Shown piece by piece: positions 1-64,000 of a DNA stretch of 64,000 bases. The notes beneath the pieces are model-generated. The model was not told the origin of the DNA, ran no database searches, and saw only the letters and a program-made list of their open reading frames with translations. Each line of letters opens with the position of its first letter. Within the stretch, counting starts at the first letter, position 1. The DNA lies in contig NIVC01000309.1 of assembly GCA_002269645.1 (NCBI GenBank), forward strand, positions 248,001 to 312,000, read 5' to 3'. Source of the stretch: Macrostomum lignano. Taxonomy: Eukaryota. The position numbers and the translations under genes are program-made.

Positions 1-787
1 GCTATAGGAAGCTATGGAATATGATAGCAACAACTATATTTCTGTAGTCGTAGCCATAGGAGCAGCTAGCTACCATAGGCATATTTCTATATAGAGCTAA
101 TTTATTTTTATTACTTCTTATAACTTTAACAATGCTAAATTCAACAGTAATAACTATATTATCTTAACTTATACCCCTATCATCCTAACTACACAAAAAT
201 ATATAATATTGAAAATCTATTGTTTAAATTTCTAAACTCTATGTACTTAAATGTTCTCATTAGAAAGGCTCTGACACTAGCAATATGAATTCATTCTTAT
301 AATCTTATTGCTCCTATAAAATCCAGGGCTCTAATGATCTTTTGAGTCTTTTAACTCTATCATTGAATTTCTAATATTAACAGATATAAGAAATGTGTTC
401 TTGTACCTATTCTACCTAAAAACCTTTAAGTATTTTACTTCCCATAGCCATGTATATAGCTATTGCAGAACTTTATTATATAAAAAATATTTGTAATTTG
501 TATTGTAATTTTTATTAGAGGTAGAATAGGACTCCAGCTCTAAAGTTGTAAGAATCTAGAAATAATTGAGGCTTTTAAACGTAAAATAAAATGTTGCATA
601 TCTTAAGTGTATCATTTCTGAATGTCTTTTTTAAACATTAAATTTTACTTTGATATTTAATTGTATTACATTTGTCTAATACAAACTCAACAGAGCACCA
701 CTTCAAACTCTTTATTTTTGCTATTCAGCATCATCTTTTACTCAATAGTAGTGAAATCTAATATAATTCAAAATCGCACTCAAAGAC

Positions 788-1357
788 ATGGCCAGTAGCA
801 ACACTAACAGCTCTAAGACCCTCACCACTGTCGAGGATCACGATGGCTGGACGCTGGTCAACTATGATGACATTGGCGACAATGTTGACGAAGGCTTCCT
901 GCTGGCTGGCGGCGCCAGCGGTGGCAATCGAAGCGACAGCAGCAGCTCCGCTGAGGTGCTAAGATCGCCAACTCCGACTTCCAGCATCGATGCCAATGAC
1001 GATGAAGTCGAAGGCCAGCTGGAAGCATCGCCGGCGGGCTCCCAGGAGCTAGCTCCTGCTGCAACTGCTCGCGCTGTTGTGGCCGCAGCCGCTGCTGCCA
1101 GCGGTCACCGGGCCGCGGCCGCCGCCTCGGCTTCGTCGAGTTCATCATCGGCTGTGGCGCTGTGCCATTCGGCTGCCTCCAGGGCTGCCAGCCGCACCCG
1201 AGCCAAGCTGGAGCTGAGCCGGGCCAGCCTGGCCCGCAGGAACCAGGTGGCCACCCTGCGCTGCTCAGCCGGCAGCGGCGCTTCCGCTAAGCGCCAAATG
1301 AAAATGCGCGGCACCGTCAAGTGCCCGCAGGCCCGCTCTGCTTCTAAAAAGTGCTGA
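788..1357 (+). CDS. TP53INP/DOR-like autophagy adaptor candidate (189 aa, single coding exon)
   Basis: ATG-initiated non-repetitive ORF. N-terminal acidic LIR-like motif EDHDGWTLV (cf. TP53INP1 EDDEWILV). Basic C-terminus LSRASLARRNQ resembles the TP53INP LNRNSLRRQN segment. AG acceptor tttttgctattcag at 727-728 upstream. Central conserved DOR block not seen. Confidence 0.5.
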   Translation: MASSNTNSSKTLTTVEDHDGWTLVNYDDIGDNVDEGFLLAGGASGGNRSDSSSSAEVLRSPTPTSSIDANDDEVEGQLEASPAGSQELAPAATARAVVAAAAAASGHRAAAAASASSSSSSAVALCHSAASRAASRTRAKLELSRASLARRNQVATLRCSAGSGASAKRQMKMRGTVKCPQARSASKKC

Positions 1358-1427
1358 ATGAACTTTTCATAGCTCAATTTTGAGCTAGCTGGGGCTATCT
1401 GACCCTGCTGGGAGTTTGTAAGTGTAA

Positions 1428-1875
1428 CCACCCCATGATTCTTGATTGGCTGCCACCCCCTCCACCCCATGATCCTTGATTGGCTGCCACCCCCTCCACC
1501 CCATGATCCTTGATTGGCTGCCACCCCCTCCACCCCATGATCCTTGATTGGCTGCCACCCCTCCACCCCATGATCCTTGATTGCCTGCCACCCCCTCCAC
1601 CCCATGATCCTTGATTGGCTGCCACCCCCTCCACCCCATGATCGTTGTGTGGCTGCCACGCCTCCACCCCATGATCCTTGATTGGCTGCTACCCCCTCCA
1701 CCCCATGATCCTTGCGTGGCTGCCACCCCCTCCACCCCATGATCCTTGCGTGGCTGCCACCCCTCCACCCCATGGTCCTTGATTGGCTGCCACCCCCTCC
1801 ACCCCATGGTCCTTGATTGGCTGCCACCCCTCCACCCCATGGTCCTTGATTAGCTGCCACCCTTCACCCCATGGG
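1428..1875. repeat. 34-bp minisatellite (ccaccccatgatccttgattggctgccaccccct)n
   Basis: Direct tandem copies visible; the same unit recurs at ~34285-34545. Confidence 0.95.
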
Positions 1876-3199
1876 TTTAAGTTGGCTCATAAGTTAACGA
1901 TTTGTTGTTAAGTGAATGAGTTTTTAGTCACTGGTTGTTTTGGTGTGTTTTAAGAGTTATGGAAGCTGAATGATCTTTGAGGTTGGTGTAGACAATATCA
2001 AATGTCAAGAGTAGCGGTTTTTTGTTTTCGTTTTTATTCGGCCTGTTGTTAAATTTTCACCCCTTCGTGTTGTGCCCTTTGTAACACTTCTTAACTTTTT
2101 ATATAAATGCTTATTTATAATTATAATTATTCAACTTTTAACTGTCGTCATTAGGCACACATGCTAGGACCCTCTGTGTACTCTTGAGTTGTTTTGTTTT
2201 AAGTAGCTAACGAGAGTCGGTTGGTTTGTGAATTTAAGATTGCTACAATAAATTCAAGGTTAAATTGACGCGTTCTTTTGTTAATCTGTGATAAAAAAAA
2301 GGGTTTGTTAATGCTTTTGTACTACTGTTTCAATATGCAATCTGTATAGTAAAAAAACTCTAAATAAAGGCTATAATTGTTCTTTCAATTTTATTCGGAA
2401 ACTTCATTGTCTGTGCAAATATTATTAATATTTCGCAATTTGTCAATTTTGTTATAACTGTTCATAGAGAACAGTGTAGATTTTGTGTTTGCTGAAAAAT
2501 CAATTTATAAATAATTTTATTACTTGATATTCAGCTAGAAGCCCAAGTCTAAATTACAGAAGCCTTTCAATTTATTAAATTTAATACAGAGCTGCTGAAT
2601 CACAGGCCATCATAGTCATAATCTGAATTCTCGATTACAATTTCCATTGTATACTTTTTGCTCCTTTAAGATTATCTTGCTAACTGCCTAGAATTAGCTA
2701 ACATCTGTTCTGTTTGACACAATTAGAAATCATTGTTACAATTTATTTATCAAATTTTGCTACTTACAGGCGCTTTCAGAGTCAGTTTTTTATAGTGATA
2801 ATTTACTAAACTAGTTGACCAAGTTTAACTGATTATAATAATTTATGCTAATTAATTTGATTAATGTTAACAGTATTATTAACTACTAAAGTCTATATCA
2901 GCTGATTGTGTATCTAAATCTCATAGTTTCCGCAGTAATTAAGTTACTTTATTAAGAACGCGTCGGGAAAACAAAAAATTATTTCCTATTAAAATCTTAA
3001 TGGTTGACTGGTCTGATTGTGTGACTTGACTCTTCTCTGTTAATCTCTCTTTTATTAATCCTGCTCTTATTAGCGTGTGTTGTCCTGTAGCCTCTTAATT
3101 CGTGTTTAAACTCTGTTTTGCCTGAACTTTATCACTGTTATTTTTGGCTATTTTTTTCTCAAGACATCGCTGCGTTGAAGATTGCGACTTTTACTCTTG

Positions 3200-5907
3200 A
3201 AATTGGCCCTGAACCATCATGAGAATTTGCCCTGAACCATCATGAGAATTGGCCCTGAACCATCGTGAGAATTGGCCCTGAACCATCATGAGAATTGGCC
3301 CTGAACCATCATGAGAATTGGCCCTGAACCATCGTGAGAATTGGCCCTGAACCATCATGAGAATTGGCCCTGAACCATCATGAGAATTGGCCCTGAACCA
3401 TCATGAGAATTGGCCCTGAACCATCATGAGAATTGGCCCTGAACCATCATGAGAATTGGCCCTGAACCTTCATGAGAATTGGCCCTGAACCATCATGAGA
3501 ATTGGCCCTGAACCATCATGAGAATTGGCCCTGAACCATCATGAGAATTGGCCCTGAACCATCATGAGAATTGGCCCTGAACCATCGTGAGAATTGGCCC
3601 TGAACCATCATGAGGCTAGAATTGGCCCTGAACCATCATGAGAATTGGCCCTGAACCATCATGAGAATTGGCCCTGAACCATCATGAGAATTGGCCCTGA
3701 ACCATCATGAGAATTGGCGCTGAACCATCATGAGAATTGGCCCTGAACCATCATGAGAATTGGCCCTGAACCATAATGAAAATTGGCCCTGAACCGTCAT
3801 GAGAATTGGCCCTGAACCATCATGAGAATTGGCCCTGAACCATCATGAGAATTGGCCCTGAACCATCATGAGGTTAGAATTGGCCCTGAACCATCATGAG
3901 AATTGGCCCTGAACCATCATGAGAATTGGCCCTGGACCATCATGAGAATTGGCCCTGAACCATCATGAGAATTGGCCCTGAACCATCATGAGAATTGGCC
4001 CTGAACCATCATGAGAATAGGCCCTGAACCATCATGAGGCTAGAATTGGCCCTGAACCATCATGAGAATTGGCCCTGAACCATCATGAGAATTGGCCCTG
4101 AACCATCGTGAGAATTGGCCCTGAACCATCATGAGAATTGGCCCTGAACCATCATGAGAATTGGCCCTGAACCATCGTGAGAATTGGCCCTGAACCATCG
4201 TGAGAATTGGCCCTGAACCATCATGAGAATTGGCCCTGAACCATCATGAGGCTAGAATTGGCCCTGAACCATCGTGAGAATTGGCCCTGAACCATCATGA
4301 GAATTGGCCCTGAACCATCATGAGAATTGGCCCTGAACCATCATGAGGCTAGAATTGGCCCTGAACCATCATGAGAATTGGCCCTGAACCATCATGAGGC
4401 TAGAATTGGCCCTGAACCATCGTGAGAATTGGCCCTGAACCATCATGAGAATTGGCCCTGAACCATCATGAGGCTAGAATTGGCCCTGAACCATCATGAG
4501 AATTGGCCCTGAACCATCATGAGAATTGGCCCTGAACCATCATGAGAATTGGCCCTGAACCATCATGAGAATTGGCCCTGAACCATCATGAGAATTGGCC
4601 CTGAACCATCGTGAGAATTGGCCCTGAACCATCATGAGAATTGGCCCTGAACCATCATGAGAATTGGCCCTGAACCATCATGAGAATTGGCCCTGAACCA
4701 TCATGAGGCTAGAATTGGCCCTGAACCATCATGAGAATTGGCCCTGAACCATCGTGAGAATTGGCCCTGAACCATCGTGAGAATTGGCCCTGAACCATCA
4801 TGAGAATTGGCCCTGAACCATCATGAGAATTGGTTCTGAACCATCATGAGAATTGGCCCTGAACCATCATGAGAATTGGCCCTGAACCATCGTGAGAATT
4901 GGCCCTGAACCATCATGAGAATTGGCCCTGAACCATCATGAGAATTGGCCCTGAACCATCATGAGAATTGGCCCTGAACCATCATGAGAATTGGCCCTGA
5001 ACCATCATGAGAATTGGCCCTGAACCATCATGAGAATTGGCCCTGAACCATCATGAGAATTGGCCCTGAACCATCATGAGAATTGGCCCTGAACCATCAT
5101 GAGAATTGGTTCTGAACCATCATGAGAATTGGCCCTGAACCATCATGAGAATTGGCCCTGAACCATCATGAGAATTGGCCCTGAACCATCGTGAGAATTG
5201 GCCCTGAACCATCGTGAGAATTGGCCCTGAACCATCATGAGAATTGGCCCTGAACCATCATGAGGCTAGAATTGGCCCTGAACCATCGTGAGAATTGGCC
5301 CTGAACCATCATGAGAATTGGCCCTGAACCATCATGAGAATTGGCCCTGAACCATCATGAGAATTGGCCCTGAACCATCATGAGAATTGGCCCTGAACCA
5401 TCATGAGAATTGGCCCTGAACCATCATGAGGCTAGAATTGGCCCTGAACCATCATGAGAATTGGCCCTGAACCATCATGAGGCTAGAATTGGCCCTGAAC
5501 CATCATGAGAATTGGCCCTGAACCATCATGAGGCTAGAATTGGCCCTGAACCATCATGAGAATTGGCCCTGAACCATCGTGAGAATTGGCCCTGAACCAT
5601 CATGAAAATTGGCCCTGAACCATCATGAGGCTAGAATTGGCCCTGAACCATCATGAGAATTGGTCCTGAACCATCGTGAGAATTGGCCCTGAACCATCAT
5701 GAGAATTGGCCCTGAACCATCATGAGAATTGGCCCTGAACCATCGTGAGAATTGGCCCTGAACCATCATGAAAATTGGCCCTGAACCATCATGAGAATTG
5801 GCCCTGAACCATCATGAGAATTGGCCCTGAACCATCATGAAAATTGGCCCTGAACCATCATGAGAATTGGCCCTGAACCGTCATGAGAATTGGCTCTGAA
5901 CCATCAT
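3200..5907. repeat. 23-bp minisatellite (gagaattggccctgaaccatcat)n, >100 units, with recurrent 28-bp variant units
   Basis: Highly homogeneous tandem array; variants gaggctagaatt (+5 bp) and catcgt are interspersed. Confidence 0.98.
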
Positions 5908-6405
5908 GATAATGATAGGGAAGTGTGCAGTAAGACTAGCAAATTTTAGCAGTGTTGTCAAGCTCTTATTTTTTAATTTCGAGACGAACATAAGTTATTC
6001 AATTTGTTTGTTCAGTACATTTTTCTCTCTTGTAAATTTAGCCTCATTAGCTAGCCTTTGCCAATTTGAGTTTTTTATTCTTAAAAGTACTTTTTAGTGC
6101 TTTTTTAGACAAAGAAATTTTCTGCTCCTTTGTGCGCTGTTGAAAGATTGTGTTAAGATGAGTGTTTTCTGTAATACAGCCCTCGGTTCATTTGGTAGTT
6201 TTCTATTAGAACTAAAAAATTGTGTGCACTGACTAATACAGTTATCCAGATAGAATAAATTTTTTGCTTGTCTATTATTTAACTTGTTTATCTTTGCCAC
6301 AAGTTAACCCTTTGTAATCTAAAAATAAACATTTTTAGTAGCTCAGCCAATTTAATATATTTAAAAAAAAGCTCTGTTGATTTCTTTATGAAAAAAGTTC
6401 TTTAT

Positions 6406-7197
6406 GTCAGTGAGGGAGAGTGGGACAGTGAGGTAGAGTGGGACAGTGAGGGAGAGTAGGTCAGTGAGGGAGAGTGGGTCAGTGAGGGAGAGTGGGACAG
6501 TGAGGGAGAGTGGGACAGTGAGGGAGAGTGGGTCAGTGAGGGAGAGTGGGACAGTGAGGGAGAGTGGGTCAGTGAGGGAGAGTGGGTCAGTGAGGGAGAG
6601 TGGGTCAGTGAGGGAGAGTGGGTCAGTGAGGGAGAGTGGGACAGTGAGGGAGAGTGGGTCAGTAAGGGAGAGTAGGTCAGTAAGGGAGAGTAGGTCAGTG
6701 AGGGAGAGTGGGTCAGTGAGGGAGAGTAGGTCAGTGAGGGAGAGTGGGTCAGTGAGGGAGAGTGGGACAGTGAGGGAGAGTGGGTCAGTGAGGGAGAGTA
6801 GGTCAGTGAGGGAGAGTGGGACAGTGAGGGAGAGTAGGTCAGTGAGGGAGAGTGGGTCAGTGAGGGAGAGTGGGACAGTGAGGGAGAGTGGGTCAGTGAG
6901 GGAGAGTAGGTCAGTGAGGGAGAGTAGGTCAGTGAGGGAGAGTGGGTCAGTGAGGGAGAGTAGGTCAGTGAGGGAGAGTGGGTCAGTGAGGGAGAGTAGG
7001 TCAGTGAGGGAGAGTAGGTCAGTGAGGGAGAGTGGGTCAGTGAGGGAGAGTAGGTCAGTGAGGGAGAGTGGGTCAGTGAGGGAGAGTAGGTCAGTGAGGG
7101 AGAGTGGGTCAGTGAGGGAGAGTGGGACAGTGAGGGAGAGAGGGTCAGTGAGGGAGAGTGGGACAGTGAGGGAGAGTGGGTCAGTGAGGGAGAGTGA
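6406..7197. repeat. 18-bp minisatellite (gtcagtgagggagagtgg)n
   Basis: Tandem array; produces the spurious (VRESGS)n and (SLTDPL)n ORFs. Confidence 0.97.
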
Positions 7198-7325
7198 TGC
7201 TGATATCTGTTGTCTCACCGTGCTCAAATGCCCACCGCTTTCTCTGGTTGTGCAGCCAGCAGGCCGCATATGCAGCAAAGCCGCTACTAGTGTCCCAGCT
7301 ACCCGCAGCTGCGCACCACAGTTAG

Positions 7326-10300
7326 ATGACAAGCGCCCAGTCTGCTGACACAGCAGCAGCAGCAGCCGAATCGTCCCTACTGTCTGTGTCGCCGAATTCT
7401 ACCGCAGTCAATCTGGAGAGTGGCCAGCCGCCTGACATGCAGGTTCGTGCGCCGCTAATAGCTGCTGTTCATTCTCTTGGAGATTAAATTTTATGCTTGA
7501 GTCGTACATGTACTAGCGTCTATTTTATCTTCCTAAGGAATTCACCTAGCTAGTGAGAATTGCCCTCTCTCCCTATGAGAATCGCCCTCTCTCTCCCTAT
7601 GAGAATCGCCCTCTCTTTACCTATGAGAATCGCCCTCTCTAACTATGAGAATCGCCCTCTCTCTCCCTATGAGAATCGCCCTCTCTAACTATAAGAATCG
7701 CCCTCTCTAACTATGAGAATCGCCCTCTCTAACCATGAGAATCGCCCTCTCTAACTATGAGAATCGCCCTCTCTAACTATAAGAATCGCCCTCTCTCTCC
7801 CTATGATAGTCGCCCTCCCTCCCTATGAGAATCTCCTCTCTCCCAATGAGAATCGCCCTCTCTTCCTATGAGAATCGCCCTCTCTTCCTATGAGAATCGC
7901 CCTCTCCCGATAGAGAGTTTAAGCCGCTGCCGCCGCATTCAATTGCTCAGGTGTACAGCCTGAAAGCGCCGCAGGCGGCAGTCCGCGGCGTAGACGAAGT
8001 GGCTGGCAGCCTGCGCACCAGCCTGCGCGACGGTCTGTCCCAGGCCGAAGCCGACGTCCGCCTTCGCCGCTTCGGCCCGAACGAGATCGAATCGCCGCCA
8101 GACGATCCGCTTTGGCAGAAATATTTGGAACAGTTCAAGGATCCGATGATTCTGTTGTTGCTATGCTCGGCGGTTATTAGTCTGCTCATGCGGCAGTTTG
8201 ATGACGCTGTCAGCATCTCTTTGGCTATCGTTATTGTTGTCACTGTTGCCTTTATTCAAGAATACAGGTAAGACTAGTGTGCTCAGACAGCAAGTGTGCT
8301 TTTTGAGCACACTCAAAACTTTTGAGCAGACATCAAGTGTGCTCAAATATCCAGTGTGCTCAGAATCCCGTGTGCTCAGCTTCAGATATCCAGTGTGCTC
8401 AGATATCCAGCTAGTGTGCTCAGATATCCAGCTAGTGTGCTCAGATATCCAGCTAGTGTGCTCAGATATCCAGCTAGTGTGCTCAGATATCCAGCTAGTG
8501 TGCTCAGATATCCAGCTAGTGTGCTCAGATATCCAGCTAGTGTGCTCAGATATCCAGCTAGTGTGCTCAGATATCCAGCTAGTGTGCTCAGATATCCAGC
8601 TAGTGTGCTCAGATATCCAGCTAGTGTGCTCAGATATCCAGCTAGTGTGCTCAGATATCCAGCTAGTGTGCTCAGATATCCAGCTAGTGTGCTCAGATAT
8701 CCAGCTAGTGTGCTCAGAATCCCGTGTGCTCAGCTTCAGATATCCAATGTGCTCAAAATCTCAGAATCTCAGAATTTTGTGCTCCAGAAATTCCAGATAA
8801 AATGTTGTTTCTAAAAATAGACCATGACGTCATCCTTCCTCACCGTGGCACACCAGATCCGAAAAGGCTCTTGGCGCTCTAAAAAAGCTGGTGCCCTACA
8901 AGTGCTACTGTCTCCGGTCGGGTATACTGCAGTTCTTATACGCGCGCGACCTAGTTCCTGGCGACATTGTACACCTGAACGTCGGCTGTCGGGTTCCAGC
9001 CGACCTGCGCGTGTTCGAGTCCACCGATCTGCGCATCGACGAAGCCAGTTTCACCGGCGAGACCGACCCGGTGTTGAAGTCCGCCACGCAGCTGCACGAG
9101 TCAAATGTTAGCACTGGGGGCTCCGTTGTTGGGATGAAGAACTGCGCTTTCACTGGCACCCTTGTCAGGTGAGAGGTCCTAGTTTATTACTCAACTCCAG
9201 ATTAATGCGTCTCATTATTGCTTTGATTATTGCATGATTTATGACCCATACTGTTGTATGATTTATGACCTGGATTACTGTAAGATTTATGACCCAGATT
9301 ATTGTATTATTTATGATCCAGATTATTATATGATTTATGACCGAGATGACTGATTTTTGACCAAGATGACTATGATTTATGACCCAGATTACTCCATGAT
9401 TTATGATTCCGATAACTGTATGATTTATGACCCAGATTACTGTATGATTTATGACCCAGATTACTGTATGATTTATGACCCAGATTACTGTATGATTTAT
9501 GACCCAGGTTACTGTATGATTTATGATCCAGATTACTGTATGATTTATGGCCCAGGTTACTGTATAATCAATTGTCTACATTAATGTATGATTTATGAGC
9601 CCTAATTATTGCATAAATTATGAATTATTATTACCTAATGATGACCAGGGATTACTATCATATCTGTTTCTAACAACTCACTCTGCCGCAGGTGCGGCAC
9701 AGGCAAGGGCATAGTGATCTGCACAGGCGAGGAGAGCGCATTCGGCGACATATTTCGCGCCATGCAAGAAGAAGAGGCGCCAAAAACTCCACTACAACGC
9801 AATATGGATCGATTAGGGAAACAACTGAGCTTCTACAGCCTGTGCATCATTGTTGGCATTGTCATTATTGGCCTGCTGCAGCGCCGGCAGATGCTGGAGA
9901 TGTTCCAGATTGGCGTCAGCCTGGCTGTAGCGGCCATACCCGAGGGCCTGCCGATTGTGGTGACCGTCACCCTGGCCATCGGGGTCATGCGAATGGCCAA
10001 GAGAAACGCTATAGTGAAAAAGTTGCCAGTAGTTGAAACTCTGGGCTGCGTTAACGTGGTTTGCTCGGATAAGACTGGCACCTTGACTCAGAATGAGATG
10101 ACTGTGACCAGGCTGATCACCTCCGACGGCCTGGCAGCCACGGTTAGCGGCGTCGGCTATGCGGCTGCTGGAGACGTGGTTGCCGAGGCTAACGGTGCCA
10201 GACTGGCTGCCGGCTCCACTGTGGCCTTGCGCTGGCTCTGCCTGACCGCCTCCTGCTGCAATAATGCCGAGATTCGGGGCAACGAGCTGCACGGACAGCC

Positions 10301-10419
10301 CACTGAGGGAGCCTTGGTGGCTCTGGTTAACAAGGTGTGTGCTGTGTGTGCTGTGTGTGTGTTGTGTGTGTGCTTATGCTGTCTGTCTGTCTTTCTGTCT
10401 GTTTGTCTGTCTGTCTGAC

Positions 10420-10452
<33 letters not shown>

Positions 10453-10499
10453 GACTGTCTGTCTATCTGACTGTCTGTCTGTCTGTCTGACTGTCTGAC

Positions 10500-10562
<63 letters not shown>

Positions 10563-10593
10563 GTCTGTCTATCTGACTGTCTGTCTGTCTGAC

Positions 10594-10630
<37 letters not shown>

Positions 10631-13600
10631 GAATGTCTGTCTATGTCTGTCTGTCTGTCTGTCTATGTCTGTCTGTCGCTATCTCCACCCTGACACCACC
10701 ACGCCATGGCTGTCACTCGCAGCTGAACGGCGATCGCCTGAAGCAGGACTACAGCCGCATCCAGGAGTGGCCGTTCAACTCCGACACCAAGCTGATGACG
10801 GTGAAATGCGAAAGAAAATCTTCTGCAGTAGATAACTCTGCGGTGAGCGAATATCGGGTCAATTTGAATGATGAGTATTTGTAAAAGGCGGTGTTTTGAG
10901 ATTGAAGTGTTTTCAATACTCGTATTTGGTTTAGTAACTAAGCCGACGTATTTTTTGTGTTTTTTTAGCCAAGAAGATTGGTAAGTATCAGAAGCTGCAG
11001 TCCTAGAGTTAGAATTAGAATATCCTTTGCGCAATCTTCTTAGGGCGTTGATTGTTTGTTTTTCATCTGAAAGTTTATTCAAATCGTTTAATTTGTGTAA
11101 TGATTTTTAGACTGATTTTTCTATTAATCATATAGTACATAGTGTCCGATATGAGCCAAGTTATTAACCGATTGCTCAGGACTGATTCTCTGGGTTCGAT
11201 TCGCAGCCATGAAGGGCGACTCTCAAGGCGCAGAGAGTGACATGCCTGAGGATTAGAAAGTCAGAGCCGCTGTGCACCCCGTGTGAGCGTGTGTGTGAGT
11301 TTGTGTTTGCCTACAGTATTGGCGCGCAACGGCAACCCACCAGCTAACTAAATTGATCGGGAGGGGCAGCGGCAACCCATCAGCTGACTAAATGGATCGG
11401 GCAAGGGGCAGCGGCAACCCACCAGCTAACTAAATTGATCGGGAGGGGCAGCGGCAACCCACCAGCTAACTAAATTGATCGGGAGGGGCAGCGGCAACCC
11501 ACCAGCTAACTAAATGGATCGGGTGGGGCAGCGGCAACCTACCAGCTACCTAAATGGATCGGGGAAGGGCAGCGGCAACCCACCAGCTAACTAAATGGAT
11601 CGGGTGGGGGCAGTCCCGGCAGCGGCAACCCACACCCGGTACACCCTGTGTGAGCGTGTGCACAAGTGCGTGCCTGTGTACAGTATTGGCACGCTTGTTT
11701 GGCAAATGCCATAGGCCTAGCTAAAACCCAAAGGTAAGAATATTTTACATTGATGAAGAGCCAGCATCTCTGCCCCACCACAAAACCACTGGCAGGACCT
11801 GCCAACATCTGTATTCTTTGTCAAAGGCGCGCCAGACCGACTGGTTCGCGCCTGCACCAGCTACTGGAACGAGCGCGGCCAGCTAGAGTCCATGACCTCC
11901 GGGCAGGAGGCCCGGATCAACGACTGGGCTGCCCAGCTGGGGGTGGGCGGCCTCCGCGTGCTGGGACTCGCCTGTGGACCCGACCAGCAGAATCTGACTT
12001 TCTGCGGCCTAGTTGGATTGCTAGACCCGCCTAGGCCAGGCGTTAAAGACTCGATACGCATTTTGCAGCAATCTGGCGTGCTAGTTACTATGGTAACCGG
12101 CGACGCTATGGAGACCGCTTGCACGATAGCTCGCCAACTGGGCATCTCAGGCGGCACCGGACAGCCAATCAGCGGCGAGCAGCTGGACCAAATGCAGCCG
12201 GACGATCCGCGTATACCGGAGACGCGCATCTTCTATAGGACCAGCCCTAGGCACAAGAACAAAATTGTGCGGGCTTTCCAGGTTGGCCTCTCGCTCTCTA
12301 CCCACTCTACCCCGCTCTCTACCCACTACCCCGCTCTCTACCCACTCTACCACGCTCTCTACCCACTCTACCACGCTCTCTACCCACTCTACCACGCTCT
12401 CTACCCACTCTACCCCGCTCTCTTCCCACTCTACCCCGCTCTCTACCCACTCTACCCCGCTCTCTACCCACTCTACCCCGCTCTCTACCCACTCTACCCC
12501 GCTCTCTACTCACTCTACCACGCTCTCTACCCACTCTACCACGCTCTCTACCCACTCTACCCCGCTCTCTACCCACTCTACCACGCTCTCTACCCACTCT
12601 ACCCCGCTCTCTACCCACTCTACCCTTCCCTTTATCACTCTACCCCGCTCTACCACTCTACTCTGCTCTCTACCCTCTCTTCCCACTCTACCCCGCTCTC
12701 TACCCACTCTACCCCGCTCTCTACCTACTCTACCTCGCTCTCTACCCACTCTACCCCGCTCTCTACCCACTCTACCCCGCTCTCTACTCACTCTACCCTA
12801 CTCTACTCACTCTACCCTACTCTACTCACTCTACCCCGCTCTACGACTCTTCTCCGCTCTCTACCCACTCTACCCCGCTCTCTACTCACTGTTTTCCACT
12901 CTACCCACTCTATCGGACTCTCTACCCACTCAACCACCGCCACAGGCCGTTGGCAAAGTGGTGGCCATGACAGGCGACGGAGTGAACGACGCCGTAGCCC
13001 TGAAAGCCGCCGACATTGGCATCGCCATGGGCATGATGGGCACCGAGGTGTCCAAGGAGGCGGCCGACATGATCTTAATAGACGATCACTTCCAAACCAT
13101 CCTAGCCGCTGTTGAGGAGGGCAAAGCAATATTTCACAATATTCGCTGCTTTATCAGATTTCAATTGTCTACTAGCATAGCCGCCCTGACTCTGGTCACC
13201 ATGGCAACGGTGTTCAATTTGCCGAGCCCGTTGAATGCGATGCAAATCCTGTGGATTAACATCTTGATGGACGGGCCGCCGGCTCAATCGCTCGGAGTTG
13301 AACCGCTGGATCCCGATTTGCGAAAGAAGCCGCCAAGGAGGCCCTCCGACTCCGTGCTGCCCATGGAGCTGCTGCTGGGGGTGCTGCGGTCCGCCCTCAT
13401 CATTGTGGCCGGCACCCTGTTCGTGTTCCACCGGGAGATGAGCGATAATAAGGTGGGCTGCTCCGCCATCACTGATGCCTCTCGGGTCGTCAGAATGGGC
13501 CACGGCCAGCCTCCCAGATCCTCAGTTGCTGGGCCACCCTCCCTCCCAGATCCTCAGTTGCTGGGCCACCCTCCCTCCCAGATCCTCAGTTGCTGGGCCA

Positions 13601-15968
13601 TCCTCCCAGATCCTCAGTTGCTGCGCCACCCTCCCTCCCAGATCCTCAGTTGCTGGGCCACCCTCCCAGATCCTCAGTTGCTGGGCCACCCTCCCTCCCA
13701 GATCCTCAGTTGCTGGGCCACCCTCCCTCCCAGATTCTCAGTTGCTGGGCCACCCTCCCAGATCCTCAGTTGCTGGGCCACCCTCCCTCCCAGATTCTCA
13801 GTTGCTGGGCCACCCTCCCTCCCAGATCCTCAGTTGCTGGGTCAGCCTCCTAGATCCTCAGTTGCTGGGCCACGGCCAGCCTCCCAGATTCTCAGTTGCT
13901 GGGCCACCCTCCCTCCCATATCCTCAGTTGCTATGCCACCGCCAGGCCAGCCTCCCAGATCCTCAGTTGCTGGGCCAGCCTCCCAGATCCTCAGTTGCTA
14001 TGCCACCGCCAGGCCAGCCACCCGGATCCCCTTCCTGTCACTGCATTAATCACTATCCATTTACAGGTGACTCCCCGCGACACCACAATGACGTTCACCT
14101 GTTTCGTACTATTCGACATGTTCAACGCTCTGTCCTGCCGTTCAAAATCCAAGAGCATCTTCACCATCGGTCTGTTCTCCAATCGGACCTTCTGCATAGC
14201 CGTGGGTCTGTCCCTCATCGGCCAGCTGCTGGTCATCTACGTGCCCCCGTTCCAGGCGATCTTTCAGACTGAGGCTCTCTACGCTACTGGTAAGTTTCTT
14301 ATGTCTAAATAGTTCTCTCTCTATCGTATTATTTTTCAATCAAATCTTTCTAAAAATGAACTTCATTTTTTCAATCTTATTTCTGCTAACTCTGGATTAG
14401 TTGCTGACGAAGTTTTCTTCTTATAAGTGAAAGTAAAGGCTATGGGGGGGGGCATGTCAATGATTTGTCTTCCCACCCCACCTTGTGACCCGTTGTGGAA
14501 ATCAATAATTTTGCTTCAGGGCGCCAAAATATAGCTAAATTGGAATCTCGGCTTGGCTCTGCTCGTGCAATTAACGCCCAGCTTGATGGCCAACCCCCAA
14601 AGGCGCAGTGAAGTGTACATGCCTAACGATAAACAAAGTTAGGGCCGCTGTACACTCCTGTGTGAGTGTGTGCCTGTGCGTATGACTGCGTACGTATCTG
14701 CGCGCTTCTGTGCCTGCTCAGGGGAGTCGGCGGAATGAGCAGCAATGCCTCTCGCCGGTTGTGTGACAATGTCGCTTAAAGTGCGCCAGGGTGCACACAG
14801 GCATCTGCCTCTAATTAAATAAAGTAGACCAGGTCCCAGGGCTTGCGTAATACTTTTTATTTCTTTCAATTATTTGACATTTCCAATAGAATCAGCGTGC
14901 AAATTTTGCTAACAGTGGACTCAACATTCATTTTTATCTATTATGTAATTACTCGTAACAGTTTAATTTAATATTACTTAAAGTCGCCTTGGCGCGTTGG
15001 TTTTTATTAGGCAATCTTCATTTTCACTACTCTCTATATTTATATCTTTATTTTATTCTGAAATATAAACCTAGGTTCAGAGAGAGCAGCGGCAACCCAC
15101 TACCTAAATTAAGATCGGGGGAGGGCAGGGGCAACCCATAAGCAAACTAAATGGATCGGGTAGGGGGGCAGCGGCAACCCACCAGCTAACTAAATGGATC
15201 GCGTAGGGGCAGCGGCAACCCACCAGCTAACTAAATGGATCGCGTAGTGGCAGCGGCAACCCACCAGCTAACTAAATGAATCTGGCAAGGGGCAGCGGCA
15301 ACCCACCAGCAAACTAAATGGATCGGGTAGGGGCAGCGGCAACCCACCAGCTAACTAAATGGATCGCGTAGGGGCAGCGGCAACCCACCAGCTAACTAAA
15401 TGGATCGGGCAAGGGGCAGCGGCAACCCACCAGCTAACTAAATGGATCGCGTAGTGGCAGCGGCAACCCACCAGCTAACTAAATGGATCTGGCAAGGGGC
15501 AGCGGCAACCCACCAGTAAACTAAATGGATCGGGTAGGGGCAGCGGCAACCCACCAGCTAACTAAATGGATCGCGTAGGGGCAGCGGCAACCCACCAGCT
15601 AACTAAATGGATCGGGCAAGGGGCAGCGGCAACCCACCAGCTAACTAAATGGATCGGGAAGGGCAGCGGCAACCCACCAGCTAACTAAATGGATCGGGAA
15701 GGGCAGCGGCAACCCACCAGCTAACTAGATGGACCGGGGAGAGTTCAGATAGGTTATTTATAAATCTAGAACTATGATAACTAAGCTCAAAGTGGTCACT
15801 CGCATTGCAGACCTGCTATTCCTGGTGTGCCTGTGCTCCACAGTGTTCTGGATCTCTGAGCTGGCCAAGCTGATGCACCGGCATCATTACAATTTCAGTC
15901 GGGCAGCCCTATCGCTAATTGGCTTTAATAATCGTCGGTCAACTAAATTTTCTGACAGTATTGTGTGA
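7326..15968 (+). CDS. ATP2C1: Secretory-pathway Ca2+/Mn2+ P-type ATPase (SPCA), ~960 aa, 9 exons
   Basis: Exons 7326-7442, 7951-8267, 8857-9168, 9692-10334, 10723-10842, 11796-12281, 12946-13452, 14067-14289, 15811-15968; all GT-AG, phases consistent, total 2883 nt. Motifs [27 protein letters not shown] (phospho-Asp), [28 protein letters not shown] and [26 protein letters not shown] are SPCA-typical. Exon 1 is the least certain. Confidence 0.95.
7553..7907. repeat. ~22-bp minisatellite (atgagaatcgccctctctaact)n in ATP2C1 intron 1
   Basis: Tandem copies with variable ct-tract. Confidence 0.9.
8275..8745. repeat. 21-bp minisatellite (gtgctcagatatccagctagt)n in ATP2C1 intron 2
   Basis: Tandem copies. 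Confidence 0.95.
9230..9600. repeat. 24-bp minisatellite (tgtatgatttatgacccagattac)n in ATP2C1 intron 3
   Basis: Tandem copies, degenerate at edges. Confidence 0.9.
10335..10677. repeat. (TGTC)n microsatellite in ATP2C1 intron 4
   Basis: Starts at the donor GT and runs ~340 bp. Confidence 0.95.
11145..11330 (+). mobile_element. tRNA-headed SINE-like element, copy 1
   Basis: B-box-like GGTTCGATTC at 11193-11202 with a weak A-box upstream, followed by body aaggcgcag..acatgcct..gccgctgtgcacccc-gtgtgagcgtgtg that is shared with 14600-14780 and partly with 33622-33736. Confidence 0.55.
11330..11635. repeat. ~40-bp minisatellite (ggggcagcggcaacccaccagctaactaaatggatcggga)n in ATP2C1 intron 5
   Basis: Tandem copies; same unit at 15085-15740. 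Confidence 0.93.
12290..12932. repeat. 21-bp minisatellite (ctctacccactctaccccgct)n filling ATP2C1 intron 6
   Basis: Occupies nearly the whole intron (12282-12945). Confidence 0.95.
13500..14030. repeat. 28-bp-based minisatellite (cctcccagatcctcagttgctgggccag)n in ATP2C1 intron 7
   Basis: Tandem copies; same family at 35110-36845. Confidence 0.95.
14600..14780 (+). mobile_element. SINE-like dispersed repeat body, copy 2
   Basis: Near-identical stretch gggccgctgtacactcctgtg..tatgactgcgtac..ggggagtcggcggaatg..atgcctctcgccggttgtgtgacaatgtcgctta also at 33622-33736; 5' part similar to 11224-11295. Confidence 0.7.
15085..15740. repeat. ~41-bp minisatellite (same family as 11330-11635) in ATP2C1 intron 8
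   Basis: Tandem copies ggggcagcggcaacccaccagctaactaaatggatc... Confidence 0.95.
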
Positions 15969-16499
15969 TCGAGAAACCTATCTATAGTACTAATAGAATT
16001 CATTAGTAGGCTATATTGAGTTTCTGTAACTTATTTCTATAATTTTAGCATAATACAATTAGAAAAAACTATTATTATCGAAGATTGAAGAGTTAAAATG
16101 TATCTTTCCAGATAATAAAGGACACGCGTGTACTTTATTTATTGATTTATTATTGTTGTCTATGCACACAGTTCTGTTGGCTGCTAATCTATAATTCTAT
16201 CATATCCTCTCGATCATGTTTTTATTGCGTTACTACTATGTTTATATAACTGCTGCCCTTACAAAACCTTTGATATTTTGCTTTAAGGAACTGAATAGAG
16301 AGAGCATTGACATTGTATGCTGACTGGCATCCAATTTGGCGTCTCTAGATTTATAGCTTTTCATTTGTGTGATGTGCCTGATTTTTCATGACAATTTTCA
16401 CAATCATTTTTCACTGCTTCTGCGGGAATGCAAATAATGAACATGCGTGCAGTGCTTCATTGATTGATTGGTTGATTGATATGTATCAACCACAGCCTC

Positions 16500-17830
16500 T
16501 TCTTTCGTCTCTTATCTCTCTCATCTCACTGTCTCCCTTATCTTCTCACTCACTCCCGTCTCCTCTCACTCTCTCATCTCATCTCACTCTCTCCCGTCTC
16601 CTCTCACTGTCTCCTGTCTCCTCACTCTCTCTTCTCATCTCACTCTCTCCCGTCTCCTCTCATTCTCATCTCATCTCATTCTCATTCTCATCTCATCTCA
16701 TTCTCATCTCATCTCACTCTCATCTCATCTCACTCACTCCCATCTCCTCTCACTCTCTCATCTCATCTCACCCACTCCCGTCTCCTCTCACTGTCTCCCG
16801 TCTCCTCACTCTCTCTTCTCATCTCACTCTCTCCCGTCTCCTCCCATTCTCATCTCATCTCACTCTCATCTCATCTCACTCACTCCCATCTCCTCTCACT
16901 CTCTCATCTCATCTCACTCTCTCCCGTCTCCTCTCACTGTCTCCTGTCTCCTCACTCTCTCTTCTCATCTCACTCTCTCCCGTCTCCTCTCATTCTCATC
17001 TCATCTCATTCTCATCTCATCTCATTCTCATCTCATCTCACTCTCATCTCATCTCACTCACTCCCATCTCCTCTCACTCTCTCATCTCATCTCACCCACT
17101 CCCGTCTCCTCTCACTGTCTCCTGTCTCCTCACTCTCTCTTCTCATCTCACTCTCTCCCGTCTCCTCTCATTCTCATCTCATCTCACTCTCATCTCATCT
17201 CACTCACTCCCATCTCCTCTCACTCTCTCATCTCATCTCACCCACTCCCGTCTCCTCTCACTGTCTCCCGTCTCCTCACTCTCTCTTCTCATCTCACTCT
17301 CTCCCGTCTCCTCCCATTCTCATCTCATCTCACTCTCATCTCATCTCACTCACTCCCATCTCCTCTCACTCTCTCATCTCATCTCACTCTCTCCCGTCTC
17401 CTCTCACTGTCTCCTGTCTCCTCACTTTCTCTTCTCATCTCACTCTCTCCCGTCTCCTCTCATTCTCATCTCATCTCACTCTCATCTCATCTCACTCACT
17501 CCCATCTCCTCTCACTCTCTCATCTCATCTCACTCACTCCCGTATCCTCTCACTCTCATCTCATCTCACTCACTCCCGTCTCCTCTCACTCTCTCATCTC
17601 ATCTCACTCACTCTTGTCTCCTCTCACTGTCTCCCGTCTCCTCTCACTCTCTCATCTCATCTCACTCTCTCCCGTCTCCTCTCACTGTCTCCCGTCTCCT
17701 GTCACTCTCTCATCTCATCTCACTCTCTCCCGTCTCCTCTCACTCTCATCTCATCTCACTGTCTCCCGTCTTCTCTCACTCTCTCTCCCGTCTCCCTCCC
17801 ATCTCACTTTCATCTCTTCTCACCATTCTT
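16500..17830. repeat. CT-rich composite satellite (ctcatct/ctcact/cccgtctc subunits with long-period duplication)
   Basis: Low-complexity pyrimidine tract with internally duplicated blocks; source of Ser/Leu/His ORFs. Confidence 0.9.
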
Positions 17831-18275
17831 CCATCCCCTAATTCTCTCCCGTCCTAAGCTATTATTTTCCCATCTCTTCCCTTCCCATATTGCTTTGCAG
17901 GCCAGCAGTTATGATTTATATTTCCACAGCGTGTCAACTACAGCGCCGCGACCTGCAATGCTGCTTCGTATATTTATAAATAAATATTAATTTTGTGCAA
18001 CAGCCTTAGTTTTTTTGTTTCGATGCTCACCCTGTTTCTGGTTTCAATTTCAAATAAATTTCACTTAAATTTATACGGAAGAGAGGGGCATTTTTATGTA
18101 TGCTTTACTATTTTTTTAACTGTAAATGCCTATCAGACTACTTTTTAGTTGGCTCTATCCTGAGTAGATTGAGCCTTAAGTTCTGTTATTAATAAACTGT
18201 TCTTTTATTTGTTTATTAAAATAGTTTTAGCTGTACTGACGAGCTTACGCTTGATTGCAATATTTATGAGCCTTC

Positions 18276-19146
18276 ATGTGTATCCTGAATGCGGCTGTAT
18301 TGGGTGCATGTACCTGGATTCTGGGTATCCTGACTGCGGCTGTATTGGGTGCATGTACCTGGATTCTGGGTATCCTGACTGCGGCTGTATTGGGTGCATG
18401 TACCTGGATTCTGGGTATCCTGAATGCGGCTGTATTGGGTGCATGTACCTGGATTCTGGGTATCCTGACTGCGGCTGTATTGGGTGCATGTACCTGGATT
18501 CTGGGTATCCTGACTGCGGCTGTATTGGGTGCATGTACCTGGATTCTGGGTATCCTGACTGCGGCTGTATTGGGTGCATGTACCTGGATTCTGGGTATCC
18601 TGACTGCGGCTGTATTGGGTGCATGTACCTGGATTCTGGGTATCCTGGATGCGGCTGTATTGGGTGCATGTACCTGGATTCTGGGTATCCTGAATGCGGC
18701 TGTATTGGGTGCATGTACCTGGATTCTGGGTATCCTGACTGCGGCTGTATTGGGTGCATGTACCTGGATTCTGGGTATCCTGGATGCGGCTGTATTGGGT
18801 GCATGTACCTGGATTCTGGGTATCCTGACTGCGGCTGTATTGGGTGCATGTACCTGGATTCTGGGTATCCTGACTGCGGCTGTATTGGGTGCATGTACCT
18901 GGATTCTGGGTATCCTGACTGCGGCTGTATTGGGTGCATGTACCTGGATTCTGGGTATCCTGACTGCGGCTGTATTGGGTGCATGTACCTGGATTCTGGG
19001 TATCCTGGATGCGGCTGTATTGGGTGCATGTACCTGGATTCTGGGTATCCTGGATGCGGCTGTATTGGGTGCATGTACCTGGATTCTGGGTATCCTGACT
19101 GCGGCTGTATTGGGTGCATGTACCTGGATTCTGGTTATCCTGACTG
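18276..19146. repeat. 45-bp minisatellite (tgtattgggtgcatgtacctggattctgggtatcctgactgcggc)n, ~19 units
   Basis: Near-perfect tandem copies; unit is a multiple of 3, hence long open frames on both strands. Confidence 0.97.
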
Positions 19147-19769
19147 CGTGAATGATACAGACACAGGTGACACAGTTACCACTAGGTGTTCCTCATCAGG
19201 CTTCGATTGTCTAATAAAGAGATAAGTTTTTTAGTTTCTGGTGATTTTATCCCGACCCCTTCTTGTGTTTCAATTTTCAATTTCAAATATTAAATAAAGC
19301 TATCGTATATTGTAATAGTAATGAGTCACAAACAGAAGCCAATTATATTGTAATGTAAATTCAAATCTGCAACAATTGGCCAACTATTTTGCCAAAGAGG
19401 CTGTGTTCTCTTCTGTTTTGCCTGTGCGACTTCTTTTGCAAGCAAAGCAAACCAAATTCGTAAACAATCAGCATTATTATCCTGCTGTTGCTTTGCTTGG
19501 CTTTGCTTTGCATTATTTTCTTTTCTGTTTTGCTAATCTTTATAACTATTAAATCTTGGTTCTGTTGCAACGGAACATGAAACATTTTTGTTAAACTGTA
19601 CCTGTACTGCAAACACTGTGAACCGGAATACACGCGTAGCTTATCCACCTGACTACTGGACTGAGCGATGGGGTCGGCGTCTTCCTTTTTTGCTTTATTT
19701 TTATCGTTTTAAAGCAAACAGCTTGGGTCTTGTTTGCGATTGATTTTTGCCACTGACTGGAATTGAAAA

Positions 19770-20275
19770 TCAGTTAGCTAGTCAGTTAGCTAGACAGTTA
19801 GCTAGTCAGTTAGCCAGACAGTTAGCTAGTCAGTTTAAATAGACAGTTAGCTAGTCAGTTAGCTAGACAGTTAGCTAGTCAGTTAGCTAGACAGTTAGCT
19901 AGTCAGTTAGCTAGTCAGTTAGCTAGACAGTTAGCTAGTCAGTTAGCCAGACAGTTAGCTAGTCAGTTGGCTAGACAGTTAGCTAGTTATTTAGCTAGAC
20001 AGTTAGCTAATCAGTTAGCTAGTCAGTTAGCTAGTCAGTTAGCTAGTCAGTTAGCCAGACAGTTAGCTAGTCAGTTAGCCAGACAGTTAGCTAGACAGTT
20101 AGCTAGTTATTTAGCTAGACAGTTAGCTAGTCAGTTAGCTAGACAGTTAGCTAGTTATTTAGCTAGACAGTTAGCTAGACAGTTAGCTAGTTATTTAGCT
20201 AGACAGTTAGCTAGACAGTTAGCTAGTCAGTTAGCTAGACAGTTAGCTAGTCAGTTAGCTAGTCAGTTAGCTAGT
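19770..20275. repeat. 12-bp minisatellite (agttagctagtc/agttagctagac)n
   Basis: Tandem copies ending ~40 bp before the PARL-like ATG. Confidence 0.95.
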
Positions 20276-20315
20276 ACTTATAGTACACCAGACGAACTTG
20301 CACACTTTCTGCGGC

Positions 20316-21840
20316 ATGCAGACTCCATACGGTAGTCGAATTTGCCATTGCTGCCGCGCCTGCAGCCGCCGACTGCTCACTGTCCTGCTCAGCCCACCCC
20401 GGCCGCCCTCCCTGCAACCTGGTCGGCGATATTTTAACGTGAATAAATCGGCCGTCTCCGATGCCCGCCAGCCGCTGACGAATGCCCAAGATTTTGCCCG
20501 CGCCTTTTTGGCGCCCTACCGTCTGACGGAGAGCGCCAGACGGTTGGCCTGGCGCGGCCGGGCATTCTGGGCGCTGGTGGCTTCCGGCACTGCGTATGGG
20601 ATCTGCCGGCTGTGGGAGACTCACCAGGCTAAGAAGTCTGATCCCAACAGCCTGTACCTGCCGTTCATGGGGGTACAGGTGAGCTGACTTAGGGAGGGTA
20701 TTGCAGCAGCTGACTGACAGAATCAAGGAGGGTATTGCAGCAGCTCACTGACAGAATCAGGGAGGGTATTGCATCAGCTCACTGACAGAATCAGGGAGGG
20801 TATTGCAGCAGCTCACTGACAGAATCAGGGAGGGTATTGCATCAGCTCACTGACAGAATCAGGGAGGGTATTGCAGCAGCTCACTGACAGAATCAGGGAG
20901 GGTATTGCATCAGCTCACTGACAGAATCAGGGAGGGTATTGCAGCAGCTCACTGAGAGAGTGAATAAATTAAGATATCCTTAGCTTGGCTACTGTCAGTA
21001 GGCTGTTGCAGTCGCATTAACAATCTCTATCAAATTCCAACGCAGCCCGGGCTGTCCCGCTGGTCCCTGCTTGGCCCGTACGCAGTCGTCCTGATGCTGA
21101 GCAGCTGTGTGTTTGCCGCTTGGCGAATCTTCGGCCTGGCCTCGCTGCAGCCCGCCGCCGCCGCCGCTGCGGCCGGGTCTCGGATTTCTCTGCTAGGCGC
21201 TGAGAAGTTCCTTCGCCTATTCGCTGACAAGCCGGGCCTCGGTCCCACTGTCAGGGCCTTCTCTCGGCCGCTGCTCAGCCCGCTGGGATCGGCTCTGAGT
21301 CATCGGACAGTCGGGCACTTCCTAGCCAACCAGCTGGTACTTTTTGGCGCCCTAACCAGCTGCATTGGCAAAATGTCGCCGGGCGAATTCGTTGCCTTCT
21401 CCGTAGCGGCGGCCTACGCTACCAGTTTGGCCAGTGTGCTGGCCATGACGCTGGCCAATCGGTTTGTGTTTAGCCTGGGCGCTAGCGGTGTGCTGTCGGC
21501 TCTGGTGGCCTACAATGCGCTGACTTTTGACCACAATGTCCATCTCGGTCAGCAACAGGAGAGCGGCAGTAGCTCCCCATCGAGTCTGGCTCTGCTCGGT
21601 GTCATTCCGCTGCCCTGGCTGACACCGGCTGTTGGCCTGTCCGTCTGGGCCGGAGTCGAGGCCGTCAGCTGGATGGTTACCGTCTGGCGGGGTCGCCTGC
21701 CGCGGTTGAACCATCCAGCGCACCTGGCTGGCATCGGCTTCGGCTGTCTGTACGCTGTGTGGGGCCACCAGGCTCTGTGGTCGGCGCACCCTGTGCCGCG
21801 GCTGCGGCTGCCTGAGGCGACCGCTCTGTCTGATAACTGA
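20316..21840 (+). CDS. PARL: PARL-like mitochondrial rhomboid intramembrane serine protease (~385 aa, 2 exons), catalytically intact
   Basis: Exons 20316-20678 and 21046-21840 (GT-AG, phase 0). SHRTVGHFLANQLVL matches PARL SHFSLFHMAANMYVL; catalytic SLGASG and NHPAHLAG motifs present; Arg-rich N-terminus resembles a mitochondrial presequence. Orthology versus paralogy to PARL not tested. Confidence 0.82.
20688..20955. repeat. 34-bp minisatellite (cagaatcagggagggtattgcagcagctcactga)n in the PARL-like intron
   Basis: Tandem copies starting ~10 bp after the donor. Confidence 0.95.
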
Positions 21841-21899
21841 TTGGCTGCTGTGTCAGTATTGTGCCATGTGGATGTCATTTTTGTGTCCGTATTGTGGCA

Positions 21900-22420
21900 C
21901 TTTGTCCTCACCATCTGCCCTGTGTCCTCTCCCTGTGTCCTTACCATCTGCCCTGTGTCCTCTCCCTGTGTCCTCACCATCTGCCCTGTGTCCTCACCCT
22001 GTGTCCTTACCATCTGCTCTGTGTCCTCACCCTGTGTCCTTACCATCTGCTCTGTGTCCTCACCCTGTGTCCTCACCATCTGCTCTGTGTCCTCACCATC
22101 TGCCCTGTGTCCTCTCATCATCTCCCCTGTGTCCTCACCATCTGCCCTGTGTCCTTACCATCTGCTCTGTGTCCTCACCCTGTGTCCTCACCATCTGCTC
22201 TGTGTCCTCACCATCTGCCCTGTGTCCTCTCATCATCTCCCCTGTGTCCTCACCATCTGCCCTGTGTCCTCACCATCTGCCCTGTGTCCTCACCATCTGC
22301 CCTGTGTCCTCACCATCTGCCCTGTGTCCTCACCATCTGCCCTGTGTCCTCACCATCTGCCCTGTGTCCTCACCCTCTGCCCTGTGTCCTCACCATCTGC
22401 CCTGTGTCCTCACCCTATTT
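21900..22420. repeat. 20-bp minisatellite (tgtgtcctcaccatctgccc)n
   Basis: Tandem copies just after the PARL-like stop codon. Confidence 0.95.
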
Positions 22421-22804
22421 CTCATCACCCCGTCAGTTGGCTGTTCTCGCCCTCCCTGTGTGTCCGCACAAATCTGAACTTTTCCATCCGGTTCAACTGC
22501 AGCAATTAGTGTTCACGTAGAACTTTGCAAATGGCAAACTGTGCTCTGAAAGTTTTGCTTGCATATCTTTAACAATAAATTGTGTCATGCTATTGGCATT
22601 CATATAGCCAATGTATCGCTGCTACATGCCTACTCAAGTATGATGTGTGCCTGCCATGAAAGTTTCTATTTTGGGTTCAAATTTCCCATGTCTATTAGAG
22701 TATTCTAGTATATATTTCAAATATAATTTGCATGTTTAACAAATTCGGATTTGTTAGCTTTCGAATTTGGACTCAGTGTAATTTATTGTTTAATAATTAC
22801 TGTC

Positions 22805-23520
22805 CCTCTCTCCCCACCCTCTCCCTGTGTTCCCACCTTCCCACCTCCATGTGTCCCCACCCTCTCCCTGTGTTCCCACCTTCCCACCTCCATGTGTCCC
22901 CACCCTCTCCCTGTGTTCCCACCTTCCCACCTCCATGTGTCCCCACCCTCTCCCTGTGTTCCCACCTTCCCACCTCCATGTGTCCCCACCCTCTCCCTGT
23001 GTTCCCACCTTCCCACCTCCATGTGTCCCCACCCTCTCCCTGTGTTCCCACCTTCCCACCTCCATGTGTCCCCACCCTCTCCCTGTGTTCCCACCTTCCC
23101 ACCTTCATGTGTCCTCACCCTCTCCCTGTGTTCCCACCTTCCCACCTTCATGTGTCCTCACACTCTCCCTGTGTTCCCACCTTCCCACCATGTGTCCCCA
23201 CCCTCTCCCTGTGTTCCCACCCTCTCCCACTGTGTCCCCACCCCCTCCCTATGTCCTCACCCTCTCCCTGTGTTCCAAACTTCCCACCATGTGTCCCCAC
23301 CCTCTCCCTGTGTTCCCACCCTCTCCCACTGTGTCCCCACCCCCTCCCTATGTCCTCACCCTCTCCCACTGTGTCCCCACCCCCTCCCTATGTCCTCACC
23401 CTCTCCCTGTGCTCCCACCTTCCCACCTCCATGTGTCCCCACCCTCTCCCTGTGTTCCCACCTTCCCACCTTCTCCATGTGTCCCCACCCTCTCCCTGTG
23501 TCCCCACCCTCTCCCCTGGT
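22805..23520. repeat. 43-bp minisatellite (ccaccctctccctgtgttcccaccttcccacctccatgtgtcc)n
   Basis: Tandem copies upstream of the second rhomboid-like gene. Confidence 0.95.
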
Positions 23521-23616
23521 GGGAGCAGCCACCCAGATCCCGTGGCAAAGAGTTGGCATGGCAACATTTCAGGCACAAGAAATTCTCGCACCTGTCCAAC
23601 ATCAGCAGCTGCTGCT

Positions 23617-26460
23617 ATGCCGATCTTCCTCTGCCTCAGCTGCCGCAGCCGGCTCTTGCTCGACTTAGCCAGCGGCTCCCTCCCGCTGCTCCGGCCGAGT
23701 CGCCGCTGTCTGAAGGCGTCGCCGCGGCCTTCGCCGAACGGGCAGCAGCAGCAGCAGCGGGGGCAGCCGAAGCCCAAGCTGTTCTTCAGGCGCATCGGCC
23801 AGCTGGCGGAGTCGCCGGTTTCAACCGAGCCGCTGTCGCTGTCAGCCGGAGGCCACGCCTTCCAGCTGGCCGCCAGGGCCGTCGCAGCCCTGGCAGTGGG
23901 CGGCCTGGTGTCCGTGATGGTCAGCGAGCGTCGGAACCGTCACCGACGCGACTGTGCCAGTCAGCTGAGTCAGTACGACCTGGGCTACGTTGGCATTCAG
24001 GAAGACGACGGCTTGGACAAGATTGTCCAGGATTTAAGATGGACATCGCCTGCCCTGCTCTACTGCGGCGTGGCGCTGGCCCTCAACAGCCTGCTGGGCT
24101 CCAGGCGGATGCCGCTTGATAAGCTGGCCAAGCTGAGCCGGCATGCGCTGGACCAGCCCGGCAGGTGGGCCCTGCTCTGTGCCCTTTTTCAGTACCCTTT
24201 CAGTGCCTTTTTTGAGCCCTTTTAAGTGCCTATTTAGAGCCCTTTCTAAGTGCCTTTTCAGTGCCCTTTTTAGTGCCTTTTTAGAGCCTTTTTAAGTGCC
24301 TATTTAGAGCCCTTTCTAAGTGCCTTTTCAGTGCCTTTTTAGAGCCCTTTTTAGAGCCCTTTTTAGTGCCTATTTAGAGCCCTTTCTAAGTGCCCTTTTA
24401 GTGCCTATTTAGAGCCCTTTCTAAGTGCCTTTTCAGTGCCTTTTTAGAGCCCTTTTTAGAGCCTTTTTAAGTGCCTATTTAGAGCCCTTTCTAAGTGCCT
24501 TTTCAGTGCCCTTTTAGAGCCCTTTTTAGAGCCCTTTTTAGTGCCTATTTAGAGCCCTTTCTAAGTGCCCTTTTAGTGCCTATTTAGAGCCCTTTCTAAG
24601 TGCCTTTTCAGTGCCTTTTTAGTGCCTTTTTAGAGCCCTTTTAAGTGCCTATTTAGAGCCCTTTCTAAGTGCCTTTTCAGTGCCTTTTTTAGCCCTTTCT
24701 AAGTGCTTTTTTAGTGCCTTTTCTCAGTGCCTTTTTAGTGCCTTTTCTCAGTGACTTTTTAGTGCCTTTTCTCAGTGCCTTTTTAGAGCCCTTTCTCAGT
24801 GACTTTTTAGAGCCCTTTCTCAGTGCCTTTTTAGAGCCCTTTCTCAGTGACTTTTTAGTGCCTTTTCTCGGTGCCCGTTCAGTGCCCTCTCTCAGTGCCC
24901 TTTCTCGTTTTCTTTCTTGGTACGTTTCCCAGTGTCCTGTGCCTTTTTAAATGCTTTGTCTTTGTCACGTGTCCAACTCTAGTGAGTGCCCCAGTGCCTG
25001 TGCCCTACTCTGCCCATCCTCAGTGCCCATTGTTGTTAGTGTGCAAGATTGCATCAGGCACCACGGGTCTTCAATGCCAACAATGTCCATTGCTGTTCTA
25101 CCGCACTGTACACTTCTTAACTTACCTGTGCACCCACCGATCCCTGCCTCAACCAGGTCGGCCATCCTGACTTCTCCCTGGTTGAGTTCGGTCTGCGAAT
25201 TTCAAGTTTTTGGATTCTTATCCACCATCAGCGCGCTGAGTCTGTTGAGCCCACTGAAGTTCGGCTTATCGCCCGAAGAAAAGGTTGGCTGCATTTTGCT
25301 GCTTTTGCTATTGTGGGCGTAACGGGTGTTCCGGTTACCTGGTGACTGGGTGCCCTGGGGTGCCGGTTACCTGGTGACTGGGTGCCCTGGGGTGCCGGTT
25401 ACCTGGTGACTGGGTGCCCTGGGGTGCCGGTTACCTGGTGACTGGGTGCCCTGTGGTGCAGGTGTTCCGGTTACCTGGTGACTGGGTGCCCTGGGGTGCC
25501 GGTTACCTGGTGACTGGGTGCCCTGGGGTGCCGGTTACCTGGTGACTGGGTGCCCTGGGGTGCCGGTTACCTGGTGACTGGGTGCCCTGGGGTGCCGGTT
25601 ACCTGGTGACTGGGTGCCCTGGGGTGCCGGTTACCTGGTGACTGGGTGCCCTGTGGTGCAGGTGTTCCGGTTACCTGGTGACTGGGTGCCCTGGGGTGCC
25701 GGTTACCTGGTGACTGGATGCCCTGGGGTGCCGGTTACCTGGTGACTGGGTGCCCTGTGGTGCAGGTGTTCCGGTTACCTGGTGACTGGGTGCCCTGGGG
25801 TGCCGGTTACCTGGTGACTGGGTGCCCTGGGGTGCCGGTTACCTGGTGACTGGGTGCCCTGGGGTGCAGGTATTTAATCCCAGAGCACCTTTACAACTCA
25901 GCCACAGGCGGCAGACCCTAAGAGTTATTACCCCAATCCGAATCCAGATTCTGGCCTTCATCGCCGGCTCGCTGACCGGCTCAGCATTTCGCTGCGCCTA
26001 TCAGCAGTCTCTGCTGCTGCTGCTCAGCAGGGAGCGCCGGCCGCTGGGCCACTGGTGCGGGCCGCACGCCGGCCTGGCCGCTCTGGTCGCCTTGCACCTG
26101 CTCTCTCTGAGAAGCGTCACTGCCAAAGTGCAACAGCAAAGCCAGTTGGGACAGGAGGAGCCGGCATTCGCTCGATCTGTTCGGCGAGACTTTCTCGAGT
26201 TTCGGTCTGGGCTGTGCTCAGCTCTGCTGATTGGCTGGGCAGCCTTCAACCTAGTCTTCCTGGTGCGCTATCGCCGGTTGCGGGCGCCGGTGTTGGGCCC
26301 GGCGGCACCGGCTTTGAAGCACGCCTCCACCCTGGCTGGACTGGCCGCCGCCTGCGGCATTCATGCCGCTATTGAGTACAGAACTCAAGCAGTTGCTGAG
26401 CTGCCTGCGGCCTCAGACTCAGCTCCCCAACCTGTTCCGGCTGCAACACCTGCCGTTTAA
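23617..26460 (+). CDS. PARL-like rhomboid pseudoprotease (~395 aa, 3 exons), catalytic residues lost
   Basis: Exons 23617-24164, 25157-25283, 25948-26460 (GT-AG, phases 2/0, total 1188 nt, intact frame). Hydrophobic segments align by eye to PARL: LSPEEKILAFIAGSLTG ~ LGQEQFMAVYLSAGVIS; WCGPHAGLAALVA ~ SLGASGAIMTVLA; KHASTLAG ~ DHAAHLGG. Confidence 0.65.
24175..24900. repeat. Composite ~10-11-bp-subunit minisatellite (tagagccctttctaagtgccttttcagtgcc..)
   Basis: Tandem subunits in intron 1 of the pseudoprotease gene. Confidence 0.92.
25325..25870. repeat. 32-bp minisatellite (ggttacctggtgactgggtgccctggggtgcc)n
   Basis: Tandem copies in intron 2 of the pseudoprotease gene. Confidence 0.95.
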
Positions 26461-26599
26461 TTAACTGGGCAGCCGATGTTGGATTGTCTGTCATGCCTGT
26501 CAAAGCTGGACTCAGAAATCATCTGAAATAAACTTGAGCAAAACATTGCTGCTGAATGCGCCTGATTTATACATGCAAGACTGGACTTTTTCGCTGCAA

Positions 26600-29330
26600 A
26601 TAGTTAATGTTAATCATTAAATCGATAATGATGCAGACCCCAAAGCCGGCGTGGCCGTGTAACAATGGACTTCCTGGAAATTTCAGCATCCCTTGAGGGG
26701 ATCATGTAGCGCTGAAAGAGGTAGAGAGTGCGGGGTTCACCGTCAGACAAGACGTGGAGCCCGCCGCCGTCTCTCAAGTCTTCGAGGCAGAGGTCGGCGT
26801 GAGTCAGGAGCTTGCGCTTAGCCATGGCTCTATGGGGCAGGAAACGAATGCCAGCGTCAATCAGACGGCGGGCAGTCTTAGCCGCTTCCCTGTGGACAAA
26901 GCGTTGAGGTCATCGTAAGGAGCAGACGGCAGGAGACTCCTGAGAGTCTTCAGGCAGGTCTTCATCTGCAGTTCGCTAGCCCAGATCAGGCCGCCGGGCG
27001 CGCATGCCGCAGATAGCAGGCCTAACCATTGCTGTGTAGATCCACCAGAGGCGCTTGGGGGTGAGCCCCCAGGTGGTGCCGACAGCCCTGCGCAGCTGCG
27101 CGAGGACTGCGAGGGCCCTCTTGGCTTTTGCTTGAACGTGGGGTGACCAGTTCAGCCTGTGGTCCAGGGTAATACCTAGACATTTAGTCTGCTTGCAGAG
27201 GGGGATTTCCCTTCCGTAAAGCGTGAGCGGCCGAATCTGCCACTTGGTCCTGCTACATTTCCTCCTAACATAGGCTATGGAGGTCTTCGCCTCTCTGATT
27301 AATGCCAGTGCTGCCCCAGTGAGTATGGTGGGCGTTGATGTCGCCGGCAATCATGAGCTCGTAGTTCTTGGCAGAGCAGAGCTCAACCAGCGTAGCGAGG
27401 GCTCTGGGGACGACCGCGGCATCGCCTGGTGCTGCGGGTGGTCTTCCCAGGAAGGAGGTCCTCGGATTGGATGAAACAGATGTCCCTGGTCCGATCTGAG
27501 TCACACACTGAGCGTTTTGATCGCAAAGATGCAAGCTCTGGGAGGCTGGTTGGCCTCGCAATTGTTGCCGGCAGGGGCGTTCTGGGGCTTACCTTTGAGG
27601 TTCCAGGGTTCCTGGACGAGGACGAGCCCCGGCATGTCGAGCTGTTCGACGTAACAACAACAAAATACGCGGCCCCGCAAGCAAAGGTCACAGTTAGAGC
27701 AGGGCGCGTCACATTGCGCGCCGCAGAGCCTGGGAGCGAACGAAGTCCGCTCCGTTGGCAGTGTCGGGTGCCCCAGCGTCGCACAGCAGGCATGGTCCAC
27801 GTATCGACGGGTTCGGGCCTGACCCGCCTGAACGGACCCTGCAAGGTGAGCTGAGCAGGACGTCCTGAACAGTTTGGTGGCAGTAGCCCTCGGCCCGGAT
27901 AACGTGGTCCGCCAGTTGAAGTCGCTGCCGGCGCAGGATGGTGGACAATTGCGCTGCAGCTTGGCCCGATCGCTCAGCGTGGACGTTACCGTCGCCTCCA
28001 CCGCGTGCTTCGGTGCCATCACTCCCATCCCCTCCGCCTCGTTGGTCAGGTCGATGCGATGCGGGTGACGCCTTGCAGCCTCCTGGTGAGTAGCGGACTC
28101 GAATCAGTGGGTCAGCGCCTCCCCGCCGACAGCCTGGCCCTCTGGCTGTTAGGGTGGACGGCGAGAAGTGCGGACCCGCTCATGATACGCCCAGCGCGCG
28201 CTGAATCAGACCGGACCTCCGGGTGCTCCTGGCAGGTCTGCGGTTGCGATTTCCGGTTTCGGCAGCGCAAACTGCCTTACCAGGCTTGGAGTCAGCCGTT
28301 TGCGATCAGCTTCTTTGCCGGAGGAGCCTGGGAAGTTCCGGTTTCGGAAGCCTCAGCATGCTTGGTTTTGTCAGCTTTCCGCTCCTCGCAACGGAGGATG
28401 GTCCGCTAAGTCGGACCAAGGTGGATTGTGGACTAGGCGTCCAGCGCTTAGCCCAGGCGTCAGAGAGCTCTAGCTATAGGATCACCGTGGCCCCCTTCTC
28501 CTGTGGCGTGGTGTAGGAGCCCGTTGATCTCGAGGTCAGGGTGCAGCTTTAGCAGGATCTGCCTAAGCTGATCTCCGGACTTAATGGCACTGACGGCCGG
28601 GATCCAGACGAGAAAGCGTTAGGTCTTTTGTCGCTCGCCCTCGCTGTCGAAGACGAGCTTGCCGAGCTTCTTGGACCAGTTCAGTTTTGGCTGAAGCTCA
28701 CGTAGACTGCGGCTGCTCTCCTAAGAGTTGCACCAGATGAAGATGCAGCCGTCGGTCTTGGCAGATTTGACCACGCTCACGGCCTGCCATGAGCGCAGTA
28801 TCAATTAATGGTGCGCCAGGCACTGTCGAGCTCATCGGCAGGACGTCTCGCTCTTCCCCGGTTGGAGCGTGACCTTTTGATGCGTAGTTGGTGGCGGCGG
28901 TTCCCGAAGGCCCGGCCGCGCTGGTTGTTGCAGGTTTGCTGGGTATCTCACCAGCGGGGGTTGTGTCCAGGGGTCGCTGGGCTTCTTTCGGCCCATAACA
29001 GCAGCAGCCTCGCCCTCCCAGGTTCCCCTCCGCAGGTGGCCGGCCCACAGCTTCCCGTTGTCGCCGTCGCCGCTCATTGCAGCGTTGTTTGCAAGCACGT
29101 AAGGCCTCCGCAGATGGCCCGGGTGCGCGTGCGTGCTTTGTCACCAGAGTGACCAGACGAACCGGCGGCGAGCCCGCGCGTCTGCCCCCGGTGGGGCGGC
29201 GCTGGCGCTAGAGTCACCGGCCGGACCACAGTAGTCTGAAAGTTCTCACGACACTTCAATGCAATCGAATCGACTCTGGTCCAACTGCGACGTATGACGT
29301 CGTTTTTCGGTCGATGTAATGTAAAAAGCA
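26600..29330 (-). mobile_element. Degenerate non-LTR retrotransposon, LOA/R1-like; RT core deleted
   Basis: Minus-strand remnants: ORF1-like segments with stops (GCIFIWCNS*..KLNW..RFLVWIP..LKLHPDLEI), AP endonuclease motifs LVLVQEPW and IAGDINAHHTHWGSTGINQRGEDL, then directly the post-RT segment GREIPLCKQTKCLGITLDHRLNWSPHV..TWGLTPKRLWWIYTAMVRP and FVHREAAKTARRL. Clade assignment by motif recall only. Confidence 0.85.
27652..28030 (-). mobile_element. 5'-truncated RTE-family 3' fragment nested in the LOA/R1-like element
   Basis: STILRRQRLQLADHVIRAEGYCHQTVQDVLL and GQARTRRYVD match the C-terminus of the RTE at 59070-59400; ends in a (TTG)n-like tail just before the host LVLVQEPW motif. 5' boundary uncertain (could reach ~28210). 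Confidence 0.75.
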
Positions 29331-30475
29331 CATATCTCATATCTGGCAACGACAGTACATGTTACATGTTATGCTGGCGAAGTATGTTATGCTGGCAGTA
29401 TTAAGTACAGTAGTACAGTATCAAATCAAAAAATAAATTCCCCCAGAATATAGAAAAGCATAAAAACTTAGAAATAGCCTGTAAGAGTAAGAGAAGAGGA
29501 GCTGACGAGAACCCACGTGCGATTTTAAGATTGCAAAGTGCGTCATCATCATCACAATGTTTAGCTAATGAAGGCTGGCGGCGATTACGGCAAAGGCACG
29601 TAATATGTATGAAAGAATGTAGTATAGGTGGACTAGTGTTACTATTTTTGTTTTAATTCATCAACTTCTCGGAAATCAAATACTAGTTCAAATTTCGCGA
29701 AATTACCGATCCAAACCTCCATGCTCTCTCTCTAATGAGTAATGTATGGCTGTGCTGTGACAGTCTGACTGAACAGCAGAGTCTTAGTTTTTTAATGCCA
29801 ATGGATTTGCCTAAATATTAACTTTTGTTGCATATAAATCAATTTTACCTTTTCAGTCTTGACTTAAATGCTTTTTAAAATACTTATAAAAATAGATAAA
29901 TCTCTTTCCCCGACCCCAATATACTATAAAGTATAATTGCTCTTATATGACCATGTCTATAATGTAGGGGTGGTGAAGCCTAATATATCAGGGGTACCAG
30001 ACTGGGACACAAGGGCACAAGTATCTCTATAAGCTACTAATTAGGGCCTAAAATTAAAAAAAGCATTAAAAATTAAAAGTCTACCAATATTAGCTATTAA
30101 TATTACAGTATTACTAAGCTCTCAAACATCAGAAACTCAAAAATGCATGTTTATATTAATGATTCTTAATTATTAGTATATACTAGAGTTATAGGCTTAT
30201 GTTTAAGAACATAATCCTTTGTATTATATTAGTATTGTTATATCATGATTGTACATTTCATATGCTAAAGACCCCTTGTATATACTAGAATTTTCTATTG
30301 AAAAGGCTATTTTTCCTATGACTTTTCTCTTTCATATTATATCCTTTTTCTTAGAAGCAGAAAAGCAGAAAAAATATAAAAAGAAAAAAGTCCTTTATTT
30401 AGTTATATTGTATGCTAAGTTTGCATTAGCAAAATGTAATCTGGCTTTTCTAACCCTTATGAAAAGACATTTAAT

Positions 30476-31132
30476 GGGTACCAGTTGTTTTGGTGACAAG
30501 ATGTTTCGGTGACAGACGTTTCGGTGACAAATAGTCGTTTTGGTGACAAGTTGCAATTGTGATAGACCCACTTCATTTTCAATGAAAAATCAAAGATTTC
30601 ATGAGTATTGTTATTTTAGTGTTAAGAGGCGTTTCATAATATTTGGTTGTAGTTATTTTGTTAAGATTTATGTTTCGTAATGTATTTAAAAATTTTCGTC
30701 AAAAGAATGTATTTAAAAAAAGAAAGCAAACTAATTATATTGTTTTCTTCCTGTGCAGATCGTTTTGAATTGTCCTAGAGTGTTCAGACACATAAACCAT
30801 AAACCTAGAGAGAATCCTCATGAAATGCAGACCACGAGAAAGGCGGAGATATTCACTCGTTGATGCTTTTGCATGTTTAAATTGGAAAACATAATTCAAA
30901 AGACCGCAACTCTATAATTGTAAATAAACAAAATTAAATACAGAAATACTTAACTGTTTAAAAAAATATAAAATTTTAAGCTTAATATTCCTTAAGATTT
31001 TCTAAGTAATTTTCTGTTTAAAAACAGGATGGCCATAACTAAAATTGTATTTTTCTTGTCACCGAAATGACTTTTGCTTGTCACTGAAAGGACTGTCACT
31101 GAAACGTCTTGTCGCCGAAATGACTGTAATCC
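30476..31132. mobile_element. Non-autonomous TIR element (MULE-like MITE), ~660 bp
   Basis: Imperfect TIRs built of tttcggtgaca subrepeats (left gggtaccagttgttttggtgacaag.., right ..cttgtcgccgaaatgactgtaatcc). Flanked by acatttaat (30467-30475) and acatttaac (31133-31141), an 8/9 match as a 9-bp TSD. Confidence 0.72.
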
Positions 31133-31485
31133 ACATTTAACTTAGCAATCAAATGCCTTAATATAAGTGTATCTTTTTACTAAAAAGGAATTTATCATAA
31201 TATTAGTAAAATTAATATTATTAGATTTGCCATAAAGCTTATTAAACAATATAAGTATATAACTCTTATGGTTTAACTTGACTATGCAACTTTATGGGCT
31301 ATATATAATATAAGTAAGAATAAGAAAATTATTTTTAACAACTTTTTTGATTGTACAAACTCATTATTTACTCTTCTATATTATAATCAAGGAAGTTTTT
31401 GAAATAATGCCAAACTTTTATGTCAATTTGTTTTAATTTTGTGTGGTATACTAAAGTTGCTTTATTTGTTTATGCTATTTCCCAT

Positions 31486-34400
31486 ATGGAAGACAACTAT
31501 CAATTTAAGATATCTTCAGGTCCACCATCTTTGGATTCTGATGTGAATGCTGAATCTGATGAAGCTGGTGCAGATGGTTTTTCTGTTTATAATGAAGCAG
31601 TTAGCAATCAAAATGCTGCTCATATAAAGCTAGAAAGTGAAGCAACCAGTGTATCTGAGTCAGGCGCTGCAAGTAGTATGTATAGACAGCAAGATACTGG
31701 CAATGCAGAGTTAGAAGCAGATTATGTTGCACCAAATTCCAAGTATGGTAATGCGACACTGGAGGACAATAAGCCTGCACTACCTGACGAAGACTTTGCT
31801 GATTTTGGTGAATTTGCCGATTTTAACAGTGCACCTGCATTTGAACAACCAACTGCAACTGGGATAGGATCAGAATGCTCAGCTGAGCAAGTAGCAATTA
31901 GCCAAGAAAGCAGTGATGATAAGACAGATGTTGCAGTCAAAGAGATAGATTTAGAAGAGGCAAAAGTCAAATCTGCCTCTGAAGAACCTAAAGAAGCGCT
32001 TGATGAATCTGTCAAAGCAGATGGAGTCGATTCTGAAGTAAAGGAACAACAAAAACCCGAACCGGAAGTAGAGACTCAATCACCAGCAGATCTAGGGGTC
32101 AGAGTTGAAACGGATGATCTGAATGCCAACTCGGTAGCAGGAGCGGAGATCCAACCAGAAGAACTAGAAGCTACTGATGAAGCAAATAACGAGATTAAAG
32201 TTGAAGCGGAGGTGAAGATCGAATTGGAAACAGAACCGGAAGTAAAGGCTCAAACAGATGAAGATGGTAGAACAGCAATTAAGACTGAATCGGTGGAACT
32301 GGGCACAGTTGACGAACTAAGAAATGTTGAGAAACCCGAAGCGAAAGCAGAAGTGAAGACCGAATCCAAAGAACCGGAAGCAATTAGCGAATCTAAAGAA
32401 AGTGATAAAGCCAAACTTAAAGCAGAAATCACGACCGAATCAGATGAACCCGAAGCAAGTTTCAATGAAATAGTTAAACCCAGAGAGTCAGGAGTGGAAA
32501 CGGAAGTAGAAGTCAGTTCAGATACAATCCCAGAAGTCGAGCTAAAGTCTAATGTCGAATTCCCAACTGAACCGGAGTTAGAGCCGGTGCCTGGCCAGGA
32601 TTCTGAAGTCCAACCGGAAACAGTTGCAGATTTCAACGACATAGAATTCGAGGCAGACTTTGCCGCTTTTGAGACAGCTGCTGATGGTGAAGAGCAAACG
32701 AACGATAGCAACGATCAGTGTTTACAAGAAAATGAAGTCGACGCGGATGATGCAGATTGGGCAGAATTCGCCGATCCTCCAGCAGCCGATGCTGTTAATG
32801 ACAAGCCGCCGACAGTCTCTGCTGTCAGTGAAGTTTCTGGCGACGGCAACGTTAATGACGACGACTTTGGCGAAGATGATGACGACTTTGGCGACTTTGA
32901 AGAGTTTCAAGGCGCCCAGCCGATCTCTTCGGAGCGTCGATTAAATAAGCTGTGCGCCGACTTGCGCGCTGCTCTTGACAAACTGCTGGCTGACGCGCTC
33001 GGCGCCGCATCCGAGGAGGTCGACGACGTTGACAATGATGCTGATAGTGATGAAGTCGATTTGAATATCGATTCGCAGCGATTAGAGCAGCTGCTGCAGG
33101 CAGAAAGTACCGCACAATTGGAGGATGTGAAGGCTATTGTATCGCAGGCTGCGTCAAGGTTGGTTTTTTGCCTGTGACTGGGAAAAGTAGTTAATGTACT
33201 TTTGCGATGCATTGTCGAGAATGGATAAAAGGCTGTATTGTAACCACTGATACTAGAATAACTAGATGGGCCACTCAGGCATATATACTTAGCAAAACAG
33301 CTTTCTACTTTCAGTTCAGTAGCAAATAAGAATACAGAAGCTATTTTATAAAAATAAAGGCAGCTGAGATGACTTTGATAATTTTAGAAGCCAAAGCCCA
33401 AGCTTAACAGGCATAAACAACTTGCTAATTGGTTCAGCGATAATGTACATTAGGCCAGTCCACTGAAATGTACATGGCAGCTTTAGACTGGAATTCCTAG
33501 AAAGGCAATAAAATTAGGGTGGGGGATAGTGTGGAAAGGCACGGTCGGAGGGTTTAAGCTGGAAGGGGGGGGGGTAAGAGCCAATAAATAAGCCTCGGAG
33601 GGAGAGCCGTAGCCTTATACAGTTAAGGGGCCGCTGTACACTCCTGTGCGTGTGTGCCAGTGCGTATGACTGCGTACAGGGGAGTCGGCGGAATGGCCAG
33701 TAATGCCTCTCGCCGGTTGTGTGACAATGTCGCTTACAAAAATTCACCAGAGTATCAATTCACCATATTGAATTGAATCCAATATTTCATGACGCGCATA
33801 ACACTACTGTCACAAACTAACAAGTAGTCTCTTCCACTTTTTATTAACTTTCCAATCACCAGAGAGCAGAAGCAGGTCTGCCATTGCATTCACTGGTCAG
33901 TTGGTCATGTACAGACAGTATATAGTTTCCTTTTATTTTTTTATTTTTAATTATTACGGTGTCCATGTCATCCAGTTTTTGTGTGATTTTTTGGGAGTTT
34001 GAATTCTTCCCGTTCTCTTCCCCATCATGTGCCCACCTTTGTTTCTGGTGGAGATGTTTTATACTATATAAGTAAACTTTGTTTCTATAAAGAATTCATG
34101 AACCTGATGTATACTACACCCTACATTCACGCAGTCATCCAACAACTACCAATGTCTGGTCTAACCTGATGGACTTGGAGAACTCGCCCACAGTCAAGTA
34201 CCAATGGTCCCAGTCTGTCTTCTATGAGGAGTCGCTTAAAGCTTTGCATATTGACGTCAGGAACTTGGTGAGCTATGGAGTGCCACCCCTCCACCCCATA
34301 ATCCTTGTTTCGTTTCCACCCCTCCTCCCCATGATCCTTGATTAGCTGCCGCCCCTCTACCCCATGACCCTTGATTGGCTGCCATCCCTCTACCCCATGA

Positions 34401-37400
34401 CCCTTGATTGGCTGCCACCCATCCACGCCATGATCCTTGATTGGCTGCCACCCCTCCACGCCATGATCCTTGATTGGCTGCCACCCCTCCACCCCATGAC
34501 CCTTGATTGGCTGCCACCCATCCACGCCATGATCCTTGATCCTTGAAGCGATTGAAGCCGCAACCGCTGCCATCGAAATGAACCTTCCAGCTGAACAGTC
34601 GGAAGCACGCCTATCAGATTTTCGCCGGCCAGCTGGGCCTGCTGGAACCCACCCCCGTGACTCCCGCTGCATCTGGCGGAAACGACGAAGCTGCCACAGG
34701 GCCTGCGGCTGCGGCAGCAACATCTGCTGGCGTGACTGGGGTGAGAATTCTCGAGAATTTGAGAGTGACTGTTTAGGGAATTCATTGTAGATTTTGGGAG
34801 ATTCATTGGAGTCTTTGGGGAATTTATTGGAGATACTTTGTGGTGGGATTTTTCAGTAATTAAACCTTGTAGAATTCCTCAAATTGTGATGCGGGATTTT
34901 CTATTTCGATGGCTTTGTTGGTCGGCTCCAGTCAAGTGCATTCCCTTCCAAATTGACAGGAAGCGCCGGCAGAACCGTCTGACCCGAGTGGCGCCACGTC
35001 TGCTGGAGGCCCGGAGCTGCAATTCGACTGGAACTCCAGCGGATTAACTAATCCTTTGGACAGTGAGTTGCTGTGCTGGGGAACAGCTGGGTGTTTTGTA
35101 CTGTGCCACCAGCCTCCCAGATCCACAGTTGCGGGGCCAGCCTCCCAGATCCTCAGTTGCTGGGCCAGCCTCCCAGATCCTCAGATGCCGGGCCAGCATC
35201 AGAGCCTCAGTTGCTGGGCCAGCCTCCCAGATCCTCAGATGCCGGGCCAGCATCAGAGCCTCAGTTGCTGGGCCAGCCTCCCAGATCCTCAGTTGCTGGG
35301 CCAGCCTCCCAGATCCTCAGTTGCTCGGCCAGCCTCCCAGATCCTCAGTTGCTGGGCCAGCCTCCCAGATCCTCAGTTGCTCGGCCAGCCTCCCAGATCC
35401 TCAGTTGCTGGGCCAGCCTCCCAGATCCTCAGTTGCTGGGCCAGCATCAGATCCTCAGCTGCTGGGCCAGCCTCCCAGATCCTCAGATGCCGGGCCAGCA
35501 TCAGAGCCTCAGTTGCTGGGCCAGCCTCCCAGATCCTCAGTTGCTAGGCCAGCCTCCCAGATCCTCAGTTGCTGGGCCAGCCTCCCAGATCCTCAGCTGC
35601 TGGGCCAGCCTCCCAGATCCTCAGATGCCGGGCCAGCATCAGAGCCTCAGTTGCTGGGCCAGCCTCCCAGATCCTCAGCTGCTGGGCCAGCCTCCCAGAT
35701 CCCCAGTTGCTGGTCCAGCCTCCCAGATCCTCAGATGCCGGGCCAGCATCAGAGCCTCAGTTGCTGGGCCAGCCTCCCAGATCCTCAGTTGCTGGGCCAG
35801 CCTCCCAGATCCTCAGTTGCTCGGCCAGCCTCCCAGATCCTCAGTTGCTGGGCCAGCCTCCCAGATCCTCAGTTGCTGGGCCAGCCTCCCAGATCCTCAG
35901 CTGCTGGGCCAGCCTCCCAGATCCTCAGATGCCGGGCCAGCATCAGAGCCTCAGTTGCTGGGCCAGCCTCCCAGATCCTCAGTTGCTAGGCCAGCCTCCC
36001 AGATCCTCAGTTGCTGGGCCAGCCTCCCAGATCCTCAGCTGCTGGGCCAGCCTCCCAGATCCTCAGATGCCGGGCCAGCATCAGAGCCTCAGTTGCTGGG
36101 CCAGCCTCCCAGATCCTCAGCTGCTGGGCCAGCCTCCCAGATCCTCAGTTGCTGGGCCAGCCTCCCAGATCCCCAGTTGCTGGGCCAGCCTCCCAGATCC
36201 TCAGATGCCGGGCCAGCATCAGAGCCTCAGTTGCTGGGCCAGCCTCCCAGATCCTCAGTTGCTAGGCCAGCCTCCCAGATCCTCAGTTGCTGGGCCAGCC
36301 TCCCAGATCCTCAGCTGCTGGGCCAGCCTCCCAGATCCTCAGATGCCGGGCCAGCATCAGAGCCTCAGTTGCTGGGCCAGCCTCCCAGATCCTCAGCTGC
36401 TGGGCCAGCCTCCCAGATCCTCAGTTGCTGGGCCAGCCTCCCAGATCCCCAGTTGCTGGGCCAGCCTCCCAGATCCTCAGATGCCGGGCCAGCATCAGAG
36501 CCTCAGTTGCTGGGCCAGCCTCCCAGATCCTCAGATGCCGGGCCAGCATCAGAGCCTCAGTTGCTGGGCCACAGCCTCCCAGATCCTCAGATGCCGGGCC
36601 AGCATCAGAGCCTCAGTTGCTGGGCCAGCCTCCCAGATCCTCAGATGCCGGGCCAGCATCAGAGCCTCAGTTGCTGGGCCACAGCCTCCCAGATCCTCAG
36701 ATGCCGGGCCAGCCTCCCAGATCCTCAGCTGCTGGGCCAGCCTCCCAGATCCTCAGCTGCTGGGCCAGCCTCCCAGATCCTCAGATGCTGGGCCAGCTTC
36801 CCAGATCCTCAGATGCCGGGCCAGCATCAGAGCCTCAGTTGCTGGATAGCAGGCCCCTTCCAACGAGTATGAGATTGGGCAAGATAGTCCATTTATGCAC
36901 AATCACTGTTGCCATAGCACCCACCACGTCCCGTCCACGCGGACAGTCACAGCCCTCATGCTGGACCTGGACAACATTGGCAGCGGCCGGCCGTCAAGTG
37001 GCGGGCGGTCGCGTAATTATGGTAATTTCTTTTAGTTTTTCTTCAGTTTAGTTGCAGCAGCGCATGCAGTTCTTCAGGTTTACAGTGGCTTTTGCGAGTT
37101 ATCTTTTTTTGTTGCTAATCTGTGTGCTCATGAGTGACCTTTTTTTATTTTTTCATCCTATGCTTTGTATAAGCTTCTTTATCCAATTTTATAGCCACTT
37201 GACTTTATTTATTTATGTTTCTATATTATGCAAGGTGGTGGTTCAAATCCTACTAGTTATTTAAATATTTTACTAGCATTTGAATTGAATTTTATCCAAG
37301 CGGTGGGAAGTTGGAGATTAGAGAAAAAAGTGGGAGATTAGAGTGGATTAGATCGGAGAGTAGAAGATTGGAGTAGAGTGGGAGATTTTAGTGAAGAGTG

Positions 37401-38456
37401 AGAGATTAGAGCAGAGTGAGAGATTTAAGTGGAGAGTAGGAGATTTGAGCGGAGAGTGGGAGATTAGAGCGGAGAGTGGGAGATTAGAGCTGAGTGGGAG
37501 ATTAGATCAAAGAGTAATAGTTTGGAGCGGAAAGTGGGAGATTAGAGCGGAGAGTAGGAAATTAGAGCAGAGTGGGAGATTGGAGCGGGGAGTAGGAGAT
37601 TATATCGGAGAGTAGGAGATTAGAGCAGAGTTGGAGATTGGAGCGGGGAGTAGGAGATTATATCGGAGAGTAGGAAATTAGAGCAGAGTGGGAGATTGGA
37701 GCGGGGAGTAGGAGATTATATCGGAGAGTAGGAGATTAGAGCAGAGTTGGAGATTGGAGCGGGGAGTAGGAAATTATATCGGAGAGTAGGAGATTAGAGC
37801 AGAGTTGGAGATTGGAGCGGGGAGTAGGAGATTATATCGGAGAGTGGGAGATTAAAGCAGAGTTGGAGATTGGAGCGGGGAGTAGGAGATTATATCGGAG
37901 AGTAGGAGATTAGAGCAGAGTGGGAGATTGGAGCGGAGAGTAGGAGATTATATCGGAGAGTAGGAGATTAGAGCAGAGTGGGAGATTGGAGCGGGGAGTA
38001 GGAGATTATATCGGAGAGTAGGAGATTAGAGCAGAGGAGGAGATTAGAGCAACATCAGTAGTGCTAAGGGGAAAGCGGGAGTAGATTGCGGTGTTCGATG
38101 CCATGTCAAATCTACTTTTTTATTCTCGTCCTCAATGTACTCTTTATGTGTTGAGTCGTATTCGCTTTAAACTTCGAATAATTTTCTCTCCTAAATTGAT
38201 TGCAGAGCTGGAGGCAGAATTTCTCGACAATGGAGGCGGCGGCAGCGCTACCGGCCGCCCGGACAAGAAGCTGAGCAGCCTCATCAGTGCGGCTCAGCCG
38301 TCCGCCCCTGTGCCAGCCGCGGCGCTGAGCGATCGGGCCCGCAAATTCATCAAACGATTGCCAGACCTGTCGTACATGCGAGCCAAGGTGCTCATGTTTC
38401 CCATGCACCGTAGCAACAGCGAGAGCTCGCTGCCAGTGACTGATGAGTCACCTTGA
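31486..38456 (+). CDS. AFTPH: Aftiphilin homolog (~794 aa, 6 exons)
   Basis: Exons 31486-33158, 34135-34267, 34591-34740, 34960-35062, 36947-37021, 38206-38456 (2385 nt, phases consistent; exon 5 ends have in-frame alternatives). Motifs: N-terminal SSGPPSLD, DFADFGEF/DFGDFEEF, WAEF (WxxF-acidic), clathrin-box block VWSNLMD..YQWSQS..LHIDVRNL, LGLLEPT, FDWNSSGLTNPLD, C-terminal LPDLSYMRAKVLMFP. Confidence 0.9.
33622..33736 (+). mobile_element. SINE-like dispersed repeat body, copy 3
   Basis: Close match to 14638-14778, lacking a ~25-bp internal segment; located in AFTPH intron 1. Confidence 0.7.
34285..34545. repeat. 34-bp minisatellite (same family as 1428-1875) in AFTPH intron 2
   Basis: ccaccccatga(t/c)ccttgattggctgccaccc units. 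Confidence 0.92.
35110..36845. repeat. 28-bp-based minisatellite with two alternating unit types in AFTPH intron 4
   Basis: cctcccagatcctcagttgctgggccag units plus catcagagcctcagttg / gatgccgggccag variants; same family as 13500-14030. Confidence 0.97.
37300..38050. repeat. Purine-rich ~19-20-bp minisatellite with ~58-bp trimeric period in AFTPH intron 5
   Basis: ggagattagagcagagt / ggagattggagcggggagta / ggagattatatcggagagta cycle. Confidence 0.9.
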
Positions 38457-38544
38457 CTTTCTTCTTTCGAAACCGTTTCAGATGTCTCCGTTCTTGTCAA
38501 AAGTTTTTGCAGTTTGTGATTAATTGTTCTCTGGTCTTGTTTGC

Positions 38545-39610
38545 CAGATCCAGAGGTAGACAGCCTACCAGATCTAAAGTTAGCCAGCCTACCAGATCTA
38601 GAGGTAGACAACCTAACAGATCCAAAGGTAGACAACCTACCAGATCCGAAGGTAGACAGCCTACCAGATCTAAAGTTAGCCAGCCTACCAGATCTAAAGT
38701 TAGCCAGCCTACCAGATCTAGAGGTAGACAACCTAACAGATCCAAAGGTAGACAACCTACCAGATCCGAAGGTAGACAGCCTACCAGATCTAAAGTTAGC
38801 CAGCCTACCAGATCTAAAGTTAGCCAGCCTACCAGATCTAGAGGTAGACAACCTAACAGATCCAAAGGTAGACAACCTACCAGATCCGAAGGTAGACAGC
38901 CTACCAGATCTAAAGTTAGCCAGCCTACCAGATCTAAAGTTAGCCAGCCTACCAGATCTAGAGGTAGACAACCTAACAGATCCAAAGGTAGACAACCTAC
39001 CAGATCCGAAGGTAGACAGCCTACCAGATCTAAAGTTAGCCAGCCTACCAGATCTAGAGGTAGACAACCTAACAGATCCAAAGGTAGACAACCTACCAGA
39101 TCCGAAGGTAGACAGCCTACCAGATCTAAAGTTAGCCAGCCTACCAGATCTAAAGTTAGCCAGCCTACCAGATCTAGAGGTAGACAACCTAACAGATCCA
39201 AAGGTAGACAACCTACCAGATCCGAAGGTAGACAGCCTACCAGATCTAAAGTTAGCCAGCCTACCAGATCTAAATGTAGACAACCTAACAGATCCAAATG
39301 TAAACAGCCTACCAAATTCAAAGGTAGACAGTCTACCAGATCCAATAATAAGCAGCCCATCAAATTTCAAGGTAGACAACCTACCAGATCCAAATGTAGA
39401 CAACCTACCAGATCCAAATGTAGACAACCTAACAGATCCAAAGGTAGACAACCTACCAGATCCAAATGTAAACAGCCTACCAAATTCAAAGGTAGACAGT
39501 CTACCAGATCCAATAATAGGCAGCCCATCAAATTTTAAGGTAGACAACCTACCAGATTCAAATGTAGACAACCTACCAATTTCAAATGGTAGAAAGCCTA
39601 CCAGATCCCA
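38545..39610. repeat. 24-bp-subunit satellite with ~120-bp higher-order period
   Basis: ctaccagatctaaagttagccagc / ctaccagatctagaggtagacaac / ctaacagatccaaaggtagacaac cycle; diverges toward the 3' end. Confidence 0.95.
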
Positions 39611-40269
39611 AGGTAGACAGCCTTCCATACTCAAAGGCTGTGCCAGCCGTAAAAGGCTTCAATTTGTTATTGTTGCAGCCATCGTGCCATGCATTATTGT
39701 ATGGCACACTTACTTGTGTATACTTCCTTTTCATTCAGCCAATTACATAAAATCGCACACTGCATCACATTTTCAGATGCTTATGGATTTTGTTTTTTCC
39801 CTTTATTAATCTCTTAACCTACTTGCACAAACTTGTTAAATTCTTTGCATAACTCAATTATTGAATTCATTCAGTTTGAATTTGTCCATTTCTGGCCTTA
39901 AACATGATTTTTGATGCTAAACTTCTCCCGCTGTTGTGGTAATCGGATGTGTTTTCTGTGTACAATATATTTGACGTCCGGTGTGTTTCGGCGCATGTCT
40001 GCATGACATTCCTTGATGAGTCGAGAGCTCGCGTTTAAACAAAACATTTTAAAATACTTGTGTTAAACTCTTTAGTCTTAGTCATTTTTTTGCTGAATCG
40101 TAAAAGTTAAACAATCCTGCGCTATGCATACTACTGAAGGAGCGTTTCAAGTAGCATAATGCAGACATGCAAAATTAACTAATAGGAGCTTGAATCCATA
40201 AGTCTCGTTATTGACAGGTTGGAAAATTTTTGGAGCATGTGATTTCTACCAGTAGTATAGGGCGGGAGC

Positions 40270-41200
40270 GGAAGGCAGAGAGCAGAAAGTAAAGAAATGA
40301 AATCAGAGAGCGGAAAGTAGAGAGAAAGCAGAGAGCGGAAAGTAGAGAGAAGAAAGCAGAGAGAGGAAAGCAGAAAGCGGAAAGTAGAGAGAAGAAATCA
40401 GAGAGCGGAAAGTAGAGAGAAGAAAGTGCAGGGCGGAAAGTAGAGAGAGGAAAGCAGAGTGCGGTAAGTAGAGAGGAAAGCAGAGAGCGGAGAGTAGAGA
40501 GAGGAAAGCAGAGAGAAGAAACCAGAGGGCGGAAACTAGAGAGAAGAAACCAGAGGGCGGAAAGTAGAGAGAGGAAAGCAGAGAGCGGAGAGTAGAGAGG
40601 AAAGCAGAGAGCGGAAAGTAGAGAGGAAAGCAGAGAGCGGAGAGTAGAGAGAGGAAAGCAGAGAGCGGAAAGTAGAGAGAAAGCAGAGAGCGGAAAGTAG
40701 AGAGGAAAGCAGAAAGCGAAAGTAGAGAGAAGAAACCAGAGGGCGGAAAGTAGAGAGAGGAAAGCAGAGAGCGGAGAGTAGAGAGGAAAGCAGAGAGCGG
40801 AAAGTAGAGAGGAAAGCAGAGAGTGGAAAGTAGAGAGGAAAGCAGAGAGCGGAAAGTAGAGAGGAAAGCAGAGAGCGGAGAGTAGAGAGAGGAAAGCAGA
40901 GAGCGGAGAGTAGAGAGAGGAAAGCAGAGAGCGGAGAGTAGAGAGAGGAAAGCAGAGAGCGGAAAGTAAAGAGGAAAGCAGAGAGCGGAAAATAGAGAGG
41001 AAAGCATAGAGAGGAAAGCAGAGAGCGGAGAGTAGAGAGGAAAGCAGAGAGCGGAAAGTAGAGAGAGGAAAGCAGAGAGTGGAGAGTAGAGAGAGGAAAG
41101 CAGAGAGAGGAGAGTAGAGAGAAGAAAGCACAGAGAGGAAAGTAGAGAGCGGAGGGTAGAGAGGAAAGCAGAGCGCAAAGTAGAGAGGGGAAAGCAAAGA
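40270..41200. repeat. AG-rich minisatellite (agagagcggaaagtagagaggaaagc)n
   Basis: Tandem ~26-28-bp units. Confidence 0.93.
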
Positions 41201-42084
41201 GGGGGAGCGGGGAGTTGAGCTGGGTTGCCGGATCAGGGCTTGAATTCGTGAGCCCCATCACTAGCAGTTATAAAGTGCAGAAGTGTTAGCGGTAAACAAA
41301 TCACTGATACGTATTTGTGGAGCGTGGGATTCTTAGCCAGGCACTGACTGATAGCCTTGCTAATCCAGGCCTTTTTGCTTGACTTTAGTAGCGAAAAAGC
41401 TCTTGTAGCAGTTTAGTTGAAGTTTGTCTCCGCTACCCTATTTCTTATATTCCGAAGGGTACAAACGGTTGCAGCCTTCCCATGAAATATGATCCAGAGC
41501 CGGGGCGCCAAGGGCTGGATGGCTCTGGAGTCCACAATTCAGGCGTTATTTAAAGACAGCCAATAATTCGTGACCCTTTATGTTTTTTATAACTGTTAAG
41601 GCTAATTAGTTTCGTCAGCAGCAGCTGAAGCATGTGACAGAGAGAAGGGGGATGTTCGGAGCCATCTAAAAAAATTGATCGCTGAACTCTCGGTCTTTGG
41701 AGTTCAAGCAGTACTCCAGTAAAATTCTTAGAGCTGCTGCTGCTGCTGCTGTTGCTGTCCAGGATCTGGGCTAGCAGGAAAGCAGATTGTGTTTGGAACA
41801 GTTGTAAAATATGAATTTGTTAAACTTCTGAATGATTTGCCCGCTGCCTCTTCGAAATATAGGAATAGAAATTATGAATTGCAATTCGCTACAATCGTTA
41901 CAACAGCTGGTCTGCTAAAGGTTGATTGTGCCCGAGAACCCCTGGGATCTGGGAACTAATTTAGATGCCTGAGCCACGTGTAAATTGACTCGACTTTCCA
42001 CCAGATTAAGTTTGCTAGCAAATGGATAAACTTTTGAAACTGGAAGAGGTTAGCCTCAGATTGTGGTTTAAGGAGAATTAGCTG

Positions 42085-43075
42085 TAGGAAAGACGAAGGG
42101 ATGGAATGATATTGAGAGTGAGATGAAGGGATGGAATAATATGGAGAGGGAGATGAAGGGATGGAATGATATGGAGAGGGAGATGAAGGGATGGAATGAT
42201 ATGGAGAGGAAGATGAAGGGATAAAACAATATGGAGAGGGAGATGAAGGGATGGAATGATATGGAGAGGGAGATGAAGGGATAGAATGATATGGAGAAGG
42301 AGATAAAGGGATAGAATGATATGGAGAGGGAGATGAAGGGATAGAATGATATGGAGATGGAGATGAAGGGATAGAATGATATGGAGAGGGAGATGAAGGG
42401 ATAGAATGATATGGAGAGGGAGATGAAGGGATAGAATGATATGGAGATGGAGATGAAGGGATGGAATGATATGGAGAGGGAGATGAAGGGATAGAATGAT
42501 ATGGAGATGGAGATGAAGGGATATAATGATATGGAGATGGAGATGAAGGGATAGAATGATATGGAGAGGGAGATGAAGGGATATAATGATATGGAGATGG
42601 AGATGAAGGGATGGAATGATATGGAGAGGGAGATGAAGGGATAGAATGATATGGAGAGGGAGATGAAGGGATATAATGATATGGAGATGGAGATGAAGGG
42701 ATGGAATGATATGGAGAGGGAGATGAAGGGATAGAATGATACGGAGAGGGAGATGAAGGGATGGAATGATACGGAGAGGGAGATGAAGGGATGGAATTAT
42801 ATGGAGAGGGAGATGAAGGGATGGAATTATATGGAGAGGGAGATGAAGGGATGGAATGATACGGAGAGGGAGATGAAGGGATATATGATATGAAAAGAGA
42901 GATGAAGGGATGGAATGATACGGAGAGGGAGATGAAGGGATATATGATATGAAAAGAGAGATGAAGGGATGGAATGATATGGAGAGGGAGATGAAGGGAT
43001 GGAATGATATGGAGAGGGAGATGAAGGGATGGAATGATATGGAGAGGGAGATGAAGGGATGGAATGATACGGAGA
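42085..43075. repeat. 30-bp minisatellite (gatatggagagggagatgaagggatggaat)n
   Basis: Tandem copies. Confidence 0.96.
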
Positions 43076-43899
43076 AATAGCGATAGATGTAGGCATAAAA
43101 TGTCGAGTGGAAAATGTTATTAAAGTAGAGAAACGCAATCACGAAGTGGCGATGCTGATCAGGATTGTGGCTACGAGTTTACAGTCTTTTAGATTCAAAG
43201 TCGAAATTCCATCAAAGGTTCCAGGAGTCAAAGGAGCATTTCTGACTGCAATGACGCGCCTGTGGCATGCACTGACAGATTGCGCGCAGTTCGGTTATTA
43301 ATGACGCAAGCGCTCGGAGAATAAGCAATTGTATGCAGGAATTCAAGAGTGCTGCCTTAGCTATTCTGTAGGCCTATAGGCTCGGCCATGTGTTAAAAGA
43401 ATATAAATGGTCAGTCAGTGAAGTGGGGAGCCAGCGACATGATCGAGAGGTGCATGTTCCTCAATCTTCCTGCCCTCTCTAGAAGAGATACGCTATCCAT
43501 TTTAGCCCGAGCGGGAGCCCGAGGGGGGGGGCCTCCAGAAACTCAGATTGATGGCCCTGAAGGCCCGCTGCTTGCGGTCGCATTCCATCCGTGATTTACA
43601 TCCCCGATCTACGACACGTGTACGCTCTAGGCGACCACACTGTCCTCGGTGAGGGATCAGAAAGGAATGCGGCTTCACTTTTCAAGCATCTTTCAATTTT
43701 GATTCTCCATTCCTAGCAATCATTTCTGCTGCTGTTTCTTGTCCTTGTTTGAACGGAACTGACCGGAGAGTTTCTTGGGTACAAGCTCTCTTAGAAACTA
43801 ATTGTTTTGTTGTTTTAACTGGCAAAAGGTCGCAAAGTGGTTGCACTAATTGTAGGTCTTCTATGCTAGGGGGCTTGGGTTCGTATCCTTAGCATCACA

Positions 43900-44135
43900 G
43901 ATACGGTGGCTTGTTGTCATGGATACGGTAGCTTGTTGTCATGGATACGGTAGCTTGTTGTCATGGATCCGGTAGCTTGTTGCCATGGATACGGTAGCTT
44001 GTTGCCATGGATACGGTAGCTTGTTGTCATGAATACAATAGCTTGTTGTCATGGATACGGTAGCTTGTTGTCATGAATACAATAGCTTGTTGTCATGGAT
44101 ACGGTAGCTTGTTGACGATGGCTTGTTGCCATGGA
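43900..44135. repeat. 22-bp minisatellite (atacggtagcttgttgtcatgg)n
   Basis: ~10 tandem copies directly after a tRNA-like A/B-box segment. Confidence 0.92.
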
Positions 44136-44724
44136 TGCATAGATCAGGAATCAATGCTTGTAATAAAATTTTCGAATTCTGCGGCTTCAGTTCAGCAAAA
44201 CAAACATGCAGGTGAGAAAATTGTAAACACCCTCCATCGAGGCAGGAATAACAGATGAGGTGGATCAGCTCGCGAAGATTATTCTAGAATGGTCCGGTGG
44301 AATGCGGAAAGTGCAGCCTTCGCCGATTTGCCCATTTCTCACCTGGATGTCTCGCTGGCAGGCGTGATTTACAACTGCCCGAAGGGAGAGCCCAAACTGG
44401 CAGTTCTGAAAGAAGAAAACAAGAGAACCAGTGGAGAGAGATATTACAGCAAGCAGCCACAGCCCCTGGAATGTTGATGATGACAAATGACATTCCATCA
44501 CGGACTGCTTGGCCTATGCAAGCGGAAATGTCAGATATTTCCACACTAGAAAATTCCTGAGTGCCCAGGCAAAATTCTCATTCATACATTTCTCCTCTCG
44601 GCTTCTTCATTCTTTTGGATTGCAGCTCCATCTTTCCCATTGCATAAGCTCACGTACTCCACCTTCTATCCTCTGATTTCCCTTCATCTCGCTTTTCTCT
44701 TTCGTGCGTCTTGCTCCTTTATCT

Positions 44725-45425
44725 CCGCTGTTGCCCCCTTCATCTCCCTGCTCCCCCTTCATCTCCCCTGCTCCCCCTTCATCTCCCTGCTCTCCCTTCA
44801 TCTCCCCTGCTCCCCCTTCATCTCCCTGCTCCCCCTTCATCTCCCTGCTCTCCCTTCATCTCCCCTGCTCCTCCTTCATCTCCTCTCCCTTCTTCTCCCT
44901 GCTCCCTTCATCTCCCTGCTCTCCCTTCATCTCCCTGCTCCCCCTTTTATCTCCCTGCTCTCCCTTCATCTCCCTGCTCTCCCTTCATCTCCCTGCTCTC
45001 CCTTCATCTCCCTGCTCCCCCTTCATCTCCCTGCTCTCCCTTCATCTCCCTGCTCCCCCTTCATCTCCCTGCTCTCCCTTCATCTCCCTGCTCTCCCTTC
45101 ATCTCCCTGCTCCCCCTTCATCTCCCTGCTCTCCCTTCATCTCCCTGCTCTCCCTTCATCTCCCTGCTCCCCCTTCATCTCCCTGCTCCCCCTTCATCTC
45201 CTCTCCCTTCATCTCCCTGCTCCCTTCATCTCCCTGCTTTCTTTTCATCTCCCTGCTCTCCCTTCATCTCCCTGCTCTCCCTTCATCTCCCTGCTCTCCC
45301 TTCATCTCCCCTGCTCTCCCTTTATCTCCCTGCTCCCTTCATCTCCCTGCTTTCTTTTCATCTCCCTGCTCTCCCTTCATCTCCCTGCTCCCCCTTCATC
45401 TCCCTGCTCTCCCTTCATCTCACCT
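44725..45425. repeat. ~19-bp CT-rich minisatellite (ttcatctccctgctctccc)n
   Basis: Tandem copies. Confidence 0.94.
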
Positions 45426-45521
45426 CTGTACCTCTGTCCCATATAACCCCTATTATACTCTTTCTTCTCACTTGATATTCCCAATCCATTTCGTTAGCTT
45501 TCTTCCCCTTCCCTTTCAGGG

Positions 45522-45523
<2 letters not shown>

Positions 45524-45573
<50 letters not shown>
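45524..45573. repeat. (CT)n microsatellite
   Basis: ~25 perfect dinucleotide units. Confidence 0.97.
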
Positions 45574-45578
<5 letters not shown>

Positions 45579-46019
45579 GTTGCAGCAATGTCACAATTCT
45601 AAGCAATATGATTTTGCAGCACTGTGTCAGTGGCGTATTTTAGAGGACATCTGCAGCCAGTGTCCTTCCGTTCTTTAGAAAGTTAATTTGCAAAACTTTG
45701 TTAAACGTCGCCCCTCCATCACTCTACGCCGTGGCATTTAGGCAAGGCAAGGCAATCGATCCCAAAACTTTGCGATTCTGTAGCAGCTTATCACTGCGTC
45801 GAGATAAATTCCATTCTGTTTACAGCGCTGGCCCCAATCTACATCTAGATAGATCCGTACAAACAAGGTGGGGTGGCCATGCAAAACATCATCTTTAATA
45901 GAGATTTGAAGGGCGAATTGTTATCTGTGCGGCCTGATGATTAACTATTGCTATCGATACGAAAGTAGCAAGGTTAATGCAGGATGCAATACATTTTTCC
46001 ACGATGGAGATTAGGGATT

Positions 46020-46792
46020 TTGGGGAGATTAGGGATGTTGGGTGAGTTTTAGGATGCTGGGGGAGATTAAGGTTGCTGGGGGAGATTAAGGTTGCTTGGG
46101 GAGATTAAGGTTGCTGGGGGAGATTAAGGTTGCTGGGGGAGATTAAGGTTGCTGGGGGAGATTAAGGTTGCTTGGGGAGATTAAGGTTGCTGGGGGAGAT
46201 TAAGGTTGCAGGGGGAGATTAATGAGGCAGGGTTAGATAGAGGATGCTGGGTGAGATGGAAGATGCTGTGTGAGATGGAGGATGCTGGGTGAGATGGAAG
46301 ATGCTGTGTGAGATGGAGGATGCTGGGTGAGATGGAAGATGCTGTGTGAGATGGAGGATGCTGTGTGAGATGGAGGATGCTGGGTGAGATGGAAGATGCT
46401 GTGTGAGATGGAGGATGCTGTGTGAGATGGAGGATGCTGGGTGAGATTGAGGATGCTGGGTGAGATGGAGGATGCTGGGTGAGATGGAGGATGCTGGGTG
46501 AGATGGAGGATGCTGGGTGAGATGGAGGATGCTGGGTGAGATGGAGGATGCTGGGTGAGATGGAGGATGCTGGGTGAGATGGAGGATGCTGGGTGAGATG
46601 GAGGATGCTGGGTGAGATGGAGGATGCTGGGTGAGATAGAGGATGCTTGGTGAGATGGAGGATGCTGGGTGAGATGGAGGATGCTGGGTGAGATGGAGGA
46701 TGCTGGGTGAGATGGAGGATGCTGGGTGAGATGGAGGATGCTGGGTGAGATGGAGGATGCTGGGTGAGATGGAGGATGCTTGGTGAGATGGA
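46020..46792. repeat. Two adjacent 19-bp minisatellites (gggggagattaaggttgct)n then (gggtgagatggaggatgct)n
   Basis: Tandem copies; the two unit types are related. Confidence 0.94.
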
Positions 46793-48314
46793 GTTCTTTT
46801 TCAGAATGGCTCTCATCAGGTAAGGTAATTAAACAAGTCGAACATCTATCTGATCCTGTTTAACTTCCACTCAGTCGGAGCTCATTTATTTTGTTCATCA
46901 GCGGGACTTGCTGGGAAAAACGACCTTAACCCGAAGCAAAACAACTCCTTAGAAACAGACACAGGTTGCCTCAGTTTTACGCTCAAAATACGCTTCAAAG
47001 CTTAGATAACATATGGACTAAGCACTTCTTGCTTAACCAGAGCAAAATATCAGTTAAATATTGCTCAACCAACTGCTGCTATTGACCGACTCAAATAAAA
47101 TTGATGAAAAAATAAACAGGATATGGAAATTATCCGGTTAAAACATTATTAGAGTCACTCGAGGCGCCTTCAAAGTGACCAGAAATAGTTGCAGTGCAGT
47201 GCAGTGCTTCATCGGTTTATAATTGTCGACAGATAAAATGATAGATATTTTATGAAGCTAGCAGATATTGTTAAGAACGCATGTCTGATGACGAAACAGA
47301 CAGGTGAGCATGACGGGGCGGATTAAATAATAAATGAAAGCATGTGAATCTGTTCAGTTGGCCTGTCAGGCATGAGGCAGAGCAACTGTGTAGTTTAGCT
47401 AAAAACACACGCTAATGCATAAAAATTAATAGTTAATAATTATTACTAGAAAAACATCTGTTGTGACTATTTGAAAGCATTCGATAATATAGATGGAAGG
47501 AAAAATGGTCAACTCATGAACCATATATTGTTACTAAGCAGAAAAGCATGGTTTCCTTGTTCATTGCGAGCCAGTATTAGCCTTTTGAATTCTTTTAATA
47601 ATTATTTATTCCAATATTTCATCGAAATTAATTATTTTGCCGATAAAATTCATAACTGTCGAGTTGGTTCGGCTAAAAGTGGCTACAAAATTGGCTTGAT
47701 CAGTTTGAAAGCCCAGAGCGCGCCACGTTAATGCAGAGACAGGTGAGTAGCAATGAGCGGTATAAAAATATACGAGCGTACGATGCAAAAATAGGAGTAT
47801 GAAGAAACCTTGTTACTATAGGGAAAGATGCGGGTGCGACGTCAGAGTGAGCTCCGATAAGAGGCGACCGAATGCAGAATGCTCGTAGAAAGGCAAATCG
47901 GGAAGTCTTTCGCTTCAATTGGTGGGGGCTGTTTCTCTAAAATATAATAGTAAACCGGTACGCGCGATTGCCAATCAGTTTAACAAATGTAATAGTAAAC
48001 ATGGCATAACAAATTGTAATAGCGAAAGAGACGCGGGCAATCGATAAGTTGAGAGTTAAGTGCGAGAAGAAACTCAATCGAATAAATGACAATGACGAAC
48101 CGACGGAAAGCGCGGACGAGTGGTGTTGCCGATTGCTAAGCAGTTGCGAGCATTGATAATATTCGAGCCCATTTTCTGTCCAACTTTTGCATTCCCTACA
48201 GCATATCATTAATTGTCAGTTTACAGGAGTTACACTTCGATTCGTGTTAAGCCCTCAGTCCCGTGCTGTCCGATCACTCCGTTTCCCGTTTAAGACCCTT
48301 CGGCGTCTGTCGCT

Positions 48315-50318
48315 TCAAGCGCAGGTGCAAGTCTCAGCGGACAAGTCCTTGATAGTCTTGAGCTGCACGTTGCTACCGCCACCGGGTTTGCGAACCACTG
48401 TCAGTACCTGGAAGTCGCGATAGGTGTTGGCCACGCAGCAGAGGCTGATCTCCTCTCGGGTTGCGTGGCTCAGCTGGCTTGTCTGACTGTGACTGAAGAT
48501 CTGCAGCAGGGAGCTGTGGGCGTTGTTCACTTCGGACTGGCCGTGGCCTGTCAAAGGGGGGAATTGGTTTAGCAAAAATGCAGCCAAATAATCACTCAAT
48601 GGTTGCCCAGCAAAATTGGCATGAAATCGATTCAAGCAGGAGGTTACTCACATTCTCCAGTGCAGTAGTTGATTTGAAGCTGACGCGGCGCCAGCACAGC
48701 ACTCTGGTGGATTAGGTCGTACGTGAAGTCCATCATACAGCAGGACACCTGACCATGTCGCATGCGCATCTTCTCAAGGATGCACTTTTGCGTCTTAGTG
48801 ATGTCCTTGCTGGACGTTACGTTGTTGAACAAGGAGGCGGCGGCTACTTCAAATGGCCAGGGCTCTCTGCTTGCTTCGCGCTTCTGCCTGTCATTTTGCT
48901 GGTCCTCTGGTCCAGTTGTCTCTCTAATGCGGACTTTGCAATCCATCACCAGGTAGGCCACGTTCAAGTCACTTTCAGTCTTGCATTGAGGACATTGGAT
49001 CAAGAAAAACAGTTCGATCTGGTCACCACTCTGTGGCGAAAAAAATTTTGTGATTATTGGCTTAACACCTGTGCTGAAGTCCACTGAGATCTCGTCCATG
49101 GCTGCTGCTGACAGAATCACATTCTTGGTAGCCCTGGGACTCAACAAAGTATCGGACGCATTGCTGAGCATGTAGACTGAAATTCGCATGGCTTTCACTA
49201 GGGAACGCGACTTCGGCGTCAGATGGACGCTCATGCTCAGCTTAGTAATGCGCTGCTCGCTGATGGACCGGTCAAGTATGAAGCTCCAACCATGGTGCTC
49301 CCTGCCTGCCAGATCTTGAACCATCTCTGTGGGATTTTAGCGAAATCTCATCAGCTAGGGAGAATAATGCGAGAAAGATAATTGCCCTTGAAAGATAGTT
49401 TCTCAGTTGATAATTGCCCTTCTAGCTCCTCCCTACATGTACCTGCTGGGGGGGAAGCTAGCTCGTAAATGAAAAGCATGAAACAGATTAAGATCTTTGA
49501 TAGTAGTTAAGAGACAAAGCCTCTTGTTTAAGTGGTTCCGTATTCGGGGTCCACTCAGTTGTCCCACCTGTCGAGACGGGAATGTCCTAATTAGTTCCAA
49601 TTACGTCGATTCGAATTTCTTCGAGCACTAGACACTAATGACCACTTCTGCAAGGAGTGCCCATATGTCTCTTTTATTCCTAAACTGTCGTTTTGACAAA
49701 GTCAACCGCCCGTCCTGGCCACACTGTATAACCTTAACAGTTAGTTTCTTTCATGGCCCAAAGGCAACTTTAATAAGGTAGCAACTAAAACTTACTTGGC
49801 GTTCCGATAAAGATGGACTCCTCAAACTTGCGCGTCATTGGCCTCGCGTTCCACTTGTACACGCGCGATAAAATGGCATCCGGTATGCGCGTGAGAAGGT
49901 CCTCTTTCTCTCTGACATTTAGCAGTACGTCACCCTTGCTGATACCCAGGTTCTCGTACAGCAGATTAGTGACCCTTTCCGACATCGATTGCTGCTTTAA
50001 ATAGACGCCCATATAAGCATCGCGCAGAAACTTCCGCCACGTACTGACGGTCATGTTGGAGAGTCCTTCGTACTTCAGGTTAATCCGACGTAGCTCTTCC
50101 CTGATTATGTCGCTAATCACTCGGCCATCCTTGGTTGTCCCCGCATTCGAGTAAAATTCCTTGTGCAGAAATGACACGGCGTCCTCCTCCGTGCTGCTGC
50201 TTACTAGGGGCTCCGAAGTGGTGAATGTTGTTGGCGCTGGCGCAGAGTCAGCGCAGAGCAGGCAGCCGCACAGGCAGATTGCAGCGGCCAAGCACAGGCA
50301 ACAGGAACTCAGAGACAT
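48315..50318 (-). CDS. Divergent TGF-beta superfamily ligand precursor (~476 aa, 3 exons), 9-Cys activin/TGF-beta-type pattern
   Basis: Exons (minus) 50318-49796, 49326-48652, 48547-48315; GT-AG, phase 1/1, total 1431 nt. Hydrophobic signal peptide, furin site RQKR, mature domain C..CC..YCTGEC..NNAHSSLLQ..LCCVA..LSAETCTCA*. Confidence 0.88.
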
Positions 50319-52205
50319 GACTTTTTGCTGTCGAATTGGGGTTTGTTTCCAATTTGGTTAAAGCAACGTTCCTAACAGCTCATTTAAAATGACAGAAACA
50401 AGGCTTAGAAAGAGTTAACTTACCGTTCGTATTAGTCAGACAAACAAAACGAACCGCCGCACCAGTGGAACAAGCGTGAGAGCAGTGGGTCCTCGCCGCG
50501 GCCGCCAACTGGTCGAGTTTTTATAGACGATCGGGACCCAGGAGGTGTTGGCGTTGATTGAAGAGAGGGGGCTCGGAGTGGGCAGGGAGGCAAGCAGTCG
50601 CAAATAGAGACGGACTGCGGTTGGAGGCTCGGTTCAGCCAACCCCAGTTCGATCTCCCCGAAAAAAAATCGCTGCATTCCTTAATAGCTTCAACCACGAG
50701 CTGCCCTACTCTGCATGAATGCGCGACTAATAAGTCATTCTGGATGGCTAACATTTACAGGGCAGCAGATTTTCGCATCATTCGCACCGGCCCCCAATTC
50801 CAGCTTAGAATTCTTGCGCATTCCAGGGTTCCACCTTTCACTCGGAAAAAAGAGTTTACATACTACTGCTTTGATGCTAAATCAGTAATATATACTGATT
50901 AAATTGTAGATAGCTTTGCATGAAATTCCGATCGAACCAATTTGGCTTATTTGCCTGCATTCTAAACAGCACTTTTGCGATTAGTGTTTGTTGTTTATGA
51001 CTTATTTAACAAAAATTGTGCAAATGCACTCGTACTATTGTGTATCAATCCTTTCAGTTAAAAGCCCTCGTTTTTTATTGGGTTCTTTCACTAAATAATA
51101 GTAACAATATATAATATAATAGAATAGAACACTATTTAATAGAAATCACTAAAAATCATAAATAAACTAACTGTTTTATGTTTGCATTTACATATTTTCT
51201 TCAAGTTAACATAATTTAAAAATTGAATAAAAACTTAACATCGAATCCGAATTTTCTTAACGAAAAAGTTTATGAATATCAATAGAGCTGTAAGAAAAGC
51301 ACCAACATATCAAAATATGAACATTGGGTCTGCCTCCTATCGAAAGCAAAAACAATTTTAGTATGAAAAAAATTAAAAAGTTCCTATCTCCGTAATGTAT
51401 TTTTCGGCGAAAACCAGTCTCCTTAACTTTTCTCTAAGAAACCCAGTTTCCGTCCTTCTAGTTGAGTAGTTCTTGCTTTTTTATTGAAGCTACGCTCGTA
51501 TTTTAGTTTCAATTGTTGTCAGATTTAATAGCCATTCTACTCGCCTATAGAATTATTAACCTTGCATTTCCTACTAATAGTAGTATAAGAATGCGTACCA
51601 AATAAATTCGAAATTACTATGTACTCGTAAAATAACTCAAAGGAAGGATTTACTGTACAACAAAACAGTAAATTTCTTATTTAATTGGGAAACGCACGAT
51701 GGCCTTACCGCTCCAATTAATGAAGATTTTAGGATTAAGCAACCTATAATCTTGAAGCTGATCTGAAACAGCCTCTCACATAGACATAGGCACATAGACT
51801 TGGTGTATTAGGCTCAACTCATTGGCATTAAGACTGATGCACAGTCAAGAGATGGACTGTGGTAAAATTTTCGGATTTTTTTGCTAAACTTGCAGCTACA
51901 GCTCGTGAGTGTCACGAGGCATAAATAAATTGACAATCGGAAAGAATTCAATGCGGTGCGATTCCCACATAAGTACTCCATATTCTACATATACATGAAT
52001 TTACGAATCCTAGGGGAAATTCCTGGGGGGAATCCTAGAACTCTAGGAGCAATCCAAGCTATCCAAGAAGCAACTAAACGGGGCATTCTAGGGACATGCA
52101 AGCCAGCTTCGAAATTTCACCTGGCCGTACGTGCGACTTACTTTTTGACCAAAAATGCGACTTACCTATGAAAGAAAGCAAAAATTAGCTCGTAACGTAA
52201 TTTTA

Positions 52206-52850
<645 letters not shown>

Positions 52851-54236
52851 TGTTGGGCATATGTTCTAGGGAGAGGGAAGTCTATAGAGGGAAATTCTAG
52901 AGGAATCACGAAGGCATCGGTGAGTCAATTCTAGGCAACCGGCTGGGGCAAGATGCGGTGAAGAAAGTTACTGGGTGGAATAGGGAGCCATGGCAATGGG
53001 CACTTAAAACGGAATTCGTGAATCGTGGGCCTCTAGATTCGGGTGGAGGCCGTTATTATCTCAGTAAAAGTTTTTAATGGGTTTGGGCAAATAATAGACT
53101 ATACTTACGAGCTATATGTATACGCAATAAATATCAAATTAATTATCAGCACTATACAGTCTATACTCGTATTTTCGCTATCAACTTTATCGCCTTAATT
53201 TTGACCGTGGGCTTCGGTTTTTTAAACTAAAGTAAATAAACGAAGCGACGGCAAAAGTGCTGCCGTTGAATATAATTATCTATCTAATTACTAGATAGAA
53301 TCAATTTAATAACTAAACAGGTAAATAATTTAATTCAACAAATGATTTAATGGAATGCAAGTCTAATTAGATTTATCAAACATTGATAACTTAATTTATC
53401 GATTCTACGTTTTGACGCGAATAAAGTCACAAGTGTGTATTTTATGTGACGAGCATTTGATCTTCTAAGTCAAAAAAGATCTGAAATCTGATTCGATAGC
53501 CTCTAAGTCTAAAGATGCAGTCAACGACAGTTCCAGACCAATGTTGTGATTATTGATTAGTGCAATTATTAATCGGTCGAGTCAGTGCGTGATTTTATAA
53601 AAAAACCATGACTTCCATTAAATGCTCGTAAACGAAACTCAACTGCACTACTACTAATAGTGCCCGTGTCGGTCTGTCATTTAGCATTTTTACTTGCGAT
53701 AGGCTACTTTATTGTAGCATTGTCAATCGCCAAGCCATTGGCATTGGCATTGCAGCCGCAGATAAACTGCAGCACGCAGAAGTAGCATTTATTTCAACAA
53801 TTGTCCGATATAAAAAATTACAGATTACAGAAAGAAAAAAACGAGACATTATCACTTCGGTCAGTGGCGTAGCCAGACCAGAGTTTTAATCTAGTTCTAG
53901 GGGCTGTCACTGTCACAATCAAAGTTTTCAACGTAGCGACACTGACAGGGCAGACAGACACCAAATTATCGGGCCAACGCCGCTTTGAGGTCGAGCGTCG
54001 GTATGTAAATTCAGATAAACAACCAGTGAATTCACAAAAAAAGCGCAAGTTAAGTAACTAGCAGGCGACATCTTGTTTGGTCTATTATGGGTGGGTACAG
54101 ACAGATACTTTGTTGAGCACAGAGGCCACACTGGCATTCACCGCGTGCCTTATTTATCTGCTGTGCAAGTCAGGAATTCGAAGAGTAACCGTGCTAGAAA
54201 GCTAGCAGTGTTCAAGTCCCAAGAGCTAAGCTTGAA

Positions 54237-55811
54237 AGACTGTATAGTAAAGCATAGCATAAGCTTGACGTTTCCTCTTCGACTTCCAGACTAGAAGCGT
54301 ATAACAGAATAAGGCCAGCAGTAGATACCAAAGCAGCATCTAACAGCGCGACAAGAGACAAGCCAGGCCAGGGAGAGGACAATTGGAACTTAAGAAGAGC
54401 CATGAAGGCATGATTCAGTTTCAAAACTTACCCGATTTTGAATCTCGGGTCTTGGAAGAGCTTCAGTCAAATAAATGAGGACGCGAAGGACATAAGATAA
54501 GAAGGGCAGTCCCACAACGAAAAAGTTGGAGGCCCTCGTCTGCTAAGGTTCCTCTCTTTATTTAGCTTTGAAAATGGGGAGGGAGGGTGGGGAGGTCCAC
54601 CCTGGCGTGAGAGTTAAAGGAGGATAGGAGGGAGGGGTGAATATAGAAAAACGCGGCCGGGCCTGGGTCTGGGGGATGGAGTATGGGGCATGGGTCGTTG
54701 TCTTGAACAAAATTATCGATCGAGAAGGATAGCGTGGGGGGTTGGGGAGCCGTGCGCACATTGAGACTTAGCCCACCCTCCCGGGGGGGGGGAGAAAGGC
54801 CCATCGTAGAAAGACCTCATAGCATTTGGGGGCCCCGTTTAAGGTGGGGAGGTTTTGCATGTGGTTGGTTGAAAGGTTTGGGGCTTGGGGCCATCCTATC
54901 TTTGTGTGGTTGTTGGACCGTGGGCCGTGGCTGGCCCTTTTCTTTCTCAGAACCTGTGTTAGTGTGTGCAAGTGCAGTAAATGCATTGCTATAGATTTAG
55001 ATAGGCCTAACTATCAAGCAGTCTCATCTCATCCATGCATTGCATTTAAGGATAGCTATTTACTTTCTAGTGTGCTCTGCCTCTAAGCTCTAACTCTAAC
55101 CAATCCAGCCTCGAGCTCTCCCTCCTATGCTCCTCTTCCCCGACTCCTCAGTCCTCAGTCCTCACGACTCCTCAGTGTCCTCACTCTCACATTTTTCTCA
55201 CGAAAGACGAAGGGAAAAGAACGGAACGGAAAGAAGCTCTTCCTCTGCACTGCACCGCACGGTCCTCGGACATCGACTCCTCAATCCTATTCCTAATACT
55301 ATTCCCTTCGTGCTGTGCAGTGACAGTGATGTCGCCTGGTTCGATTCTATCTATCTCGTTTATTTCGTCTGCTTTGCTTTATTTCTTAATTATTTGCTTC
55401 TATGCCGGCTATGCGGTATTGCATGCAGATGCAAAATGCAATGCATGCTGGGTCTGGGTGATATTGATAGGTGGGCTTGGGCTGGGACGTTGGGACTTGG
55501 GAGCTGGGCGTCGGGACTGGGGAGGAATCCTTTTTCCCCATTTCATTCTTGCTTTTACTGTCTCATCTCATCCCCATTCATCAATAAGACAATAACACAT
55601 CATTAGACATCAACAGCCTCCGGCTCCGGTCCGTTTCCTGATCTCTCTTCGTGTCTGATTCTATTTCTATGGGTCTTTCTATTGTCTCTTGTCGCGCTGT
55701 TAGATGCTGCTTTGGTATCCACTGCTGGCCTTATTCTGTTATTCGCTTCTAGTCTGGAAGTCGAAGAGGAAACGTCAAGGGAAGCTTATGCTATGCTTTA
55801 CTATACAGTCT
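54237..55811. mobile_element. Non-autonomous DNA element with ~125-bp terminal inverted repeats (~1.57 kb)
   Basis: 54237-54361 (agactgtatagtaaagcatagc..cgcgacaagagacaa) is the near-perfect reverse complement of 55682-55811 apart from a few substitutions and a small indel. No transposase ORF recognised and no clear TSD. Confidence 0.85.
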
Positions 55812-58134
55812 AATATCCAACGGCATAGGTAAAACTGGAAGCACGAGAGTTCCCCGCTGATATTTGCCGGTTTGCTCGCAGCGAAGTTTTCCTGCCGAGA
55901 TTCTCCCGCCCAGTTTTTTCCCGCCGAGGTTTTAGTTTCAGTGCCGTTCTAGAGGAGCCCGTAAAATCTACTGCTTTTATTTTTTTCTGCCTCCTGCCGC
56001 AAAATCATAAAGTAAGAATGCGTTGTACATTTATTAACATACATATTAATGTTAACTTATGTGCGTAAGTGGTAGAGTCGTCGGCGACTGGTTGACGAAT
56101 GGCGACTGAATGCTCGAGATGATATTTAGAAGCTAAGGCTTGCCTATTGTCAAGGCTTAAATTTAATCAGAGAAACTTAAGAAATTCGCAATAAGGGTGT
56201 TCACTGTTCATGACTCCGTAGTCAACCCAATGCCATCTGTTGTAGATCCACAATCCACATGCTCGGCTTGGGTGAAGACCAGTGACCAACGAACTCAGAG
56301 CTGTGATGCAGACACATTTGGTCGACGTACTGATGAAAGCATGCAGGCTTAGCAATTAAGGCCACACCGAGGCGCAGTTCTGATTGACGCACATGGTTGT
56401 ATTGAATACACTAGCGCTTATGGGGAAAATCTGACCTTATAGTAGAATCGTTGAATATCTCGACGCTCCGGAGGGCTGGTGACTTGATTCTTGTTTGAGA
56501 AAGTGCGCAACAAAAAATTAGTCCGTATTCTTGATTTCGTGGCCGGGTGTTTAGTGTGTCTGTCTCTGATCACCTGAGACACACGATTACGTCAGATGAG
56601 ATAAAAAACCTAGAGTCCTAGAAAATTGCATTTTCTCTCTACTCTTCTCTTTCTTATCTCCTTTCCCCAGTTTGCGTTTCTCCGTTCAGGCGTAGCTAAA
56701 AATGGCAGTGGGAGGATACGGGGTGGTAAATAGCTTGGTGGCTTTTCTCTTCTTTCAGTTGACAATGACAAAATTGAAATTCATGCGATGAGTCACATGA
56801 CACGGGTTATTCATAATTGTTAATATTATTGACCATTAGATAATTTCGTGCTTTTTGGTCATGGACACTTAAAGACTACTACTCATGCACTGACGTATAT
56901 TACTTTGACTTGCTCTCTTACATGTATGAGTGGAAACCCAAAGCTCTCATAAGTATAAGTACCTGTTCCAAAAAGTTATCTAGCTAATATTAAAAATATG
57001 AAATTAGTATGATGCAAATTCCTGCTCATCGTACGGTAATGATCAATAAATATTCGTCTACATCGACATTTGTAATTGTAGCTGCTGTTGAAGCCGTCTT
57101 TTTGTCTTCTTTAAATTATTATTAATTTAAAAAATCGTCTATCCCTAATGAGCATCTTTTCTCTTTCGCTGAAGCTTCCGGCTTCCTTAAGGCAGAGTAT
57201 CAGAAGCAGCTAGAAGTCGCCATAAAAGTTTTTTTACTTTGCCTTGCATACACTCGTAAAAAGACTGCAACGAAGCTCAATCAAAGCACACCACCTCAAT
57301 ATTTCCGTGCTCGGCATAGCAAACACGATAATTGAAGCTGTGCAAACGAGCTGAAAGATAATCAGGCGCTAGGAGATGCTTGTGCAGGATGCAAGCTGAG
57401 GCCGTAATTAAAAGCTCCCAGCTTCCTGTAGTAAATAGGCCAGCAGCCTACGACGGCTCCCGTGTGTGACCTAGCATGCATGATTTGTTACTGCATGCAA
57501 TTCCAGACTCTCCTACAAAAGCTGCAGCTTTAGAAGTGAATTTTTTAATGCATTAATGGAAATGCTATTCTAGTCAGAGTCGAGTCGGATTCCCTTTTAG
57601 CAGGAATGTTTGATGAGGCTTCACGGATTTTTTCACTCTCCGTTGCGCCCGCTAGTTTGCTTAACACCGCGCTTTGCTTAATGACAATTGTCACAACTAT
57701 GAAAATCACTGAAAGAGCATTCATTTAGAGCAGGAGTCGGCAATTTTTACCTCAAGGGCAAGGTAAGGAATCTAGCGCATGGCTGCGGACCAGATGAAAG
57801 GAGAGGGTATAGAGGAGAGAGAAGGGGAAGAGATGAGAGAAGAGAGGAGAGACAAGAGACGAGAGGAGATGAAAGGAGAGATAGGAGATGAGAGGAATAA
57901 ATGAGATTAGAGAGATGTATGGAGAGAAGAGACAAAAGAAAAGAGCTGAAGAGATAAACCTTAAGCGGCCGGATTGCTATTGTGAAGTTTTAAAGGTTTT
58001 TCAATAGACAGGCTTCGTAGACCAGAAATTCCGACCCGTAATCTAGGGAATATGGAGCACTGACTTGGCGACTCTATTCTACGATCGTATTAATCTGATT
58101 TGATCTACTGATTAAAACCAAACTACGTAGATGG

Positions 58135-58425
58135 ATTGATTGATTAATTGCTTAATTGATTGTTTAATTAATTAATTGATTAATTAATTAATTGATTAAT
58201 TGATTAATTGATTGACTGACTGATTGATTGATTGACTGATTGATTGATTGACTGACTGATTGATTGATTGATTGATTGATTGACTGACTGATTGATTGAC
58301 TGACTGATTGATTGACTGACTGATTGATTGATTGATTGATTGATTAATTAATTGACTGACTGATTGATTAATTGATTGATTGATTGACTGACTGACTGAC
58401 TGACTGACTGACTGATTGATTGATG

Positions 58426-58469
<44 letters not shown>

Positions 58470-58618
58470 AATTGATTGATTGATTGACTGACTGACTGAC
58501 TGACTGATTGATTAATTGATTGATTGATTGACTGACTGATTGATTGATTGAATGATTGATTGATTAATTGATTAACTGATTGATTGAATGATAGATTGAT
58601 TGATTAACTGATTGATGG

Positions 58619-58655
<37 letters not shown>

Positions 58656-58675
58656 CTGACTGATTGATTGATTGA
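58135..58675. repeat. (TGAT/TGAC/TAAT)n tetranucleotide microsatellite
   Basis: ~540 bp of mixed tetramer units. Confidence 0.96.
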
Positions 58676-58960
58676 AATTCTCATAGTTCATAACTTGTTG
58701 AACCGATTAATTCATGCCCCTCTCCCTATGCCATCCGGCCTTATCGATTATTGATTTTTCGTTTCCTTAGTTTTTCCGTTTTCCCGTCTAAGAGCTAAAT
58801 AGAAATTGTTATCCTGATCGCCTTTTCGTATCCCTTTCAGTGCCCCGCACTCCGATCCCAGCTCGCATTTACTCATAGTTGCGAGGTGGGAAAATTTAAT
58901 TTTCCTAATCCAAATAGGAAAATATAGTCTATCGAGATCCTTGCAATGCTTGCGCCATAC

Positions 58961-61900
58961 ATACATGTACACCGCCGCAAAAGAAAGCAAAAGGAAAAGG
59001 GGGCAGCACGGGACGAAAGAGCAAAAAAAGGGGGAAAAGAAACGGAAATGTGAGAGCGTGGCGGCAGTGTCAGAGCACTCTCCTTCTGGCTTGCTCCCTG
59101 AAGGCAGCCGCAGCCTTGGTCTGGCCGATGACACCGGCGTCAGCCAGCAGGCAGTCCACGTACCGGCGCGTCCTGGCCTGCCCTCGGCGCCAGGGGCCCC
59201 GCAGCGTGAGCAGCAGGACGTCCTGCACCGGTTCAGGGCAGTAGGTTTCCGCGCGGATCACGTGGCCCGCCAGCTGCAGCCGCCGCCGCCGGATGGTCTC
59301 GCTGGGTGGTCGCAGGCCGGCTCGTCGGTAGAGGGCCGCGTTCGAGACCACCTCAGGGTAAGAGATGCCGAAGGCCGCGCGCAGCAGGCTGGAGTGGGCC
59401 GCGTCCAGCCGCTTCTCCAGCGTCTCGGTCAGCGTCCACGTCTCGGCGTTGTAAGTCAGGACGGTCTCGACCACCGCCTGAAACAGCCGAGACCTCAGGC
59501 GATCTGGCAGCGCGGCGCTCTGCAGAACAACCCGGACTGAGCGGAAGGCCGCCCAAGCCAGGCCTCTGCGTCGCGCCAGGTCCTCCTGAACGCTGGGCAC
59601 CAGACCGCCGAGGTACGTGAAGCGCGTGCAGCGGGGTAGAGGGGCCGCGTGACCGTCTGCGCCGCGGCAGGTGATATTGGCAGGCAGCTCCGCTGGCACC
59701 GTCAGGACCTCCGTCTTGTCGGTGTTAACAACCAGGCCGACCGTAGCCGCTATCGCCACCAGGTTGTCCAGCATCCGCTGGGCTCCATCCGCCGTGGAGG
59801 CCAGCAGCGCCAGGTCGTCGGCATAGCCCAGCAGCGACAGTCTCTTCTCTGGATGGCGGCTGCTCGTGCGCCTGCACAGCATGAAGCCGTCGGCGTCGGA
59901 TGGAAGTGCAGTCCGCAGCACCCAGTCGAGGACCAGCACGAACAAGAAGGGCGCTAGCGTGTCGCCCTGCAGCACTCCAGATGTTGTACTGAATGGGTCC
60001 GACAGCCCGTCGGGCGTCACCACGGCGGCTTGAGTGTCCTGGTAGAGCGCCATGACTGCGCTGACCAGGCGCTGGGGGACGTGGTAAGCCCGGAGCACCG
60101 GCACAAGGGCGCCGCGCGCCACCGAGTCGAACGCCTTTCTGAAGTCAACGAAGACACAGATCAGCGTCGCCTGGCGGGTGCGCGCCTCTTCGATTGTCCT
60201 CCTGAGGGCAAGGATCTGGGTCGCTGTGCCCCGGTGTGGCCGGAAGCCGTTCTGCTCGTGCCGCAGAAACGGGTCCAGCACCGGTTGCAGCCGCGTCAGC
60301 AGGATCTTGTTGAAGAGCTTCGCGCGCAAGACATCAGCGAGATGCCCCTATGTTCTTCTTTCCGAGTTGTGCCGGGCTTCTTTGGGATGGGGATCATGTG
60401 GGCCGTCGTCCACTCAGTTGGGGCTGCACCCCCGTCAAGTACGCGGTTCATCACACCGGCGACCGCACGGGCCACCGGCAGGACTCGCAGCGCCTCGACA
60501 GGGATCTCATCCGGGCCGGCCGCTCTTCCACCAGGGGACTTCTTCGCCTGCAACACCACCTCGTCCAGAGTAATGGGGCTGACGTCGAAATCCTCCTCCT
60601 TGGGCAGGGCCACTTCCGGCGGCAGCGGCATCTCCGCCTGCAGCACCGGCGGCGGCGCGTTCACGATGGCGCCGAAAAAGTCCCGCAGCTCGTTCCGGCG
60701 GCCTCCGCCGTGTCGCCGGGGAGGTTGAGGCTCGTGCGGCTCTTCCTCCCGGTCAGCGCGTTCACAGCGCTCCACACGGCGCGGCGCTTGCCGTCGTGCC
60801 CTGCCGTTGTCACCGTCCTGATGGTCTCTTCTACGGCGGCCTGTTGTCCTTGCTCATAGGCGGCTGCGAGGGCCGCCTCGGCTTCGTCCACCTCCGCAGT
60901 CCTGCCCGCCCGTCGCAGCTGCTCAAGCCTCAGCCTCGCACTTTGCACTTCCGGGTCCACCTCCCAGACCGGCCGACCTTTCTGCAGGGGCTTCACCAAC
61001 GGTAGGGTCCACTCCGCAGCAGATTGGACGGCCGTGCAGATCTCGGGTAGTCGGCTTCCTTCTTGCCGTCGAGGGCATCCACAAACGCGCGGGCGAAGCG
61101 AACCTGGGTCGCATCGTCACGCAGAGCCCGGAAGAAGTGCTTCGGCTTCCGCTTGGGCGGCCGGTAGAGCGGGTCCTTCAGCTTGATGTCGCAGAAGAGC
61201 AGCTTGTGGTCGGACTTCGGCGGCAATGGCATGATGGTATCGCAGTTGCTCACACGGCCACGCTCTCGAAAGTGCAGCAGCACGTGGTCCAGCTGCGCCA
61301 GCCTCGTCGTGGCATTCCGGCGGCGGTTGCGGCCGCTTGCAGCCGGCAAAGGTTGCCAGCCGCTGCTCGGGTTTCCGGAACCACGTGTTCATCGACACCA
61401 TGTCATGCCGAGCCACGAAGTCGGTCAGCGCCTCGGTGTTGGCATTCTCGCGCGGGGTCACGAAGGGGGCCCGGTCTGACCTGCGCATGACAGCGTTCAG
61501 ATCACCGAGCACGATCACCGTGTCCCGTTGTGCCACAGCCTCCACCTGCCCGGACAAGAACTCGAAAAAGACACGAGCTTCATCGGGGTGGGCAGCTGTC
61601 GGCGCGTAGGCGCAGAAAATGTGGGCGCTCCGACTCCTCAGCCGCAGATCGATCCGCAGCAGCCGAGGGGACAGGCTCTGGCAGCACACACTCTGTTGCA
61701 GCTTTGGCCCGACCAGCACTCCTACTCCTCCATGACCTCTCTCGTCCGCTGATGTGTACAGGAGGCTCCAGCCAGCTCCCATCTCTTCACGCTGGAGGCC
61801 GGGGCCGGCCACGATAGACACCTCCTGCAGAGCCACCAGGTCCATCTTCGTCTCCTGAGCCGGCTTTGCCAGCAGGCCCTGGCGCCAGTTCTCCTTGAGG

Positions 61901-62251
61901 GTCCGGCAGTTCCAGGTTGCCAGCCGAAGGGGGTGCTCTGGTAAGGCTGGGGCCCGATGCTGTTGGGCCTCGTGGTCCCCGGCGCCACCCGGAGGATCCA
62001 GGGCCTCGGCCTCCCGCCTGCCTGCGCGCTTTGCTGCTCCATGGGCACGACTGCGCCGGTTGCGCTCTCTGCGCCGCTGGGTGCGGCGGGCAGCACTGCG
62101 CTGGCCGCGGGGGGTCTTGGCCTTGCCGCTGTTGGCTGCCGCAGCTTGAGGGCGCGGCACTCCGAGCCAACCTTGGCTATGCTCCGGGGCGATGCTCTGC
62201 CCAGGGGTGCCAGGAGGTCGCGGCATATTTATACGCCAGGGGCGTATACTA
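58961..62251 (-). mobile_element. Full-length RTE-clade LINE (~3.3 kb; APE + RT), frameshifted
   Basis: APE motifs LATWNCRTL, VALQEV, CAYAPT, VLGDLNA, LDHVL, SDH; RT motifs QNGFR, FVDFRKAFDSV, GVLQGDTLAPFLF, YADDLAL, FTYLG; C-terminal RLQLAGHVIR. (ATGT)n-like 3' tail; TSD ttgcgccatac at 58950-58960 and 62252-62262. At least four frame changes between ORF-track segments. Confidence 0.93.
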
Positions 62252-62569
62252 TTGCGCCATACTATAGTAATAAAATTAATACTATAGTAGTAATAATTTT
62301 ATTTAGCTTACCTAAGTTATTCAATACATTAAAGCACCATTGTTTATCAAATTTCCCTAAGGCATGAAATGAAACTTTCCGAACATTAGCTATTATACCC
62401 ATTTCTATTGCGCAATAGGCGCGAATGTTATACATTTAACTCTGACGGAAACTTGACCAATTATCACTCCCATTGTCTTTTATCCTATGCATCGCTATTC
62501 TTCATCCCGACTCTTCATCCTCGTCCTAATCCTCGTCCCCATCCTCTTCATCATTCTTCATTCTCGTCC

Positions 62570-63920
62570 CATCCCGATTCTCCCATCCCGATTCTCCCAT
62601 CCCGATTCTCCCATCCCGATTCTCCCTTCCCGATTCTCCCATCCCTGATTCTCCCATCCCGATTCTCCCATCCCGATTCGCTCATCCCGATTCTCCCATC
62701 CCGATTCTCCCATCCCGATTCTCCCTTCCCGATTCTCCCTTCCCGATTCTCCCATCCCGATTCTCCCATCCCGATTCTCCCATCCCGATTCTCCCTTCCC
62801 GATTCTCCCATCCCTGATTCTCCCATCCCGATTCTCCCATCCTGATTCCCCCATCCCGATTCTCCCATCCCGATTCTCCCATCCTGATTCCCCCATCCTG
62901 ATTCTCCCTTCGCTGATTCTCCCATCCCGATTCTCCCTCCCCTGATTCTCCCATCCCGATTCTCCCATCCCGATTCGCTCATCCCTGATTCTCCCATCCC
63001 GATTCTCCCTCCCCTGATTCTCCCTTCCCGATTCTCCCATCCCGATTCTCCCATCCCGATTCTCCCATCCCGATTCTCCCATCCCGATTCTCCCATCCCG
63101 ATTCTCCCATCTTGATTCTCTCATCCTGATTCTCACATCCCGATTCTCCCATCCCGATTCTCTCATCCCGATTCCCCCATCCCGATTCTCCCTTCCCGAT
63201 CGTCATATCCCGATTCTCCCTTCCCTGATTCTCCCATCCCGATTCTCCCATCCCGATTCTCCTATCCCGATTCGCTCATCCCGATCGTCCCATCCCTGAT
63301 TCTCCCATCCCGATTCTCCCTCCCCTGATTCTCCCTTCCCTGATTCTCCCATCCCGATTCTCCCTCCCCTGATTCTCCCTTCCCTGATTCTCCCATCCCG
63401 ATTCTCCCATCCCGATTCTCCCATCCGGATTCTCCCATCCCGATTCTCCCATCCCGATTCTCTCATCCTGATTCTCACATCCCGATTCTCCCATCCCGAT
63501 TCTCTCATCCCGATTCTCCCATCCCGATTATCTCATCCTGATTCTCCCATCCCGATTCCCTCATCCCGATTCTCCCTTCCCGATCGTCATATCCCGATTC
63601 TCCCTTCCCTGATTCTCCCATCCCGATTCTCCCTTCCCGATTCTCCCATCCCTGATTCTCCCATCCTGATTTTCCCATCCTGATTCTCTCATCCCGATTC
63701 TCTCATCCCGATTCTCTCATCCTGATTCTCCCATCCCGATTCTCCCTTCCCGATTCTCCCATCCCCGATTCCCCCATCCCGATTCTCCCATCCCGATTCT
63801 CCCTTCCCGATTCTCCCATCTCGATTCTCCCTTCCCGATTCTCCCATCTCGATTCTCCCTTCCCTGATTCTCCCATCCCGATTCTCCCATCCCGATTCTC
63901 CCATCCCGATTTCCCATCCT
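62570..63920. repeat. 14-bp minisatellite (cccgattctcccat)n
   Basis: Tandem copies; source of the (MGESGWENRDGRIG)n ORFs. Confidence 0.97.
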
Positions 63921-64000
63921 GATTTGCCAGATTTTCACTTTGTCATCTTTTTATTGCTGCAAGAGCTGAATATAGTATGAAAAAACTGATTGAGCCAGTG

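What the first reader, a model, noticed from the sequence alone, without database searches (positions are those of the whole stretch)
23617..26460. Intact, spliced PARL-like rhomboid pseudoprotease with an iRhom-like GPx motif
Seen: a 3-exon open frame with clean splice sites and rhomboid-like hydrophobic spacing. The catalytic GxS site reads G-P-H (WCGPHAG versus SLGASG in the neighbouring gene), the TM6 catalytic His is Thr (KHASTLAG versus NHPAHLAG), and the HxxxN oxyanion motif is absent. Established: iRhoms are inactive rhomboids with Pro at the GPx position and act as trafficking/regulatory cofactors; they are ER proteins of a different branch. Inference: this protein has an Arg/Leu/Ser-rich presequence-like N-terminus, so it may be a mitochondrial pseudo-rhomboid that lost catalysis convergently. 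I do not recall this class being described in animals.
Basis: partly seen in the sequence, partly recalled or inferred. Interest (0 to 1): 0.75.

Follow-up and report, generated by a model that had tools for sequence, protein, structure and literature searches.

The report
Possible dead PARL duplicate in flatworm
Next to the mitochondrial rhomboid protease gene (PARL) of the flatworm Macrostomum lignano lies a real, transcribed and conserved gene for a seven-helix membrane protein; it may be a catalytically dead copy of PARL, but sequence evidence alone cannot prove it.

Summary
A three-exon, 395-codon frame with GT/AG introns sits at 23617-26460. It is identical to the RNA-seq-derived GenBank model BOX15_Mlig012007g2 of Macrostomum lignano. 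A second genomic copy shows purifying selection (13 synonymous vs 6 non-synonymous changes, omega 0.17, p = 2e-4), so it is a working gene, not a pseudogene.

The upstream neighbour is a PARL-type rhomboid: Pfam Rhomboid 32.5 bits, and BLASTP E = 2e-11 to verified human PARL.

The rhomboid ancestry of the candidate is only weakly supported.
- There is no Pfam hit and no homologue outside M. lignano among 1.8 billion representatives. BLASTP to the neighbour and to human PARL is not significant.
- Collinear tests are consistently but modestly positive, at p about 0.002-0.02: global alignment, profiles that include the neighbour, hhalign, and a motif-graft test against Pfam Rhomboid with 60 controls.
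- The protein has seven hydrophobic segments at PARL-like positions.
- AlphaFold without an alignment failed for both the candidate and the genuine rhomboid neighbour, so the fold is untested.

No serine-histidine dyad exists in either plausible alignment register. The "iRhom-like GPx" reading depends on which register is chosen. Mitochondrial targeting is inferred only.

Verdict: a plausible (about 55%) lineage-specific PARL-derived pseudoprotease; otherwise an orphan membrane protein.

The parts
20316..20678 (+). Neighbour gene (PARL-type rhomboid protease), exon 1
   Evidence: The two exons 20316-20678 and 21046-21840 join into a 385-aa frame. Pfam Rhomboid 32.5 bits, E 1.2e-7. BLASTP to verified human PARL gives E 2e-11.
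21046..21840 (+). Neighbour gene exon 2. It carries HFLAN (the HxxxN motif), SLGASG (catalytic Ser) and NHPAHLAG (catalytic His).
21828..23528 (+). GT-AG interval used as an intron by the fused UniProt model A0A1I8HD18 (806 aa). It joins the PARL frame to the candidate frame.
   Evidence: The P0007 sequence is reproduced only by donor 21827|GT and acceptor AG|23529. Whether this splice occurs in vivo is unknown.
23573..23616 (+). 5' untranslated leader of the transcript model. It starts directly after an AG (23571-23572), which is a likely spliced-leader trans-splice acceptor.
   Evidence: The N-terminal extension of P0001 (TRNSRTCPTSAAAA) begins at 23575. The annotation pipeline cuts genes at trans-splice sites (PMC5730564). 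Trans-splicing at this particular site is an inference.
23617..24164 (+). Candidate exon 1 (codons 1-182 plus 2 nt). It encodes an Arg/Leu/Ser-rich N-terminus, hydrophobic segment A (aa 81-103, 23857-23925) and segment 1 (aa 144-160, 24046-24096).
24165..25156 (+). Intron 1. Most of it is a 24/35-bp minisatellite (24179-24903).
25157..25283 (+). Candidate exon 2. It encodes the LTSPWLSS stretch and hydrophobic segment 2 (aa 193-216, 25185-25256).
25284..25947 (+). Intron 2. Most of it is a 32/104-bp minisatellite (25325-25871).
25948..26460 (+). Candidate exon 3, ending in the TAA stop at 26458-26460. It encodes hydrophobic segments 3 (25948-26022), 4 (26056-26124), 5 (26206-26271) and 6 (26320-26376).
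26059..26067 (+).
   Evidence: The pairwise alignment with the neighbour puts GPH on GAS. The profile alignment instead puts GP on the GP of PARL's GPSLGASG, and Ala269 on the catalytic Ser.
26317..26340 (+). KHASTLAG. Thr353 (26329-26331) sits where the neighbour (NHPAHLAG) and human PARL (DHAAHLGG) have the catalytic His.
   Evidence: This is the top BLASTP segment, 7/16 identical, E 0.28. Also.
26527..26532 (+). AATAAA polyadenylation signal, 67 nt after the stop codon.

Best explanation
The locus encodes a genuine, expressed, selectively maintained 395-aa membrane protein with seven hydrophobic segments, so far known only from Macrostomum lignano. It lies 1.8 kb downstream of the worm's PARL-type mitochondrial rhomboid protease, on the same strand. 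Its most likely origin is an old or fast-evolving tandem duplicate of that PARL gene. It kept the 1+6 helix layout and remnants of several PARL sequence blocks, but lost the Ser-His dyad and the HxxxN oxyanion motif. It therefore cannot cut substrates. Shown: gene structure, transcript-based model, purifying selection, absence of catalytic residues, adjacency to PARL, and weak collinear similarity. Inferred: rhomboid fold; import into mitochondria through the basic, acid-poor N-terminus; and a non-catalytic role in the inner membrane. That role would be binding transmembrane clients or PARL itself and modulating their fate, as iRhoms, Derlins and trypanosome TimRhoms do elsewhere. Possible co-transcription with PARL, followed by trans-splicing, is also inferred.
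For: Real gene: the frame equals the RNA-seq-derived model PAA85663.1. The second genomic copy L001 keeps the same gene order, ATPase then rhomboid then candidate. Between the two copies dS = 0.042 and dN = 0.007, omega 0.165, binomial p = 1.8e-4. That omega is identical to the active neighbour's, and non-coding divergence is 3-5% with many indels.

Neighbour is PARL-type: with the human PARL sequence verified by exact look-up.

Similarity to PARL/rhomboid:
- Global alignment with the neighbour scores 43, against 13 +/- 7 for shuffles (7/3000 reach it). Against 6-residue-window shuffles, 69/3000 reach it. The alignment pairs the N-terminal CxxCR..RLL, RW[TS] before segment 1, L[LT]SP, SP-E-[FI]-[VL]AF, the GxSG region and HxxHLAG, all in order.
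- Wild-type candidate against HMMs that contain PARL plus the neighbour scores 4.2-6.7 bits, reached by 0-4 of 1000 window-shuffles.
- hhalign against PARL + neighbour + GlpG gives 313 collinear columns, P = 0.018, reached by 3/200 shuffles.
- Motif-graft test: after six substitutions restoring HxxxN, GASG and His, Pfam Rhomboid matches profile positions 15-134 of 143 at 20.0 bits (E 8e-4). None of 60 controls reaches that score, although they carry the same grafted motifs and the same local composition.

Layout: seven segments at PARL-like positions, with loop charges alternating +9, -1, +4, 0, +2, +1, +4, -1, as expected for an N-in 1+6 topology.

The N-terminal 45 residues hold 7 K/R and 1 D/E.
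Against: Pfam gives no Rhomboid hit for the wild-type protein or any fragment of it. An exhaustive phmmer search found no relative outside M. lignano. BLASTP to the neighbour gives E 0.28 and to human PARL E 2.9. hhalign of the two single sequences is not significant. Profiles that leave out the neighbour (mammalian PARL; PARL + unverified Pcp1 + GlpG; GlpG alone) give nothing, and so does a profile of the neighbour and its homeologue alone. The signal appears only in profiles that combine the neighbour with PARL or GlpG, so it is not tied to the family consensus. Intron positions are not shared with the neighbour. The WR motif of loop 1 is absent (SR instead). The fold is untested. Localisation, partners and function are entirely inferred.
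Confidence: 0.55

Rival explanations
1. It is a taxon-restricted ('orphan') multi-pass membrane protein unrelated to rhomboids that merely sits next to PARL. It may share a transcription unit with it. The motif resemblances would be chance matches between Ala/Leu/Gly-rich helices.
For: No family signal by Pfam, phmmer, BLASTP or PDB search. Profiles without the neighbour give nothing. Under the strict local-shuffle null, the global alignment with the neighbour is only p about 0.02. The catalytic-site register is ambiguous. Introns are not shared.
Against: Four differently built collinear tests all fall in the top 0-2% of controls. Length, strand, adjacency and the seven-segment layout match the PARL gene. 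Real rhomboids are themselves almost undetectable pairwise: human PARL against PDB GlpG gives E 1.6, and the neighbour against GlpG scores -0.1 bits. So the negative pairwise results carry little weight.
Confidence: 0.33
2. The frame is not an independent gene but the downstream half of a conjoined PARL-X protein. This is the 806-aa UniProt model, produced by splicing 21827^23529, which removes the PARL stop codon.
For: P0007/A0A1I8HD18 has exactly this structure, with a canonical GT-AG interval and an open frame from 23529 into the ATG at 23617. About 7% of M. lignano assembled transcripts are multi-gene precursors.
Against: The RNA-seq and trans-splice-aware GenBank annotation separates the two genes at both loci (PAA85663.1 and PAA57664.1). 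Other fused UniProt models of the same locus carry frame-shifts typical of an older error-prone assembly. A fusion would invert the membrane orientation of the second seven-helix unit.
Confidence: 0.07
3. It is a decaying pseudogene or a non-coding stretch that happens to be open.
For: There are no homologues outside the species and no domain hit.
Against: The 395-codon frame is intact across three exons in two diverged genomic copies. The only indel is in frame. The ratio is 6 non-synonymous to 13 synonymous changes, against 2.7:1 expected under neutrality (p = 1.8e-4). Flanking non-coding DNA carries many indels. The gene model is transcript-derived.
Confidence: 0.04

Closest known systems
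PARL / Pcp1 / Rhomboid-7 (mitochondrial 1+6 rhomboid proteases)
   Same: The candidate is adjacent to, and on the same strand as, the worm's PARL-type gene, and is of similar length (395 vs 385 aa). It has an N-terminal extra hydrophobic segment plus six more at matching positions, and a basic N-terminus. It keeps remnants of PARL blocks: L[LTC]SP before helix 2, G..E.[FI].A[FV] at helix 3, G-P/GxxG at helix 4, and H-A-x-x-L-[AG]-G at helix 6.
   Different: It has no catalytic Ser, no catalytic His, no HxxxN and no WR. There is no significant similarity to human PARL and no Pfam Rhomboid hit. It would be non-proteolytic.
iRhoms (RHBDF1/2, Drosophila Rho-5)
   Same: The concept is the same: a rhomboid-derived protein that lost catalysis and acts through binding. 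One alignment register gives Gly-Pro at the dead active site, as in iRhoms.
   Different: iRhoms are ER/secretory-pathway proteins with a 6+1 layout, a long cytoplasmic N-terminal domain and a large iRhom homology domain between helices 1 and 2 (established knowledge). Here loop 1 is about 30 residues, the extra helix is N-terminal, and no iRhom-related Pfam family matches. The GPx equivalence depends on the register.
TimRhom I and II of Trypanosoma brucei
   Same: They are precedents for proteolytically inactive rhomboid-like proteins working in the mitochondrial inner membrane. Their Ser-His dyad is not conserved and they were recognisable only by HHpred-level methods (PMC5187411).
   Different: They are found in trypanosomatids, are subunits of the presequence translocase, and are no closer to PARL than to bacterial rhomboids.
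Derlins / Dfm1, UBAC2, TMEM115, RHBDD2/3 (other rhomboid pseudoproteases)
   Same: They are catalytically dead rhomboid-fold proteins that engage membrane clients and thin the bilayer (PMC12615303).
   Different: They are ER/Golgi proteins with their own Pfam families, none of which matched. They are not linked to PARL.

Membership tests
Rhomboid superfamily (Pfam PF01694 and relatives) | Significant match to a rhomboid sequence profile | tested here: not met
   No Rhomboid hit at E <= 10 for the full protein or five fragments. It matches only after six catalytic-motif substitutions (15-20 bits, below the 22.6-bit cut-off). The neighbour passes with 32.5 bits.
Rhomboid superfamily (Pfam PF01694 and relatives) | Residue-level collinear similarity to rhomboids beyond what hydrophobic layout gives | tested here: inconclusive
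   None of 60 layout-preserving controls reaches the grafted real sequence. Profiles containing PARL plus the neighbour are reached by 0-4 of 1000 shuffles, and by 13-28 of 1000 when the unverified Pcp1 sequence is added; profiles without the neighbour are not significant. hhalign is reached by 3/200 shuffles. The global alignment is reached by 69/3000 strict shuffles and 7/3000 full shuffles.
Rhomboid superfamily (Pfam PF01694 and relatives) | Six-helix rhomboid core fold | tested here: inconclusive
   The AlphaFold single-sequence model has pLDDT 46.9 and Foldseek against PDB finds nothing below E 0.4. The control, the true rhomboid neighbour, fails in the same way with pLDDT 42.2. The hydropathy profile shows seven segments.
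Rhomboid superfamily (Pfam PF01694 and relatives) | WR motif in loop 1 and GxxxG packing motif in the last core helix | tested here: not met
   After segment 1 the candidate has G-S-R-R, where the neighbour has A-W-R and human PARL has L-W-R. The last helix has G-L-A-A-A (small-xxx-small), where the neighbour has G-I-G-F-G. Motif definitions come from PMC12615303. About 20% of family members lack WR.
Active rhomboid proteases | GxSx catalytic serine, (A/G)H catalytic histidine, HxxxN | tested here: not met
   The Ser position is His265 or Ala269, depending on register. The His position is Thr353. HxxxN is replaced by G-F-L-S-T.
PARL subfamily | 1+6 topology (extra helix N-terminal to the core) | tested here: met
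   An extra hydrophobic segment at aa 81-103 precedes six further segments. Loop charges alternate as expected for an N-in orientation. This is a hydropathy prediction only.
PARL subfamily | Detectable sequence similarity to PARL orthologues | tested here: not met
   BLASTP to human PARL gives E 2.9. The mammalian PARL HMM gives -2.7 bits. The neighbour reaches E 2e-11 and 21.9 bits.
PARL subfamily | Mitochondrial inner-membrane localisation through a presequence | not testable with these tools
   Only composition is available: 7 K/R against 1 D/E in the first 45 residues, and maximum hydrophobic moment 0.63. No TargetP or MitoFates was available, and there are no localisation data.
iRhom | iRhom homology domain in loop 1, long cytoplasmic N-terminus, 6+1 topology, Pro before the dead catalytic position | tested here: not met
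   Loop 1 is about 30 aa, there are only about 80 aa before the first helix, and the extra helix is N-terminal. No iRhom Pfam families match. The Pro position is register-dependent.
Derlin / TMEM115 / UBAC2 | Match to the family's own profile | tested here: not met
   None of these Pfam families was reported at E <= 10.

The most novel reading that the evidence does not exclude
An animal carries a PARL-derived mitochondrial rhomboid pseudoprotease. It would be kept under selection beside its active parent, possibly co-transcribed with it as an operon-like unit resolved by spliced-leader trans-splicing, and it would act as a non-cutting partner or decoy that tunes PARL substrate handling in the inner membrane. 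No PARL-type pseudoprotease turned up for animals in the papers searched here. The only mitochondrial inactive rhomboids found in that literature are the trypanosome TimRhoms.
Probability: 0.3. Interest if true: 0.7.

Novelty: new variant of a known kind. Interest (0 to 1): 0.45.

Why it matters
Rhomboid pseudoproteases (iRhoms, Derlins) show that dead intramembrane proteases become regulators of membrane-protein fate. All the animal examples named in the reviews read here work in the ER and secretory pathway. A dead PARL copy retained next to the active gene would extend that principle to animal mitochondria. It would also come in a transgenic, RNAi-amenable flatworm, where its effect on PARL-dependent quality control could be tested directly. 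If it is not a rhomboid, it is still a conserved, species-restricted membrane protein tightly linked to PARL, and an example of how quickly Macrostomum membrane proteins diverge beyond recognition. Even this worm's true PARL found no relatives outside its own species in word-indexed searches of 5.8 billion proteins.

Tried and rejected
1. Pfam on the whole protein and five fragments: nothing.
2. Word-indexed homologue search and exhaustive phmmer over 1.84 billion representatives: only M. lignano copies and fused models.
3. Homologue searches with the neighbour, full-length and low-complexity-trimmed core, to collect PARL sequences: only M. lignano.
4. PDB sequence search with the candidate, the neighbour and human PARL. 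The candidate gave a chance PsaR hit (E 0.05), the neighbour gave nothing, and PARL matched H. influenzae GlpG at E 1.6.
5. AlphaFold single-sequence model plus Foldseek for the candidate, and for the neighbour as a control: both low confidence, with no rhomboid match. The test is therefore uninformative.
6. hhalign of the two single sequences: not significant.
7. Scan of bacterial and archaeal genomes with the neighbour core to build my own rhomboid profile: no confirmed relatives.
8. Profiles without the neighbour (mammalian PARL, GlpG, PARL + Pcp1 + GlpG): not significant for the candidate. It counts only as a lead, and no conclusion rests on it.
9. Koonin 2003 and the supplements of the 2025 review, sought for family alignments: not held.
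10. tblastn of both proteins against the window: no further copies.
11. Pseudogene reading: rejected on dN/dS and frame conservation.
12. iRhom membership: rejected on architecture.
Full report
WHAT IS THERE

The window is Macrostomum lignano DNA: the encoded protein is 100% identical to NCBI PAA85663.1, "hypothetical protein BOX15_Mlig012007g2, partial". Exons 23617-24164, 25157-25283 and 25948-26460 on the + strand join into 1188 nt, giving 395 codons and a TAA stop. Both introns have GT...AG boundaries. Each intron consists mostly of its own minisatellite (24179-24903 and 25325-25871). An AATAAA lies 67 nt after the stop (26527-26532).

The GenBank annotation of this assembly was made from a genome-guided RNA-seq transcriptome. 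Its gene ends were set from spliced-leader and poly(A) reads (PMC5730564), so the three-exon model has transcript support. I could not inspect the reads themselves. The model's open 5' extension starts at 23575, two bases after an AG at 23571-23572. That is what a trimmed trans-splice acceptor would look like, but this is an inference.

IT IS A WORKING GENE

A second genomic copy, on NIVC01002460.1 (locus L001), has the same gene order: cation ATPase, rhomboid, candidate. M. lignano is described as a hidden polyploid (abstract of PMC10468722). Unique non-coding sequence differs by 3-5% between the copies and carries many indels. The coding sequence differs by:
- one in-frame 3-nt deletion;
- 13 synonymous changes;
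- 6 non-synonymous changes.

This gives dS 0.042, dN 0.007 and omega 0.165. Under neutrality, 6 or fewer non-synonymous changes out of 19 has p = 1.8e-4. The neighbouring active rhomboid has the same omega. The pseudogene reading is therefore rejected.

THE NEIGHBOUR IS PARL

The upstream gene (20316-20678 and 21046-21840, 385 aa) matches Pfam Rhomboid at 32.5 bits. BLASTP between the neighbour and human PARL gives E = 2e-11 over 193 residues. The alignment pairs HxxxN, SLGASG, H-A-A-H-L-G-G and the C-terminal GH..LW.

This gene is itself very divergent. Two searches of 5.8 billion proteins found only M. lignano relatives, and phmmer against the PDB found nothing.

IS THE CANDIDATE A RHOMBOID? 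NEGATIVE RESULTS

- Pfam finds nothing for the whole protein or five fragments.
- Exhaustive phmmer over 1.84 billion representatives finds only the species' own copies and fused gene models.
- BLASTP to the neighbour has a best segment of E 0.28, which is KHASTLAG against NHPAHLAG.
- BLASTP to human PARL gives E 2.9.
- hhalign of the two single sequences is not significant.
- HMMs built without the neighbour give nothing.

These negatives are weak evidence, because the family is barely detectable pairwise even between true members. Verified human PARL hits PDB GlpG only at E 1.6. The neighbour scores -0.1 bits on a GlpG model.

IS THE CANDIDATE A RHOMBOID? POSITIVE RESULTS

All positive results are modest.

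(a) Global alignment with the neighbour scores 43, against 13 +/- 7 for shuffles. Seven of 3000 full shuffles reach it, as do 69 of 3000 shuffles confined to 6-residue windows. Reversed-sequence controls score 17. The alignment is collinear and pairs, in order:
- CxxCR..RLL at the N-terminus;
- RW[TS] before helix 1;
- L[LT]SP before helix 2;
- SP-E..[FI][VL]AF at helix 3;
- the GxSG region;
- HxxHLAG.

(b) The wild-type candidate scores 4.2 bits on a PARL + neighbour HMM (3-4 of 1000 window-shuffles reach this). It scores 6.7 bits when GlpG is added (0 of 1000). The best local stretch pairs AKLSRHALDQPGRSAILTSPWLSS with PARL's TMIRYFTSNPASKVLCSPMLLST.

(c) hhalign against PARL + neighbour + GlpG gives 313 collinear columns and P = 0.018, reached by 3 of 200 shuffles.

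(d) Motif-graft test. Six substitutions restore HxxxN, GASG and the His. The sequence then matches Pfam Rhomboid positions 15-134 of 143 in one stretch, at 18.6-20.0 bits. Sixty controls carried the same grafted motifs and the same composition within 6-residue windows. Eleven of them gave any Rhomboid hit, and none reached the real sequence. Three earlier window-6 controls scored 12-15 bits, and coarser shuffles gave nothing. So the spacing of the helices relative to the motif sites fits the profile, and the real residue order adds a few bits.

(e) Hydropathy shows seven segments at positions close to those of the neighbour and of human PARL. Loop net charges are +9, -1, +4, 0, +2, +1, +4, -1, the alternation expected for an N-in 1+6 protein.

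These tests overlap in their data. Their signal also depends on the neighbour being part of the comparison. That fits a lineage-specific duplicate of the worm's own PARL, but a coincidence is not excluded.

THE FOLD WAS NOT TESTABLE

AlphaFold without an alignment gave pLDDT 46.9, and Foldseek found nothing meaningful. As a control I ran the neighbour, a certified rhomboid. It did no better: pLDDT 42.2 and no rhomboid among the hits. The negative result therefore says nothing either way.

CATALYTIC RESIDUES AND THE "GPx" CLAIM

Against the neighbour, G263-P264-H265 lies on G-A-S. Against the PARL-containing profile, G263-P264 lies on the G-P of PARL's GPSLGASG, and the catalytic Ser falls on Ala269. 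In both registers there is no serine. Thr353 replaces the histidine and HxxxN is gone. If the protein is a rhomboid, it is dead. The resemblance to the iRhom Gly-Pro is only one of two readings. The protein is not an iRhom by architecture: loop 1 is short, there is no long N-terminal domain, and the extra helix is N-terminal.

HOW IT MOST LIKELY WORKS

My best reading, at about 55%, is a PARL-derived pseudoprotease. It would be imported into mitochondria through its basic N-terminus (7 K/R and 1 D/E in the first 45 residues). It would insert in the inner membrane like PARL and act without cutting. It might bind transmembrane clients or PARL itself, as known rhomboid pseudoproteases do (PMC12615303). 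TimRhom I and II are inactive rhomboid-like subunits of the trypanosome inner-membrane translocase (PMC5187411).

Localisation, partners and effect are all inferences.

The main rival, at about 33%, is an unrelated orphan membrane protein linked to PARL only by position or by a shared transcription unit. A conjoined PARL-X protein is a minor rival. It corresponds to UniProt A0A1I8HD18 (806 aa), which uses a canonical GT-AG interval at 21828-23528.

NOVELTY

Rhomboid pseudoproteases are well known. A PARL-type one in an animal did not turn up in the reviews and searches I could run. If the homology is confirmed, this is a new variant of a known kind, restricted so far to one flatworm. If it is not confirmed, the finding is a conserved orphan gene. 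Interest is moderate. The decisive step is a deep alignment from other Macrostomum species, followed by profile and structure comparison.

Noticed in passing
window 18280-19148, 19770-20275, 20691-20959, 21903-22414, 22811-23508, 24179-24903, 25325-25871: Every intron and intergenic spacer around the two genes is filled by its own distinct minisatellite, with units of 45, 12, 34, 20/33, 43, 24/35 and 32/104 bp. Array lengths differ greatly between the two genomic copies. The PARL intron is 367 bp here but about 1.5 kb in L001.
   Followed up: partly
window 21828-23528; UniProt A0A1I8HD18 (P0007): Several UniProt 'Rhomboid domain-containing protein' entries of M. lignano are fusions of the PARL gene with the candidate. 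One (806 aa) uses a canonical GT-AG interval that removes the PARL stop codon and reads in frame into the candidate. Others carry frame-shifts. The 'rhomboid' label on the candidate part comes only from the fusion. In addition, the 90% cluster of the candidate also contains the PARL homeologue PAA57664.1, presumably bridged by the fused model.
   Followed up: partly
L001 7343-8146 versus window 21046-21840: The second genomic copy of the PARL-type gene has Asn216 to Ser in the HxxxN oxyanion motif (HFLAN becomes HFLAS). It also has a three-alanine expansion and a premature stop eight codons before the end. Its dN/dS remains low (0.165).
   Followed up: partly
window 26863-28388 (- strand): About 1.5 kb is present here but absent from the second copy L001. 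Its broken reading frames resemble the endonuclease ('GDINAHHTHWGS') and C-terminal reverse-transcriptase parts of a non-LTR retrotransposon. It appears to be a degraded LINE fragment inserted about 330 bp downstream of the candidate's poly(A) signal.
   Followed up: partly
window 59070-62226 (- strand): Long open frames match Pfam reverse transcriptase RVT_1 (E 1.5e-26) and the endonuclease/exonuclease/phosphatase family (E 1.2e-7). This is a fairly intact LINE-type retrotransposon.
   Followed up: no
window about 11892-14049 (+): These are exons of a P-type cation-transporting ATPase (Hydrolase and Cation_ATPase_C domains) upstream of the PARL gene. The same gene order is seen in the second copy L001.
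   Followed up: no
window 23529-23616: The 88 nt upstream of the candidate's ATG are open in the same frame, with no stop codon. This is why GenBank calls the CDS 'partial' and why fused models can read through.
   Followed up: partly
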